Assembly (NCBI GenBank): GCA_964551375.1
Contig: CAZKBG010000001.1
Location: 60,001-92,000, forward strand
Reading direction: 5' to 3'
Source: an uncultured archaeon
GTDB lineage: Archaea; Iainarchaeota; Iainarchaeia; Iainarchaeales; JAAZKV01
DNA length: 32,000 bases
This document shows, piece after piece, positions 1-32,000 of the stretch (its first letter is position 1; every line of letters begins with the position of its first letter). Both the position numbers and the translations under genes were made by a program. Below the pieces are notes generated by a model. The model made no database searches. It was given only the letters and a program-made list of their open reading frames with translations, and was not told the DNA's origin.

Positions 1-90
1 CAACTGACGTAAAGAATTGATAAAGTCCTTCATTTAGCCAATTTGACGCACTTTAGAGTTTCGTCTGATTTTGAAAGTGGCTCAAAATGC

Positions 91-252
91 CCTAAAATCA
101 ACCCTTTTTCAATGCGTAATGTCGGATAATCATTCTTATCCGGTATTTCCCCTTCACAAAATATGTAAGTTTTTTTAAAAGTGCCCTGAATAATTTAGTA
201 GTGGAAGTCCGCCACCGTGGGGGTGGCATAAATAAAGGTGGCCTAAAATCAA
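91..252. repeat. Two exact copies of the 11-mer CCTAAAATCAA (91-101 and 242-252) in a non-coding region, each in a related GTGGC/TGCCC context
   Basis: Read directly: aaagtggctcaaaatgCCCTAAAATCAAcc (74-103) versus aaaggtggCCTAAAATCAAaag (234-255). A third related stretch is aaaagtgccctgaataatt (177-195). Confidence 0.5.
211..227. other. GC-rich hairpin GCCACC-gtggg-GGTGGC (6-bp stem, 5-nt loop) in an otherwise AT-rich non-coding stretch
   Basis: Perfect inverted repeat read directly. It lies about 100 nt upstream of ATG 328. Function unknown. Confidence 0.4.
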
Positions 253-295
253 AAGTATGGAAAACAGCCCCTATATTGTTATGTATAAAGTAAGA

Positions 296-303
296 TTAAT
301 ATT
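296..303 (+). promoter_or_regulatory. TATA-like box TTAATATT about 28 nt upstream of ATG 328
   Basis: The same TATA-to-ATG spacing (about 22-29 nt) recurs at many genes in this window. No Shine-Dalgarno-like purine run lies in between. Confidence 0.35.
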
Positions 304-327
304 TGAGTTTGGCAGTTAATTTTCCTT

Positions 328-516
328 ATGAAAGCGCCAAAAACAATAACAAGCCGAGGAGTCCTTGGACTTAGGACTTCAAAAAAAGCCAGGCCAATGA
401 GTTCAACAACTGCTTGGGCAGCTGGGGGCCAAAATCCAGCTAGGAAAATGACTCGAAAACAGGAGCGGCTGATGAAAGATTATCTGCGCTACTTGGAAGA
501 GAATCGCAAACAATGA
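328..516 (+). CDS. Small basic hypothetical protein (62 aa)
   Basis: ATG-initiated ORF with a TATA-like box at the leaderless spacing. It is Lys/Arg-rich and I recognise no family. Confidence 0.4.
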   Translation: MKAPKTITSRGVLGLRTSKKARPMSSTTAWAAGGQNPARKMTRKQERLMKDYLRYLEENRKQ

Positions 517-847
517 CTGGGGTTATCGCAGACAATGAATTGAATTGTTGTCCACAGATCTATCCAAATCAACACACAAAACAAACCCTATTTTTTCATT
601 AAACTGATTTTAAGCATTTTTGACTAATTTCAGCCTAAATTTGAACTTTATTTGTTATGGTGGCTTATGGCTAATTAGTGGCTAAAGTTAGATAATGGTT
701 ATTTTGAAGGGGGGTTGGGGATTGTAAAAAATGTCCAAGAAAGTGAGTGAATTTATTGAAAAACATAATTTTTGAGGCAGGTAAAGCCCAAAATAGTTAT
801 GTTTAATTAAGGAATAAAGTGTTTCTTTTGCTAATAGTTTTTTCAAC

Positions 848-1723
848 TTATTTTTTAAAGGTTTTTGGCTTGGTTGATTTTTGCTTTGCCCAAGTATCGC
901 TTCCACGGGCAAGAGCAATATTGGCAGCTACTTTGCGATACACTTTAAGCCCTGACCTAATGGCTCTTTTTATTGGGGTTCCTTTTTGTTTCTGCCCCTT
1001 TGGCGGGCCAAGTTTATCCAATAAAGGAGTAAGGCTTGGGTAGTATTTTTTTATAAGCGTTCTTGAAACCTCGTTTCGCTTATGTAGCCTCAAAGTATCA
1101 AGCAAAGTTGGGGCATATGAATAAACATGCGCTTCATTAACCACTCTAAATCTTCCCCACAATTTTAAAGTCAAAAAAGTGTCTTCATGAATTCGCTGAT
1201 CTTTTGGCATGATAATCTTTCTTGCCTCTTCCCTTCTAATGGCATAGCATCTCCCGTGAATTATTCCTTGGGTGAATGAATCAGGGTTGATTTTTGTTTT
1301 CATCACCATTTTCTTTGCGGGTTGAAATTTAGTCAATTTTTCATTCACATAAATCGCCTTTGCGCTTGCCGCGGCAAGGTTTGGCTCTTTATGGAGAGTT
1401 TTGAGCAGCTTTCCAAAACTATCTTCTTTTAGCACAACATCAGCATCAGCAAACAACAATACTTTTGACTTTGGATTGCTTCTTCTGACAAGCTCCATCC
1501 ATGCATTATTTTTTCCCTTTTCTTGTAGAACAAGCACTCTCACATGCGGGTCGCGCTTGGCAATTTCCAGCGCAATTCTTTCGCTGTTATCAGTGCTTCC
1601 ATTGATGCAAAATACAAGCTCTTTTTCAGCTGATGTTTTCCAAAGTCCGAGTCGGGTTATATTTTCATAAATATTTCTGATTGACTCTTCTTCGTTATAT
1701 GCCGGAATGCAGATTGAGAACAT
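848..1723 (-). CDS. Family 2 glycosyltransferase (GT2)
   Basis: The track ORF is 848..1768. I prefer the internal ATG at 1723 (MFSICIPAYNEEESI...), a canonical GT2 N-terminus. Motifs: IPAYNEE, NGSTDNS, FADADV (DxD). Confidence 0.85.
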   Translation of the reverse strand: MFSICIPAYNEEESIRNIYENITRLGLWKTSAEKELVFCINGSTDNSERIALEIAKRDPHVRVLVLQEKGKNNAWMELVRRSNPKSKVLLFADADVVLKEDSFGKLLKTLHKEPNLAAASAKAIYVNEKLTKFQPAKKMVMKTKINPDSFTQGIIHGRCYAIRREEARKIIMPKDQRIHEDTFLTLKLWGRFRVVNEAHVYSYAPTLLDTLRLHKRNEVSRTLIKKYYPSLTPLLDKLGPPKGQKQKGTPIKRAIRSGLKVYRKVAANIALARGSDTWAKQKSTKPKTFKK

Positions 1724-1746
1724 GAAGTAATTAGTTTTGTCTATGG

Positions 1747-1754
1747 TTATATAC
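1747..1754 (-). promoter_or_regulatory. TATA box GTATATAA (minus-strand reading) about 28 nt upstream of ATG 1723
   Basis: The plus strand reads TTATATAC at 1747-1754. The spacing supports the shorter GT2 start. Confidence 0.45.
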
Positions 1755-1860
1755 TTTTGTAAGGGCAAGAGCAGCTTTTTGGCAAGTGATTTTTTAAAAA
1801 AAAATCAAAAACCCTTAGTGAATATATTTTGTTTTAAGGAAAAAGAGTATTCTATTGGGC

Positions 1861-2502
1861 TTATTTTTCAAGAACTGAAAATGCATGTTTCCATATATTC
1901 TGCCTTGCGCCATATCTTACCCAAAGAACAACAAGCGCTTCAAGCCAATAGGACTCATTAATTTCGCCTAAATCAATTATTTTTTCCCAGCCTAATTTTT
2001 TTGCAATTTCAATAACTTGTTTTTTTGCATCCTCGTCATTTCCGCAGATGAAAAAATCAGGCGTTCCTGCTTCCATTTTTGGATTAATCATGGTGTCTGC
2101 GTTAATGGTGTTAAATGCTTTGACCACTCTTGATTTTGGGAGCCACTCCTGCACCATTGCTCCGCCTGATTTTTGGGGAGTTGAGAGAATTCCAGGCAAA
2201 TCTCCTTTTGAAAAATCAAGTGGGTTAGTGACATCAATGACAATTTTGTTTTCAAAATTTTCTTTTCCTGCAAGATTAATCGCATTCTTTAGCCCAGTCC
2301 ACTTGGCTGCGAGGACTATTATTTCTCCAAATTTTGCCGCGTCAGAAAAGCTTCCTATTGAGGCTTGTTTTCCCTTTCCCTTAAACCATGCGTTTAACTT
2401 GATAGGGTTTCTTGTCCCAATTTTGATTTCATGCCCGAGGTTCAAAAAACCTTCAGCAAGGCTTGTTCCAACAATTCCGGAGCCAAGAATTCCAATTTTC
2501 AT
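1861..2502 (-). CDS. NADP oxidoreductase, coenzyme F420-dependent family-like (NpdG/FNO-like Rossmann protein)
   Basis: N-terminal GxGxxG (MKIGILGSGIVGTSLA), about 210 aa long, with VIDVTNPL and RVVKAFNTI motifs typical of the family. Confidence 0.7.
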   Translation of the reverse strand: MKIGILGSGIVGTSLAEGFLNLGHEIKIGTRNPIKLNAWFKGKGKQASIGSFSDAAKFGEIIVLAAKWTGLKNAINLAGKENFENKIVIDVTNPLDFSKGDLPGILSTPQKSGGAMVQEWLPKSRVVKAFNTINADTMINPKMEAGTPDFFICGNDEDAKKQVIEIAKKLGWEKIIDLGEINESYWLEALVVLWVRYGARQNIWKHAFSVLEK

Positions 2503-2626
2503 TTATAACACTTCCATTATTCCTCGCGCAAAAGAAGCGATGCGCATGGAGTGTAATTAATGTGTTTAACTTGTCTAAATTTCTGTCGAAGAAAAGAGAA
2601 TGTGTGAAAAATAATCACATGTGTCT

Positions 2627-3421
2627 CTAAATGCTTTCTTTTATTGCAAAAGTAACTCTTTCCCTTCCGCGAGTTTTTGCCCTGCTGCAAAGCCTATCAG
2701 CAGTGACTTCAGCTCTTTCAATAGAATCTCCTCGTTTCATCCCAACAATTCCCGCGCTGTAATTAAACCTCAATCCTTCCTTTCTTGCTTTTGGATACAT
2801 TTTCCAGCTCTTTAATTCTTCCTGCCTTGCTCTCTCAAATTCAGTTGCAAGAAGCGCTTTTGCCGCTCTTGGAGGCATTGGGAGGTATGCTAAAAATTCA
2901 TCTCCGCCTATGTGTCCGGCAAATCCTCTGGCTTTAGGAACTACTTTTGCAAGTGAATCAGCAAAGGCGGTTAAGAATCCAAGCCCTCCTTCCTTTCTTC
3001 CAAAAAGTGTATTTACTCTTTTGAGTTCATCAATGTCAATATAAACAAGCGAGTGATATCCTTCAGATTGAGTGGATTTTAAAAGCTTTGAAAAGAAAAA
3101 TTCTCTATTAAGCAAGCGGGGAAACTCTTTGTCCCGTGAAGTAAGTTTTGCTTCCTGGAGAAGATAGTGCTGGGTAAGCCCGTGTCTTTTTGCCCTAAAA
3201 CTCTTAATTACTTTTATCTGCTCCGCGATTTTTTCCTTAGGAAAATTTTTTTGAAGCATTAATTCAAGCGTCCTAAATTCTCTTAACAGGCCCTTGTTTC
3301 CAATATCCTGCAATCTCATTAATCCTCTAATTAGTCTTGGTCCATTAGTTATTTTTACTCTCTTCCCCCTCATTTTGTAAAGCGGTTTTTTTATTCCTGT
3401 GCTCTGCGGATTTTGATGCAT
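2627..3421 (-). CDS. GGDEF-domain protein (diguanylate-cyclase-like) with an uncharacterised basic N-terminal region of about 125 aa
   Basis: C-terminal half reads LVYIDIDELKRVNTLFGRKEGG ... FAGHIGGDEFLAYLP ... NYSAGIVGM ... ADRLCSRAKTRGRERV. This is collinear with the GGDEF palm domain (DxDxFKxxND, GGDEF A-site, SxGxA, ADxALYxAKxxGRNR). No RxxD I-site lies upstream of GGDEF. A TATA-like TTAAATA (complement of 3445-3451) lies about 27 nt upstream of the ATG. Confidence 0.75.
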   Translation of the reverse strand: MHQNPQSTGIKKPLYKMRGKRVKITNGPRLIRGLMRLQDIGNKGLLREFRTLELMLQKNFPKEKIAEQIKVIKSFRAKRHGLTQHYLLQEAKLTSRDKEFPRLLNREFFFSKLLKSTQSEGYHSLVYIDIDELKRVNTLFGRKEGGLGFLTAFADSLAKVVPKARGFAGHIGGDEFLAYLPMPPRAAKALLATEFERARQEELKSWKMYPKARKEGLRFNYSAGIVGMKRGDSIERAEVTADRLCSRAKTRGRERVTFAIKESI

Positions 3422-3454
3422 AATAAACTTTTAGGCATACTTTGTATTTAACAC

Positions 3455-3970
3455 TTACTCGATGTAACTTTGTTTTGAATAAGGGCAGCACTCATCAAAT
3501 TCATCTTTTTCCTTGCTTTCCTGTTGCGTGGGGTTGTCACAGCGCCCTGACTTTAAGTATTCTTCAAAAACCTCATGCAAGTTCTTAATCAAATTATGTT
3601 CTTTGTATTCCTTTGGATTAATCCACTCAAACTTATCGTGGTCCTTGCTTAGTTTCACTTCGCTTGTTTTTGATTTGCACTTAAAAAAAATTCTCACAAT
3701 TTGAAGCTGTTCTCCTTTTACAACAGGATAAGCTTCATTAACAAAAAACGCATTTCCTACTTCAATTTGGTTATGTTTAAGTCCAGTCTCTTCTTCTATT
3801 TCTCTAAGCAAATTTTCCTGAATTGTTTTGCCCGCCTCAATTCTTCCGCCAACAACATCAAAAAATCCTTCTTGAGTTCCATCAGCATACTTTTTAGACT
3901 CGCGCAGAACAAGCACCCTGCCCTCATGCTCAATGAATGCTTTGGCAGCAACAAATAGTTTTGTTTCCAT
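3455..3970 (-). CDS. NUDIX hydrolase
   Basis: Complete Nudix box GGRIEAGKTIQENLLREIEEETGL (GX5EX7REUXEEXGU). A TATA-like AATTAATTATA lies about 28 nt upstream. Confidence 0.85.
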   Translation of the reverse strand: METKLFVAAKAFIEHEGRVLVLRESKKYADGTQEGFFDVVGGRIEAGKTIQENLLREIEEETGLKHNQIEVGNAFFVNEAYPVVKGEQLQIVRIFFKCKSKTSEVKLSKDHDKFEWINPKEYKEHNLIKNLHEVFEEYLKSGRCDNPTQQESKEKDEFDECCPYSKQSYIE

Positions 3971-4079
3971 TTAGATTATCTTGGATTTTGAAGTATAATT
4001 AATTTTGCTTTATTGTTCCTTAATTTGTTTTATTGTCCCTTAAACTTGAACTAATAACAATTAAATATGTGGAAGAAGT

Positions 4080-4511
4080 TTGATAGTTTGGACTGGGATA
4101 ATTTTGGATTTAATAAAACAGCTAAATGATGAGCACAAAGAAATTCTGTACCTGCTATCTTCGCTTGAATCAGCTGCAAAAACAGGGGTTGTGGAACAGC
4201 ACACTTTTCTTAATCAAATCACTGAATTAAAAGAACTTTTAGTAAATCATCTTGCGGTTGAAGATAATTTGTTGTATTCAAAAATCAGGCAAAGTAAATC
4301 AGCAAAAGATCGTGAAACAGGGGAAGCTTTTTCTAAAGAAATGGGCAAAATTGCTGAGAAGGCAATGAAGTTCTTTAATACGTATGATAAGATGCCGGTT
4401 TCTTCTCTCCTTAAAAACAAAAAATTTATTTCGGATTTTGAAGAAATCACTTCAGCAGTGAGAAAAAGAGTTGCAGTTGAAGAAAGTGTTTTATTTAAGC
4501 TGTATAATTAA
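4080..4511 (+). CDS. Hemerythrin-like / HHE cation-binding-like helical protein (tentative)
   Basis: His/Glu/Asp-bearing helical pattern (NDEHKEIL ... LVNHLAVEDNLLY). There is no in-frame ATG near the 5' end, so the start is TTG 4080 or TTG 4104. Confidence 0.4.
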   Translation: MIVWTGIILDLIKQLNDEHKEILYLLSSLESAAKTGVVEQHTFLNQITELKELLVNHLAVEDNLLYSKIRQSKSAKDRETGEAFSKEMGKIAEKAMKFFNTYDKMPVSSLLKNKKFISDFEEITSAVRKRVAVEESVLFKLYN

Positions 4512-4585
4512 GCTTATTTTGAAAACCCTATGATTTTAAGTTAGTGGATTTTGGGGGCAGACAAATTGTCCAATAAAGTGTGTAC

Positions 4586-4783
4586 TCATTTTTTCTTGGA
4601 TTTTTTTAACTCTTCCTCAAGAACAATGAGCTGTTTTTTGCAGGTATAAATAGTCTGGGCGGCTTCGCTAAGCCTTGATTCAGAATACAAATTTGCGTCA
4701 AGCTTTTTGTTCTTAGACTGCCTAAGCTGAGCGGAAGCAATTCTCTTTCTCAATCTGCTGATTTTTTTATGCAGTTCTGACAT
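4586..4783 (-). CDS. Small Lys-rich coiled-coil hypothetical protein (65 aa)
   Basis: ATG ORF with TATA-like GATTAAATAC (complement of 4808-4817) about 29 nt upstream. No family recognised. Confidence 0.4.
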   Translation of the reverse strand: MSELHKKISRLRKRIASAQLRQSKNKKLDANLYSESRLSEAAQTIYTCKKQLIVLEEELKKSKKK

Positions 4784-4831
4784 ATAAGTAAATTAAGCCT
4801 GCTTGTTGTATTTAATCCTGCTTTAGGTAAA

Positions 4832-4839
4832 CTATATAT
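4832..4839 (+). promoter_or_regulatory. TATA box CTATATAT about 28 nt upstream of ATG 4864
   Basis: Read directly. The gene begins ATGCAAAA with no SD, as do 6508, 10199 and 6410(-). Confidence 0.45.
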
Positions 4840-4863
4840 CCCGCAAATGAGGATAATTATGTT

Positions 4864-5562
4864 ATGCAAAACAAGCCTGTGCGAAAAAACTCTTTTTCAA
4901 AGCCAAAAGTGGACAAAACAGACCCTGCAAGATTTAGGCGAACAACAAGATTAACTTGGCATTTAATGGAAGCCTCAAGAAAGCTTGGAAGAGGCCCTCC
5001 AAACGTAAAAGCAAAAAAAGTCGCTGAACTGGTTCTTGAAAAAATTCCAACTGATTTAAACATTATTCACTCTGAAAAAAACCGCCTTTTTAGAAGAAGC
5101 GCGCATAATGCTCTGCTTTATAAAAAGCCAATCGGACCAATGCAATGCGCAGAGAGGTGCAATTTAGCAATTGCTCTTCTTAACGCATCAGGAGTAAAAT
5201 CCTGGCTTGCGCGCGTAATTTATTTAGAAAGAAAAACAAAAACTTGGCATTTTCATGATTACGCAGAATTTGTTTCCGGAGAACGCGTTTACACACTGGT
5301 TTTTGGAACAAAGCCTGACGGAAGAGGGGATTATACAATAATACCTGACGCGGTCGAACAAGTTTTTAAAGGCTCAAATCCGGTGGTGTTTAGGGCAACT
5401 GATTCAAAGCAAATAGGCGGGGTTGACAGCTGGGCAACTTACAAAGCATATTCAAGAAAGCTTAACCAGAGCTTTACAAAAGAAATGGTAAAAAATAGAA
5501 GAAGATTGGACCTGTTAATTAGAGAAGGAATAATTCCTCAAGAAGCCCTTTGGCATATTTAA
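4864..5562 (+). CDS. Transglutaminase-like / papain-fold putative cysteine enzyme, paralog 1
   Basis: KKPIGPMQCAERCNLAIALLNASGVKSWLARVIY ... WHFHDYAEF resembles the transglutaminase-core pattern G-x-C-x(3)-a-x-l-x(2)-aLLRa-x-G-I-P-A-R ... H-a-W-x-E. It is a clear paralog of 9337..10161. No signal peptide or TM segment. Confidence 0.5.
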   Translation: MQNKPVRKNSFSKPKVDKTDPARFRRTTRLTWHLMEASRKLGRGPPNVKAKKVAELVLEKIPTDLNIIHSEKNRLFRRSAHNALLYKKPIGPMQCAERCNLAIALLNASGVKSWLARVIYLERKTKTWHFHDYAEFVSGERVYTLVFGTKPDGRGDYTIIPDAVEQVFKGSNPVVFRATDSKQIGGVDSWATYKAYSRKLNQSFTKEMVKNRRRLDLLIREGIIPQEALWHI

Positions 5563-5603
5563 CGAACTTATTAATTCAGGCTCTGATAAATTCAACGCAT
5601 TGA

Positions 5604-6410
5604 TTATTTTCTACGCATTAATCTATTTTGTTTCGGCTTAAGCATGGGCAAAACGCCTTGTTGAGTTCCCCTCAAAAATCTGGCAACAGCTTTTTGCTCA
5701 AGCCAGTCATATTTTCTTTTTGCTCTTGGAAAAGATTTGTACTTGCTTTTTTGAGGAACTCTTCGCCTTGCTTTTTCAGCAATTTGTGCTCTTAAATCTT
5801 TTTCTCTAAGATTTTGCGCGGTTTTTTTAAATTTTCTTTCAGCAAGAACAGCGTCCCTTGCGCCTGCGCCAAGCCCAAATTTCGGCGGAATATTAGTTAA
5901 TTTAAAATCCTTATTAGCCCACCCATGCGGAATTTGAAGAAGCCTTGCCGCAGCCGCATCTTCTTTTAATCTTGAGCCAATCATAAGAGCATCTCTTCTT
6001 TCAATTCCCTCTCTTCGCATAATCTCAGCAATTCTAATTGCTTTCCCGAATGCTTCTTCAGAAAGATAACCTGAATCCCGTGCTCTATCAACTCGCTGTT
6101 CATATGACGCTGATTTGAATACCACTCCGTTATGCGCAGCTCTTTCAAAAAATTCTCTTTTAGTAATAGGTCTCACAATTTGAACGCTGTCAAAAATAGA
6201 AAAATCCCTGTACCCTGCCGATTTAAGCTGGTCGATTAATTTTGAAGGAGTGGTAGCCTGCGCTGTCACAAGCGTAATTTTAACACCCGCTTCAACAATT
6301 TGTTTTAACTTTAGCGGCAAATGTTTTGAAGGCGGTTTGTATGGTTTATGTTTATTTCCAGTAGGAACGACAAGAGTGTATTGGGGTTCAATAAAAAGCA
6401 TCTTTTGCAT
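5604..6410 (-). CDS. Hypothetical protein with a basic C-terminal tail; possibly a degenerate HAD-like fold
   Basis: The 268-aa ORF begins ATGCAAAA with TTAAATATAT (complement of 6429-6438) about 24 nt upstream. ALMIGSRLKEDAAAARLLQIP is reminiscent of the HAD motif III/IV region, but no N-terminal DxD nucleophile is visible (LVVPTGNK). Confidence 0.55.
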   Translation of the reverse strand: MQKMLFIEPQYTLVVPTGNKHKPYKPPSKHLPLKLKQIVEAGVKITLVTAQATTPSKLIDQLKSAGYRDFSIFDSVQIVRPITKREFFERAAHNGVVFKSASYEQRVDRARDSGYLSEEAFGKAIRIAEIMRREGIERRDALMIGSRLKEDAAAARLLQIPHGWANKDFKLTNIPPKFGLGAGARDAVLAERKFKKTAQNLREKDLRAQIAEKARRRVPQKSKYKSFPRAKRKYDWLEQKAVARFLRGTQQGVLPMLKPKQNRLMRRK

Positions 6411-6475
6411 AATTACTCTTCTTCTTTGATATATTTAACATATGAGGTTATGCCCAAGATTATAGCATATGTTAA

Positions 6476-6485
6476 TTTTATATTT
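6476..6485 (+). promoter_or_regulatory. TATA box TTTTATATTT about 28 nt upstream of ATG 6508
   Basis: Read directly. It supports ATG 6508 over the track start at 6469. Confidence 0.45.
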
Positions 6486-6507
6486 AGGAAAGTTCTATTT
6501 TCTGTGT

Positions 6508-8409
6508 ATGCAAAATAAGGATCAGAAAGGACAGGGTACTATTGAGTACTTGGTTATTATTGCAGTAGTGATTGTGATAGCGTTAGTGGTAGTTGGCTTG
6601 CTCACAGGGCTTTTTGGTGACCTTGGATTGAGCTCAATTTTTGTTACTCCTGAAATTAAAGGACAAATCGGCTCAGGCGGGGTTAGCGTAGTTGATGCTG
6701 CTTCAGACCTTGATGGAAAAATACTTTTAGTACTGCAAAATGACTCAAGCGATTCTTTTGAAATTACCGACATTAATTCAGGCGGTGGAAAATCTTCCTA
6801 CCTTCCGACAAATTTAATTTTAGGGGACGAAAGGAGATTTTTGCTTGATGCTTCAAATCTTGAATGCATATGCTCCGCGGGAGAAACCCGCAGGATTTGC
6901 GAATTTACTGTGACGCTTACTTCAGCCGCGGGGCTTATAAAACAGGAGCAAATAAAAACTACCGTTGACTGCATTTCGCAGATAGTTGACAATCCAACAA
7001 TAATTCACCCTTCAACTGTTGGTTTAATGTCTTTATCATGGGCGCGGGCGTCGCATGATATTAATCCGCCAATTGCAAATATGGAAAGCGCCGGAGAGCA
7101 AGTTGGAATTGATTCAAGTGGAAATGTATTTGTTTATGGATACGCGCATAGGGAATATACTGACATAAATTTTGGAGATGTGTATCTAAGCGCTTCCCCA
7201 AGCGAAGGAAGGTATGCATTTTTGGCAAAATATAACCCGACAGGAACTGTTTTGTGGGCAATTGGAATTCCAAATGCTTGGTCCGGAGCATACCCTCAGC
7301 CGCTTGCAGTTGATTCCAGCGGAAATGTGTATATCACTGGAAATACAGACAGCAACATAGATTTGGGCGGGGGAGTAATTTATTATTCAAATGACTGGCG
7401 TGATTTTTTCATTGCAAAAATAGCGTCAAATGGAACTCCATTATGGATTAGGGGAGCTGGCGCAAATTCAGCTAATAGCGAAGGATTTACTGTGGGGCTT
7501 GATTTAAGCGGAAATCCAATGCTTGCGGGGTTATTTGGCGGAGATTTAAATATTGACAATCACATCCTGACTGATTTAGGCGACGCGATGGTTTTTGTTG
7601 TGAAATATGATTCAGACGGAAATTATCTTTTGAGCCACACAAGCAGAATAAACGGCGCGATGAATATAAAAAATGGAATCGTTGACTCAAGTGGAAATTC
7701 ATATTTCACAGGAGTTCAGCAGGCTGATGTAAACTTTGGCGGAAATGTAACAATTGCTTCAAATGGTAACCAAAATTATTATGCAGTAAAATATGATTCA
7801 AATGGAAATCCGCTTTGGGCAAAAACAAGCTATTCAAGAAACACCGATCTTAGAAGCATTGCAATTGACACTTTGGGAAACGTGCTTTTTACAGGATATT
7901 ATTCAGGAGGATTTTTTGGAAATCCTGATTTAAATATCGGCGAAACAGTGCTTCACGGAACCAGCGCTGACAATTTATTTGTTCTTAAATATTCTTCTGC
8001 AGGGAGCCTTGTTTGGGCAAAAGTATCTGACATTTTAGGAGCTTCAACAGTTTTATTCCCTGGGGGAATGGTTTCGGATTCAGAGAACAATGTATACATT
8101 GCAGGGCAGTATAGAAGCGGGGATGCAAATTTCGGCTCAATTTATTTTCCAACACCAATTCTTTCAACATTTAATTTCTTTGTCTTAAAATATTCTTCAT
8201 TAGGAGTTCCAATTTGGGGAGATTATGCAAAAAGCTCTCAGGCGCTAATGTCGATATATTTGAATTCAATAAGTGCAAGCTCAAACGGAAGCATAGCAAC
8301 AATAGGTGAGTTTAATACAATTGACATTAATTTTGGAAGTTATATCCTTCCAGCTTTGTATGACAGAAACACGAGTTTTTTTGTGGTGAAATACGCGCAG
8401 GCACAGTAA
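6508..8409 (+). CDS. Surface protein with an archaeal class III (prepilin-type) signal peptide fused to an SBBP-type beta-propeller repeat domain
   Basis: N-terminus MQNKDQKGQGTIEYLVIIAVVIVIALVVVGLL matches the class III motif (K-G / Q-x-[ST]-x-E-x-x-x-[LI] plus a hydrophobic helix). It is followed by about 7-8 repeats of D-S-S-G-N-x-[YF]-x-[TY]-G ... [FY]-x-x-K-Y-x-x-x-G-x-x-x-W (for example FLAKYNPTGTVLWA, FVVKYDSDGNYLL, YAVKYDSNGNPLWA, FVLKYSSAGSLVWA). Confidence 0.8.
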   Translation: MQNKDQKGQGTIEYLVIIAVVIVIALVVVGLLTGLFGDLGLSSIFVTPEIKGQIGSGGVSVVDAASDLDGKILLVLQNDSSDSFEITDINSGGGKSSYLPTNLILGDERRFLLDASNLECICSAGETRRICEFTVTLTSAAGLIKQEQIKTTVDCISQIVDNPTIIHPSTVGLMSLSWARASHDINPPIANMESAGEQVGIDSSGNVFVYGYAHREYTDINFGDVYLSASPSEGRYAFLAKYNPTGTVLWAIGIPNAWSGAYPQPLAVDSSGNVYITGNTDSNIDLGGGVIYYSNDWRDFFIAKIASNGTPLWIRGAGANSANSEGFTVGLDLSGNPMLAGLFGGDLNIDNHILTDLGDAMVFVVKYDSDGNYLLSHTSRINGAMNIKNGIVDSSGNSYFTGVQQADVNFGGNVTIASNGNQNYYAVKYDSNGNPLWAKTSYSRNTDLRSIAIDTLGNVLFTGYYSGGFFGNPDLNIGETVLHGTSADNLFVLKYSSAGSLVWAKVSDILGASTVLFPGGMVSDSENNVYIAGQYRSGDANFGSIYFPTPILSTFNFFVLKYSSLGVPIWGDYAKSSQALMSIYLNSISASSNGSIATIGEFNTIDINFGSYILPALYDRNTSFFVVKYAQAQ

Positions 8410-8446
8410 ATTTTTAAGTTACTAAACCTCACTCAGATGATTAAAA

Positions 8447-9256
8447 CTATTTTTTAACAATTTTCACTTCATCAGGGTCAATTCGGTGGCTGTTTGCATA
8501 ATCATGCATTTCCATTTCCGCTTCAGTGATTTGTTTTTGAAGAATTTTTGAAAGCTGGATTGACTCAGCGCTTAAATTTTCAGTCCTCAATAAATTAGCT
8601 TTTTGCGCTTCTCTTTGCGCAATAAACTCTTTTACTGATTTGATTAGCATTTTTGGATTAGTTCTGTATAATTCAAAAGTCGTTGGAATTATGGAAATAT
8701 TCACCGCTGCGTTTGCAAAAGCATCGCTTTTTGTCTGCCTTTGGACAAGCGTGCTATTTGCCATTTTGTGAAGCGAAGTGGCTTCATGCCCGATAAATTC
8801 AATTATGGGCTCCATAAGAGCTTCTCTTGATCTGCCATCAATAGCAGGCATTCTGTTAATAATTTTCATTAAGTAAAATTGCCTTGGCGGAGCCTGCTTA
8901 ATGTTTGTTCCCTTAAAAACAGCTTCCCTTCCCCTTATCATGGATTCCATGAGCCTGAGCACTTGAGGGTTTCTCACAAAATGCCTTGAATTTGCAACCA
9001 CTTGTTTTGCAATAAGGGCTCTTGCAACTTCCTGCGCATTTGAGAATGTTCCTGATTTTTTTCTTAAAAATACAGTGTCATGAGAGCGGATTGTTCCAAC
9101 GCTTGGATTTCCTTTAAGTCTCTTCATCCACCCATTGTCAGCCATTATCATGGTGAGTTCATTAACCTGCCCGTTTCTGCGCAATACAGGCGCGCGGTTA
9201 AATCTTTTTTGCGCTGCTCCTTGCTGAGTTCTGTTATGCGGATGTCCATTAGCCAT
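8447..9256 (-). CDS. Hypothetical protein (269 aa), basic N-terminus, helical C-terminus
   Basis: Long ATG ORF with CTTTAAATTAA (complement of 9279-9289) about 28 nt upstream. No family recognised. Confidence 0.6.
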   Translation of the reverse strand: MANGHPHNRTQQGAAQKRFNRAPVLRRNGQVNELTMIMADNGWMKRLKGNPSVGTIRSHDTVFLRKKSGTFSNAQEVARALIAKQVVANSRHFVRNPQVLRLMESMIRGREAVFKGTNIKQAPPRQFYLMKIINRMPAIDGRSREALMEPIIEFIGHEATSLHKMANSTLVQRQTKSDAFANAAVNISIIPTTFELYRTNPKMLIKSVKEFIAQREAQKANLLRTENLSAESIQLSKILQKQITEAEMEMHDYANSHRIDPDEVKIVKK

Positions 9257-9336
9257 ATTACTAATTTTGTGTTTTCGCTTAATTTAAAGGTTTTGGAGGA
9301 GGAAAATATCCTGTCCAATATTTTGAGATTAGCTTT

Positions 9337-10161
9337 TTGGATAAGCTTTTTAACAACCCTTGCATCAAGTTGTTTATGAGCGCAGGAAAAAAAATGAGGG
9401 TGTTTAGAAAACTCGCCGCGCACGATGCCAAGATTTATGATGCACTACTCCCAAAACGCTCCTCAATTGCTCCTCACTTTAACAATACTCCAGTTGCTTC
9501 TTCAAAACATGTAAAAGTCGCAAAAACAGATCCTGCAAGATTTAGGCGAACAACAAGAGCAAATCATTTAGTTCATGAATTTGCCGCGCAGGTTAAAGGA
9601 GATAGTTTTCAAAAAGCAGAACAAATTGCAAAAAAAGTTCTTGAACAGATCCCAGGCTCTGATACAATTAAGGTAATTGAAAAGCGCAGAATATTCGCCC
9701 GCGGAGCAGGAATAGCGATGGCAGAAAAAAAACCAATAGGGCCTTTTCACTGCGTTGAAAGATGCAATTTAGCACTTGCTCTATTAAACGCATCAGGGGT
9801 AAAATCCTGGCTTGCAAGAGTGATTGTATTTAACCGCAAAATAAAGAAAGTTGAATTTCACGACTATGTTGAATTTTCAGCAGGCGGAGGAGTCTGCACA
9901 TTAATGTTCACAAATCACAAAGGCACAGACAAAAACTTTGTTGTTCTTGAAGGCCCAGTTGAGTTATCAGTTCATTCCGTTGGGAATATGACACTTAGAG
10001 CTCTTGATTCAAAACAAATAGGCGGAACAGGAAACTGGAATGAGTATAAAAGATTTGAACGAAGAATTAGCGGCATGGGATTTTATAGGGAAATTAAAAA
10101 AAACGAGCGCAGAATTGAACTGCTTCAAAAAGAAGGATTAATGCCTCATAGATTATACTAA
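9337..10161 (+). CDS. Transglutaminase-like / papain-fold putative cysteine enzyme, paralog 2
   Basis: KKPIGPFHCVERCNLALALLNASGVKSWLARVI ... FHDYVEF ... DSKQIGG aligns with 4864..5562 throughout. Start uncertain: TTG 9337 in the track, ATG 9376 or ATG 9394 are equally plausible. Confidence 0.5.
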   Translation: MDKLFNNPCIKLFMSAGKKMRVFRKLAAHDAKIYDALLPKRSSIAPHFNNTPVASSKHVKVAKTDPARFRRTTRANHLVHEFAAQVKGDSFQKAEQIAKKVLEQIPGSDTIKVIEKRRIFARGAGIAMAEKKPIGPFHCVERCNLALALLNASGVKSWLARVIVFNRKIKKVEFHDYVEFSAGGGVCTLMFTNHKGTDKNFVVLEGPVELSVHSVGNMTLRALDSKQIGGTGNWNEYKRFERRISGMGFYREIKKNERRIELLQKEGLMPHRLY

Positions 10162-10168
10162 ACTTAAC

Positions 10169-10177
10169 AATTATATT
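10169..10177 (+). promoter_or_regulatory. TATA-like AATTATATT about 26 nt upstream of ATG 10199
   Basis: Read directly. The gene begins ATGCAAAA without an SD. Confidence 0.4.
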
Positions 10178-10198
10178 CTCAAGAGCTATTTTTCTATA

Positions 10199-11458
10199 AT
10201 GCAAAAAAGAGCGCAGTGCGTCCACAAAGGACAGGGCGCAATAGAATATCTTCTGATTATAGGCGTTGCAATTCTAATAATTGCTGTAGTGATAATTGCA
10301 GTAATTGGAATATTAGGGCAGGGGCAGAATCAAAAAGACGATTCGCTTAATTTAGCCGGCTCAAGCTACAAAGGAATTTATGATATAATTGATACCATGC
10401 ATAATGCAGTTAAATTAAAGATTCTGCTTAATGTTGGAACTAATGAAATTAAGGTTCCTTCAGATATGTCTGCAGGGGATATATTTTTCTCAGCACCTCC
10501 TGAAGGAACAATACTAAAAAATCTTCCTTGTCCAGTTGCAACTTCTACTTTCACTTCAGGCGCTTGGGCTCCAACAATTGACTCCTGCAATGTTCCGGGC
10601 GGAAGCACAATTATTGTTGATGTTCCAAATAATGGTTCTGAGGCAAATGTTGCTTTTACACTTCCAAATGAAGGGGTTCCTGAATTGATATTCTTTTCAG
10701 GCGGTAAGGGAACAATTGAGGACCCGTTTAAAATTTCCACAATTAACCAGCTTCAAAATATTGACCGCGCTCTTGGGAAAAATTTTATTTTAGAAAATGA
10801 TATTGATGCAAGTTCTAAAGTGGATTTTATTCCAATTGGGGCCAGAAGCGGAGTTCCATTTACTGGGACTTTTGATGGGAACAATAAAAAAATTTATAGA
10901 TTAACAATTAATCAAATAAATGTTGATTCTGCTCTTAATGGATTAGTTCCTGTAAAAGTGACTAACTTAGGTCTTTTTAGCAAACTTGGCGCTGCGGGGC
11001 CTAATCGCGCACAAATTCATGATCTTAAAATTGAAGATGTTAAAATTTATGTTATTCCTGATGATGATTTTTTAGCCGCGGCAGCACAACCAAGTTCAGG
11101 CGGAGCTAATTCGGGGATATTATCAGGGCAAGCTGATTTAGCAAATGTTTCTTTTTCAAATATTGTAATTACAAGAGGGGAAATAAATTACACCTTCATG
11201 TCCACAATAAATCCGGGGTATACTGATGTTTCTTCAGTTGGGTGCTTATTTGGAAAAAACTCCCGCGCGACAGAGGGTAATACTTGTGTTTCACAAGATG
11301 TAAAAGTTACTTTGGTAAAAATTGATACTTTGAATTCTGGGGAGCCTGTGATTCATCCAACGCAAATTAACAATTGTAAGACAGTAAGTATTGTTCGCAC
11401 AAGCGGGCTTAATCCGATTGGTTTTCAAACTAATTGTGTTTCTTCTAATGACTCCTGA
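10199..11458 (+). CDS. Surface protein with a class III (prepilin-type) signal peptide fused to an adhesin-like (probable beta-helix) domain
   Basis: N-terminus MQKRAQCVHKGQGAIEYLLIIGVAILIIAVVIIAV. The mid-region GKGTIEDPFKISTINQLQNI ... NDIDAS ... FIPIG ... PFTGTFDGNNKKIYRL ... LGLFSKL is the motif series seen at the start of many prokaryotic surface adhesin / GLUG-type beta-helix proteins. Confidence 0.65.
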   Translation: MQKRAQCVHKGQGAIEYLLIIGVAILIIAVVIIAVIGILGQGQNQKDDSLNLAGSSYKGIYDIIDTMHNAVKLKILLNVGTNEIKVPSDMSAGDIFFSAPPEGTILKNLPCPVATSTFTSGAWAPTIDSCNVPGGSTIIVDVPNNGSEANVAFTLPNEGVPELIFFSGGKGTIEDPFKISTINQLQNIDRALGKNFILENDIDASSKVDFIPIGARSGVPFTGTFDGNNKKIYRLTINQINVDSALNGLVPVKVTNLGLFSKLGAAGPNRAQIHDLKIEDVKIYVIPDDDFLAAAAQPSSGGANSGILSGQADLANVSFSNIVITRGEINYTFMSTINPGYTDVSSVGCLFGKNSRATEGNTCVSQDVKVTLVKIDTLNSGEPVIHPTQINNCKTVSIVRTSGLNPIGFQTNCVSSNDS

Positions 11459-11501
11459 TTGAATAGAAAACCCTTAAATTCTCTTAGATTGTATTCTTTT
11501 C

Positions 11502-12464
11502 ATGGCAAGGAAGTTAGTTTTGGCAGTTCTTCTGCTTTTTTTGACTGCGAGTGTATTTGCGCTTTGTGAAACAACTCCTGATAAAATAAAACGAATTGAT
11601 TTGAGTTATAATATTCTTTCAGACGGAAGCGCGGATGCTACATTTGTGCTTTTAGTTGATTATTCCGAATCCTGCTTGATTGAACAATTTAAGGATTCAA
11701 TTGACCGAAATCTTGATTCAAATTTTCAAATAGTTGAAATATCTTCAGATCAAGTATATTGTCCAAAAGAGTTTATTTTGAATAATGTAAAAACCGAGCT
11801 TGGGAACTTTCCTGACGGGCTAAATTGCATTTCAACTTTTGGAAACGACAAAAACACTGTGCGAATGAATTTAACAGGAAAAGCAACCAGTTTCGCAAAG
11901 AAAGTTGATTTGAACGGAGAAAGCGCTTATGAGCTCACGCTTGGCGGGACAGGTTTTATGGCTTCTCTTCCAAATGACAGTTCTCTTGTAATCCAGCTCC
12001 CAAATAATGCTTACTTTGTAAATCACTCTCCATTAGAAGGGAGCACAAAGCAGCCTACTAAATTAACTTGGGCGCCTGTTCCAAGCGAAAAGGTTTTGGT
12101 TAATTATGCTCAAGAAGGCTCAATTTTAATCGCACAGCCGATTGTTCAGCAAAAGGATGATACAAATTATTTGTTAATCTTGATGATGGTGATTTTGGTT
12201 TTATTTGTTTTAGTTATAATTAATGTTCGCTCAAAAAGAGCAAGTATCCCAATTGCTGAGCAAAGCCTTGAAGCACAGCTTAAGGATGTAAAGGACAAAA
12301 TAAAAAATTTAGAGCAGATGTACATGAAAAGAATGATTGATGAAACAACTTACCGCCACCTAAACGAGCAGTATCAAGTGCAGTTGAATGAAGTTGTTGT
12401 TAAGATAAAGAAACAAAATGAAAGCAAAAATCCAGCAAATCCAACTCCTTCAAAAACAGAGTAA
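11502..12464 (+). CDS. Type I membrane-anchored surface protein (signal peptide, ectodomain, C-terminal TM helix, charged coiled-coil tail)
   Basis: MARKLVLAVLLLFLTASVFALC signal-like N-terminus. TM segment YLLILMMVILVLFVLVIINV near residue 225, then a Lys/Glu-rich helical tail. TATA-like CTTAAATT lies about 25 nt upstream. Confidence 0.6.
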   Translation: MARKLVLAVLLLFLTASVFALCETTPDKIKRIDLSYNILSDGSADATFVLLVDYSESCLIEQFKDSIDRNLDSNFQIVEISSDQVYCPKEFILNNVKTELGNFPDGLNCISTFGNDKNTVRMNLTGKATSFAKKVDLNGESAYELTLGGTGFMASLPNDSSLVIQLPNNAYFVNHSPLEGSTKQPTKLTWAPVPSEKVLVNYAQEGSILIAQPIVQQKDDTNYLLILMMVILVLFVLVIINVRSKRASIPIAEQSLEAQLKDVKDKIKNLEQMYMKRMIDETTYRHLNEQYQVQLNEVVVKIKKQNESKNPANPTPSKTE

Positions 12465-12534
12465 AAATAAATAGTGTCCAATTAATTGTGTTATAACTTA
12501 GAAAGTTTTAATGTAATGCTTTTTTTTAACTTGT

Positions 12535-14508
12535 TTAAATTTTAATTTTAAAAAACTCTTCAACTTCTTTCTCAGGCTCTTTAGTATGCACTGCGACAAA
12601 GTCTTTGGGATAAAATCTCTTGTACCTGTCCTCTCCAAACCTTTCATCAAGGAATACGCAAACCCCTCTGTCCGTTTCAGTTCTAATAACCCTTCCAGCC
12701 GCCTGCATTGCTTTATTTATTGCAGGGGCATTGTAAGCATAATCCCAACCTTTTCTAAACTTTTTTTCGCAGTAATTGATTAAAGCGTTTGAGTAAATAT
12801 TCATTTTAGCAAAAGGAATTCCAACAATAATTGCGCAGCTTAAGTAATCTCCGGGAAAATCAAGCCCTTCCGCAATGCTTCCCCCGCTCACGGCAAGCAG
12901 CACTCCGCCAAAACCGCTTCCAAGAGTTTTGAATTTATTCACAAGCTTGGTTTTCTCATCCTGCGTCATTTCCCTCTCCTGCTTTAACACCTGCCTTCTT
13001 GTTTTGAGAAGATTTGCGATAGAGTACATTAGTTCAAACGAAGGGAAGAATACAATAGTATTTCCAGGAACTTTTGAAACAATTTTATCAATCTCGTTTG
13101 CAATATCAAAGTACTGCGTAGAGCTTCTGGCAGTGTATTTAGTAGTGGTTTTAGTTGCGATTAAATTCAACCTGTTTTCTTTTGGAAAAGGGCTTTTGTA
13201 TTCTTTAGTAATCACTTTTAGCGTGTCAAAATTTTGCCCTTCAAGCTCCTGTTTGTGAATTGAAAGCGCAGTAGCCGCTCCAAGCGAATTATTTTTGAGC
13301 CCTGCTTCTTCCTGTTGTTTAGCGTTGAATTTAGAATTTAACTGGGTGACTCCAAAAACATCAGAAAACATCGCAAGCGGCAAGAGGGTTCCAGACATAA
13401 GCACTGCGGAATGAACCTGCGAGAGAACATTACTTGTCATATCAGCAGGATCAAGCGGCTGAACGGTAATGGTGAGCGAGCCCTTTCTTTCAATAACAAA
13501 ATGAGTATGCTCCTTTTCATTATGAATATCATGCAAAAACTCATCCACTGCAAGCAGGTAACAGTTCTCGGTCTTATTTTTGTTCATGAATTTTGTAGAC
13601 GCTTCGCTGATTTTTTCCCTTTCCATAAGCCCTACTTTTCTTAAAAATAGCAAATCAGTTCCTTCAAGCACCGCTTCATTTTTCTCAAGCGAAAGCTTTT
13701 TTCCAAGGTTAAGAATTTCTTTCCCAATATCCTTAATCAAAAACTCCATTTCAAAATCCCCCACATTTTTAGCTTCCTTCTCCGCTTTCTCAATTGCATT
13801 GAGGTCAATGCTTGTCGTCATCATATCCCTAATTCTTTCAGGCATATTGTGGGCTTCATCCACCACAAGAACTATGTCCTCAAGTGCAAGTTCGCTTGGG
13901 CCAAGTATTCCTTCCCTGATTTCAGGGTGGAATAAGTGAGAATAATCTCCAATAACTAAATTAGCTCCCTTAATCATTTCAAGCGTGATTTCATAAGGGC
14001 AAAGCCCCTTGAATTGGCAAGTATCTTTCATATAAGCGTAAGAATTATTGTAAGACTGCAAAATCTCCCTTTTTCTTCTATGCGCAATCGCTTTTTGCTT
14101 TGGAGAAAACCCTTTAGTGTTATTATAGTAACTGCACGCCTTGTCCTTTTTCTTTTTCGCGCATGCTTCATAAAACCCCATTCCCACTCTTGAAATAAAA
14201 GAATCCACGCACATCTGCTTTCTTCCCACAAGATCCACCGCTTTAATTCCAAGCTGGAATTTTGAATTCATCAAATTCGCAGTTTCAAGAACAATTTCGT
14301 GCTGGGAAATTTTAGGAGTGAGAAAGAAAACCTTTTTGTTATTATCAAGCGCATAGCTAAGCGCAGGCGCTAATGAAGAAACGGTTTTTCCTAGGCCAGT
14401 CGGGGCATGCGCAAGAAAAATCTTCTGCTTTGAAACAGCGTGGCTGACATCTTTTACAAGTTCCTGCTGCTCTGCCCTTACTTTTTCATAAGGAAAATAA
14501 ACCTTCAT
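12535..14508 (-). CDS. xpd: XPD/Rad3-type (DinG-family) Fe-S DNA helicase
   Basis: Walker A APTGLGKT, DEAH box VVDEAHN, and four Cys in the helicase-domain-1 insertion (MCVDS, EACAKK, KACSYY, GLCPYE) as in the XPD 4Fe-4S domain. C-terminal SGGSIAEGLDFPG and AAGRVIRTETDRG motifs. Confidence 0.9.
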   Translation of the reverse strand: MKVYFPYEKVRAEQQELVKDVSHAVSKQKIFLAHAPTGLGKTVSSLAPALSYALDNNKKVFFLTPKISQHEIVLETANLMNSKFQLGIKAVDLVGRKQMCVDSFISRVGMGFYEACAKKKKDKACSYYNNTKGFSPKQKAIAHRRKREILQSYNNSYAYMKDTCQFKGLCPYEITLEMIKGANLVIGDYSHLFHPEIREGILGPSELALEDIVLVVDEAHNMPERIRDMMTTSIDLNAIEKAEKEAKNVGDFEMEFLIKDIGKEILNLGKKLSLEKNEAVLEGTDLLFLRKVGLMEREKISEASTKFMNKNKTENCYLLAVDEFLHDIHNEKEHTHFVIERKGSLTITVQPLDPADMTSNVLSQVHSAVLMSGTLLPLAMFSDVFGVTQLNSKFNAKQQEEAGLKNNSLGAATALSIHKQELEGQNFDTLKVITKEYKSPFPKENRLNLIATKTTTKYTARSSTQYFDIANEIDKIVSKVPGNTIVFFPSFELMYSIANLLKTRRQVLKQEREMTQDEKTKLVNKFKTLGSGFGGVLLAVSGGSIAEGLDFPGDYLSCAIIVGIPFAKMNIYSNALINYCEKKFRKGWDYAYNAPAINKAMQAAGRVIRTETDRGVCVFLDERFGEDRYKRFYPKDFVAVHTKEPEKEVEEFFKIKI

Positions 14509-14610
14509 TTAAGAGAGAAAGTTAAGCGGGTTTTTAAGTGTTGCTGGGGCACTGTGCCGATTTAGTTTAGTTGTTCGCTTTGTTTATTTTCTTTGATTTT
14601 TGCTTGTTAA

Positions 14611-15177
14611 TTATTTATTTTTATAATGCGCTTCAATATCCCAAGAGCTCCAAGCAAGGCACTCTTTGTCACTAAATCCCAATTTTTTTGCCAATTGATG
14701 AACCGCTTTAATGCTTGGCCCCTCAATTTCCAAAAAACACGGCACAAATCTGTGCTTTCCAAGGTACTTTTCAATTTCAACATGACTTTTTCCTAACTTC
14801 CAGCTGGTTCTGTTCTTATCCATGCCGCCGATTTTCACAAGCCCAAGCGCAGTGAAGATTTTTTGCATATCTTCAAAGCTTCCAATTTCAAATTCAGTTT
14901 CTTCAGCAGTTTTTGCTTTTGCGCTCTTGTGCTTTTGATGTTTATGAGTAAGAACGCACTGCACTTTGCCCTTAGTGTCAGTCATTTTTCTTAATCTTAG
15001 TATTTGCTTGTTTTTCTTTAATCTCCTGTCAGGGTAATCCATAATAATTGCTTCAATTTTTCCTTCAAATGCTTTTTTAGCCCCAAGTTTTGCAAGCCTA
15101 GCCTCAACTTTTTTTTTATTAATCTCAATTATCTTAACTTCAATCTCTTTCATAATCTCACATTCATTTCCATTCAA
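14611..15177 (-). CDS. CYTH-domain protein (CyaB-type class IV adenylyl cyclase / triphosphate tunnel metalloenzyme family)
   Basis: Signature ExExK near the N-terminus (KEIEVKI), LRLRK, TEFEI, and a C-terminal FLEIEG motif. An alternative start is ATG 15153. Confidence 0.7.
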   Translation of the reverse strand: MNGNECEIMKEIEVKIIEINKKKVEARLAKLGAKKAFEGKIEAIIMDYPDRRLKKNKQILRLRKMTDTKGKVQCVLTHKHQKHKSAKAKTAEETEFEIGSFEDMQKIFTALGLVKIGGMDKNRTSWKLGKSHVEIEKYLGKHRFVPCFLEIEGPSIKAVHQLAKKLGFSDKECLAWSSWDIEAHYKNK

Positions 15178-15193
15178 TTAATGCTCAATTAAG

Positions 15194-15204
15194 CTTTAAT
15201 ATTT
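15194..15204. promoter_or_regulatory. Single near-palindromic TATA-like element CTTTAATATTT centred in the 45-bp divergent spacer between ATG 15177(-) and ATG 15223(+)
   Basis: Its centre lies about 22 nt from one start codon and about 24 nt from the other. Confidence 0.35.
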
Positions 15205-15222
15205 CCGTTTCATATTCTAACC

Positions 15223-15990
15223 ATGCCAAACACAATAAGCGGTTTTGAGTTTATGTCTAATCCCATAGGCATTACAAAAAAAGCTCTTTTAAATTTGCCA
15301 AACGACGCTTCAGCATTGATAATATTAATTTCAAATCTTCTTTTCATAATAGTTGCCGTGCTTCAAAACGTTTCCCTTCAGGAAGTATGGCTGGTATATT
15401 GGTGCCAGAGCATCATAATAGGATTTTTTGCGCTTCTTAGGATGCTTACTTACAAACTGAAATCAGATTCTTCAAAAGTTAGTGGAATGAAGGAAGTATC
15501 AAGGATTTTTATTGCAGGATTCTTTGTTTTCCACTACGGTTTCTTTCATTTTGTGTATTTAATGTTCATAGGATTCTCATTTATTTCCTCTGCATTTATG
15601 GATGTCTTCACGTCACCCGGCACTATTGTTGATGCCGCGAGCACTGCCCAGTTTGCAGGGCCAAACATGATGCTTGTATTTTTAGGAGCAGTAATTTTCT
15701 TTTTTGCGCACTTGATTTCATTTATTCTAAATTTTGCAAAAGACAACCAGAAAGAATGGGACTTAGGCGAACTGATGTTTGCGCCTTATTCAAGAATAAT
15801 CCCAATGCATATTTCAATAATTGCCGCAGGATTTATCGCAATGTTCCTTGGGATACCTCTGTCTTTAATGTTTGGAGCATCAGGGGCAAGAGCAGTTGAA
15901 GTTGTAATAATAGTATTTTTCCTTGGATTAAAGGTAGTTCTTGATTTGACTTCGCATGACTCTGCTCACCGCTTGGAGCATAATATTTAA
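15223..15990 (+). CDS. Polytopic integral membrane protein, unknown function
   Basis: The 255-aa ORF has about 6-7 hydrophobic segments (for example ALIILISNLLFIIVAVL, IFIAGFFVFHYGFFHFVYLMFIGF, MMLVFLGAVIFFFAHLISFIL). No peptidase A24 Asp motifs were seen. Confidence 0.65.
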   Translation: MPNTISGFEFMSNPIGITKKALLNLPNDASALIILISNLLFIIVAVLQNVSLQEVWLVYWCQSIIIGFFALLRMLTYKLKSDSSKVSGMKEVSRIFIAGFFVFHYGFFHFVYLMFIGFSFISSAFMDVFTSPGTIVDAASTAQFAGPNMMLVFLGAVIFFFAHLISFILNFAKDNQKEWDLGELMFAPYSRIIPMHISIIAAGFIAMFLGIPLSLMFGASGARAVEVVIIVFFLGLKVVLDLTSHDSAHRLEHNI

Positions 15991-16024
15991 ACAAAGGTTG
16001 AAGCATTATATAACTGGTAAATTT

Positions 16025-16522
16025 ATGCCTAATCCTCCATCAAGAAGAAGTGTTCGCAAATCGATTACCCGCCCGCTTCCAAAAGGAATGCCTAACGCAG
16101 AAAAACTTGCAATCCTTCGCGAGCGAGTGAAAACTGCAAGAGAACTTGCAAAATCCCCGCGTCCTCTTCCTCCAAAAATGATTGTTGCTGCCCTTGCTGC
16201 GCGCGGAAAATTAGGCGTTAGTTTTGCTGATAGAAGAATAAGCGATGTGATGCGAATCGCCCAAGGGAAGAAACCTTATGCTGGAGTAGCAAAGGCGCTT
16301 GTGAAGATTTGGAAATGGCAAAGAGACGGCAGAAATGAAATGATTCTTGAAGACCATAGAATACTTACTCAAATAGCAAATAAACTCAGAAAAGCTGAGC
16401 GCCCAAGCTCAAAAAAATCCCCTCTTCCTCTGACAACAAGAGAGAAAAAAGTTTTGCGTGATTATTTGCTCAGGCTTGACAAAAGCGGAAAAAATCCTGA
16501 GTTTGACTTGTCAGGCGATTAA
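16025..16522 (+). CDS. Basic hypothetical protein (about 165 aa)
   Basis: The track ORF starts at 15956 and overlaps the preceding gene. ATG 16025 (MPNPPSRRSVRK...) removes the overlap. Arg/Lys/Pro-rich, no family recognised. Confidence 0.55.
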   Translation: MPNPPSRRSVRKSITRPLPKGMPNAEKLAILRERVKTARELAKSPRPLPPKMIVAALAARGKLGVSFADRRISDVMRIAQGKKPYAGVAKALVKIWKWQRDGRNEMILEDHRILTQIANKLRKAERPSSKKSPLPLTTREKKVLRDYLLRLDKSGKNPEFDLSGD

Positions 16523-16599
16523 AAGTAAAGCTAAATTAATAAAATCAAAGCTAAAGTCAAGTCTAAATCCAAGCGCTGATTTTTTGTTAAAAATATTTG

Positions 16600-16627
16600 T
16601 TGATTAAAGCAAAACTGCTTTAATCAA
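16600..16627. terminator. Perfect 12-bp hairpin TTGATTAAAGCA-aaac-TGCTTTAATCAA between convergent genes
   Basis: All 12 positions pair and the loop is 4 nt. It is flanked by A/T runs and sits between stop 16522(+) and stop 16656(-). Confidence 0.5.
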
Positions 16628-16655
16628 ATTAAAAAGTTTGAATTGTTTTTTCTAT

Positions 16656-17036
16656 TCAATCAATTCTTACTGTAAGTTCTTTTACTTTTTTGCTTTGAAC
16701 GTACTGATAAGAGCCGTTGTAGTGCTCCGCAACAAGGATTGTAATAGTCTCCACTCCTCTGTCAGCATTAGCCGCAGGGTAAACGTGGTAATAATCCCTG
16801 ATTCTTTCGCCCGGTTTAAATGAGTCAATTTTCTTGGTTATTACTCTCATTCTTCCGCCTTTATCAAAAGCAAGCATGTCTCCCCCTCCGATTTCAAGGG
16901 AAACCATTTGTACCTTATTTGAGCCATTAACAAGCTCAATCATTAACTCCAAAGGCTCTCTTCTGGAAAGAACCATTCTAAAGGGAATTAATTCAGCCTT
17001 AACATCTATCATAACTACCACCGAAAAGTTATACAC
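16656..17036 (-). CDS. Hypothetical small protein (126 aa), beta-rich
   Basis: ATG ORF with TATA-like GTTTAATAA (complement of 17052-17060) about 20 nt upstream. No family recognised. Confidence 0.5.
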   Translation of the reverse strand: MYNFSVVVMIDVKAELIPFRMVLSRREPLELMIELVNGSNKVQMVSLEIGGGDMLAFDKGGRMRVITKKIDSFKPGERIRDYYHVYPAANADRGVETITILVAEHYNGSYQYVQSKKVKELTVRID

Positions 17037-17158
17037 TTAATACAAGGGTGGTTATTAAACATTTCCCCTTTGGAAAAAACAAAACTAAAGTTATGTATTA
17101 GTCTTGCCTGTGGGGCTGTTTGCAAAACTATTTATTTGCAAAAGTGCTAATGGTAAAC

Positions 17159-17311
17159 ATGGCTAAATCAAATAAGTTGTCAAAAAATCAAATGATTGCG
17201 GTTGCACTCTTAATCGCTCTTGCGTTGCAATACGTTCCAGTAGTTAATGCGCTTTCCATAATAGGCTCGTTAATTGTTCTTGGAGCAGCAGTTTATTTAT
17301 TGATTAAGTGA
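17159..17311 (+). CDS. Small two-helix membrane protein (about 50 aa)
   Basis: MAKSNKLSKNQMIAVALLIALALQYVPVVNALSIIGSLIVLGAAVYLLIK. The track start TTG 17120 is less likely. CTATTTATTTG lies about 26 nt upstream of ATG 17159, and ATG 17150 is also possible. Confidence 0.45.
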   Translation: MAKSNKLSKNQMIAVALLIALALQYVPVVNALSIIGSLIVLGAAVYLLIK

Positions 17312-17315
17312 ATAG

Positions 17316-17339
17316 GCAGGCATAATTTTTTCTGCCTGC
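17316..17339 (+). terminator. Hairpin GCAGGCA-(10 nt T-rich loop)-TGCCTGC just after stop 17311
   Basis: 7-bp perfect stem, followed by attagttttta. Confidence 0.45.
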
Positions 17340-17373
17340 ATTAGTTTTTATTAAGAAAAGCTGGTATTATTTT

Positions 17374-18390
17374 ATGGCTGATGAGCAAAACCCAGTGCGT
17401 GTTTCAAAAAATGAAAAGTACCGCGGAAAAGTTGTTCAGTTTAGAAACAAAAAAGCTCACCGCGAAGTAATGTCCACTCATTATTCCCTTGATGAGTTAT
17501 TCGGATTTTATAACGCAATGTTTCACACTTATCGAGATATTTATGCGCAGCGCTCCGATGCAATAGTATCTCCTTTGCGCGGTTCGGAGCCTTTAGTGAA
17601 ATCAGTAAAACTTGTTGCAGGGCTTGAAGGGCATTCAAGCGCGCTCCCAAAAGTGTATTATCCAAAAGTGGGGCAGGTAAATTATGGAAAATACTCTGGC
17701 GGAGTAATTCCTCACATAGGGGGAGATTATGCGGTAACCCACAATCAGGTGGAAACAGAGCAAAAGAAAGAAATGAACAGAATTGTTGAAGGGGTATTTA
17801 GAGACGCTCATTATCCAAAGCATCCTAAAAAAAGAATTCTAATCACAGTGCTTGATGAAGTATACAGCGGGGGTTCAATTTCAAAAAATGTCCAGCTGCT
17901 AGAGGAAGCTCTTCAGGAAGTAACCACAAAGAGATTAAAAAAAGGGGGAAAAGTTCCTACTGTTTATATTAGAGTAATTGCAATTGCAAACAAAAATTCT
18001 TACCGCTGCAAAGAGTACCGCTCGCTTCTTTCAAGAGGGATAGTAAAAGAATTTGTTGTTCCAAAACTTTTTACCACTGATTCCCCGCATTTTTTGTATC
18101 CTTTGGTAAAAGAAAGGGCATCGGGAAAATTCCAGTGGCTTAGAAGAGAAAAACCAGTTAAATTAGCTCTTACAAGAAAATCAATTGACGGGCGCTCAAC
18201 TTTGTTTGAAGATTTAGCGTCAATTCACCAGTTAAGAAAACACTGGGGTGTAAAAGACGCGCAGGGATTTAAGCACATGGCAATGCACACTCAAAGAGAG
18301 GTTGCTCTTTTAATGCTTCCAAGACTTCAAAAACGTGCTTATGCGGGCTTTGCAAGAGATATTGGAAGAATTTCAAGATTCAAAAGATAA
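17374..18390 (+). CDS. Hypothetical protein with a possible phosphoribosyltransferase-like (PRPP-loop-like) motif
   Basis: RILITVLDEVYSGGSIS resembles the type I PRTase PRPP-binding loop (4 hydrophobic-D-[DE]-x-x-[ST]-G-x-[ST]). The upstream AIVSPLRGSEPL resembles the PRTase RG loop. No Walker A motif. Confidence 0.4.
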   Translation: MADEQNPVRVSKNEKYRGKVVQFRNKKAHREVMSTHYSLDELFGFYNAMFHTYRDIYAQRSDAIVSPLRGSEPLVKSVKLVAGLEGHSSALPKVYYPKVGQVNYGKYSGGVIPHIGGDYAVTHNQVETEQKKEMNRIVEGVFRDAHYPKHPKKRILITVLDEVYSGGSISKNVQLLEEALQEVTTKRLKKGGKVPTVYIRVIAIANKNSYRCKEYRSLLSRGIVKEFVVPKLFTTDSPHFLYPLVKERASGKFQWLRREKPVKLALTRKSIDGRSTLFEDLASIHQLRKHWGVKDAQGFKHMAMHTQREVALLMLPRLQKRAYAGFARDIGRISRFKR

Positions 18391-18492
18391 AATTTGAATA
18401 CTAATGTTTTGGCTGGTCGCCCTGCAATTTTATATACTTCCTCAACACTAAAAGTTAAAGGGAAAACTCTTTTTCCTTTTTTGGTGGTTTAG

Positions 18493-18972
18493 TTGGCAGA
18501 AATAATCCCTGAAGCAGAATTAATTAGGCGAGAATTTATAGTGAGGCAGATTGACCTCCCAGCTTCAGTAACTTTAACAAAAAAATCGCTTCTAAGATGG
18601 TGCTGTCTCTCGCTTGGCTTAATTTCCCCAAAAGAAACCCGCGACAAGGGATTTTTAGTATTTGACGCGCTCTTTACATTTATCTTTACAAAAAAACAAT
18701 CTCCCACCACAATTGAAATAATGGATTTTATTAAAGAAAAAAACTCCGTTGAAATGAGCGAAAAATTAATCCGCTACCACTTAAACCGCTTAATTGAACT
18801 TGGGGTGATTAAAAGAGACGGACTTACATATTTAATAAATCCTTCTCCTACTTCAGAATCCCGAACTTCAATAAAAGAATCCTACAAATCTTGGGCGAAA
18901 AAACAGCTTGAGGAAGAAATGGACAAAATCAGCGAAGCGCTTGACAAACTACAAAAAAGCTATGAAAAATAG
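18493..18972 (+). CDS. Winged helix-turn-helix DNA-binding protein, first gene of the pilus-like cluster
   Basis: TTIEIMDFIKEKNSVEMSEKLIRYHLNRLIELGVIKRDGLTYLINP is a typical wHTH recognition helix plus wing. TTG start preceded by GGTGG. TATA-like ATTTTATATAC at 18427-18437. Confidence 0.6.
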   Translation: MAEIIPEAELIRREFIVRQIDLPASVTLTKKSLLRWCCLSLGLISPKETRDKGFLVFDALFTFIFTKKQSPTTIEIMDFIKEKNSVEMSEKLIRYHLNRLIELGVIKRDGLTYLINPSPTSESRTSIKESYKSWAKKQLEEEMDKISEALDKLQKSYEK

Positions 18973-18989
18973 GATTTGTTTTAACCTTC

Positions 18990-19014
18990 GCAGGTTTTTT
19001 GCCTGCAATTTTTT
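18990..19014 (+). terminator. Weak hairpin GCAGG-ttttttg-CCTGC followed by AATTTTTT
   Basis: 5-bp stem read directly, 18 nt after stop 18972. It shares the GCAGG/CCTGC arms with the hairpin at 17316-17339. Confidence 0.3.
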
Positions 19015-19096
19015 AGCGTTTTAGTTTAAGGTTTTTCTTTCTAATTACCTTTTTATAGTAAAAGATTGTATTATTCTTGGAAAAATTGGTGTTGTT

Positions 19097-21535
19097 TTGC
19101 CTCCTCTAAAAAAAATGAGTTATGAAGCCAGCCCCGGCGAACTCTATAAAGGAATAACCTCAACAGGCGAAGTTTTTGAAGGCGAAACAAAGCTTGTGAT
19201 GGAAAAAGACCCTGAATTTGTTATTCTTTGCAAAAAAATGTATAAAACTTTTCCCGGATTTGGAGCGGGAGCAAAATTTCCTGAAGAACATTTAGAAGCA
19301 GTGCGATTTCTTGGGTGGCGCTTATCTCCTCAAGAATTTATGGCGGCAGTAAAAGGAACCGCAGTAATAGGAGGAGTGGGCGGATTTATTGCACTCATTG
19401 TTTTAGCATTTGTAGGACTAAGCATTGATTTAGGAATTGGCTCCCCAATAGGACTTGGATTGTTCAGTGAAATGCTCGGCGATTTTGCAATGGTAATAAT
19501 TCTCGCAGGAGGAGTAGTCCTTTTTGGAATTGTGGGCGCAATTGCATACACAATTTATGTAACTCCAATAAACATGGCTGAGGATGAAAGAACAAGAGCG
19601 CTTACGTATGTTCCCGAAATGATTGGATATTTAATAATGTCAATGAAACTTGTTCCAAATTTAGAAAAAGCAATTGAATTCTCCGCAAAGCACGGAAAAG
19701 GAAAAGTTGCGGACGATTTTAACAAAGTTATTTGGGATTTTCAGAACGGATTTTACTCCTCAATCAGCGAAGGGCTTGACGCAATGGCTTTTAGATGGGC
19801 AAAGTACTCCGTTGAACTAAAAGAAGCTTTAATGAAAATAAGGGCAAGTGTAATGGAGCCAAGCGAATCAAAAAGATATTCTCTTTTAGACAAAACAATG
19901 CTTGATGTTCTTGACAGTGTTAAGGATAAAATGGGGGATTATGCAAGAAGCTTAAACCAGCCATCAGTAATGCTGTTCTATATTGGAGTCTTGCTCCCTT
20001 TATTACTTGTAATAATTCTTCCAGTGGGCTCAGCATTTTCAAACATGCCATTTGCAACAACCCCAATTCTTGTTGGAATTTACTGTTTCATGATTCCTTT
20101 CATGGCATTTAGCTTTGCAAAAGGAGTGATTAAGAAAAGGCCTCCTACTTACGAGCCTCCAGTTATTACCGATAATTTTGCAGGACTTCCGCCAAAATGG
20201 TCAATGAAACTTGGCGGGGGAATGATTGACGCGCGTCTTGCAGTAATAGGAATATTAATTTTAGGAATAGCAGGCTCTTTTATTATTTCATTTGAAGGAA
20301 TTCCTCCAAAGCATTTATTTCCAATAGAAGATGGAATATTCCAAGTTCCAATCCAAATAATTCCAGCAGATCCACAGCCAGATGAACTTTACAAAGATTT
20401 TTTAGGCGGAAAGAATTATTTTGAAAAAGTTGTGCTTGATTTGTACGCATTTCAAATAGGCGAAGGATTTGGCGGAGGATTAAAAGAAGGGGAAAGATAC
20501 AAACAGTTGATTAAAGAACAAGTATCTCCAGTAGCAGCAGAAATTCAAGTAGTAAAAGAACGTCTTGATTTTACTTCAAAATCAGCAAGAAACGATCCAA
20601 CAAAATATGTGTTCTGGGCAGGGCTTATTTTAACAATCGCATGCGCTGGAAGCTTCCTTTTGTATCATAGAAATATTTACAAACTCAAAGCGCAGGAGCA
20701 AATTGTTCAAATGGAAGATGAATTCAAAGAATCAATGTACATGATTGCTTCAAGAATGGGGGAGAACAAGCCAGTTGAAAGCGCATTAAAGCAGGCAAAA
20801 GAATATTTGCCAAACCTCTTAGTCAGCAAAAGAATTTTTGGAAAAACCGTTGAAAATATTGAGCTTATGGGACTCCCTCTTGAGAACGCAGTGTTTGACC
20901 CGGTGTATGGAGCAATGCGCGGAATTCCCTCAAAAATTTTAACCACCGCAATGCGACTGCTTGTTGATTCAGTAACTCTTGGAGTGGAAGTTGCGTCAAG
21001 AACCCTAATGTCACTCTCGCTTCAAATGGAAAACATGGACAAGGTAAACAAATCCCTAAAAGACATGGTTTCGGATGTAACAACCACTATGTCCACTATG
21101 GCGATTTTTATTGCGCCAATGGTTCTTGGGATAACTACCGCGCTTCAAAAAGTTGTGCTAAATACACTTGGTAGTGTAGTATCCTCTCCGTCTCTTGAAG
21201 CAACAGGAAGCGTTGGAGACATTAGCGGGGGAGCAGGAAGCCAAATCCTTCAATCCACTGGCCTTGGCGGAGGAATGGGGGATATTAACAGTATTTTCAG
21301 CGTGAGTATAGATGCTTTCCGCTCATTTGCAACTCCTCTTGAATACATGCTGATAATTGGAACATACGTTGCAATGATAGTAATAATTCTAACTTATTTC
21401 ACTGTGAAAATAAAAGAAGACAATGACTTGATATTTAGAGTAACTCTTGCAAAACAACTTCCAATCGCAATGGCGGTTTACTTATTCACAACCGTTGCTG
21501 CAAATTTAATGGTTGGAGGATTGATGTCAAGGTAA
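19097..21535 (+). CDS. FlaJ/TadC/PilC-like polytopic membrane platform protein (two T2SS-F-like cytoplasmic repeats), unusually long at 812 aa
   Basis: There are two helical soluble segments, each followed by TM helices. Segment 1: YVPEMIGYLIMSMKLVPNLEKAIEFSAKHGKGKVADDFNKVIWDFQNG...EGLDAMAFRW. Segment 2: DEFKESMYMIASRMGENKPVESALKQAKEYLPN...ENAVFDPVYG...ILTTAMRLLVDSVTLG. This matches the archaeal FlaJ/TadC layout. No Walker motifs. Start is TTG 19097 (GGTG 5 nt upstream) or ATG 19115. Confidence 0.6.
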   Translation: MPPLKKMSYEASPGELYKGITSTGEVFEGETKLVMEKDPEFVILCKKMYKTFPGFGAGAKFPEEHLEAVRFLGWRLSPQEFMAAVKGTAVIGGVGGFIALIVLAFVGLSIDLGIGSPIGLGLFSEMLGDFAMVIILAGGVVLFGIVGAIAYTIYVTPINMAEDERTRALTYVPEMIGYLIMSMKLVPNLEKAIEFSAKHGKGKVADDFNKVIWDFQNGFYSSISEGLDAMAFRWAKYSVELKEALMKIRASVMEPSESKRYSLLDKTMLDVLDSVKDKMGDYARSLNQPSVMLFYIGVLLPLLLVIILPVGSAFSNMPFATTPILVGIYCFMIPFMAFSFAKGVIKKRPPTYEPPVITDNFAGLPPKWSMKLGGGMIDARLAVIGILILGIAGSFIISFEGIPPKHLFPIEDGIFQVPIQIIPADPQPDELYKDFLGGKNYFEKVVLDLYAFQIGEGFGGGLKEGERYKQLIKEQVSPVAAEIQVVKERLDFTSKSARNDPTKYVFWAGLILTIACAGSFLLYHRNIYKLKAQEQIVQMEDEFKESMYMIASRMGENKPVESALKQAKEYLPNLLVSKRIFGKTVENIELMGLPLENAVFDPVYGAMRGIPSKILTTAMRLLVDSVTLGVEVASRTLMSLSLQMENMDKVNKSLKDMVSDVTTTMSTMAIFIAPMVLGITTALQKVVLNTLGSVVSSPSLEATGSVGDISGGAGSQILQSTGLGGGMGDINSIFSVSIDAFRSFATPLEYMLIIGTYVAMIVIILTYFTVKIKEDNDLIFRVTLAKQLPIAMAVYLFTTVAANLMVGGLMSR

Positions 21536-21609
21536 AGCAGATTACTGCTTGAATGCCTTGGCACTTAACTAATTAAAATTAAATGAAGTTTTGATTTTGA
21601 GGGGATGAA

Positions 21610-22092
21610 TTGGATAACAAAGGACAGGCAGAAGCAGTATTCCGCCTTATGATTGACTCAATAATTGGGCTTGCAATTTTAATGATAATAATAGCATCAA
21701 TAGGCTACTTTGATGAACTAAGATTTATCCAGTCAACTTCTGATTTTAAACAGCTTGTAAAAGATGCAGTAAATTCTCCTGATGGGACTCTTCTCTCCGC
21801 AAAAGAATTAACATTTAAAGACGGCGCAGGATTTGCAGCGGATGACTTTGAAGGATACACAGTAGTAAACAGAAAATGCTTCTCCTTTTTCTCTTCCTTT
21901 GCTTCAGTTGAAGTATCAGATGATGCCCAAGCAGTGCTCTTCAAACAAAGGCTCATTGCTTCGGTAAGCGCAAGGTGCATTCCAAATGCAGCAGCATCTT
22001 CATGCATATCAAGCGTTGATGCTGAAATAACTTCAGACAGCGACTGCTGCTTTAAGTGCGAAATATACTTTGGCAGAGTTCCTCAAAATTAA
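21610..22092 (+). CDS. Prepilin-like exported protein P1 (class III signal peptide), Cys-rich
   Basis: (TTG)DNKGQAEAVFRLMIDSIIGLAILMIIIASI has K-G/Q followed by a hydrophobic helix. SD-like GAGGGGA lies 4-5 nt upstream of the TTG. There are 6 Cys in the mature part. Paralogous to P2 (shared KGQ..VF.LMI...AILM, TFKDG/TMKAG, C-terminal CC). Confidence 0.65.
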   Translation: MDNKGQAEAVFRLMIDSIIGLAILMIIIASIGYFDELRFIQSTSDFKQLVKDAVNSPDGTLLSAKELTFKDGAGFAADDFEGYTVVNRKCFSFFSSFASVEVSDDAQAVLFKQRLIASVSARCIPNAAASSCISSVDAEITSDSDCCFKCEIYFGRVPQN

Positions 22093-22137
22093 TCTTAATT
22101 GGATTAAAACCCTTAATTGCCCGCCAAAAAAGGCAAG

Positions 22138-22145
22138 TTTAAATA
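22138..22145 (+). promoter_or_regulatory. Strong TATA box TTTAAATA inside the operon, about 50 nt upstream of ATG 22191, followed by SD-like AAGGGGGA
   Basis: Read directly. The only pilin-like gene in the cluster with both a consensus-like TATA box and an SD. Confidence 0.45.
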
Positions 22146-22190
22146 CTTCAAAGTTCTTTTTCCTAAAGTGAATTCCTAAGGGGGATTATA

Positions 22191-22727
22191 ATGTTTAAGT
22201 TGAACCAGAAAGGACAGCAGTTCAGTGTTTTTGAGCTGATGATTGCGGGTATTGTAGCTTTTGCAATCTTGATGCTTTTACTCACAATAATAATGAAAGT
22301 TGATATCGGTGGACAGGGCGGAAATCCAAAATCAGTAATTGAAAACGGAATTTCAAGCGCATTGCCATCATCAACAATAACAACAAATAATTTTACAATG
22401 AAAGCCGGAGATGAAGTGACTTCGGAGGATTTGATAAACAAAACAGGGCTTGATGCTTCAAGAATATACTTTGTCGCAGGTCAAATGAAGCTTGATACAG
22501 ATGTAACAATAGTAGAACTCGACGACGGCGGAGCATCTTTAACAAACAAACGCTCAGGCGATTTAAGAGTTAGAGCAAAAGTAATTTGCAAAGCAAATGG
22601 ACTTTCAGTTGCAGGCGCTCTTGAGAGACTAGGAGACAAATATGATGTTTCTTCATTTTCTGATAGCATGTGCGAAGAAGACAATCAGTCATGCTGTGTA
22701 GTAGTGCTTGAAAAACCAGGCAACTAA
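22191..22727 (+). CDS. Prepilin-like exported protein P2 (class III signal peptide), candidate major subunit
   Basis: MFKLNQKGQQFSVFELMIAGIVAFAILMLLLTII. It has its own TATA and SD upstream and a T7 run plus 12-bp hairpin downstream. 4 Cys. Confidence 0.7.
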   Translation: MFKLNQKGQQFSVFELMIAGIVAFAILMLLLTIIMKVDIGGQGGNPKSVIENGISSALPSSTITTNNFTMKAGDEVTSEDLINKTGLDASRIYFVAGQMKLDTDVTIVELDDGGASLTNKRSGDLRVRAKVICKANGLSVAGALERLGDKYDVSSFSDSMCEEDNQSCCVVVLEKPGN

Positions 22728-22731
22728 AGAG

Positions 22732-22770
22732 TTTTTTTGAATAGAAAAGAAGTATTATATACTTCTTTTC
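22732..22770 (+). terminator. T7 run followed by a perfect 12-bp hairpin GAAAAGAAGTAT-tat-ATACTTCTTTTC (22744-22770) just after the P2 stop
   Basis: All 12 positions pair and the loop is 3 nt. It is followed by actatttcttttt. The hairpin apex reads TATTATATA and could double as a TATA element. Confidence 0.5.
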
Positions 22771-22794
22771 ACTATTTCTTTTTGAGAGATTAAA

Positions 22795-22950
22795 ATGTCT
22801 AAGTCAAGCATACTTAAAGAAGAAGCTGCAGCAGGGGATTTTGGCGCGGTTTATATGATATTAGTTTTCGCAATAGTAGCGCTGTTATTGGTTCTAATAG
22901 TAAAGCCGATGTTTCAAAGCGCGCAAAAATCAATCCCAAAAGCGCAATAA
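22795..22950 (+). CDS. Unannotated 51-aa membrane mini-protein P3 (Flp-like layout); below the ORF-track length cut-off
   Basis: My translation: MSKSSILKEEAAAGDFGAVYMILVFAIVALLLVLIVKPMFQSAQKSIPKAQ*. It has a short polar leader ending in G, one strongly hydrophobic helix and a short basic tail. It fills an otherwise empty 290-nt gap in the operon. Confidence 0.45.
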   Translation: MSKSSILKEEAAAGDFGAVYMILVFAIVALLLVLIVKPMFQSAQKSIPKAQ

Positions 22951-23020
22951 TTTTTAATTTTCTAAATTAGTTTTTGTATTTTAGTGGTTTGTTTTAGTAG
23001 TTTAGAGTTTTGGTGTTGTA

Positions 23021-23605
23021 ATGAAGTTTATCCGCAAAAATAAAGGGCAGGTTTCTGCTCCGTTTGAGCTTTTAGTTGCGGTAGTAATAATGGCTTTTGT
23101 AGTAATTGTAGGCTGGAAAGTATTAACCGACGCAAAACTCCAATCCTGCCTTAACACAGTGGATAAATCAATGACTGATTTTAAAATAAATCTTGAAGAC
23201 ACTGCGAATAGAAGAAGCGAGAATTTTTTTAATTTCAGCCCTGACAGGACCTGTTTTTATTCAAAAGATTCCGCAATGAAGATTTATCTTGAAAAGAGTT
23301 CAAGCGTCTGTGCGGCGATATGCAAGCGCCCCGTGCAGGAGTGCTATGTGCTAAAATTTGCAAACCAATCAATTCCAAACGCAGCTAAAAATAAATGCCT
23401 TGAGCTTCCGACTTATACAAGCTTCACCGCGTCAGGCGATTTGTGTACTAATATTGACCAAACTCTTTATCGTGGTTATGAGCCTGTGAATCCGCTTGGG
23501 GATGACGGGGATAATTTAGGAATCGGACAGTATGTTTTCAAGTATGTTGCGCTTCAGGGACAGGCATTCCCGCAGATTTGCATTTGGTTTAGGCCAAGCG
23601 GCTGA
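23021..23605 (+). CDS. Prepilin-like exported protein P4 (class III signal peptide), 8-Cys domain
   Basis: MKFIRKNKGQVSAPFELLVAVVIMAFVVIVGW. The mature domain has 8 Cys. Paralog of P5. Confidence 0.7.
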   Translation: MKFIRKNKGQVSAPFELLVAVVIMAFVVIVGWKVLTDAKLQSCLNTVDKSMTDFKINLEDTANRRSENFFNFSPDRTCFYSKDSAMKIYLEKSSSVCAAICKRPVQECYVLKFANQSIPNAAKNKCLELPTYTSFTASGDLCTNIDQTLYRGYEPVNPLGDDGDNLGIGQYVFKYVALQGQAFPQICIWFRPSG

Positions 23606-23619
23606 TGAAGTGATAAAAT

Positions 23620-24162
23620 ATGCTTGAAAAAATAATCCTTGCAGTGATTCTAATTGTTGCCGTGATTGGAGTAGTATACTACGGTCAGGACATTACCCCC
23701 GCTCTTGGGGCAGGGTGCAGCAATAATTCAAAGTTAAGCATTGAATCCTCAATTAAGGAATTTCGAATGGGGATCGAAACGGCAATGAAAGGCTCTGATT
23801 ATGAATTTACATTTGCTCCTGATAGGGACTGCTTTGAATCAAAAGACTCTTCATTTAAGATTGAGTACATTACAAACATGTCGCTTTGCGGAGCGCTGTG
23901 CGATAATCCAGAAGATGAATGCAGAATGCTTGTTTACACAAACCCCACAGGATTTCCTTACAATAAAGTATCAACTTTTTGCATAAATAATTCAAAGTAC
24001 ATGGGGTTTGCTTTTGACAATGCTTCATGCGGAAATATTCCCCAAGGATACGTTCCAATAAATCCAATTAAGGAGGATTTAAATTCAGGGAAATACTTGA
24101 TTAGGAATATGTCGCTTCCGCAGAACTCTCCTCGGATTTGCATATTGTATAAAGCAAGCTAA
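23620..24162 (+). CDS. Exported/membrane-anchored 8-Cys protein P5, a paralog of P4 that lacks the K-G-Q prepilin motif
   Basis: N-terminus MLEKIILAVILIVAVIGVVYYG is a hydrophobic helix with no [KR]GQ. It shares FxPDRxCFxSKDSxxKI, CxAxC, xEC, GYxPxNP and xICI with P4. All 8 Cys are collinear. Confidence 0.7.
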   Translation: MLEKIILAVILIVAVIGVVYYGQDITPALGAGCSNNSKLSIESSIKEFRMGIETAMKGSDYEFTFAPDRDCFESKDSSFKIEYITNMSLCGALCDNPEDECRMLVYTNPTGFPYNKVSTFCINNSKYMGFAFDNASCGNIPQGYVPINPIKEDLNSGKYLIRNMSLPQNSPRICILYKAS

Positions 24163-24181
24163 CTTAGCAAGTTGAAGTTTG

Positions 24182-24218
24182 GCGGGTTAAGTTAAGTAAG
24201 TGGGTTTAAGTTAAGAAA
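24182..24218 (+). repeat. Tandem direct repeat GCGGGTTAAGTTAAGTAA / GTGGGTTTAAGTTAAGAAA in a 101-nt intergenic gap inside the operon
   Basis: Read directly. The surrounding gap (24163-24263) is saturated with AAGTT(A/G)A units. Confidence 0.6.
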
Positions 24219-24263
24219 GTTAAACAGGATGAAGTTAAAGGTTATTTTCAAAAAGGTGTTAAG

Positions 24264-25085
24264 TTGTTAGGATTTGTTTTAGGAAAAATGCAGATGCTGT
24301 TTTTTGCAGTAGGGGTTGCAGTTGTCGCGCTTTTATTTTACAACTTTATAGTAACTCTTGGGCTTCATCAAGATGCAAATAATATGCTTCTTACTAATGC
24401 CAGAATTGTTTCAGACCAATTGAACAGCGATTTAACCTGCTCGTTCAAAACAACTTCCATTCAGGACAGATTTTACTATGGGATTGGCGGAATTCCGCTT
24501 TATTATGATTTAGAAATGACAAAGCAGAGCTTTGGGGATGCGTCGCTAGGAAACCAGCAAAACCAGCTGATTATGAGAATTGTTGAGCATAAATCCTCCA
24601 CCCGCCAGAATCAGACAAAAAATGTTCTTGCCACAAAAGCAATTCTAACAGATGCGCAAATAGTTCTAATCGACCCGGGATTTTTGAAAGAATTAGCGGG
24701 AATCAGCGATGTCCACTATAATAAAGATATTATTGCGCTTTATCCAAGAGCCGGCTCTTCAAGCGAACTTCAAGCATCTTCTCCTGATTCTTTTGTTGCG
24801 CTAAAAGAAATTGAGAACGGAAAAACAACCATTTACATAATCCCTTGCGCGACAGCAAAAGAAAGCCAGTCAAATAACTGTCTGAATAACATTCTAAGAC
24901 TTGGGTGCTATAAACTTTCAAAAGAATACACAGGAAATCTTAATGCAGATAACCCTCTTCTTCCATCCTGCTTTAATGTAACAACACAACTGGGTCCTGA
25001 AATTGAGCGCTCAAAGAACTTCCGCTGGGCTGACTGCTCTAATGTCGGATTTGTTAACGCAAACATTGGAATGTACACTCCCTAA
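24264..25085 (+). CDS. Exported protein P6 with an N-terminal hydrophobic anchor (273 aa), 6 Cys
   Basis: (TTG)LGFVLGKMQMLFFAVGVAVVALLFYNFIV. AAGGTG lies about 8 nt upstream of TTG 24264. Alternative ATG starts are 24288 and 24294. No family recognised. Confidence 0.55.
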   Translation: MLGFVLGKMQMLFFAVGVAVVALLFYNFIVTLGLHQDANNMLLTNARIVSDQLNSDLTCSFKTTSIQDRFYYGIGGIPLYYDLEMTKQSFGDASLGNQQNQLIMRIVEHKSSTRQNQTKNVLATKAILTDAQIVLIDPGFLKELAGISDVHYNKDIIALYPRAGSSSELQASSPDSFVALKEIENGKTTIYIIPCATAKESQSNNCLNNILRLGCYKLSKEYTGNLNADNPLLPSCFNVTTQLGPEIERSKNFRWADCSNVGFVNANIGMYTP

Positions 25086-25137
25086 AGCAAATCAAAACTA
25101 TTATTAATAAAGAAGAGTTACTTGTGGTAGTGGGTTT

Positions 25138-25713
25138 ATGTTTAAATCAAAAAAAGGTTTTATTGGCCCGATTGGGGACGACTTGCCTTCACTTGTTCCA
25201 ATAGTTGTATCTCTGCTTTTGTTTTTCACAACTTTCACCCTTGCGCTTAATACTTATAATACAAAAAATGCTTTCATAAACCAGCAGACTGAAATGACTT
25301 CGGTTGCGAGAGAATTAAAGGGAGATTCTCTGATTTTGGGAGTGGATTGGTTTGAAAATAAATGCAAACAGCTCAAAATGAAAAGATATCCAAATAATTT
25401 CATTGCGGCGATTTATGATTCAGATGTTGAAATGAATTTAATAATGGCGGATTTTTTAGGGCTCTCAGCAACAAATCCCACGCTTGACCCTACTGCCGCG
25501 ACTTTATTAAAATCCGTATCCCAGTCAGACGGCTCCCAAAAACCATTTTACTGCGAGTACAAAAAGATTGGCGCGCAGCCATTTTCAGCGAGCTCAAAGA
25601 AGCGCTATCAGGTGAGATTTTATCCGGTTGCAGTTCAATATGGATTTACTGCGGCAGGAACAACTAATCACTTAATTATCCCTGGATTAATGGCGATGGT
25701 GGTTTGGGAATGA
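25138..25713 (+). CDS. Exported protein P7 with an N-terminal anchor (191 aa); possible atypical prepilin motif K-K-G/F
   Basis: MFKSKKGFIGPIGDDLPSLVPIVVSLLLFFTTFTLAL. The C-terminus is beta-strand-like (HLIIPGLMAMVVWE). Confidence 0.55.
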   Translation: MFKSKKGFIGPIGDDLPSLVPIVVSLLLFFTTFTLALNTYNTKNAFINQQTEMTSVARELKGDSLILGVDWFENKCKQLKMKRYPNNFIAAIYDSDVEMNLIMADFLGLSATNPTLDPTAATLLKSVSQSDGSQKPFYCEYKKIGAQPFSASSKKRYQVRFYPVAVQYGFTAAGTTNHLIIPGLMAMVVWE

Positions 25714-26525
25714 ATAATTTCTCAATTTTAAATAGAAGAGGGCAGGCGGCGCTTGTTGACTCGCTCTTTTTCATTGCAATTGTCTCAATAGTATGCACCG
25801 GGCTTTTTTACTTTACAATAAATTACGGCACTTCAACAGAGACTTTGTTAAATTCATTTTATGCCTCGGACTTTTCAATGGACTCTCTAAAAGTAATTTC
25901 TTATGTTAATGTAATGCGTGACGGAACAGGCGTTTCATCGCAATCAGTATCAGGCGCAGGAGCAAATCCTGCCCAGTTTGATTATATGCTTGCAATGATT
26001 AAGGAAGATTATGCAAGAAACAGGGAAGTAAGCTTTCAGACAAAAACCGCAATTGCAAACACAATCCACTCCGTCTTAAAACCGTTTGACGATTCCACTG
26101 ATTATGTTTTTTACATTAAAAGAGAAGGAGGGGATGTTTCAGGAAAACAATTTTTGGCATTTATCATAGCTACAAGAAAATGCACTGGGGATTGCTGTGA
26201 CGGAGAATGCACTCCGACTCCGGGGGATCCTCAATTAAGCGTTGAAAGAACTTATTATGCGTGCAATCCAGCGCAAGAGAATGTAATGCAGAAATTTGTC
26301 TATCCTTATGTCGGCAGGGTTGATTCAGCAGTGGGAAGAATTGCACTAAGCGACTTTGCAGGGAATTACACTTATTATTTGATGGGAATTGATTTGTGGG
26401 TTGCGAAGAAAACCAAAGCGACTGATGATATTGTCTCAAAATCAGAAGAAACAGATCCAGCATTAAGGGAATCGGATTTTGACTGCAACAGAATTCCAAT
26501 TACTCCTGTTGCCGGGGCGCCTTAG
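25710..26525 (+). CDS. Prepilin-like exported protein P8 (class III signal peptide), Cys-cluster domain
   Basis: MNNFSILNRRGQAALVDSLFFIAIVSIVCTGLFYF. ATG 25710 overlaps the P7 stop (ATGA, 25710-25713), which suggests translational coupling. Internal cluster KCTGDCCDGEC. Confidence 0.65.
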   Translation: MNNFSILNRRGQAALVDSLFFIAIVSIVCTGLFYFTINYGTSTETLLNSFYASDFSMDSLKVISYVNVMRDGTGVSSQSVSGAGANPAQFDYMLAMIKEDYARNREVSFQTKTAIANTIHSVLKPFDDSTDYVFYIKREGGDVSGKQFLAFIIATRKCTGDCCDGECTPTPGDPQLSVERTYYACNPAQENVMQKFVYPYVGRVDSAVGRIALSDFAGNYTYYLMGIDLWVAKKTKATDDIVSKSEETDPALRESDFDCNRIPITPVAGAP

Positions 26526-26554
26526 TTAAGTTTTTTTCTTAGTTAAGCTTTTTT
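26521..26554 (+). repeat. 17-nt tandem direct repeat CTTAGTTAAG[T/C]TTTTTT x2 at the operon end, a double T-tract and likely terminator
   Basis: 16 of 17 positions are identical. The first copy contains the P8 stop codon (TAG 26523-26525). Confidence 0.5.
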
Positions 26555-26580
26555 GATTTTATTTTAACCGCGGGTTTTAT

Positions 26581-27465
26581 TTATCTGGAAGTCTTTGTCC
26601 CACATTTTGGGCATAAATAGGAATCGCCCTGTTTTTTTGAGCACTTATCACAAAATGCAGTTCCGCAGTTAGGACAGTATAAAATTTTATCAGTATCCTT
26701 TTTGCAATTAGGGCATTCTTCTTTATCATCAAGCTCAATTCCGCCTATGTCATCCTCTTTAATGTCTTCAATGCTTGAAATATCATTCATTCCAGAGCCA
26801 GAAGAATCATCGCCCAAATCAAGGCTGAAATCATCATCAAAATTTTTCTTTTTCTGTTTGTCCTGCCTTTCATTATTTCCAAGAATATCCTTAATATCCC
26901 CAATCGGCGCCGTCTGTTCATCCGGGCCTATTGAATTTGTATTTTGTTTATCCTCTCCAGGCATTACTCTTCCAGAGTCAGCTCCTCTTCGCCCTCTCCT
27001 TTGACTTTGTCCGTGTGAAACTGGGGCGGCTGTTAATCCTTTTTCCGCAGCAAGCTCGTTAATATTGGAATTTTTTAATTGAGTAAAAAGATTCTCTGCA
27101 ATAGTGTCAGATTCTTTTTGATTTGGAAGCCTCTTATTTTCTCTCTTAAATTTCTCAATTTCATTAAGCGCAAGTTTTTCTTCAAGATTCTTCTCTTGGA
27201 TTTTTTTAAATTCTTCAGCATTCTTCTGGTCCATTTCAAGATTTACATCCTCATAATCCATTGTCGGAATGTGGCTAAGTATGCTTCTTCCAGTAGGAGA
27301 CTCATTATCTTCCTCATTTTTTTGCTGTCTATTTTGCAAAAATCTCCCGCTATTCTGCTCCCTATAAGGCGCGTTGTATCCTTCATTGTACTGCTCTTTC
27401 TTCTGCTCTGCAGTGCGGTAAAAACGCATCATCCTTCTTGGGACTTTTTCATCCATAAAAATCAT
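26581..27465 (-). CDS. Acidic low-complexity protein with C-terminal tandem zinc ribbons
   Basis: C-terminus ECPNCKKDTDKILYCPNCGTAFCDKCSKKQGDSYLCPKCG has four CxxC pairs. It is preceded by an Asp/Glu/Ser-rich stretch (DDDFSLDLGDDSSGSGMNDISSIEDIKEDD). Confidence 0.65.
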   Translation of the reverse strand: MIFMDEKVPRRMMRFYRTAEQKKEQYNEGYNAPYREQNSGRFLQNRQQKNEEDNESPTGRSILSHIPTMDYEDVNLEMDQKNAEEFKKIQEKNLEEKLALNEIEKFKRENKRLPNQKESDTIAENLFTQLKNSNINELAAEKGLTAAPVSHGQSQRRGRRGADSGRVMPGEDKQNTNSIGPDEQTAPIGDIKDILGNNERQDKQKKKNFDDDFSLDLGDDSSGSGMNDISSIEDIKEDDIGGIELDDKEECPNCKKDTDKILYCPNCGTAFCDKCSKKQGDSYLCPKCGTKTSR

Positions 27466-27506
27466 CTATAAAAATTACTCAATAAAATTAACCTATTCTA
27501 ATTAAA

Positions 27507-28226
27507 TTATTCTTTTTCATCTCCAAGCTCGTTTAATAGTCCTTCTTCAATCTCTTCAATTTCTTCATCCTCTTCCTTATACGCTTCCTCTTTTTTCTTC
27601 TTGCCTGTGGATTTTTTCTTGTCGTTAATATCAAGCGCCATTTGTCTTAATTTTGCAAGCGCGGCATTCTTCTGCTCCTTATTTGATTTACTTTCAAGTT
27701 CTTTTGTGTTTTTATCAATAACCTTTAGCACATTAGTGTTTTTGTCCTTAAAAACCTGATTTTTTATCATAGCAGGAGTAACTTTAGGAGTCGGACTGCT
27801 TCCTTTAGTCATCAACCCTTCTTCAAATCTAATCCTATCCGCCACAGGCATTTTCTCTTCCTTTGTAAGCCCCATTTTTGGAATAGCAACTTTTCTCTTC
27901 TTTTCCTCAACAAAAATTTCAGGATCAGCCTCTTCATGATACATTCTTTTTGCAAATGCAATTCCCATCAAAATAACATACATAGTTATTCCAAGCAAAA
28001 AGAAGTAATCCGAATTCATTCCTCCAAGCACTATTGCAGCAATTGGAATTCCAAAAATTAAAGCACCCGCTCCGTATCCATAAGCGATTTTATTAGTCAA
28101 AGCCTCAAGCTGAACATTAGGCATAGCAGTTCTTACTACCGAGTACCCAACGGAGAAACTCCCAAGCAAGAAAAAAGCATAAATAAGTTCCTGCATCAAA
28201 CCAAATCCTGTTCCTAATGCAATCAT
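27507..28226 (-). CDS. Membrane protein (about 4 TM helices) with a long Lys/Glu-rich cytoplasmic tail
   Basis: The N-terminal 100 aa are hydrophobic. The C-terminal half is KKKSTGKKKKEEAYKEEDEEIEEIEEG-like. Confidence 0.6.
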   Translation of the reverse strand: MIALGTGFGLMQELIYAFFLLGSFSVGYSVVRTAMPNVQLEALTNKIAYGYGAGALIFGIPIAAIVLGGMNSDYFFLLGITMYVILMGIAFAKRMYHEEADPEIFVEEKKRKVAIPKMGLTKEEKMPVADRIRFEEGLMTKGSSPTPKVTPAMIKNQVFKDKNTNVLKVIDKNTKELESKSNKEQKNAALAKLRQMALDINDKKKSTGKKKKEEAYKEEDEEIEEIEEGLLNELGDEKE

Positions 28227-28354
28227 AAAAGTTTTTTGTAGTATTTATTAGTTCTCCTATTCAAAATGCGCCAAAATTGCAACTTTTAATAAGCCAAAAT
28301 TAAGTCCAAAAGTTAGGGGGTAATTCTTTTATACTATTAATGCGTTATTTTTTC

Positions 28355-28948
28355 ATGGAATTAGTAGAAGTAATATTTGCTATTTTTGATTTTCTAAAAC
28401 TGGCGATTCCGCTCACAATCCTTGTTTTTGTGCTCTATAAGGCATTTTCCCCCGCAAAATTATGGCTTATTGAAAAGTATAATTTATCCTGGATGAAATC
28501 AGTAATCCTGCTAAATTTCATTATTGTTTTTGTATCTCTATTAGTATTTTATTTTTATTTTGTTCTCACAGGAACATTAGGCGCGGCTCCAATGGACCCT
28601 GATCTTCAATATACTTTAGGCGAGAATGCAATAATGGTTCTAATAGGAGCAGTTAGAGTTCTTGTTGCTGCAGTAATTCTCACACTCATTGTTTTGTTCT
28701 TTGAATTTATAGCAAGCCTTGCAATGGATTCAAATATAATAAAATTTGGGGCAAATACTGTAAAATCAAAAAAACATTCTTCTGAAGGGGCATCAATGGT
28801 GATGCAGATATTTGGCGTATTTGTTTCAGTAGTGATATTTTTGATTCTATTTTTGTTCATATTCGCATGGGTTCCACTTGGGCTTGTTGTATTCATTTTT
28901 TACGGCGGAGTAAAGGAAATTCCTCTGCTATTGATAGGGTTGATATGA
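28355..28948 (+). CDS. Polytopic membrane protein, unknown function
   Basis: The track start is ATG 28340. ATG 28355 sits about 25 nt from TATA-like TTTTATAC (28327-28334). There are about 5-6 hydrophobic segments. Confidence 0.6.
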   Translation: MELVEVIFAIFDFLKLAIPLTILVFVLYKAFSPAKLWLIEKYNLSWMKSVILLNFIIVFVSLLVFYFYFVLTGTLGAAPMDPDLQYTLGENAIMVLIGAVRVLVAAVILTLIVLFFEFIASLAMDSNIIKFGANTVKSKKHSSEGASMVMQIFGVFVSVVIFLILFLFIFAWVPLGLVVFIFYGGVKEIPLLLIGLI

Positions 28949-29029
28949 ACAGGGAAAGGGTTTATATTTGTTAAAACCGCATATTTCTTATTAGAATAAA
29001 GCGGTTTTAGTCGTTAGAGAAAGTAAAAG

Positions 29030-29061
29030 TTTAAGTTTTAGTGAGAAAATTTAAGTTTTAG
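29030..29061 (+). repeat. Two exact copies of TTTAAGTTTTAG (29030-29041 and 29050-29061) upstream of ATG 29082
   Basis: Read directly. The second copy is centred about 27 nt upstream of the ATG, so it may act as the TATA-like element. Confidence 0.55.
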
Positions 29062-29081
29062 GGTTAAAGGTTAGTGATGAA

Positions 29082-32000
29082 ATGAGTCAGGCAAGACAGA
29101 TTTTTTTGCATTCCTTAATAACAGGAATAATGCTTCTGTCGCTAATTTTAGCAAACCCCGGCTTTGCATATGCTGTTGAGTCAAGCGCAGGCGTTTTTAG
29201 TTTTGCTGCCCCTGCAGTAACTCCAAATACAACAGGGGGAATAGTTCTTCCAGCCTCAACAAGCGCAGGCACTGGCAGTACAAGCACTGGCGGCAGTACA
29301 AGCGGAATAGTCCTTCCAGGCGGAAGCGGCAGCGGTTCCACAGTAATTCCAAATTCTGTTCCTGCAGGAACATGCTCTGTTTCTCAATTAAAACCCTCCG
29401 AAGTGAAAGGAATACTTGACTTAACTCACGAAGGATTCAACGGAAAAACAATATCCGATAAAAAAATAGGGGATTCAAATGATTCAAACAAAAACGGAGT
29501 AAAAGACTTAGGAGATATGAGCGCAATTGGAAAAGATATTTCAGGAAAACAAGCTGTAAAAGTTGATTTGCCAACAATAGCCGCTCCCGCAAACAGATTT
29601 GCTTTCTTTGACGGCTCAAGAATTACAGGCCCATTTGGAATAGGATTAATTTTAGATGATACTTTAAGAGTGGGAAGATGCGATTATCCTGCTCAGGAAC
29701 AGGCGCTTTGCAAAATAAACGGCTCCGGGCTTCAAGTGCGAACAAGCGGAGTAGGATTCACTTCAGATATTACAAACGCGTTTAATTCGCTGAAAAACAC
29801 CGGGAAAAATCTTGCTGAAAACGCTCTTTCCCCAGATGATTACAACAAGATGCGCGGAAATTACCTTGACATTAACAGCAATGATTTCACAACAGGCTCG
29901 TTTGGAACAGGCGCTCAATTAAAAAATTCCATTCTTACCCAGCAGTATAATGCAAGAAACGCAACAACCTGCAATAACAGCTCATGCGTAATAAGCACTT
30001 ACTCTGCATTTGACAAATACTTTAATTCATGGCTAACAACTGACATGGTTGTTTCAAACATTGGTCCAACTTTGCTTCACAAAGGGTACAAATTATTTAC
30101 AAAAGGAGCAAAGTCATTTGGTGACGGATCGCTTGCAGGTCCATGGAACCAAGTAATGAAAGCAAAAAGAATGGTTTCTCCAAGCGAGATATTCGGGAAA
30201 CAAAGATACGCAAAGTATAATGCCTTGATTAAGGAAGAAGGATTTGGAAAAATATTTGAACCTCTAACTATACAAGGAAAGTTATTTAGCTCAGGCGCGG
30301 CCGGAGAAATAGATAAATTAGTTGCAAAAGACTCTCCAATTTGGAAACTTGACTCTGAGCAAAGAAAAAAATTCTTTGAGGCAGTGGAGCATTTGAGAGC
30401 TTATTCAATAGCAAATTCCGAGGCAATGTCTGCTGCAGAAGCGGCATTTAAGGCACAATCAGACGCAGCAAGCTTAATTGCAAATCCAGCAGCAAGAGCG
30501 CTTGCTGAAAAAAATGCGAAAATATCTTGGGGGCAAGATGTTTCAAGAGTATTCAACGATTGGGATGACACAGTATTTTTGGATTCGCCAGCATGGCTTG
30601 CAAAGAATGAAGATTTGCTTTCTCTTGGCGGATACGCGATGAAAAGAAACGGGCCTCCAGGGGCATGGCCTGATGGGCAGGGATATATTGATGTTTCAAC
30701 AAGCGGTTCATTTAATTTCAAAGAAGCATTGAAAAAATTCAGAGATGAAGGCGGTTGGTCAGGCTGGGCGAACAGCACCGACGCAAAGTCATTTGCAGCA
30801 AATGCTGACGGGAGCTTAAAACTTTATAAAATAAGCGAAGAAGGAACTGCGATTGCACAAAACGTTGGACTGCAGGACTTGAAATTTCATTTATCTAAAT
30901 CAGGCTCAGGAACTTACAGCGTAAAACTTCCTGACGGAAGACTAATTCCTTTGAATGATGCTTCAATTGACATGATTGCGGGAAACCCTGCACTCCCAGG
31001 GCATGTAACGATATTCAAATCAACTTATGTTGAAGCAACTCCTCTTACTCCAGAAGACTTTGCAAACAGAGTAACACACTCAAGAATAACAGGAAGGCCA
31101 AACACAGCAGTAAGAAATATGGATGACTTGCACAATGCTCTCCTTCAGAATGATTTTGCCCCAAGAAGATTCACAAGCGCACTTGATGAACAGTTTGCAA
31201 AAGAAGGGGATATGATAAAAAAATATTACAAAGACCCAACAGTTGGGATTTACAAAGGGACAATTCTTCCTGTATTTTACTGGAATGCAAAAAGAGGATT
31301 TGGGCAGGAACAATTCTCCGCATTTATGCTTCCTGATACATGGACAACTCTTACCGTATCTCAGGGAACAGACAAGATATACAAAGATTCCTATATTGAC
31401 TTTTACGCAAATGAAGGCTCGGATCAGGGAGACATGTTCAAAAGAGCATTCAACAGCTTAGCATTTGTTTGGACAAAAGCGTTGGATCTTGCTGCAGAAA
31501 CTAACACTTTCCTAAAAGATGGGATTTCAAAAGTGAGCGGCGGATTCTTTGAAGGAAGCGCGACAAGAGACATAGTTGGGGATTTGGCATTCTACTCTCA
31601 TAACGAATCATGCGCAGGATGCACAGGAAATATTAATTTCAAAAACAATTATTTCACACTTAATGGATTTAATTCAGGAATAGCAATGCAGGCATTTTTG
31701 CTTGAAGCAAAAACTCCTGAAGAAAAAGCAAAAGAAGGAAGCTTGATTGTTTCATATACACACCACTCAAACTTGAACGGAAAAAGCACTCAAATTGAGG
31801 GCGGCTCAATTGATATTGCAAAAGCAAGAATCAGCGGAGAAACATGCGACCAGAAACTAAGAAAAATGGGCTTAGGATGGGCAGGTTCAGGAGCAGGCGG
31901 AGTACTGGCACTTGCAGAAAATTTAGGATATGTAGTTGGATTTGGGCCAGGGCTTGTTGCAAGCTTAGTTCAGCAGATGTACTTTGGAAGAGAATTACAA
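29082..32000 (+). CDS. Very large secreted/surface protein, 5' part only (973 codons open to the window edge); absent from the ORF track
   Basis: I translated 29082-32000 in frame and found no stop codon. The N-terminus MSQARQIFLHSLITGIMLLSLILANPGFAYA is signal-peptide-like and is followed by a Gly/Ser/Thr linker with a duplicated GIVLP unit. The track ORFs 29087..29341(-), 29437..29619(-), 30401..30778(-), 31080..31313(-) and 31243..31461(+) are shadows or alternative frames within it. Confidence 0.75.
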   Translation, partial: MSQARQIFLHSLITGIMLLSLILANPGFAYAVESSAGVFSFAAPAVTPNTTGGIVLPASTSAGTGSTSTGGSTSGIVLPGGSGSGSTVIPNSVPAGTCSVSQLKPSEVKGILDLTHEGFNGKTISDKKIGDSNDSNKNGVKDLGDMSAIGKDISGKQAVKVDLPTIAAPANRFAFFDGSRITGPFGIGLILDDTLRVGRCDYPAQEQALCKINGSGLQVRTSGVGFTSDITNAFNSLKNTGKNLAENALSPDDYNKMRGNYLDINSNDFTTGSFGTGAQLKNSILTQQYNARNATTCNNSSCVISTYSAFDKYFNSWLTTDMVVSNIGPTLLHKGYKLFTKGAKSFGDGSLAGPWNQVMKAKRMVSPSEIFGKQRYAKYNALIKEEGFGKIFEPLTIQGKLFSSGAAGEIDKLVAKDSPIWKLDSEQRKKFFEAVEHLRAYSIANSEAMSAAEAAFKAQSDAASLIANPAARALAEKNAKISWGQDVSRVFNDWDDTVFLDSPAWLAKNEDLLSLGGYAMKRNGPPGAWPDGQGYIDVSTSGSFNFKEALKKFRDEGGWSGWANSTDAKSFAANADGSLKLYKISEEGTAIAQNVGLQDLKFHLSKSGSGTYSVKLPDGRLIPLNDASIDMIAGNPALPGHVTIFKSTYVEATPLTPEDFANRVTHSRITGRPNTAVRNMDDLHNALLQNDFAPRRFTSALDEQFAKEGDMIKKYYKDPTVGIYKGTILPVFYWNAKRGFGQEQFSAFMLPDTWTTLTVSQGTDKIYKDSYIDFYANEGSDQGDMFKRAFNSLAFVWTKALDLAAETNTFLKDGISKVSGGFFEGSATRDIVGDLAFYSHNESCAGCTGNINFKNNYFTLNGFNSGIAMQAFLLEAKTPEEKAKEGSLIVSYTHHSNLNGKSTQIEGGSIDIAKARISGETCDQKLRKMGLGWAGSGAGGVLALAENLGYVVGFGPGLVASLVQQMYFGRELQ

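Follow-up and report, generated by a model that had tools for sequence, protein, structure and literature searches.

A lineage-restricted transglutaminase-like family of Iainarchaeota and its clade-limited adjacency to class III signal proteins

Described transglutaminase-like systems and the archaeal family

The bacterial and archaeal transglutaminase-like superfamily (Makarova, Aravind & Koonin 1999) is represented in Pfam by PF01841 (Transglut_core; clan Peptidase_CA). Transglutaminase-fold domains are present in Rad4/XPC and PNGase, and the Rad4/XPC domain is devoid of catalytic residues. Lasso-peptide B proteases of the McjB type are cytoplasmic transglutaminase-like cysteine proteases that remove the N-terminal leader from the product of a neighbouring gene. 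Across papain-like enzymes, the third residue of the triad varies (PMC10318531). CPR-C4, a 221-aa protease of CPR bacteria, has a basic pocket and a triad made up of Cys, His and a Leu carbonyl; its gene neighbours are unrelated, and the authors who described it speculated on a link to pili (PMC9108980). Vasohibins are transglutaminase-like cysteine proteases with a non-canonical third residue (PMC9108980, PMC10318531), and NTAQ1 is a cytosolic enzyme that uses a transglutaminase-type Cys-His triad to act on N-terminal Gln (PMC4214742).

The stretch of DNA analysed here (the window, 32,000 nucleotides, from a tiny DPANN archaeon) carries two genes of an archaeal family that can be compared with each of these systems. 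The family resembles CPR-C4 (PDB 7OB6/7OB7/7PJO) in its single domain of about 220-230 aa, its ultra-small-genome symbiont host, its predicted transglutaminase/vasohibin-like fold, its conserved Cys and His with a third element that is not conserved, its positive charge and its uninformative gene neighbours. However, CPR-C4 is a bacterial, Zn-bound homodimer without the RFRRTTR tail and the DSKQIGG loop of the archaeal family; no sequence similarity between the two was detectable in profile searches of the PDB, and CPR-C4 is absent from the top 50 Foldseek matches. With Transglut_core, the family shares a homologous core (G.C.E/D...LL.a.G#..r...G.....HaWvE) in which Cys and His are in register, but it falls under the gathering threshold and does not conserve the canonical Asp. 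The tubulin carboxypeptidases VASH1/2 are recurrent structural matches (Foldseek E 4e-3 to 4e-2, probability 0.5-0.98, TM 0.27-0.37), although these eukaryotic enzymes depend on the chaperone SVBP and bind tubulin in an acidic pocket, and no sequence relationship to them was detected. The substrate of NTAQ1, an N-terminal Gln, is also the residue predicted at position +1 of the class III signal proteins that neighbour some family members, and action of the archaeal family on such a residue may be conjectured; NTAQ1, however, keeps its triad Asp and is not among the top structural matches. McjB-type proteases offer a precedent for a cytoplasmic transglutaminase-like leader peptidase, but the RiPP recognition element, cyclase and short precursor gene of those systems are absent at the archaeal locus, where class III leaders are already served by two dedicated A24 peptidases. 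Rad4/XPC and PNGase would be only loosely comparable to this basic transglutaminase-fold family.

The duplicated gene and its surroundings

The genes between 4864 and 15177 are as follows.

4864..5562, + strand: paralog 1, 232 aa, pI 10.2, cytoplasmic, transglutaminase-like; Cys95, His131, Glu135, Asp180, and Gly148 at the canonical Asp position
5604..6410, - strand: orphan, 268 aa, convergent with paralog 1
6508..8409, + strand: second gene downstream of paralog 1; surface protein that begins with a class III (prepilin-type) signal and has an SBBP beta-propeller as its head
8447..9256, - strand: orphan, 269 aa, divergent from paralog 2
9376..10161, + strand: paralog 2, 261 aa, same Cys/His core, 45-aa N-terminal extension, Thr at the canonical Asp position
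10199..11458, + strand: adhesin-like protein with a class III signal, 419 aa, starting 37 bp downstream of paralog 2
11502..12464, + strand: surface-cluster protein, 320 aa, with an N-terminal signal peptide, C-terminal TM helix and coiled-coil tail; weak DUF4897 match
12535..14508, - strand: XPD/Rad3-type helicase, the syntenic anchor, which is separated from the family gene by a distance of 2-4 genes both here and in loci L001, L004, L007 and L084
14611..15177, - strand: CYTH-domain gene beside XPD

The first-pass annotation had proposed two paralogous ORFs at 4864-5562 and 9337-10161, and both are present at these positions. The second is open from a TTG at 9337 (274 aa), while its database form (P0009) starts from the ATG at 9376. 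An alignment of the two products over 213 aa shows 48% identity (E 2e-64), and both contain the quoted motifs KKPIGP..C.ERCNLA.ALLNASGVKSWLARVI, FHDY.EF and DSKQIGG. The same annotation described a duplicated module in which each paralog is paired with a giant adhesin. Only the transglutaminase-like gene is duplicated; the two adhesins are alike in their signal peptides alone, with unrelated cargo regions, and the orphans at 5604-6410 and 8447-9256 showed no relationship when compared with each other. Nor are the adhesins giant, at 633 and 419 aa.

The remaining description of the neighbours proved accurate. A class III signal heads both surface proteins: the Class_IIIsignal match has E 1.1e-4 in the 6469/6508-8409 product (22.4 bits; cut-off 23.7) and 9.1e-4 in the 10199-11458 product. 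The former also contains SBBP repeats (E 1.3e-12), with a LipL53-type SBBP match at 7e-36, and its N-terminal stalk is similar to the adhesin of L001; the latter has a 43% identical orthologue in L012, its position unchanged. The two opposite-strand orphans exist as reported, and neither has a significant family match. The gene adjoining P0002, the closest orthologue, matches the first orphan in size and position, and the second orphan is kept in the same position (60% identity) in L012 only. The CYTH gene is again next to XPD in L001, and in L004 a single gene separates the two; it is therefore part of an inherited syntenic block.

Family character, fold and active site

A set of 1.84 billion proteins contains about 45 representatives of the family, and all those that could be located belong to Iainarchaeota (Forterrea-like) genomes; the two window genes, the only copies in the host genome, are old paralogs of this undescribed, lineage-restricted family within the transglutaminase-like superfamily. 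Members are about 230 aa long, with a pI of about 10 (in the top 12% of the host proteome, not extreme), and have neither signal peptide nor TM helix. For the window paralogs the absence of both had been noted from the start, and it is borne out by the lack of any hydrophobic segment (maximum 19-residue Kyte-Doolittle mean 1.3). A disordered Arg-rich N-terminal tail (RFRRTTR) and a helical lead-in precede the core, in which the catalytic Cys lies at the start of a helix and the His on the next beta-strand, in a motif FHDxVEF that corresponds to HAWxE. The core is followed by a loop with the conserved sequence R..DSxQIGG and by a long helix at the C-terminus. The host also encodes a genuine PF01841 protein of 585 aa on the same contig (676078-677835; PF01841 E 1.1e-14). 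Unlike the cytoplasmic, basic family, it starts with a hydrophobic leader and carries a TM segment at its C-terminus, and it is therefore probably exported and anchored.

The transglutaminase-like fold claimed for the paralogs is upheld by profile comparison and predicted structure, and only in part by a direct comparison with PF01841. In that comparison, copy 1 remained below threshold (15.8 bits against a gathering cut-off of 23, E 0.018) and copy 2 gave no match; across the family, weak PF01841 matches occurred in 8 of 14 members (best E 5.7e-4). Searches of Pfam, NCBIfam, PHROG and PADLOC returned no sequence match for the family above threshold, and HMMER and profile searches of the paralog sequences against all PDB chains found no relative. 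The PADLOC and PHROG models matched neither the paralogs nor the orphans, which places them in no known anti-phage defence or phage family. When 39 members were aligned by hhalign with four genuine Transglut_core proteins of the same lineage, however, homology was found with 96.9% probability (E 1.9e-10, 141 columns), Cys95 falling on the Cys of GVCDEF and His131 on the His of HAWxE. In the AF2 model (pLDDT 85, pTM 0.83), Cys95 caps the N-terminus of helix 96-108 and strand 127-138 contains His131; this is a predicted papain-like topology with the Cys before a helix and the His on the following beta-strand. The best Foldseek matches of this model were 3isr, VASH1/2, 3kd4, PeiP/PeiW and arylamine N-acetyltransferases (NATs), with probabilities up to 1.0 but E-values only about 1e-3 and TM-scores of 0.27-0.39. 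Judged from profile alignment and model, membership of the window paralogs in the transglutaminase/papain-fold superfamily holds.

Cys95 and His131 are invariant in the 39 diverse aligned members and in all full-length loci. The Cys/His/Asp triad of the first-pass annotation is not supported in its third member: the canonical Asp column is a gap in the hhalign alignment, and position 148 is variable, being Gly in copy 1, Thr in copy 2 and H/D/N/K/R/L/F/S among other members, with Asp confined to the L001/L048/L084/L086/L088 subclade. Because both window copies are without the canonical Asp, a non-catalytic scaffold that keeps only the fold may be considered. This is the most remote of the readings weighed here, as the Cys and His are retained even on branches at distances above 1.5 substitutions per site, and pseudoenzymes normally lose both residues.

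The same Cys-His fold supports hydrolysis and acyl transfer alike. NAT-like N-acyltransfer or true transamidation, that is, acyl transfer or cross-linking instead of hydrolysis, would be consistent with the arylamine N-acetyltransferases and amide synthases among the structural matches and with the viral acetyltransferases found in the BFVD search. However, matches of the NAT type rank under the transglutaminase-like proteases and vasohibins, the hhalign homology is to Transglut_core proteins, and the Cys-His-Asp/Glu triad normally kept by NATs is not conserved here; such chemistry is improbable.

Gene neighbourhood and proposed role

Both adhesins bear a KGQG[AT]IEYL leader. A strict motif finds 21 class III-type ORFs on the contig, and most of them start with this leader too. 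On this contig, a class III gene lies within one position of 4.3% of genes and within two positions of 7.9%, and chance is an unlikely explanation of its adjacency to the paralogs. The pairing reported by the first-pass annotation is real, but it is confined to one clade. All adhesin-adjacent members fall together in the tree (8 of 34 rows), with two changes of the adjacency label, a number as low as which was reached in 0 of 500 shuffles. The other rows, about 26, have different neighbours and lack a class III gene in the flanks examined, copies from the same genus (Forterrea) included, so that the refutation envisaged by the annotation, a lack of association, applies in part. No described pairing of a transglutaminase-like protein with class III signal proteins was found in the literature searched, in agreement with the earlier statement.

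Depending on the clade, these other neighbours are genes for translation, for a small methyltransferase or for an SF2 helicase. In a PADLOC/PHROG search, the Forterrea SF2 helicase resembles PbeA.

These neighbours bear on a possible role in association with nucleic acids or helicases, in which the protein would act together with XPD or an SF2 enzyme. The recurrence of XPD near the family gene, a 4-nt overlap with the stop codon of an 870-aa SF2 helicase gene in the Forterrea clade (L008, L009), a family gene 57 bp behind an SF2 helicase in L051, and the basic character and conserved Arg-rich tail of all members are consistent with such a role. It is nevertheless unlikely: XPD is never directly adjacent, lies on the opposite strand, and its presence goes with the syntenic block in which the adhesins also lie; pairing with an SF2 helicase occurs in a single shallow lineage whose helicases are 85-90% identical; many members have no helicase nearby; and, unlike in Rad4/XPC, Cys and His are invariant.

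Within the adhesin clade, the family gene and a class III gene are co-directional with a gap of 37-84 bp in window copy 2, L001, L012, L086 and L090. The adjacency has outlasted about 50% sequence divergence, the duplication and swaps of adhesin heads, and a possible cause of its clade-wide survival is that the pair is under selection and not simply syntenic. The enzyme might then be a dedicated partner of the neighbouring class III proteins at the cytoplasmic face, where its target would be the leader or the Gln that becomes N-terminal once prepilin peptidase has cut at KG|QG[AT]IEYL. It could deamidate this Gln, cyclise it to pyroglutamate, or serve in trimming or quality control. A transglutaminase-type Cys-His-Asp triad is used on N-terminal Gln by the amidase NTAQ1 (PMC4214742). 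Such a partnership is rather doubtful. Apart from its restriction to one clade, the pair is split by a Metallophos gene in L084 and L088 and by an opposite-strand gene at copy 1; the adhesin of L004 is upstream of the family gene, and an ORF on the opposite strand separates them. In L012, the closest relative, the family gene is split by a frameshift while the adhesin stays intact. Moreover, the genome has about 21 class III genes against two enzyme copies, and a TATA-like element is present in the 37-bp spacer before 10199. The paralogs are not required as peptidases of the cytoplasmic leader, because the genome contains two Peptidase_A24 prepilin peptidase genes above cut-off (contig positions 639147 and 697063).

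The reading preferred here, with a probability of roughly 0.55, is that of a lineage-specific cytoplasmic transglutaminase-like Cys-His hydrolase, comparable to CPR-C4 and the vasohibins, whose adjacency to class III genes is inherited order in one clade. Thiol catalysis is most likely: Cys95, activated by His131, would attack an amide bond of an intracellular substrate, which may be a peptide bond or a Gln side-chain amide, and the thioester formed on Cys95 would then be hydrolysed. Since the canonical Asp is absent in both copies, the orientation of His131 would be set, as in vasohibins and CPR-C4, by a main-chain carbonyl or by an acid at another site, for example Asp180. Since the surface is strongly basic, the substrate or partner may be acidic. 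The gene order would have been inherited in a surface-protein-rich island near XPD, and the duplication would have preserved it; the two genes do not form an obligate system. In L001, three class III genes lie within 16 kb.

A more specific role in the adhesin clade, as the archaeal counterpart of the bacterial PilD methyltransferase step, is very unlikely. A peripheral enzyme at the cytoplasmic face would capture the +1 Gln exposed by A24 cleavage and convert it via a gamma-thioester to pyroglutamate or glutamate before adhesin assembly. Pyroglutamate N-termini have been reported for archaeal pilins, and this role, if true, would account for them.

Paralogous genes and their surroundings

The window comes from a 946-kb contig in a 1.09-Mb genome (93% complete), whose GTDB genus also holds MAGs labelled Candidatus Forterrea (DPANN, phylum Iainarchaeota). 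The two paralogous genes reported in the first-pass annotation are present as ORFs, and every motif quoted for them is common to both. In the following, L-handles denote loci in genomes carrying family genes, and coordinates without such a handle are window positions.

Paralogs and neighbouring genes in the window
4864-5562, + strand: copy 1, 232 aa
9337-10161, + strand: copy 2, 274 aa from TTG 9337; the database form has 261 aa, from ATG 9376
6508-8409: adhesin beginning MQNKDQKGQGTIEYL, with SBBP propeller repeats
10199-11458: adhesin beginning MQKRAQCVHKGQGAIEYL
5604-6410, - strand: orphan ORF
8447-9256, - strand: orphan ORF

The two copies share 48% identity across 213 residues (E 2e-64); a whole-genome search returned exactly these two. 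Neither contains a hydrophobic segment, in agreement with the earlier statement that they carry no signal peptide or TM helix. Both adhesin N-termini match Pfam Class_IIIsignal just below the cut-off, which upholds their assignment as class III signals; the proteins themselves, previously called giant, have an unexceptional length (633 and 419 aa). The proposed duplication of a whole module had to be abandoned: the transglutaminase-like gene is the sole duplicated one, the adhesins have nothing in common beyond the signal peptide, and the opposite-strand orphans, present as described, match no family and are unrelated to each other. A conserved divergent or convergent orphan partner was also ruled out, because the orphans are kept in the nearest relatives only. 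A phage, defence or mobile-element origin was rejected as well, since PHROG and PADLOC matches were absent and the viral fold library gave generic transglutaminase/NAT-fold matches only. A bacterial promoter and terminator scan returned counts at the level of shuffled sequence, its models being bacterial and not applicable to archaea.

A 36-nt stretch encoding KTDPARFRRTTR (4915-4950 and 9523-9558) is identical at 35 of 36 positions between the otherwise diverged paralogs, and the codons for CNLAxALLNASGVKSWLA and for DSKQIGG form two more nearly identical islands. In the orthologues of other genomes the peptide of the 36-nt stretch is the same but the synonymous codons differ. Consequently, a constraint on the 36-nt island at the RNA or DNA level is not supported, and short-tract (local) gene conversion within the own genome, or chance, appears more likely.

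Several further ORFs were observed. An unlisted 65-aa ORF (4586-4783, - strand), Lys/Arg-rich and coiled-coil by eye, lies between a hemerythrin-like gene and copy 1; the closest orthologue, P0002, has a 76-aa opposite-strand gene in the corresponding upstream position. The stretch from the CYTH/XPD block to the pilus operon contains two further basic ORFs, 15956-16522 (188 aa) and 17374-18390 (338 aa), and neither has a Pfam or PHROG match.

Family extent, fold and active site

The family comprises 14 clusters in a search of 5.8 billion proteins and 45 representatives in a profile search of 1.84 billion proteins. Among the clusters, all source names read "hypothetical protein" and none carries a precomputed Pfam domain. 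In the searches made, the family was found in Iainarchaeota-type DPANN archaea only, with strong matches in about 20 of the 215 genomes of the phylum (most in the window's own taxonomic family, a few in one other family within the order). A metagenome scan with a narrow family alignment yielded 7 loci.

The assignment of the paralogs to PF01841 (Transglut_core) stands only in part: copy 1 scores 15.8 bits against a cut-off of 23 and copy 2 gives no match, although 8 of 14 members match weakly, with E-values down to 5.7e-4. Comparison of a profile of 39 family members with four genuine transglutaminase-like proteins gave 96.9% probability (E 1.9e-10), in a register that places Cys95 on the Cys of GVCDEF and His131 on the His of HAWxE (residue numbers of copy 1). 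In an AlphaFold model built from the family alignment (pLDDT 85, pTM 0.83), helix 96-108 starts at Cys95 and strand 127-138 holds His131, a predicted placement that corresponds to the papain/transglutaminase arrangement. The best PDB structural matches of the model are 3isr (a transglutaminase-like putative cysteine protease), vasohibins, 3kd4, the pseudomurein endoisopeptidases PeiP/PeiW, and arylamine N-acetyltransferases; E-values are modest (about 1e-3), with probabilities up to 1.0. The viral structure library returned the same fold classes, and no solved structure related by sequence was found. With profile-profile match, model and structural matches in agreement, the transglutaminase-type fold predicted earlier is well supported, whereas the sub-threshold Pfam scores do not support formal Pfam membership. 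NAT-like acyl transfer is an unlikely alternative activity.

In many genomes of the lineage, the family profile also picks up a protein of about 580 aa that carries a hydrophobic leader at its N-terminus and a TM segment at its C-terminus. The source genome's copy is a genuine Transglut_core protein (PF01841 E 1.1e-14):

own-genome contig C1:676078-677835 (L055:1078-2835): 585 aa, N-terminal hydrophobic leader and C-terminal TM segment

These two segments make export and anchoring probable. In many genomes of the GTDB family there are similar ORFs (about 570-600 aa) with the same weak profile match.

Besides the initiator Met, just three residues (Cys95, His131 and Glu135) are invariant in the 39 diverse members compared, and Arg98, Trp114, Arg177, Asp180 and Gly186 are nearly so. 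Every full-length locus copy, including those on the most distant branches, keeps the Cys and His as well as an acidic residue at Cys +2. Of the Cys/His/Asp triad originally suggested, the first two residues are thus retained, but the canonical Asp aligns to a gap in the profile-profile comparison; the equivalent position 148 is Gly in copy 1, Thr in copy 2, Asp only in the subclade of loci L001/L084/L086 and other residues elsewhere. The same pattern is seen in vasohibins, CPR-C4 and several papain-like enzymes, in which a backbone carbonyl or another residue provides the third triad element (PMC9108980; PMC10318531). His131 may be supported by the carbonyl of residue 148, by Asp180 or by Glu135.

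All members are strongly basic (pI 9.5-10.8, Lys+Arg exceeding Asp+Glu by about 20); the median pI of the proteome is 8.8, and 12% of its proteins reach at least 10. The N-terminal tail has low model confidence in all members and carries a conserved Arg-rich motif. On the best-supported reading, the proteins would be cytoplasmic thiol enzymes using Cys95 and His131, most likely specific proteases or amidases that act on an acidic intracellular substrate. CPR-C4 from CPR bacteria is the nearest working analogue: this protease has 221 aa, a Cys-His-Leu(carbonyl) triad and a basic pocket, and its gene neighbours are uninformative (PMC9108980).

Genomic neighbourhoods

About 30 distinct genomic contexts of family genes were compared.

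Contexts with a class III gene near the family gene
window: two instances
L012, closest relative: family gene split by a frameshift
L004: class III gene upstream, small opposite-strand ORF between
L001, L084, L086, L090: block of Pterin_4a, family gene, (sometimes Metallophos), class III Glug-type adhesin, GrpB

On contigs long enough to show it (L001, L084), an XPD gene follows the block; L088 shows the block's beginning, and its contig stops inside the Metallophos gene. At L012 (L076:5220-6024) the single family gene appears as two overlapping ORFs, through a frameshift or assembly error, and the class III adhesin orthologue downstream of it is unbroken.

Contexts with other neighbours
L008:2534-5146, L009:7317-9938: 870-aa SF2 helicase, its stop codon overlapped by the family gene by 4 nt
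L051:5278-7923: 870-aa SF2 helicase, family gene 57 bp after it
L057:8346-8816(-), L063:2614-3087(-), L064:4581-5051(-): small co-directional gene after the family gene
L067:847-1329(-), L068:728-1249(+), L074:2346-2825(-): small co-directional gene after the family gene

No class III gene lies near the family gene in L007, the Forterrea copies (L008, L009, L051), the subclade of L057, L063, L064, L067, L068 and L074, the L062 and L072 copies, whose neighbours are EF-1alpha and S10, or a dozen further contexts. The small gene of the six-locus subclade is always present (about 155-175 aa, within about 40 bp), and two representatives match Methyltransf_11 (E 1e-8 to 1e-10). The Forterrea helicase has ResIII and Helicase_C domains followed by about 470 C-terminal aa without an assigned domain, and its core matches the PADLOC PbeA model (E 1e-45). 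It may form a different functional pairing with the family gene in this subclade, and a helicase- or nucleic-acid-linked role is an unlikely alternative to the protease or amidase reading.

Two observations concern these loci. In a Forterrea MAG, a 182-aa ORF (L013; L075:5478-6026, - strand) matches both a segment of the SF2 helicase, at 89% identity, and the C-terminal half of the transglutaminase-like proteins; it is apparently what a deletion or rearrangement has left of the helicase-enzyme pair. At L062:3716-7438, a 1240-aa ORF with a translational GTPase motif (AHIDHGK) at its start, presumably an EF-2-type gene, lies just upstream of a 424-aa EF-1alpha-like ORF; if EF-2-type, it is far longer than usual and may contain an intein or insertion.

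The class III-adjacent copies all group together in a maximum-likelihood tree of 34 members, in a single 8-row clade (support 85/81); the eighth row is L088, whose contig stops short of the expected adhesin. The two window paralogs lie inside this clade; therefore, the duplication happened within it. A class III gene occurs within one position of 4.3% of the genes in the own genome, and within two positions of 7.9%, so that the adjacency is not random. The suspected association is thus real but confined to one clade, other clades having other neighbours. The XPD-CYTH anchor is kept in the same loci, and class III genes are dense there (three in 16 kb at L001; two in the window, which also has a pilus operon at 18-26 kb). 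The adjacency is best explained, on gene order, by the genes having come together once in an ancestor, in an island rich in surface proteins, and having been inherited that way thereafter.

A dedicated functional link to the neighbouring class III proteins is unlikely. One observation speaks for it: the pair has been kept through about 50% sequence divergence, a duplication and an exchange of adhesin heads (SBBP, Glug, Laminin_G, unknown). Against it, the adjacency is restricted to one clade and two standard A24 prepilin peptidases are already present in the genome. Since these make an alternative leader peptidase unnecessary, replacement of PibD/FlaK was ruled out. Less probable still is the conjecture that the enzyme modifies the Gln expected at position +1 of the mature adhesins. 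Archaeal pilins can bear N-terminal pyroglutamate, and archaeal A24 peptidases have no bacterial N-methylation domain (PMC4471445); NTAQ1 is a transglutaminase-type enzyme acting on N-terminal Gln (PMC4214742).

Implications for the superfamily and for DPANN archaea

As the first-pass annotation had stated for the pairing, the literature searched contained no paper describing such a pairing or this family. The enzyme-adhesin association appears largely explained by inherited synteny, and the function of the family is predicted from its fold. Judged by gene order, the enzyme and adhesin "module" is not a conserved system and should not be annotated as one, because the link is clade-limited. If true, N-terminal Gln modification of pilin-like proteins, a minority reading, would close a genuine gap in the biogenesis of archaeal type IV filaments.

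The sequences point to an undescribed family with a non-canonical active site inside the well-known transglutaminase/papain superfamily. The superfamily gains a delimited, uncharacterised family of about 230 aa, basic and cytoplasmic, with a Cys-His pair and the canonical Asp usually absent. The Iainarchaeota-type DPANN archaea in which it was found have reduced genomes with few dispensable genes. The likeness to CPR-C4 of bacterial ultra-small lineages points to small intracellular transglutaminase-like proteases as a recurring feature of episymbiont biology.

Follow-up and report, generated by a model that had tools for sequence, protein, structure and literature searches.

Does this locus encode a new kind of surface apparatus, or a type IV pilus (T4P) system with one part displaced? 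The window, that is, the whole 32-kb stretch of DNA analysed here, contains a run of genes that a preliminary description had read as a type-IV-pilus-like operon. It had noticed a FlaJ/TadC-like platform protein and small exported proteins, but neither an ATPase nor a prepilin peptidase. It offered two explanations: a satellite locus that borrows these enzymes, or a divergent surface apparatus. The small DPANN archaeon it guessed as the organism agrees with the lineage, Iainarchaeia/Diapherotrites. For the locus itself, we favour the reading that the region is the platform-plus-pilins part of a T4P-like system whose ATPase was split off by a rearrangement, and we assign it a probability of roughly 0.7.

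All the listed ORFs are confirmed on the + strand of the 32-kb window. The operon consists of ten genes: wHTH, the platform and eight small ones, counting the 51-aa gene. A slash marks a putative cleavage site.

18493-18972, + strand: wHTH, 159 aa, probable winged-helix DNA-binding protein
19097-21535, + strand: platform, 812-aa polytopic membrane protein of the T2SSF (FlaJ/TadC/PilC) superfamily
21610-22092, + strand: P1, 160-aa pilin-like protein, MDNKG/QAEAVFRLMIDSIIGLAIL, 6 Cys
22191-22727, + strand: P2, 178-aa pilin-like protein, NQKG/QQFSVFELMIAGIVAFAIL, 4 Cys
22795-22950, + strand: mini, 51-aa single-helix membrane protein, 0 Cys
23021-23605, + strand: P3, 194-aa pilin-like protein, KNKG/QVSAPFELLVAVVIMAF, 8 Cys
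23620-24162, + strand: P4, 180-aa paralogue of P3, 8 Cys
24264-25085, + strand: P5, 273 aa, N-terminal anchor MLG/FVLGKMQMLFFAV, 6 Cys
25138-25713, + strand: P6, 191 aa, invariant KKG/F-[IL]-GPIGDDLPSLIP followed by a helix, 2 Cys
25704-26525, + strand: P7, 273-aa pilin-like protein (271 aa from ATG 25710), NRRG/QAALVDSLFFIAIVSIV, 7 Cys

The genes are co-directional, as first described. The count of eleven genes with nine small proteins does not stand, and the starts given in that description also yield eight small ones. Its short gaps and single overlapping pair are correct: intergenic distances are at most 124 bp, and P6 and P7 overlap by 10 nt. SD-like motifs of the GGTG/GGGG/GAGG type do set the operon apart. 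They lie within 18 nt upstream of 8 of its 10 genes, versus 1 of the 21 other genes in the window. No frameshifts or truncations are present among the operon ORFs. Compared with the closest relative (L006), dN/dS values range from 0.02 to 0.18 across all operon genes, within the clade where platform and ATPase genes are separated (the split clade). So, the operon genes are conserved and under purifying selection. These values and the same-order orthologues in dozens of loci mean that the genes are real and not chance ORFs.

The call of a wHTH protein holds in part. Residues 75-110 show sub-threshold Pfam matches to HTH_5, HTH_24 and HTH_12 (E 0.01-0.03), whereas a profile search found no relative among solved structures. 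Its orthologues are 72-92% identical (dN/dS = 0.036) and appear only in L002, L005 and L006, all without an adjacent ATPase. Only the split subclade has this gene immediately before the platform. It has no similarity to the ATPase.

The platform presents about 10 TM segments; its N-terminal domain is cytoplasmic and conserved, and an insert lies in the centre. In the database the protein begins at ATG 19115, which gives 806 aa. The AF2 model of the platform is all-helical (pLDDT 73.6), and sequence comparison reveals no internal repeat. On its own, the window protein matches no Pfam family, T2SSF included. Neither profile nor model gives a significant match to solved PilC or GspF. Both results would fit a scenario in which the 812-aa protein and the small ones form a membrane complex that has no relation to type IV filaments, the T2SSF matches and KGQ motifs being convergent.

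The homologues argue against such convergence. The platform is homologous over its full length to hundreds of proteins, some of which pass the T2SSF cut-off (PF00482, 25.2 bits) on one or the other half. Among 16 close homologues, 13 match PF00482 at E <= 1. Four homologues, three of them among the 16, exceed the cut-off with 26.0-27.4 bits at residues ~175-305. By profile search the family comprises 918 representative clusters, and 21 of 40 distant members match T2SSF (best E 1.5e-11). The second half of two members, P0416 and P0391, matches T2SSF or Spore_III_AB. Full-length alignments at E below 1e-60 link the platform to proteins passing the T2SSF cut-off, with both halves covered. The platform is placed in the T2SSF superfamily because full-length homologues pass the Pfam cut-off. 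The FlaJ/TadC-like assignment is therefore borne out through the homologues, although the PF00482 search proposed for 19097-21535 fails on the protein itself.

The small proteins share a second kind of evidence. P1, P2, P3, P6 and P7 carry the motif [KR][GA]/[QF] ahead of a hydrophobic helix, and this motif is conserved inside each orthologue group. P1 orthologues, at the same operon position, keep N-x-K-G-Q..F.LLI. In P2, NQKGQAFSVFELMIA is almost invariant among relatives, and in P3 the conserved form is [KR]GQ-x-SAPFELLVAVIIM. P1 is weakly similar to P2 and P3. P3 is the sole operon protein with an NCBIfam class III signal match, a weak one (TIGR04205, E 0.13). The class III N-termini first attributed to P1, P2, P3 and P7 are confirmed. 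P6, described as having only an anchor, carries KKG/F and therefore is also a candidate for cleavage. Elsewhere in the window, a screen of all 119 ORFs with 50 aa or more shows the motif only in one likely false positive and in two upstream genes:

6469-8409, + strand: SBBP beta-propeller protein, 646 aa, canonical class III signal QKG/QGTIEYLVIIAVV
10199-11458, + strand: class III signal protein, 419 aa, canonical HKG/QGAIEYLLIIGV, PF04021 E 9e-4

The remaining three small proteins differ from this pattern. P4 begins at its hydrophobic helix, with no leader. It is 33% identical to P3 (E 5e-27) and present in the window organism's Logan contig, but it is not a separate gene in L006 or in other loci. 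P5 has no basic residue before Gly, and its orthologues have the common N-terminus MLGF[TI]LSK[IM]N[LM]L. The mini protein is among the best-conserved small genes (41-90% identity over loci; dN/dS 0.023). Ahead of the helix, its distant orthologues show E-[KR]-A-Q-SEW, whereas the basic residue is lost in the window's clade (EEAAAGDFG).

The Cys counts agree with those given earlier, since one of the seven in P7 lies in the N-terminal helix and 6 in the mature domain. Their even numbers suggest disulfide bonds stabilising globular heads. The AF2 model of P7 (pLDDT 76.1) predicts that positions 6-40 form one long N-terminal helix and that the head is alpha/beta, its five long strands running antiparallel; this gross architecture is pilin-like in the model. 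The head has no significant PDB fold match. The PF04021 search proposed for the small ORFs gives no match for any operon protein, and the same is true for any other pilin family. These silent HMMs and the lack of structural matches again fit an unrelated complex. Nevertheless, a class III-type N-terminus common to five separate proteins speaks against it, as does the T2SSE ATPase, a bona fide one, that immediately adjoins the platform in most relatives. We regard an unrelated complex as extremely improbable. The identity as a T4P-like system, first proposed for this operon, is upheld by the T2SSF homologues, at least five conserved class III-like N-termini and that adjacent ATPase.

Where is the ATPase of this operon? 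The searches agree that the 32 kb contain no FlaI/PilB-type ATPase or A24 peptidase. No T2SSE-type ATPase is detectable in the window, and the only P-loop enzyme there is an XPD helicase (12535-14508, - strand). An A24 peptidase was detected neither in the window nor among 68 polytopic ORFs from ~0.9 Mb of related loci. In ~35 related loci, a 760-aa T2SSE ATPase adjoins the platform upstream, in the order ATPase-platform-P1-P2-mini-P3-P5-P6-P7. This enzyme is FlaI/GspE/CpaF-like (2OAP, E 2e-32; 4II7, E 3.6e-24). Loci L001, L003 and L004 have it immediately upstream of the platform; L002, L005, L006 and the window have a platform with no adjacent ATPase. Conversely, the ATPases at least 83% identical to P0127 are all without an adjacent platform. 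A 985,290-bp contig from a split-clade relative carries both halves, the platform operon at 85-107 kb and the ATPase beside a giant gene at 213-236 kb, ~120 kb apart.

The ATPase is most probably absent here because a rearrangement in this lineage moved the operon halves apart. It is a local operon split in this subclade and no new mechanism. From the first of the two early explanations, the ATPase encoded elsewhere is supported, but the satellite is not: the locus is the distal part of a once-contiguous operon. The absent ATPase and peptidase had also been taken as signs of an unusual apparatus; for the ATPase, the rearrangement accounts for it. An unlinked peptidase would be no oddity either. 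PibD/FlaK-type peptidases are broad-range, most archaeal genomes with such an ATPase have at least one A24 peptidase, and within the archaeal census only EppA is described as typically inside its own pilus loci (PMC4858521).

The window organism's own ATPase may be P0141, on L060, although the evidence is circumstantial. The window is identical (100% nucleotide identity) to Logan contig L059 from run SRR12133404. P0141 is in the sister run SRR12133403, in split context, and its cluster-mate P0246 is in a sister sample of L006. Divergence is concordant, with a nucleotide identity of 81-83% for L060/L061 versus 78-82% for the window and L006. The GC values also match (0.391 and 0.380; 0.346 and 0.342).

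An operon with no adjacent ATPase could instead be a remnant that is non-functional or works independently of an ATPase; its products would then be no more than disulfide-rich surface proteins anchored in the membrane. The ATPase is missing from the 32 kb, and none could be assigned to the 946,135-bp contig of the window; the leaderless P4 and the motif lost from mini point the same way. However, purifying selection is strong on every gene of the split clade, including the platform, and the ORFs are intact. The split layout is kept over several species (window, L002, L005, L006), and the ATPases of this clade are intact and conserved. A remnant is very unlikely.

In the window, the operon is followed by four genes:

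26581-27465, - strand: Zn-ribbon neighbour, 294 aa, acidic, C-terminal Zn-ribbon with weak Zn-ribbon Pfam matches
27507-28226, - strand: membrane neighbour, 239 aa, charged C-terminal tail, conserved position
28340-28948, + strand: four-TM neighbour, 202 aa, conserved, just upstream of the giant gene
29082-32000, + strand: giant secreted protein, N-terminal 970+ aa, Sec-type signal (…LILANPGFAYA), exceeding the window

The Zn-ribbon gene has syntenic orthologues in at least 15 loci, and giant + strand genes occupy the same post-operon position in L002-L006. The four-TM protein was considered as an A24 peptidase or an archaeosortase and was negative in all tests run. In relatives, outside the window, the ATPase neighbour belongs to the archaeosortase family: 7 of 7 proteins score 26-45 bits with TIGR04178 (cut-off 23), with Cys, Arg and His invariant. 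They reach no named subfamily cut-off (ArtA-F or the Xrt series). These small archaeosortases form an unnamed subfamily. Together with a giant surface protein, they are tightly linked to the ATPase, a link with no earlier report in the literature searched.

For the favoured reading, a displaced ATPase, these observations suggest the following sequence of events. The ancestral block would have been on the + strand, with the 760-aa FlaI/GspE/TadA-type ATPase, a T2SSF platform of ~800 aa with two repeats, and seven distinct proteins of pilin-like or anchor type (P1, P2, mini, P3, P5, P6, P7). Its upstream neighbours would have been a giant surface protein and the small gene of the archaeosortase family. 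On the downstream side would have come the Zn-ribbon gene, a pair of membrane genes and the second giant protein, a secreted one. In the subclade, the rearrangement separated the ATPase from the platform. The half with platform and pilins would have gained the small wHTH gene at its head, while the ATPase remained with the archaeosortase and giant genes elsewhere in the genome. In the cell, the N-terminal helix would insert P1, P2, P3, P7 and probably P6 into the membrane. An unlinked prepilin peptidase may cut these subunits after [KR]-G. The platform, driven in trans by the unlinked hexameric ATPase, would extract and polymerise them into a surface filament. P4, P5 and mini might be unprocessed membrane-anchored accessory subunits. 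The evidence directly demonstrates homology, synteny, the split, purifying selection and the conservation of the signal motifs; cleavage, polymerisation, the choice of major subunit and any part in adhesion or host attachment are predictions.

A broader proposal joins the ATPase, the platform, the seven subunits, the archaeosortase-family protease and the two giant proteins in one DPANN-specific host-contact organelle of Iainarchaeia and Micrarchaeota. No A24 peptidase is linked anywhere, and therefore maturation could involve a non-canonical enzyme. If true, this filament or attachment device would have a subunit set and a processing unlike every characterised archaeal pilus. We find it quite unlikely.

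Iainarchaeia conserve the system, as do some MAGs labelled Micrarchaeota. The operon is a recognisable, though undescribed, form of archaeal T4P systems. DPANN 'dark-matter' T4P islands with an ATPase, a TadC-like platform and then unrecognisable signal-peptide proteins predicted as pilins were reported before (PMC6393860, Fig. 2A). Makarova, Wolf and Koonin (2019; PMC6393860) made the same general observation with a generic example only. What goes beyond it here is the conserved order of seven genes, the split of the operon, the family sizes and the link to an archaeosortase. A run of "hypothetical proteins" becomes a defined gene set for type IV filaments, one that is widely conserved. Iainarchaeia and related DPANN are uncultivated, and the P1-P7 families can now be named and targeted by proteomics, cryo-ET and antibodies on enrichments. 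The archaeal T4P census is anchored on the ATPase gene (PMC4858521). With such detection, which is common, the platform-pilin half of the split subclade would be missed, a caution for automated T4P detection in genomes with split operons. The link of the ATPase to an unnamed archaeosortase subfamily and a giant surface protein is, as judged from the papers searched, a fresh lead.

Among known systems, the Epd pili of Methanococcus maripaludis likewise have a complex locus with several distinct pilin-like proteins, each of them required. EppA substrates have signal peptides ending in K-G with Gln at +1. That Gln is the only feature of the Epd criterion common to the operon proteins, and the major pilin may be very small in both. 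Epd pili were rejected as an identity for the operon. None of the loci examined has an EppA-type 9-TM peptidase or any A24 member, and the pilin-like proteins lack the PF04021/DUF361 match. Both the 760-aa ATPase and the ~800-aa platform are also far larger here, and the DPANN lineage is outside the census of Makarova et al. (2016), where Epd belongs to ATPase clade 1.

A T4P-like machine could also build a short pseudopilus for secretion or DNA/nutrient uptake, in which the fixed-order subunits act as piston or tip. Bacterial comG and T2SS pseudopilin operons have an ATPase, a platform and several distinct pilin-like genes. The ancestral order here matches them, its five to seven different pilin-like genes following in a fixed sequence. 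Each of the seven subunits has its own ancient orthologue group, with no array of interchangeable pilin copies, and P5 has a G/FTL-like N-terminus as in bacterial prepilins (its cleavage site is putative). DPANN archaea have reduced genomes and little metabolic capacity, and the cultivated ones rely on hosts. However, no secretin-like component, ComEC/ComEA-like channel or PilD-type peptidase appears in the loci inspected. The ATPase belongs to the archaeal FlaI/GspE2/TadA type (ComGA 50.7 bits, cut-off 300; GspE 34.4, cut-off 630), and the leaders are archaeal-style [KR]-G/Q. The conserved giant surface proteins better fit adhesion, and adhesive Epd pili likewise need several minor pilins (PMC4858521). 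A pseudopilus is unlikely.

The archaellum (FlaI/ArlI-FlaJ/ArlJ) has a homologous ATPase and platform, and FlaI is the best NCBIfam match of the ATPase and among its best solved matches. It was rejected at 147.5 bits with the FlaI equivalog NF058587 (cut-off 550); the window and the loci inspected have no archaellins or FlaF/G/H/C-D-E genes. The Sulfolobus bindosome (BasEF and BasABC) also combines an ATPase, a platform and small pilin-like proteins, and here two large class III-signal surface proteins (6469-8409, 10199-11458) are nearby. It was rejected at 68.6 bits with BasE NF053672 (cut-off 1000). In contrast to the sugar-binding proteins of the bindosome, one of these two is a beta-propeller and the other is uncharacterised. 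The product of 6469-8409 matches PF04021 (E 1.1e-4) and PF06739 and may be another substrate or cargo of this T4P-like machinery.

The operon at 18493-26525 encodes, with a probability of about 0.7, a working type IV filament system with an unlinked motor gene. All the open reading frames of the preliminary description are present, on the + strand. There are ten of them instead of eleven, coding for a protein of 159 aa, the platform protein of 812 aa and eight small proteins. The cysteine numbers reported for the small proteins were right, and they are listed here with the genes in their order.

18493-18972, + strand: 159-aa protein, called a wHTH protein
19097-21535, + strand: 812-aa platform protein, of the T2SSF superfamily
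P1, + strand: 160 aa, 6 Cys
P2, + strand: 178 aa, 4 Cys
mini, 22795-22950, + strand: 51 aa, 0 Cys
P3, + strand: 194 aa, 8 Cys
P4, 23620-24162, + strand: 180 aa, 8 Cys
P5, + strand: 273 aa, 6 Cys
P6, + strand: 191 aa, 2 Cys
P7, + strand: 273 aa, 7 Cys, one of them within the N-terminal helix

The genes are closely packed, as described, with gaps of at most 124 bp; the overlapping pair is the last two genes (10 nt). Elements similar to Shine-Dalgarno (SD) sequences had been proposed as specific to the operon. We found GGTG/GGGG/GAGG-type motifs at 18 nt or less from the start in 8 of the ten operon genes and in 1 of the 21 other genes of the window. Many of the latter have an A/T-rich TATA-like box about 25-35 nt 5' of the start. 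The 20 non-operon genes without the motif are consistent with leaderless transcripts. The ratio dN/dS, calculated against the closest relative (locus L006, platform 86% identical), is 0.02-0.18 for each operon gene. To judge from these sequences, the operon genes are real and functional.

The call of a wHTH protein at 18493-18972 is based on sub-threshold HTH matches; a profile search against solved structures gave no structural support. A leftover of the ATPase N-terminus was ruled out for this protein, as the sequences have no similarity.

The platform had been described as similar to FlaJ/TadC. Neither it nor the small proteins of the window has a significant match in Pfam or NCBIfam. Taken as a single sequence, the platform thus has no T2SSF-type similarity; the family context reverses this result. 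PF00482 matches at E <= 1 in 13 of 16 close homologues. In a separate count, four homologues, with 26.0-27.4 bits, exceed its gathering cut-off of 25.2 bits; each of these matches covers residues ~175-305. An indexed search detected 289 homologues of the 812-aa protein; where given, the source names are Candidatus Diapherotrites, Iainarchaeum or "archaeon". An identical (100%) copy is on a contig of 946,135 bp. The exhaustive profile search gave 918 representative clusters, 407 of them at E <= 1e-30. Many distant members have 600-750 aa and miss the central insert; a T2SSF match was present in 21 of 40 such members (best E 1.5e-11). In one homologue (P0416) this match is located in the second half. 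In another (P0391), it is Spore_III_AB, a GspF-like domain family, that matches the second half. Because of the PF00482 matches in homologues and these second-half matches, the platform family has the two-repeat architecture of FlaJ/TadC/PilC. A comparison of the two platform halves with hhalign, made on close homologues, detected no sequence repeat. The AF2 model (pLDDT 73.6) consists of helices throughout, and residues 504-773 mirror the helix pattern of residues 130-346. Foldseek against the PDB found nothing significant for this model; a PilC model (3jc8_Ca) ranked fourth (E 1.4). When the two platform alignments A1 and A3 were used as profiles, no solved structure matched significantly either (GspF 2VMB/3C1Q, E 1.1).

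The lack of a T2SSE ATPase in the 32 kb was borne out by Pfam and NCBIfam. In related loci L001, L003 and L004, with platforms 45-58% identical, a PF00437 ATPase of 761-768 aa is encoded immediately 5' of the platform. A tblastn survey of 58 loci extended this observation. Where the ATPase is no more than 81% identical to P0127, the reference T2SSE ATPase, most loci have the order ATPase-platform-P1-P2-mini-P3-P5-P6-P7. At 83% identity to P0127 or more, none of the ATPases has an adjoining platform. The homology chain to T2SSF and this ATPase adjacency make it very improbable that the proteins form a complex with no relation to type IV filaments.

In the window, L002, L005 and L006 (platforms 65-86% identical within the clade), the ATPase is missing 5' of the platform, and the wHTH gene takes its place. 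A contig of 985,290 bp carries both halves: the platform operon at 85-107 kb and the ATPase at 213-236 kb. There, genes for a 338-aa protein and the wHTH protein lie 5' of the platform operon, as in the window. The ATPase still adjoins a 2,980-aa protein, likewise its neighbour in unsplit genomes. Both halves and the old ATPase neighbour on one contig show that the operon was cut between ATPase and platform in the ancestor shared by this subclade, with the ATPase kept. So, the absence is true of the window, but synteny gives its cause as a lineage-specific operon split. The operon could also be read as a dead or ATPase-independent remnant. This is quite improbable, since the operon is under purifying selection and the split arrangement persists across species.

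For the split system, the cognate ATPase would be P0141, 83% identical to P0127. None of the best 120 ATPase homologues was recorded on a contig of 946,135 bp, the length of the contig with the identical platform copy. The window corresponds to a Logan contig from run SRR12133404 (100% nucleotide identity), and P0141 comes from the neighbouring run SRR12133403. A 90% cluster-mate of P0141 comes from JGI sample Ga0247842, the sister of Ga0247841, where L006 originates. At the nucleotide level, the loci L060 and L061 compare at 81-83%, and the window and L006 at 78-82%. The GC contents also pair up (0.391 with 0.380; 0.346 with 0.342). On this circumstantial evidence, P0141 is probably the cognate ATPase, encoded on a second contig (96,961 bp) of the same genome. 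Its surroundings consist of a giant gene, an archaeosortase-like gene and the ATPase; the platform is missing. By type, P0141 belongs with FlaI/GspE/CpaF (2OAP, E 2e-32); it has an N-terminal extension of ~290 aa. It is below the cut-off of every named equivalog, e.g. FlaI, BasE, TadA, ComGA and GspE.

We scanned all 119 window ORFs of at least 50 aa for class III signals, defined as [KR][GA]/[QF] followed by a hydrophobic stretch (the slash marks the predicted cut). The positives were P1, P2, P3, P6, P7, the ORFs 6469-8409 and 10199-11458, and one likely false positive. The class III N-termini proposed for P1, P2, P3 and P7 were recovered; P6, previously considered anchor-only, has the motif too. 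Every small protein except P4 has its own orthologue group, a fixed position and a characteristic N-terminus.

P1, conserved: N-x-K-G/Q…F-x-L-L-I
P2, conserved: NQKG/QAFSVFELMIA
mini, in distant relatives: E-[KR]-A/Q-SEW; degenerate in the window's clade, with the basic residue lost
P3, conserved: [KR]G/Q-x-SAPFELLVAVIIM
P5, conserved: MLG/F-[TI]-LSK, with Gly but no preceding basic residue
P6, invariant: KKG/F-[IL]-GPIGDDLPSLIP
P7, conserved: [KR]G/QAA-x-TDALFF

With its E-[KR]-A-Q-SEW motif before a single helix, mini would be a mini-pilin candidate of ~45 aa in the distant relatives. Its orthologues (51-65 aa, a single helix) are among the most conserved small genes. P3 has a leaderless paralogue in P4 (33% identity, E 5e-27), which keeps all 8 Cys. 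The window organism has P4; the fetched relatives' loci all lack it, that of the closest relative included. P4 starts straight at the hydrophobic helix, like a processed pilin. PF04021 and other pilin models match none of the small proteins. The model of P7, from an alignment of 32 sequences, has a pLDDT of 76.1. Its N-terminal helix has 35 residues, and its alpha/beta head contains five long strands in antiparallel arrangement. The gross layout of this model is that of a type IV pilin. Against the PDB, Foldseek gave no significant neighbour for it, only GFP-like matches (TM about 0.16).

Likewise, no A24 prepilin peptidase is encoded in the 32 kb (Pfam, NCBIfam), in agreement with the preliminary description. 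None was present among 68 polytopic membrane ORFs in ~0.9 Mb of related loci. Most archaeal genomes with such an ATPase have at least one A24 peptidase, the substrate range of PibD is broad, and only EppA is described as often inside pilus loci (Makarova et al. 2016, PMC4858521). The absence from the locus is therefore unremarkable. Two window proteins were rejected as candidates. The 4-TM protein at 28340-28948 misses the GxGD motif of a minimal prepilin peptidase and has no family match; it is also outside the archaeosortase HMM family. The protein at 15223-15990 is a confident member of another family, DUF6498.

In the proposed mechanism, an unlinked peptidase would cut the prepilin-like subunits after [KR]-G. 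They would then be polymerised by the T2SSF platform, which a P0141-type ATPase would power in trans.

Four genes 3' of the operon are syntenic in many loci:

26581-27465, - strand: Zn-ribbon protein
27507-28226, - strand: membrane protein
28340-28948: 4-TM protein
from 29082 past the window end at 32000: giant protein with a Sec signal, >970 aa inside the window

In L002-L006, genes for >1,500 aa lie in the syntenic position 3' of the operon. This Sec-signal protein and the giant protein adjoining the ATPase are not related. The fixed series of distinct subunits would also suit a ComG/T2SS-like pseudopilus serving uptake or secretion. We consider this unlikely, since a channel component was not found and the nearby giant surface proteins suit adhesion better.

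In 36 loci outside the window, a membrane protein of 165-300 aa is encoded divergently 5' of the T2SSE ATPase. This is a small exosortase/archaeosortase-family gene (L060:8310-8948(-), L007:9202-9870(-), L061:9161-9799(-), L001:6520-7050(-) and 32 other loci). The protein passes the TIGR04178 signature (26-45 bits against 23) and is below every named subfamily cut-off. Its Cys, Arg and His are invariant. A protein of 2,700-3,000 aa with an N-terminal anchor adjoins this gene. It was rejected as the archaeosortase substrate, as neither a TM segment nor a sorting signal is present at its C-terminus.

The system works like archaeal type IV pili. Membership tests place it outside the archaellum, the bindosome and the Epd pili. 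The 2016 census of archaeal type IV pili has no DPANN/Diapherotrites entries (PMC4858521). A 2019 review states, in general terms only, that in some DPANN genomes an ATPase-TadC island precedes predicted pilins that cannot be recognised by similarity (PMC6393860). Genome papers just mention that type IV pili are present, and we found no description of this operon in the literature searched. What is new is a conserved, unnamed set of DPANN genes for a type IV filament whose core proteins are oversized, its seven private subunit families and its association with a small archaeosortase.

Among the other products of the window are an XPD helicase and additional proteins with class III signals; Rfam and tRNA scans found no rRNA or tRNA genes in the 32 kb. 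The ORFs 6469-8409 (646 aa, SBBP beta-propeller repeats) and 10199-11458 (419 aa) have canonical DUF361-type class III signals (KGQG-x-IEYL), unlike those of the operon proteins. Both may be surface proteins relying on the same peptidase or machinery as the operon proteins.

The 338-aa protein at 17374-18390 has no family match. By eye, ILITVLDEVYSGGS looks like a phosphoribosyltransferase PRPP-binding motif. In L005 its gene is conserved 5' of the wHTH gene, and L002 has it too. In L006 (15733-17288), two additional genes interrupt the pilin operon in its middle, between P5 and P6, and an AbiEii-family toxin (PF08843) is the product of one.

About 1/12 of the ATPase homologues among the matches listed have 1,270-1,290 aa. 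They carry inserted intein and LAGLIDADG homing-endonuclease domains (PF14890, PF14528), and they are P0142, P0146, P0153, P0155, P0172, P0173, P0202, P0204, P0206 and P0215. GGDEF proteins are uncommon in archaea. Finally, a GGDEF diguanylate-cyclase domain (PF00990, E 3e-16) is present in a 264-aa protein of the window (2627-3421, - strand), together with a weak match to the Cas10 palm.
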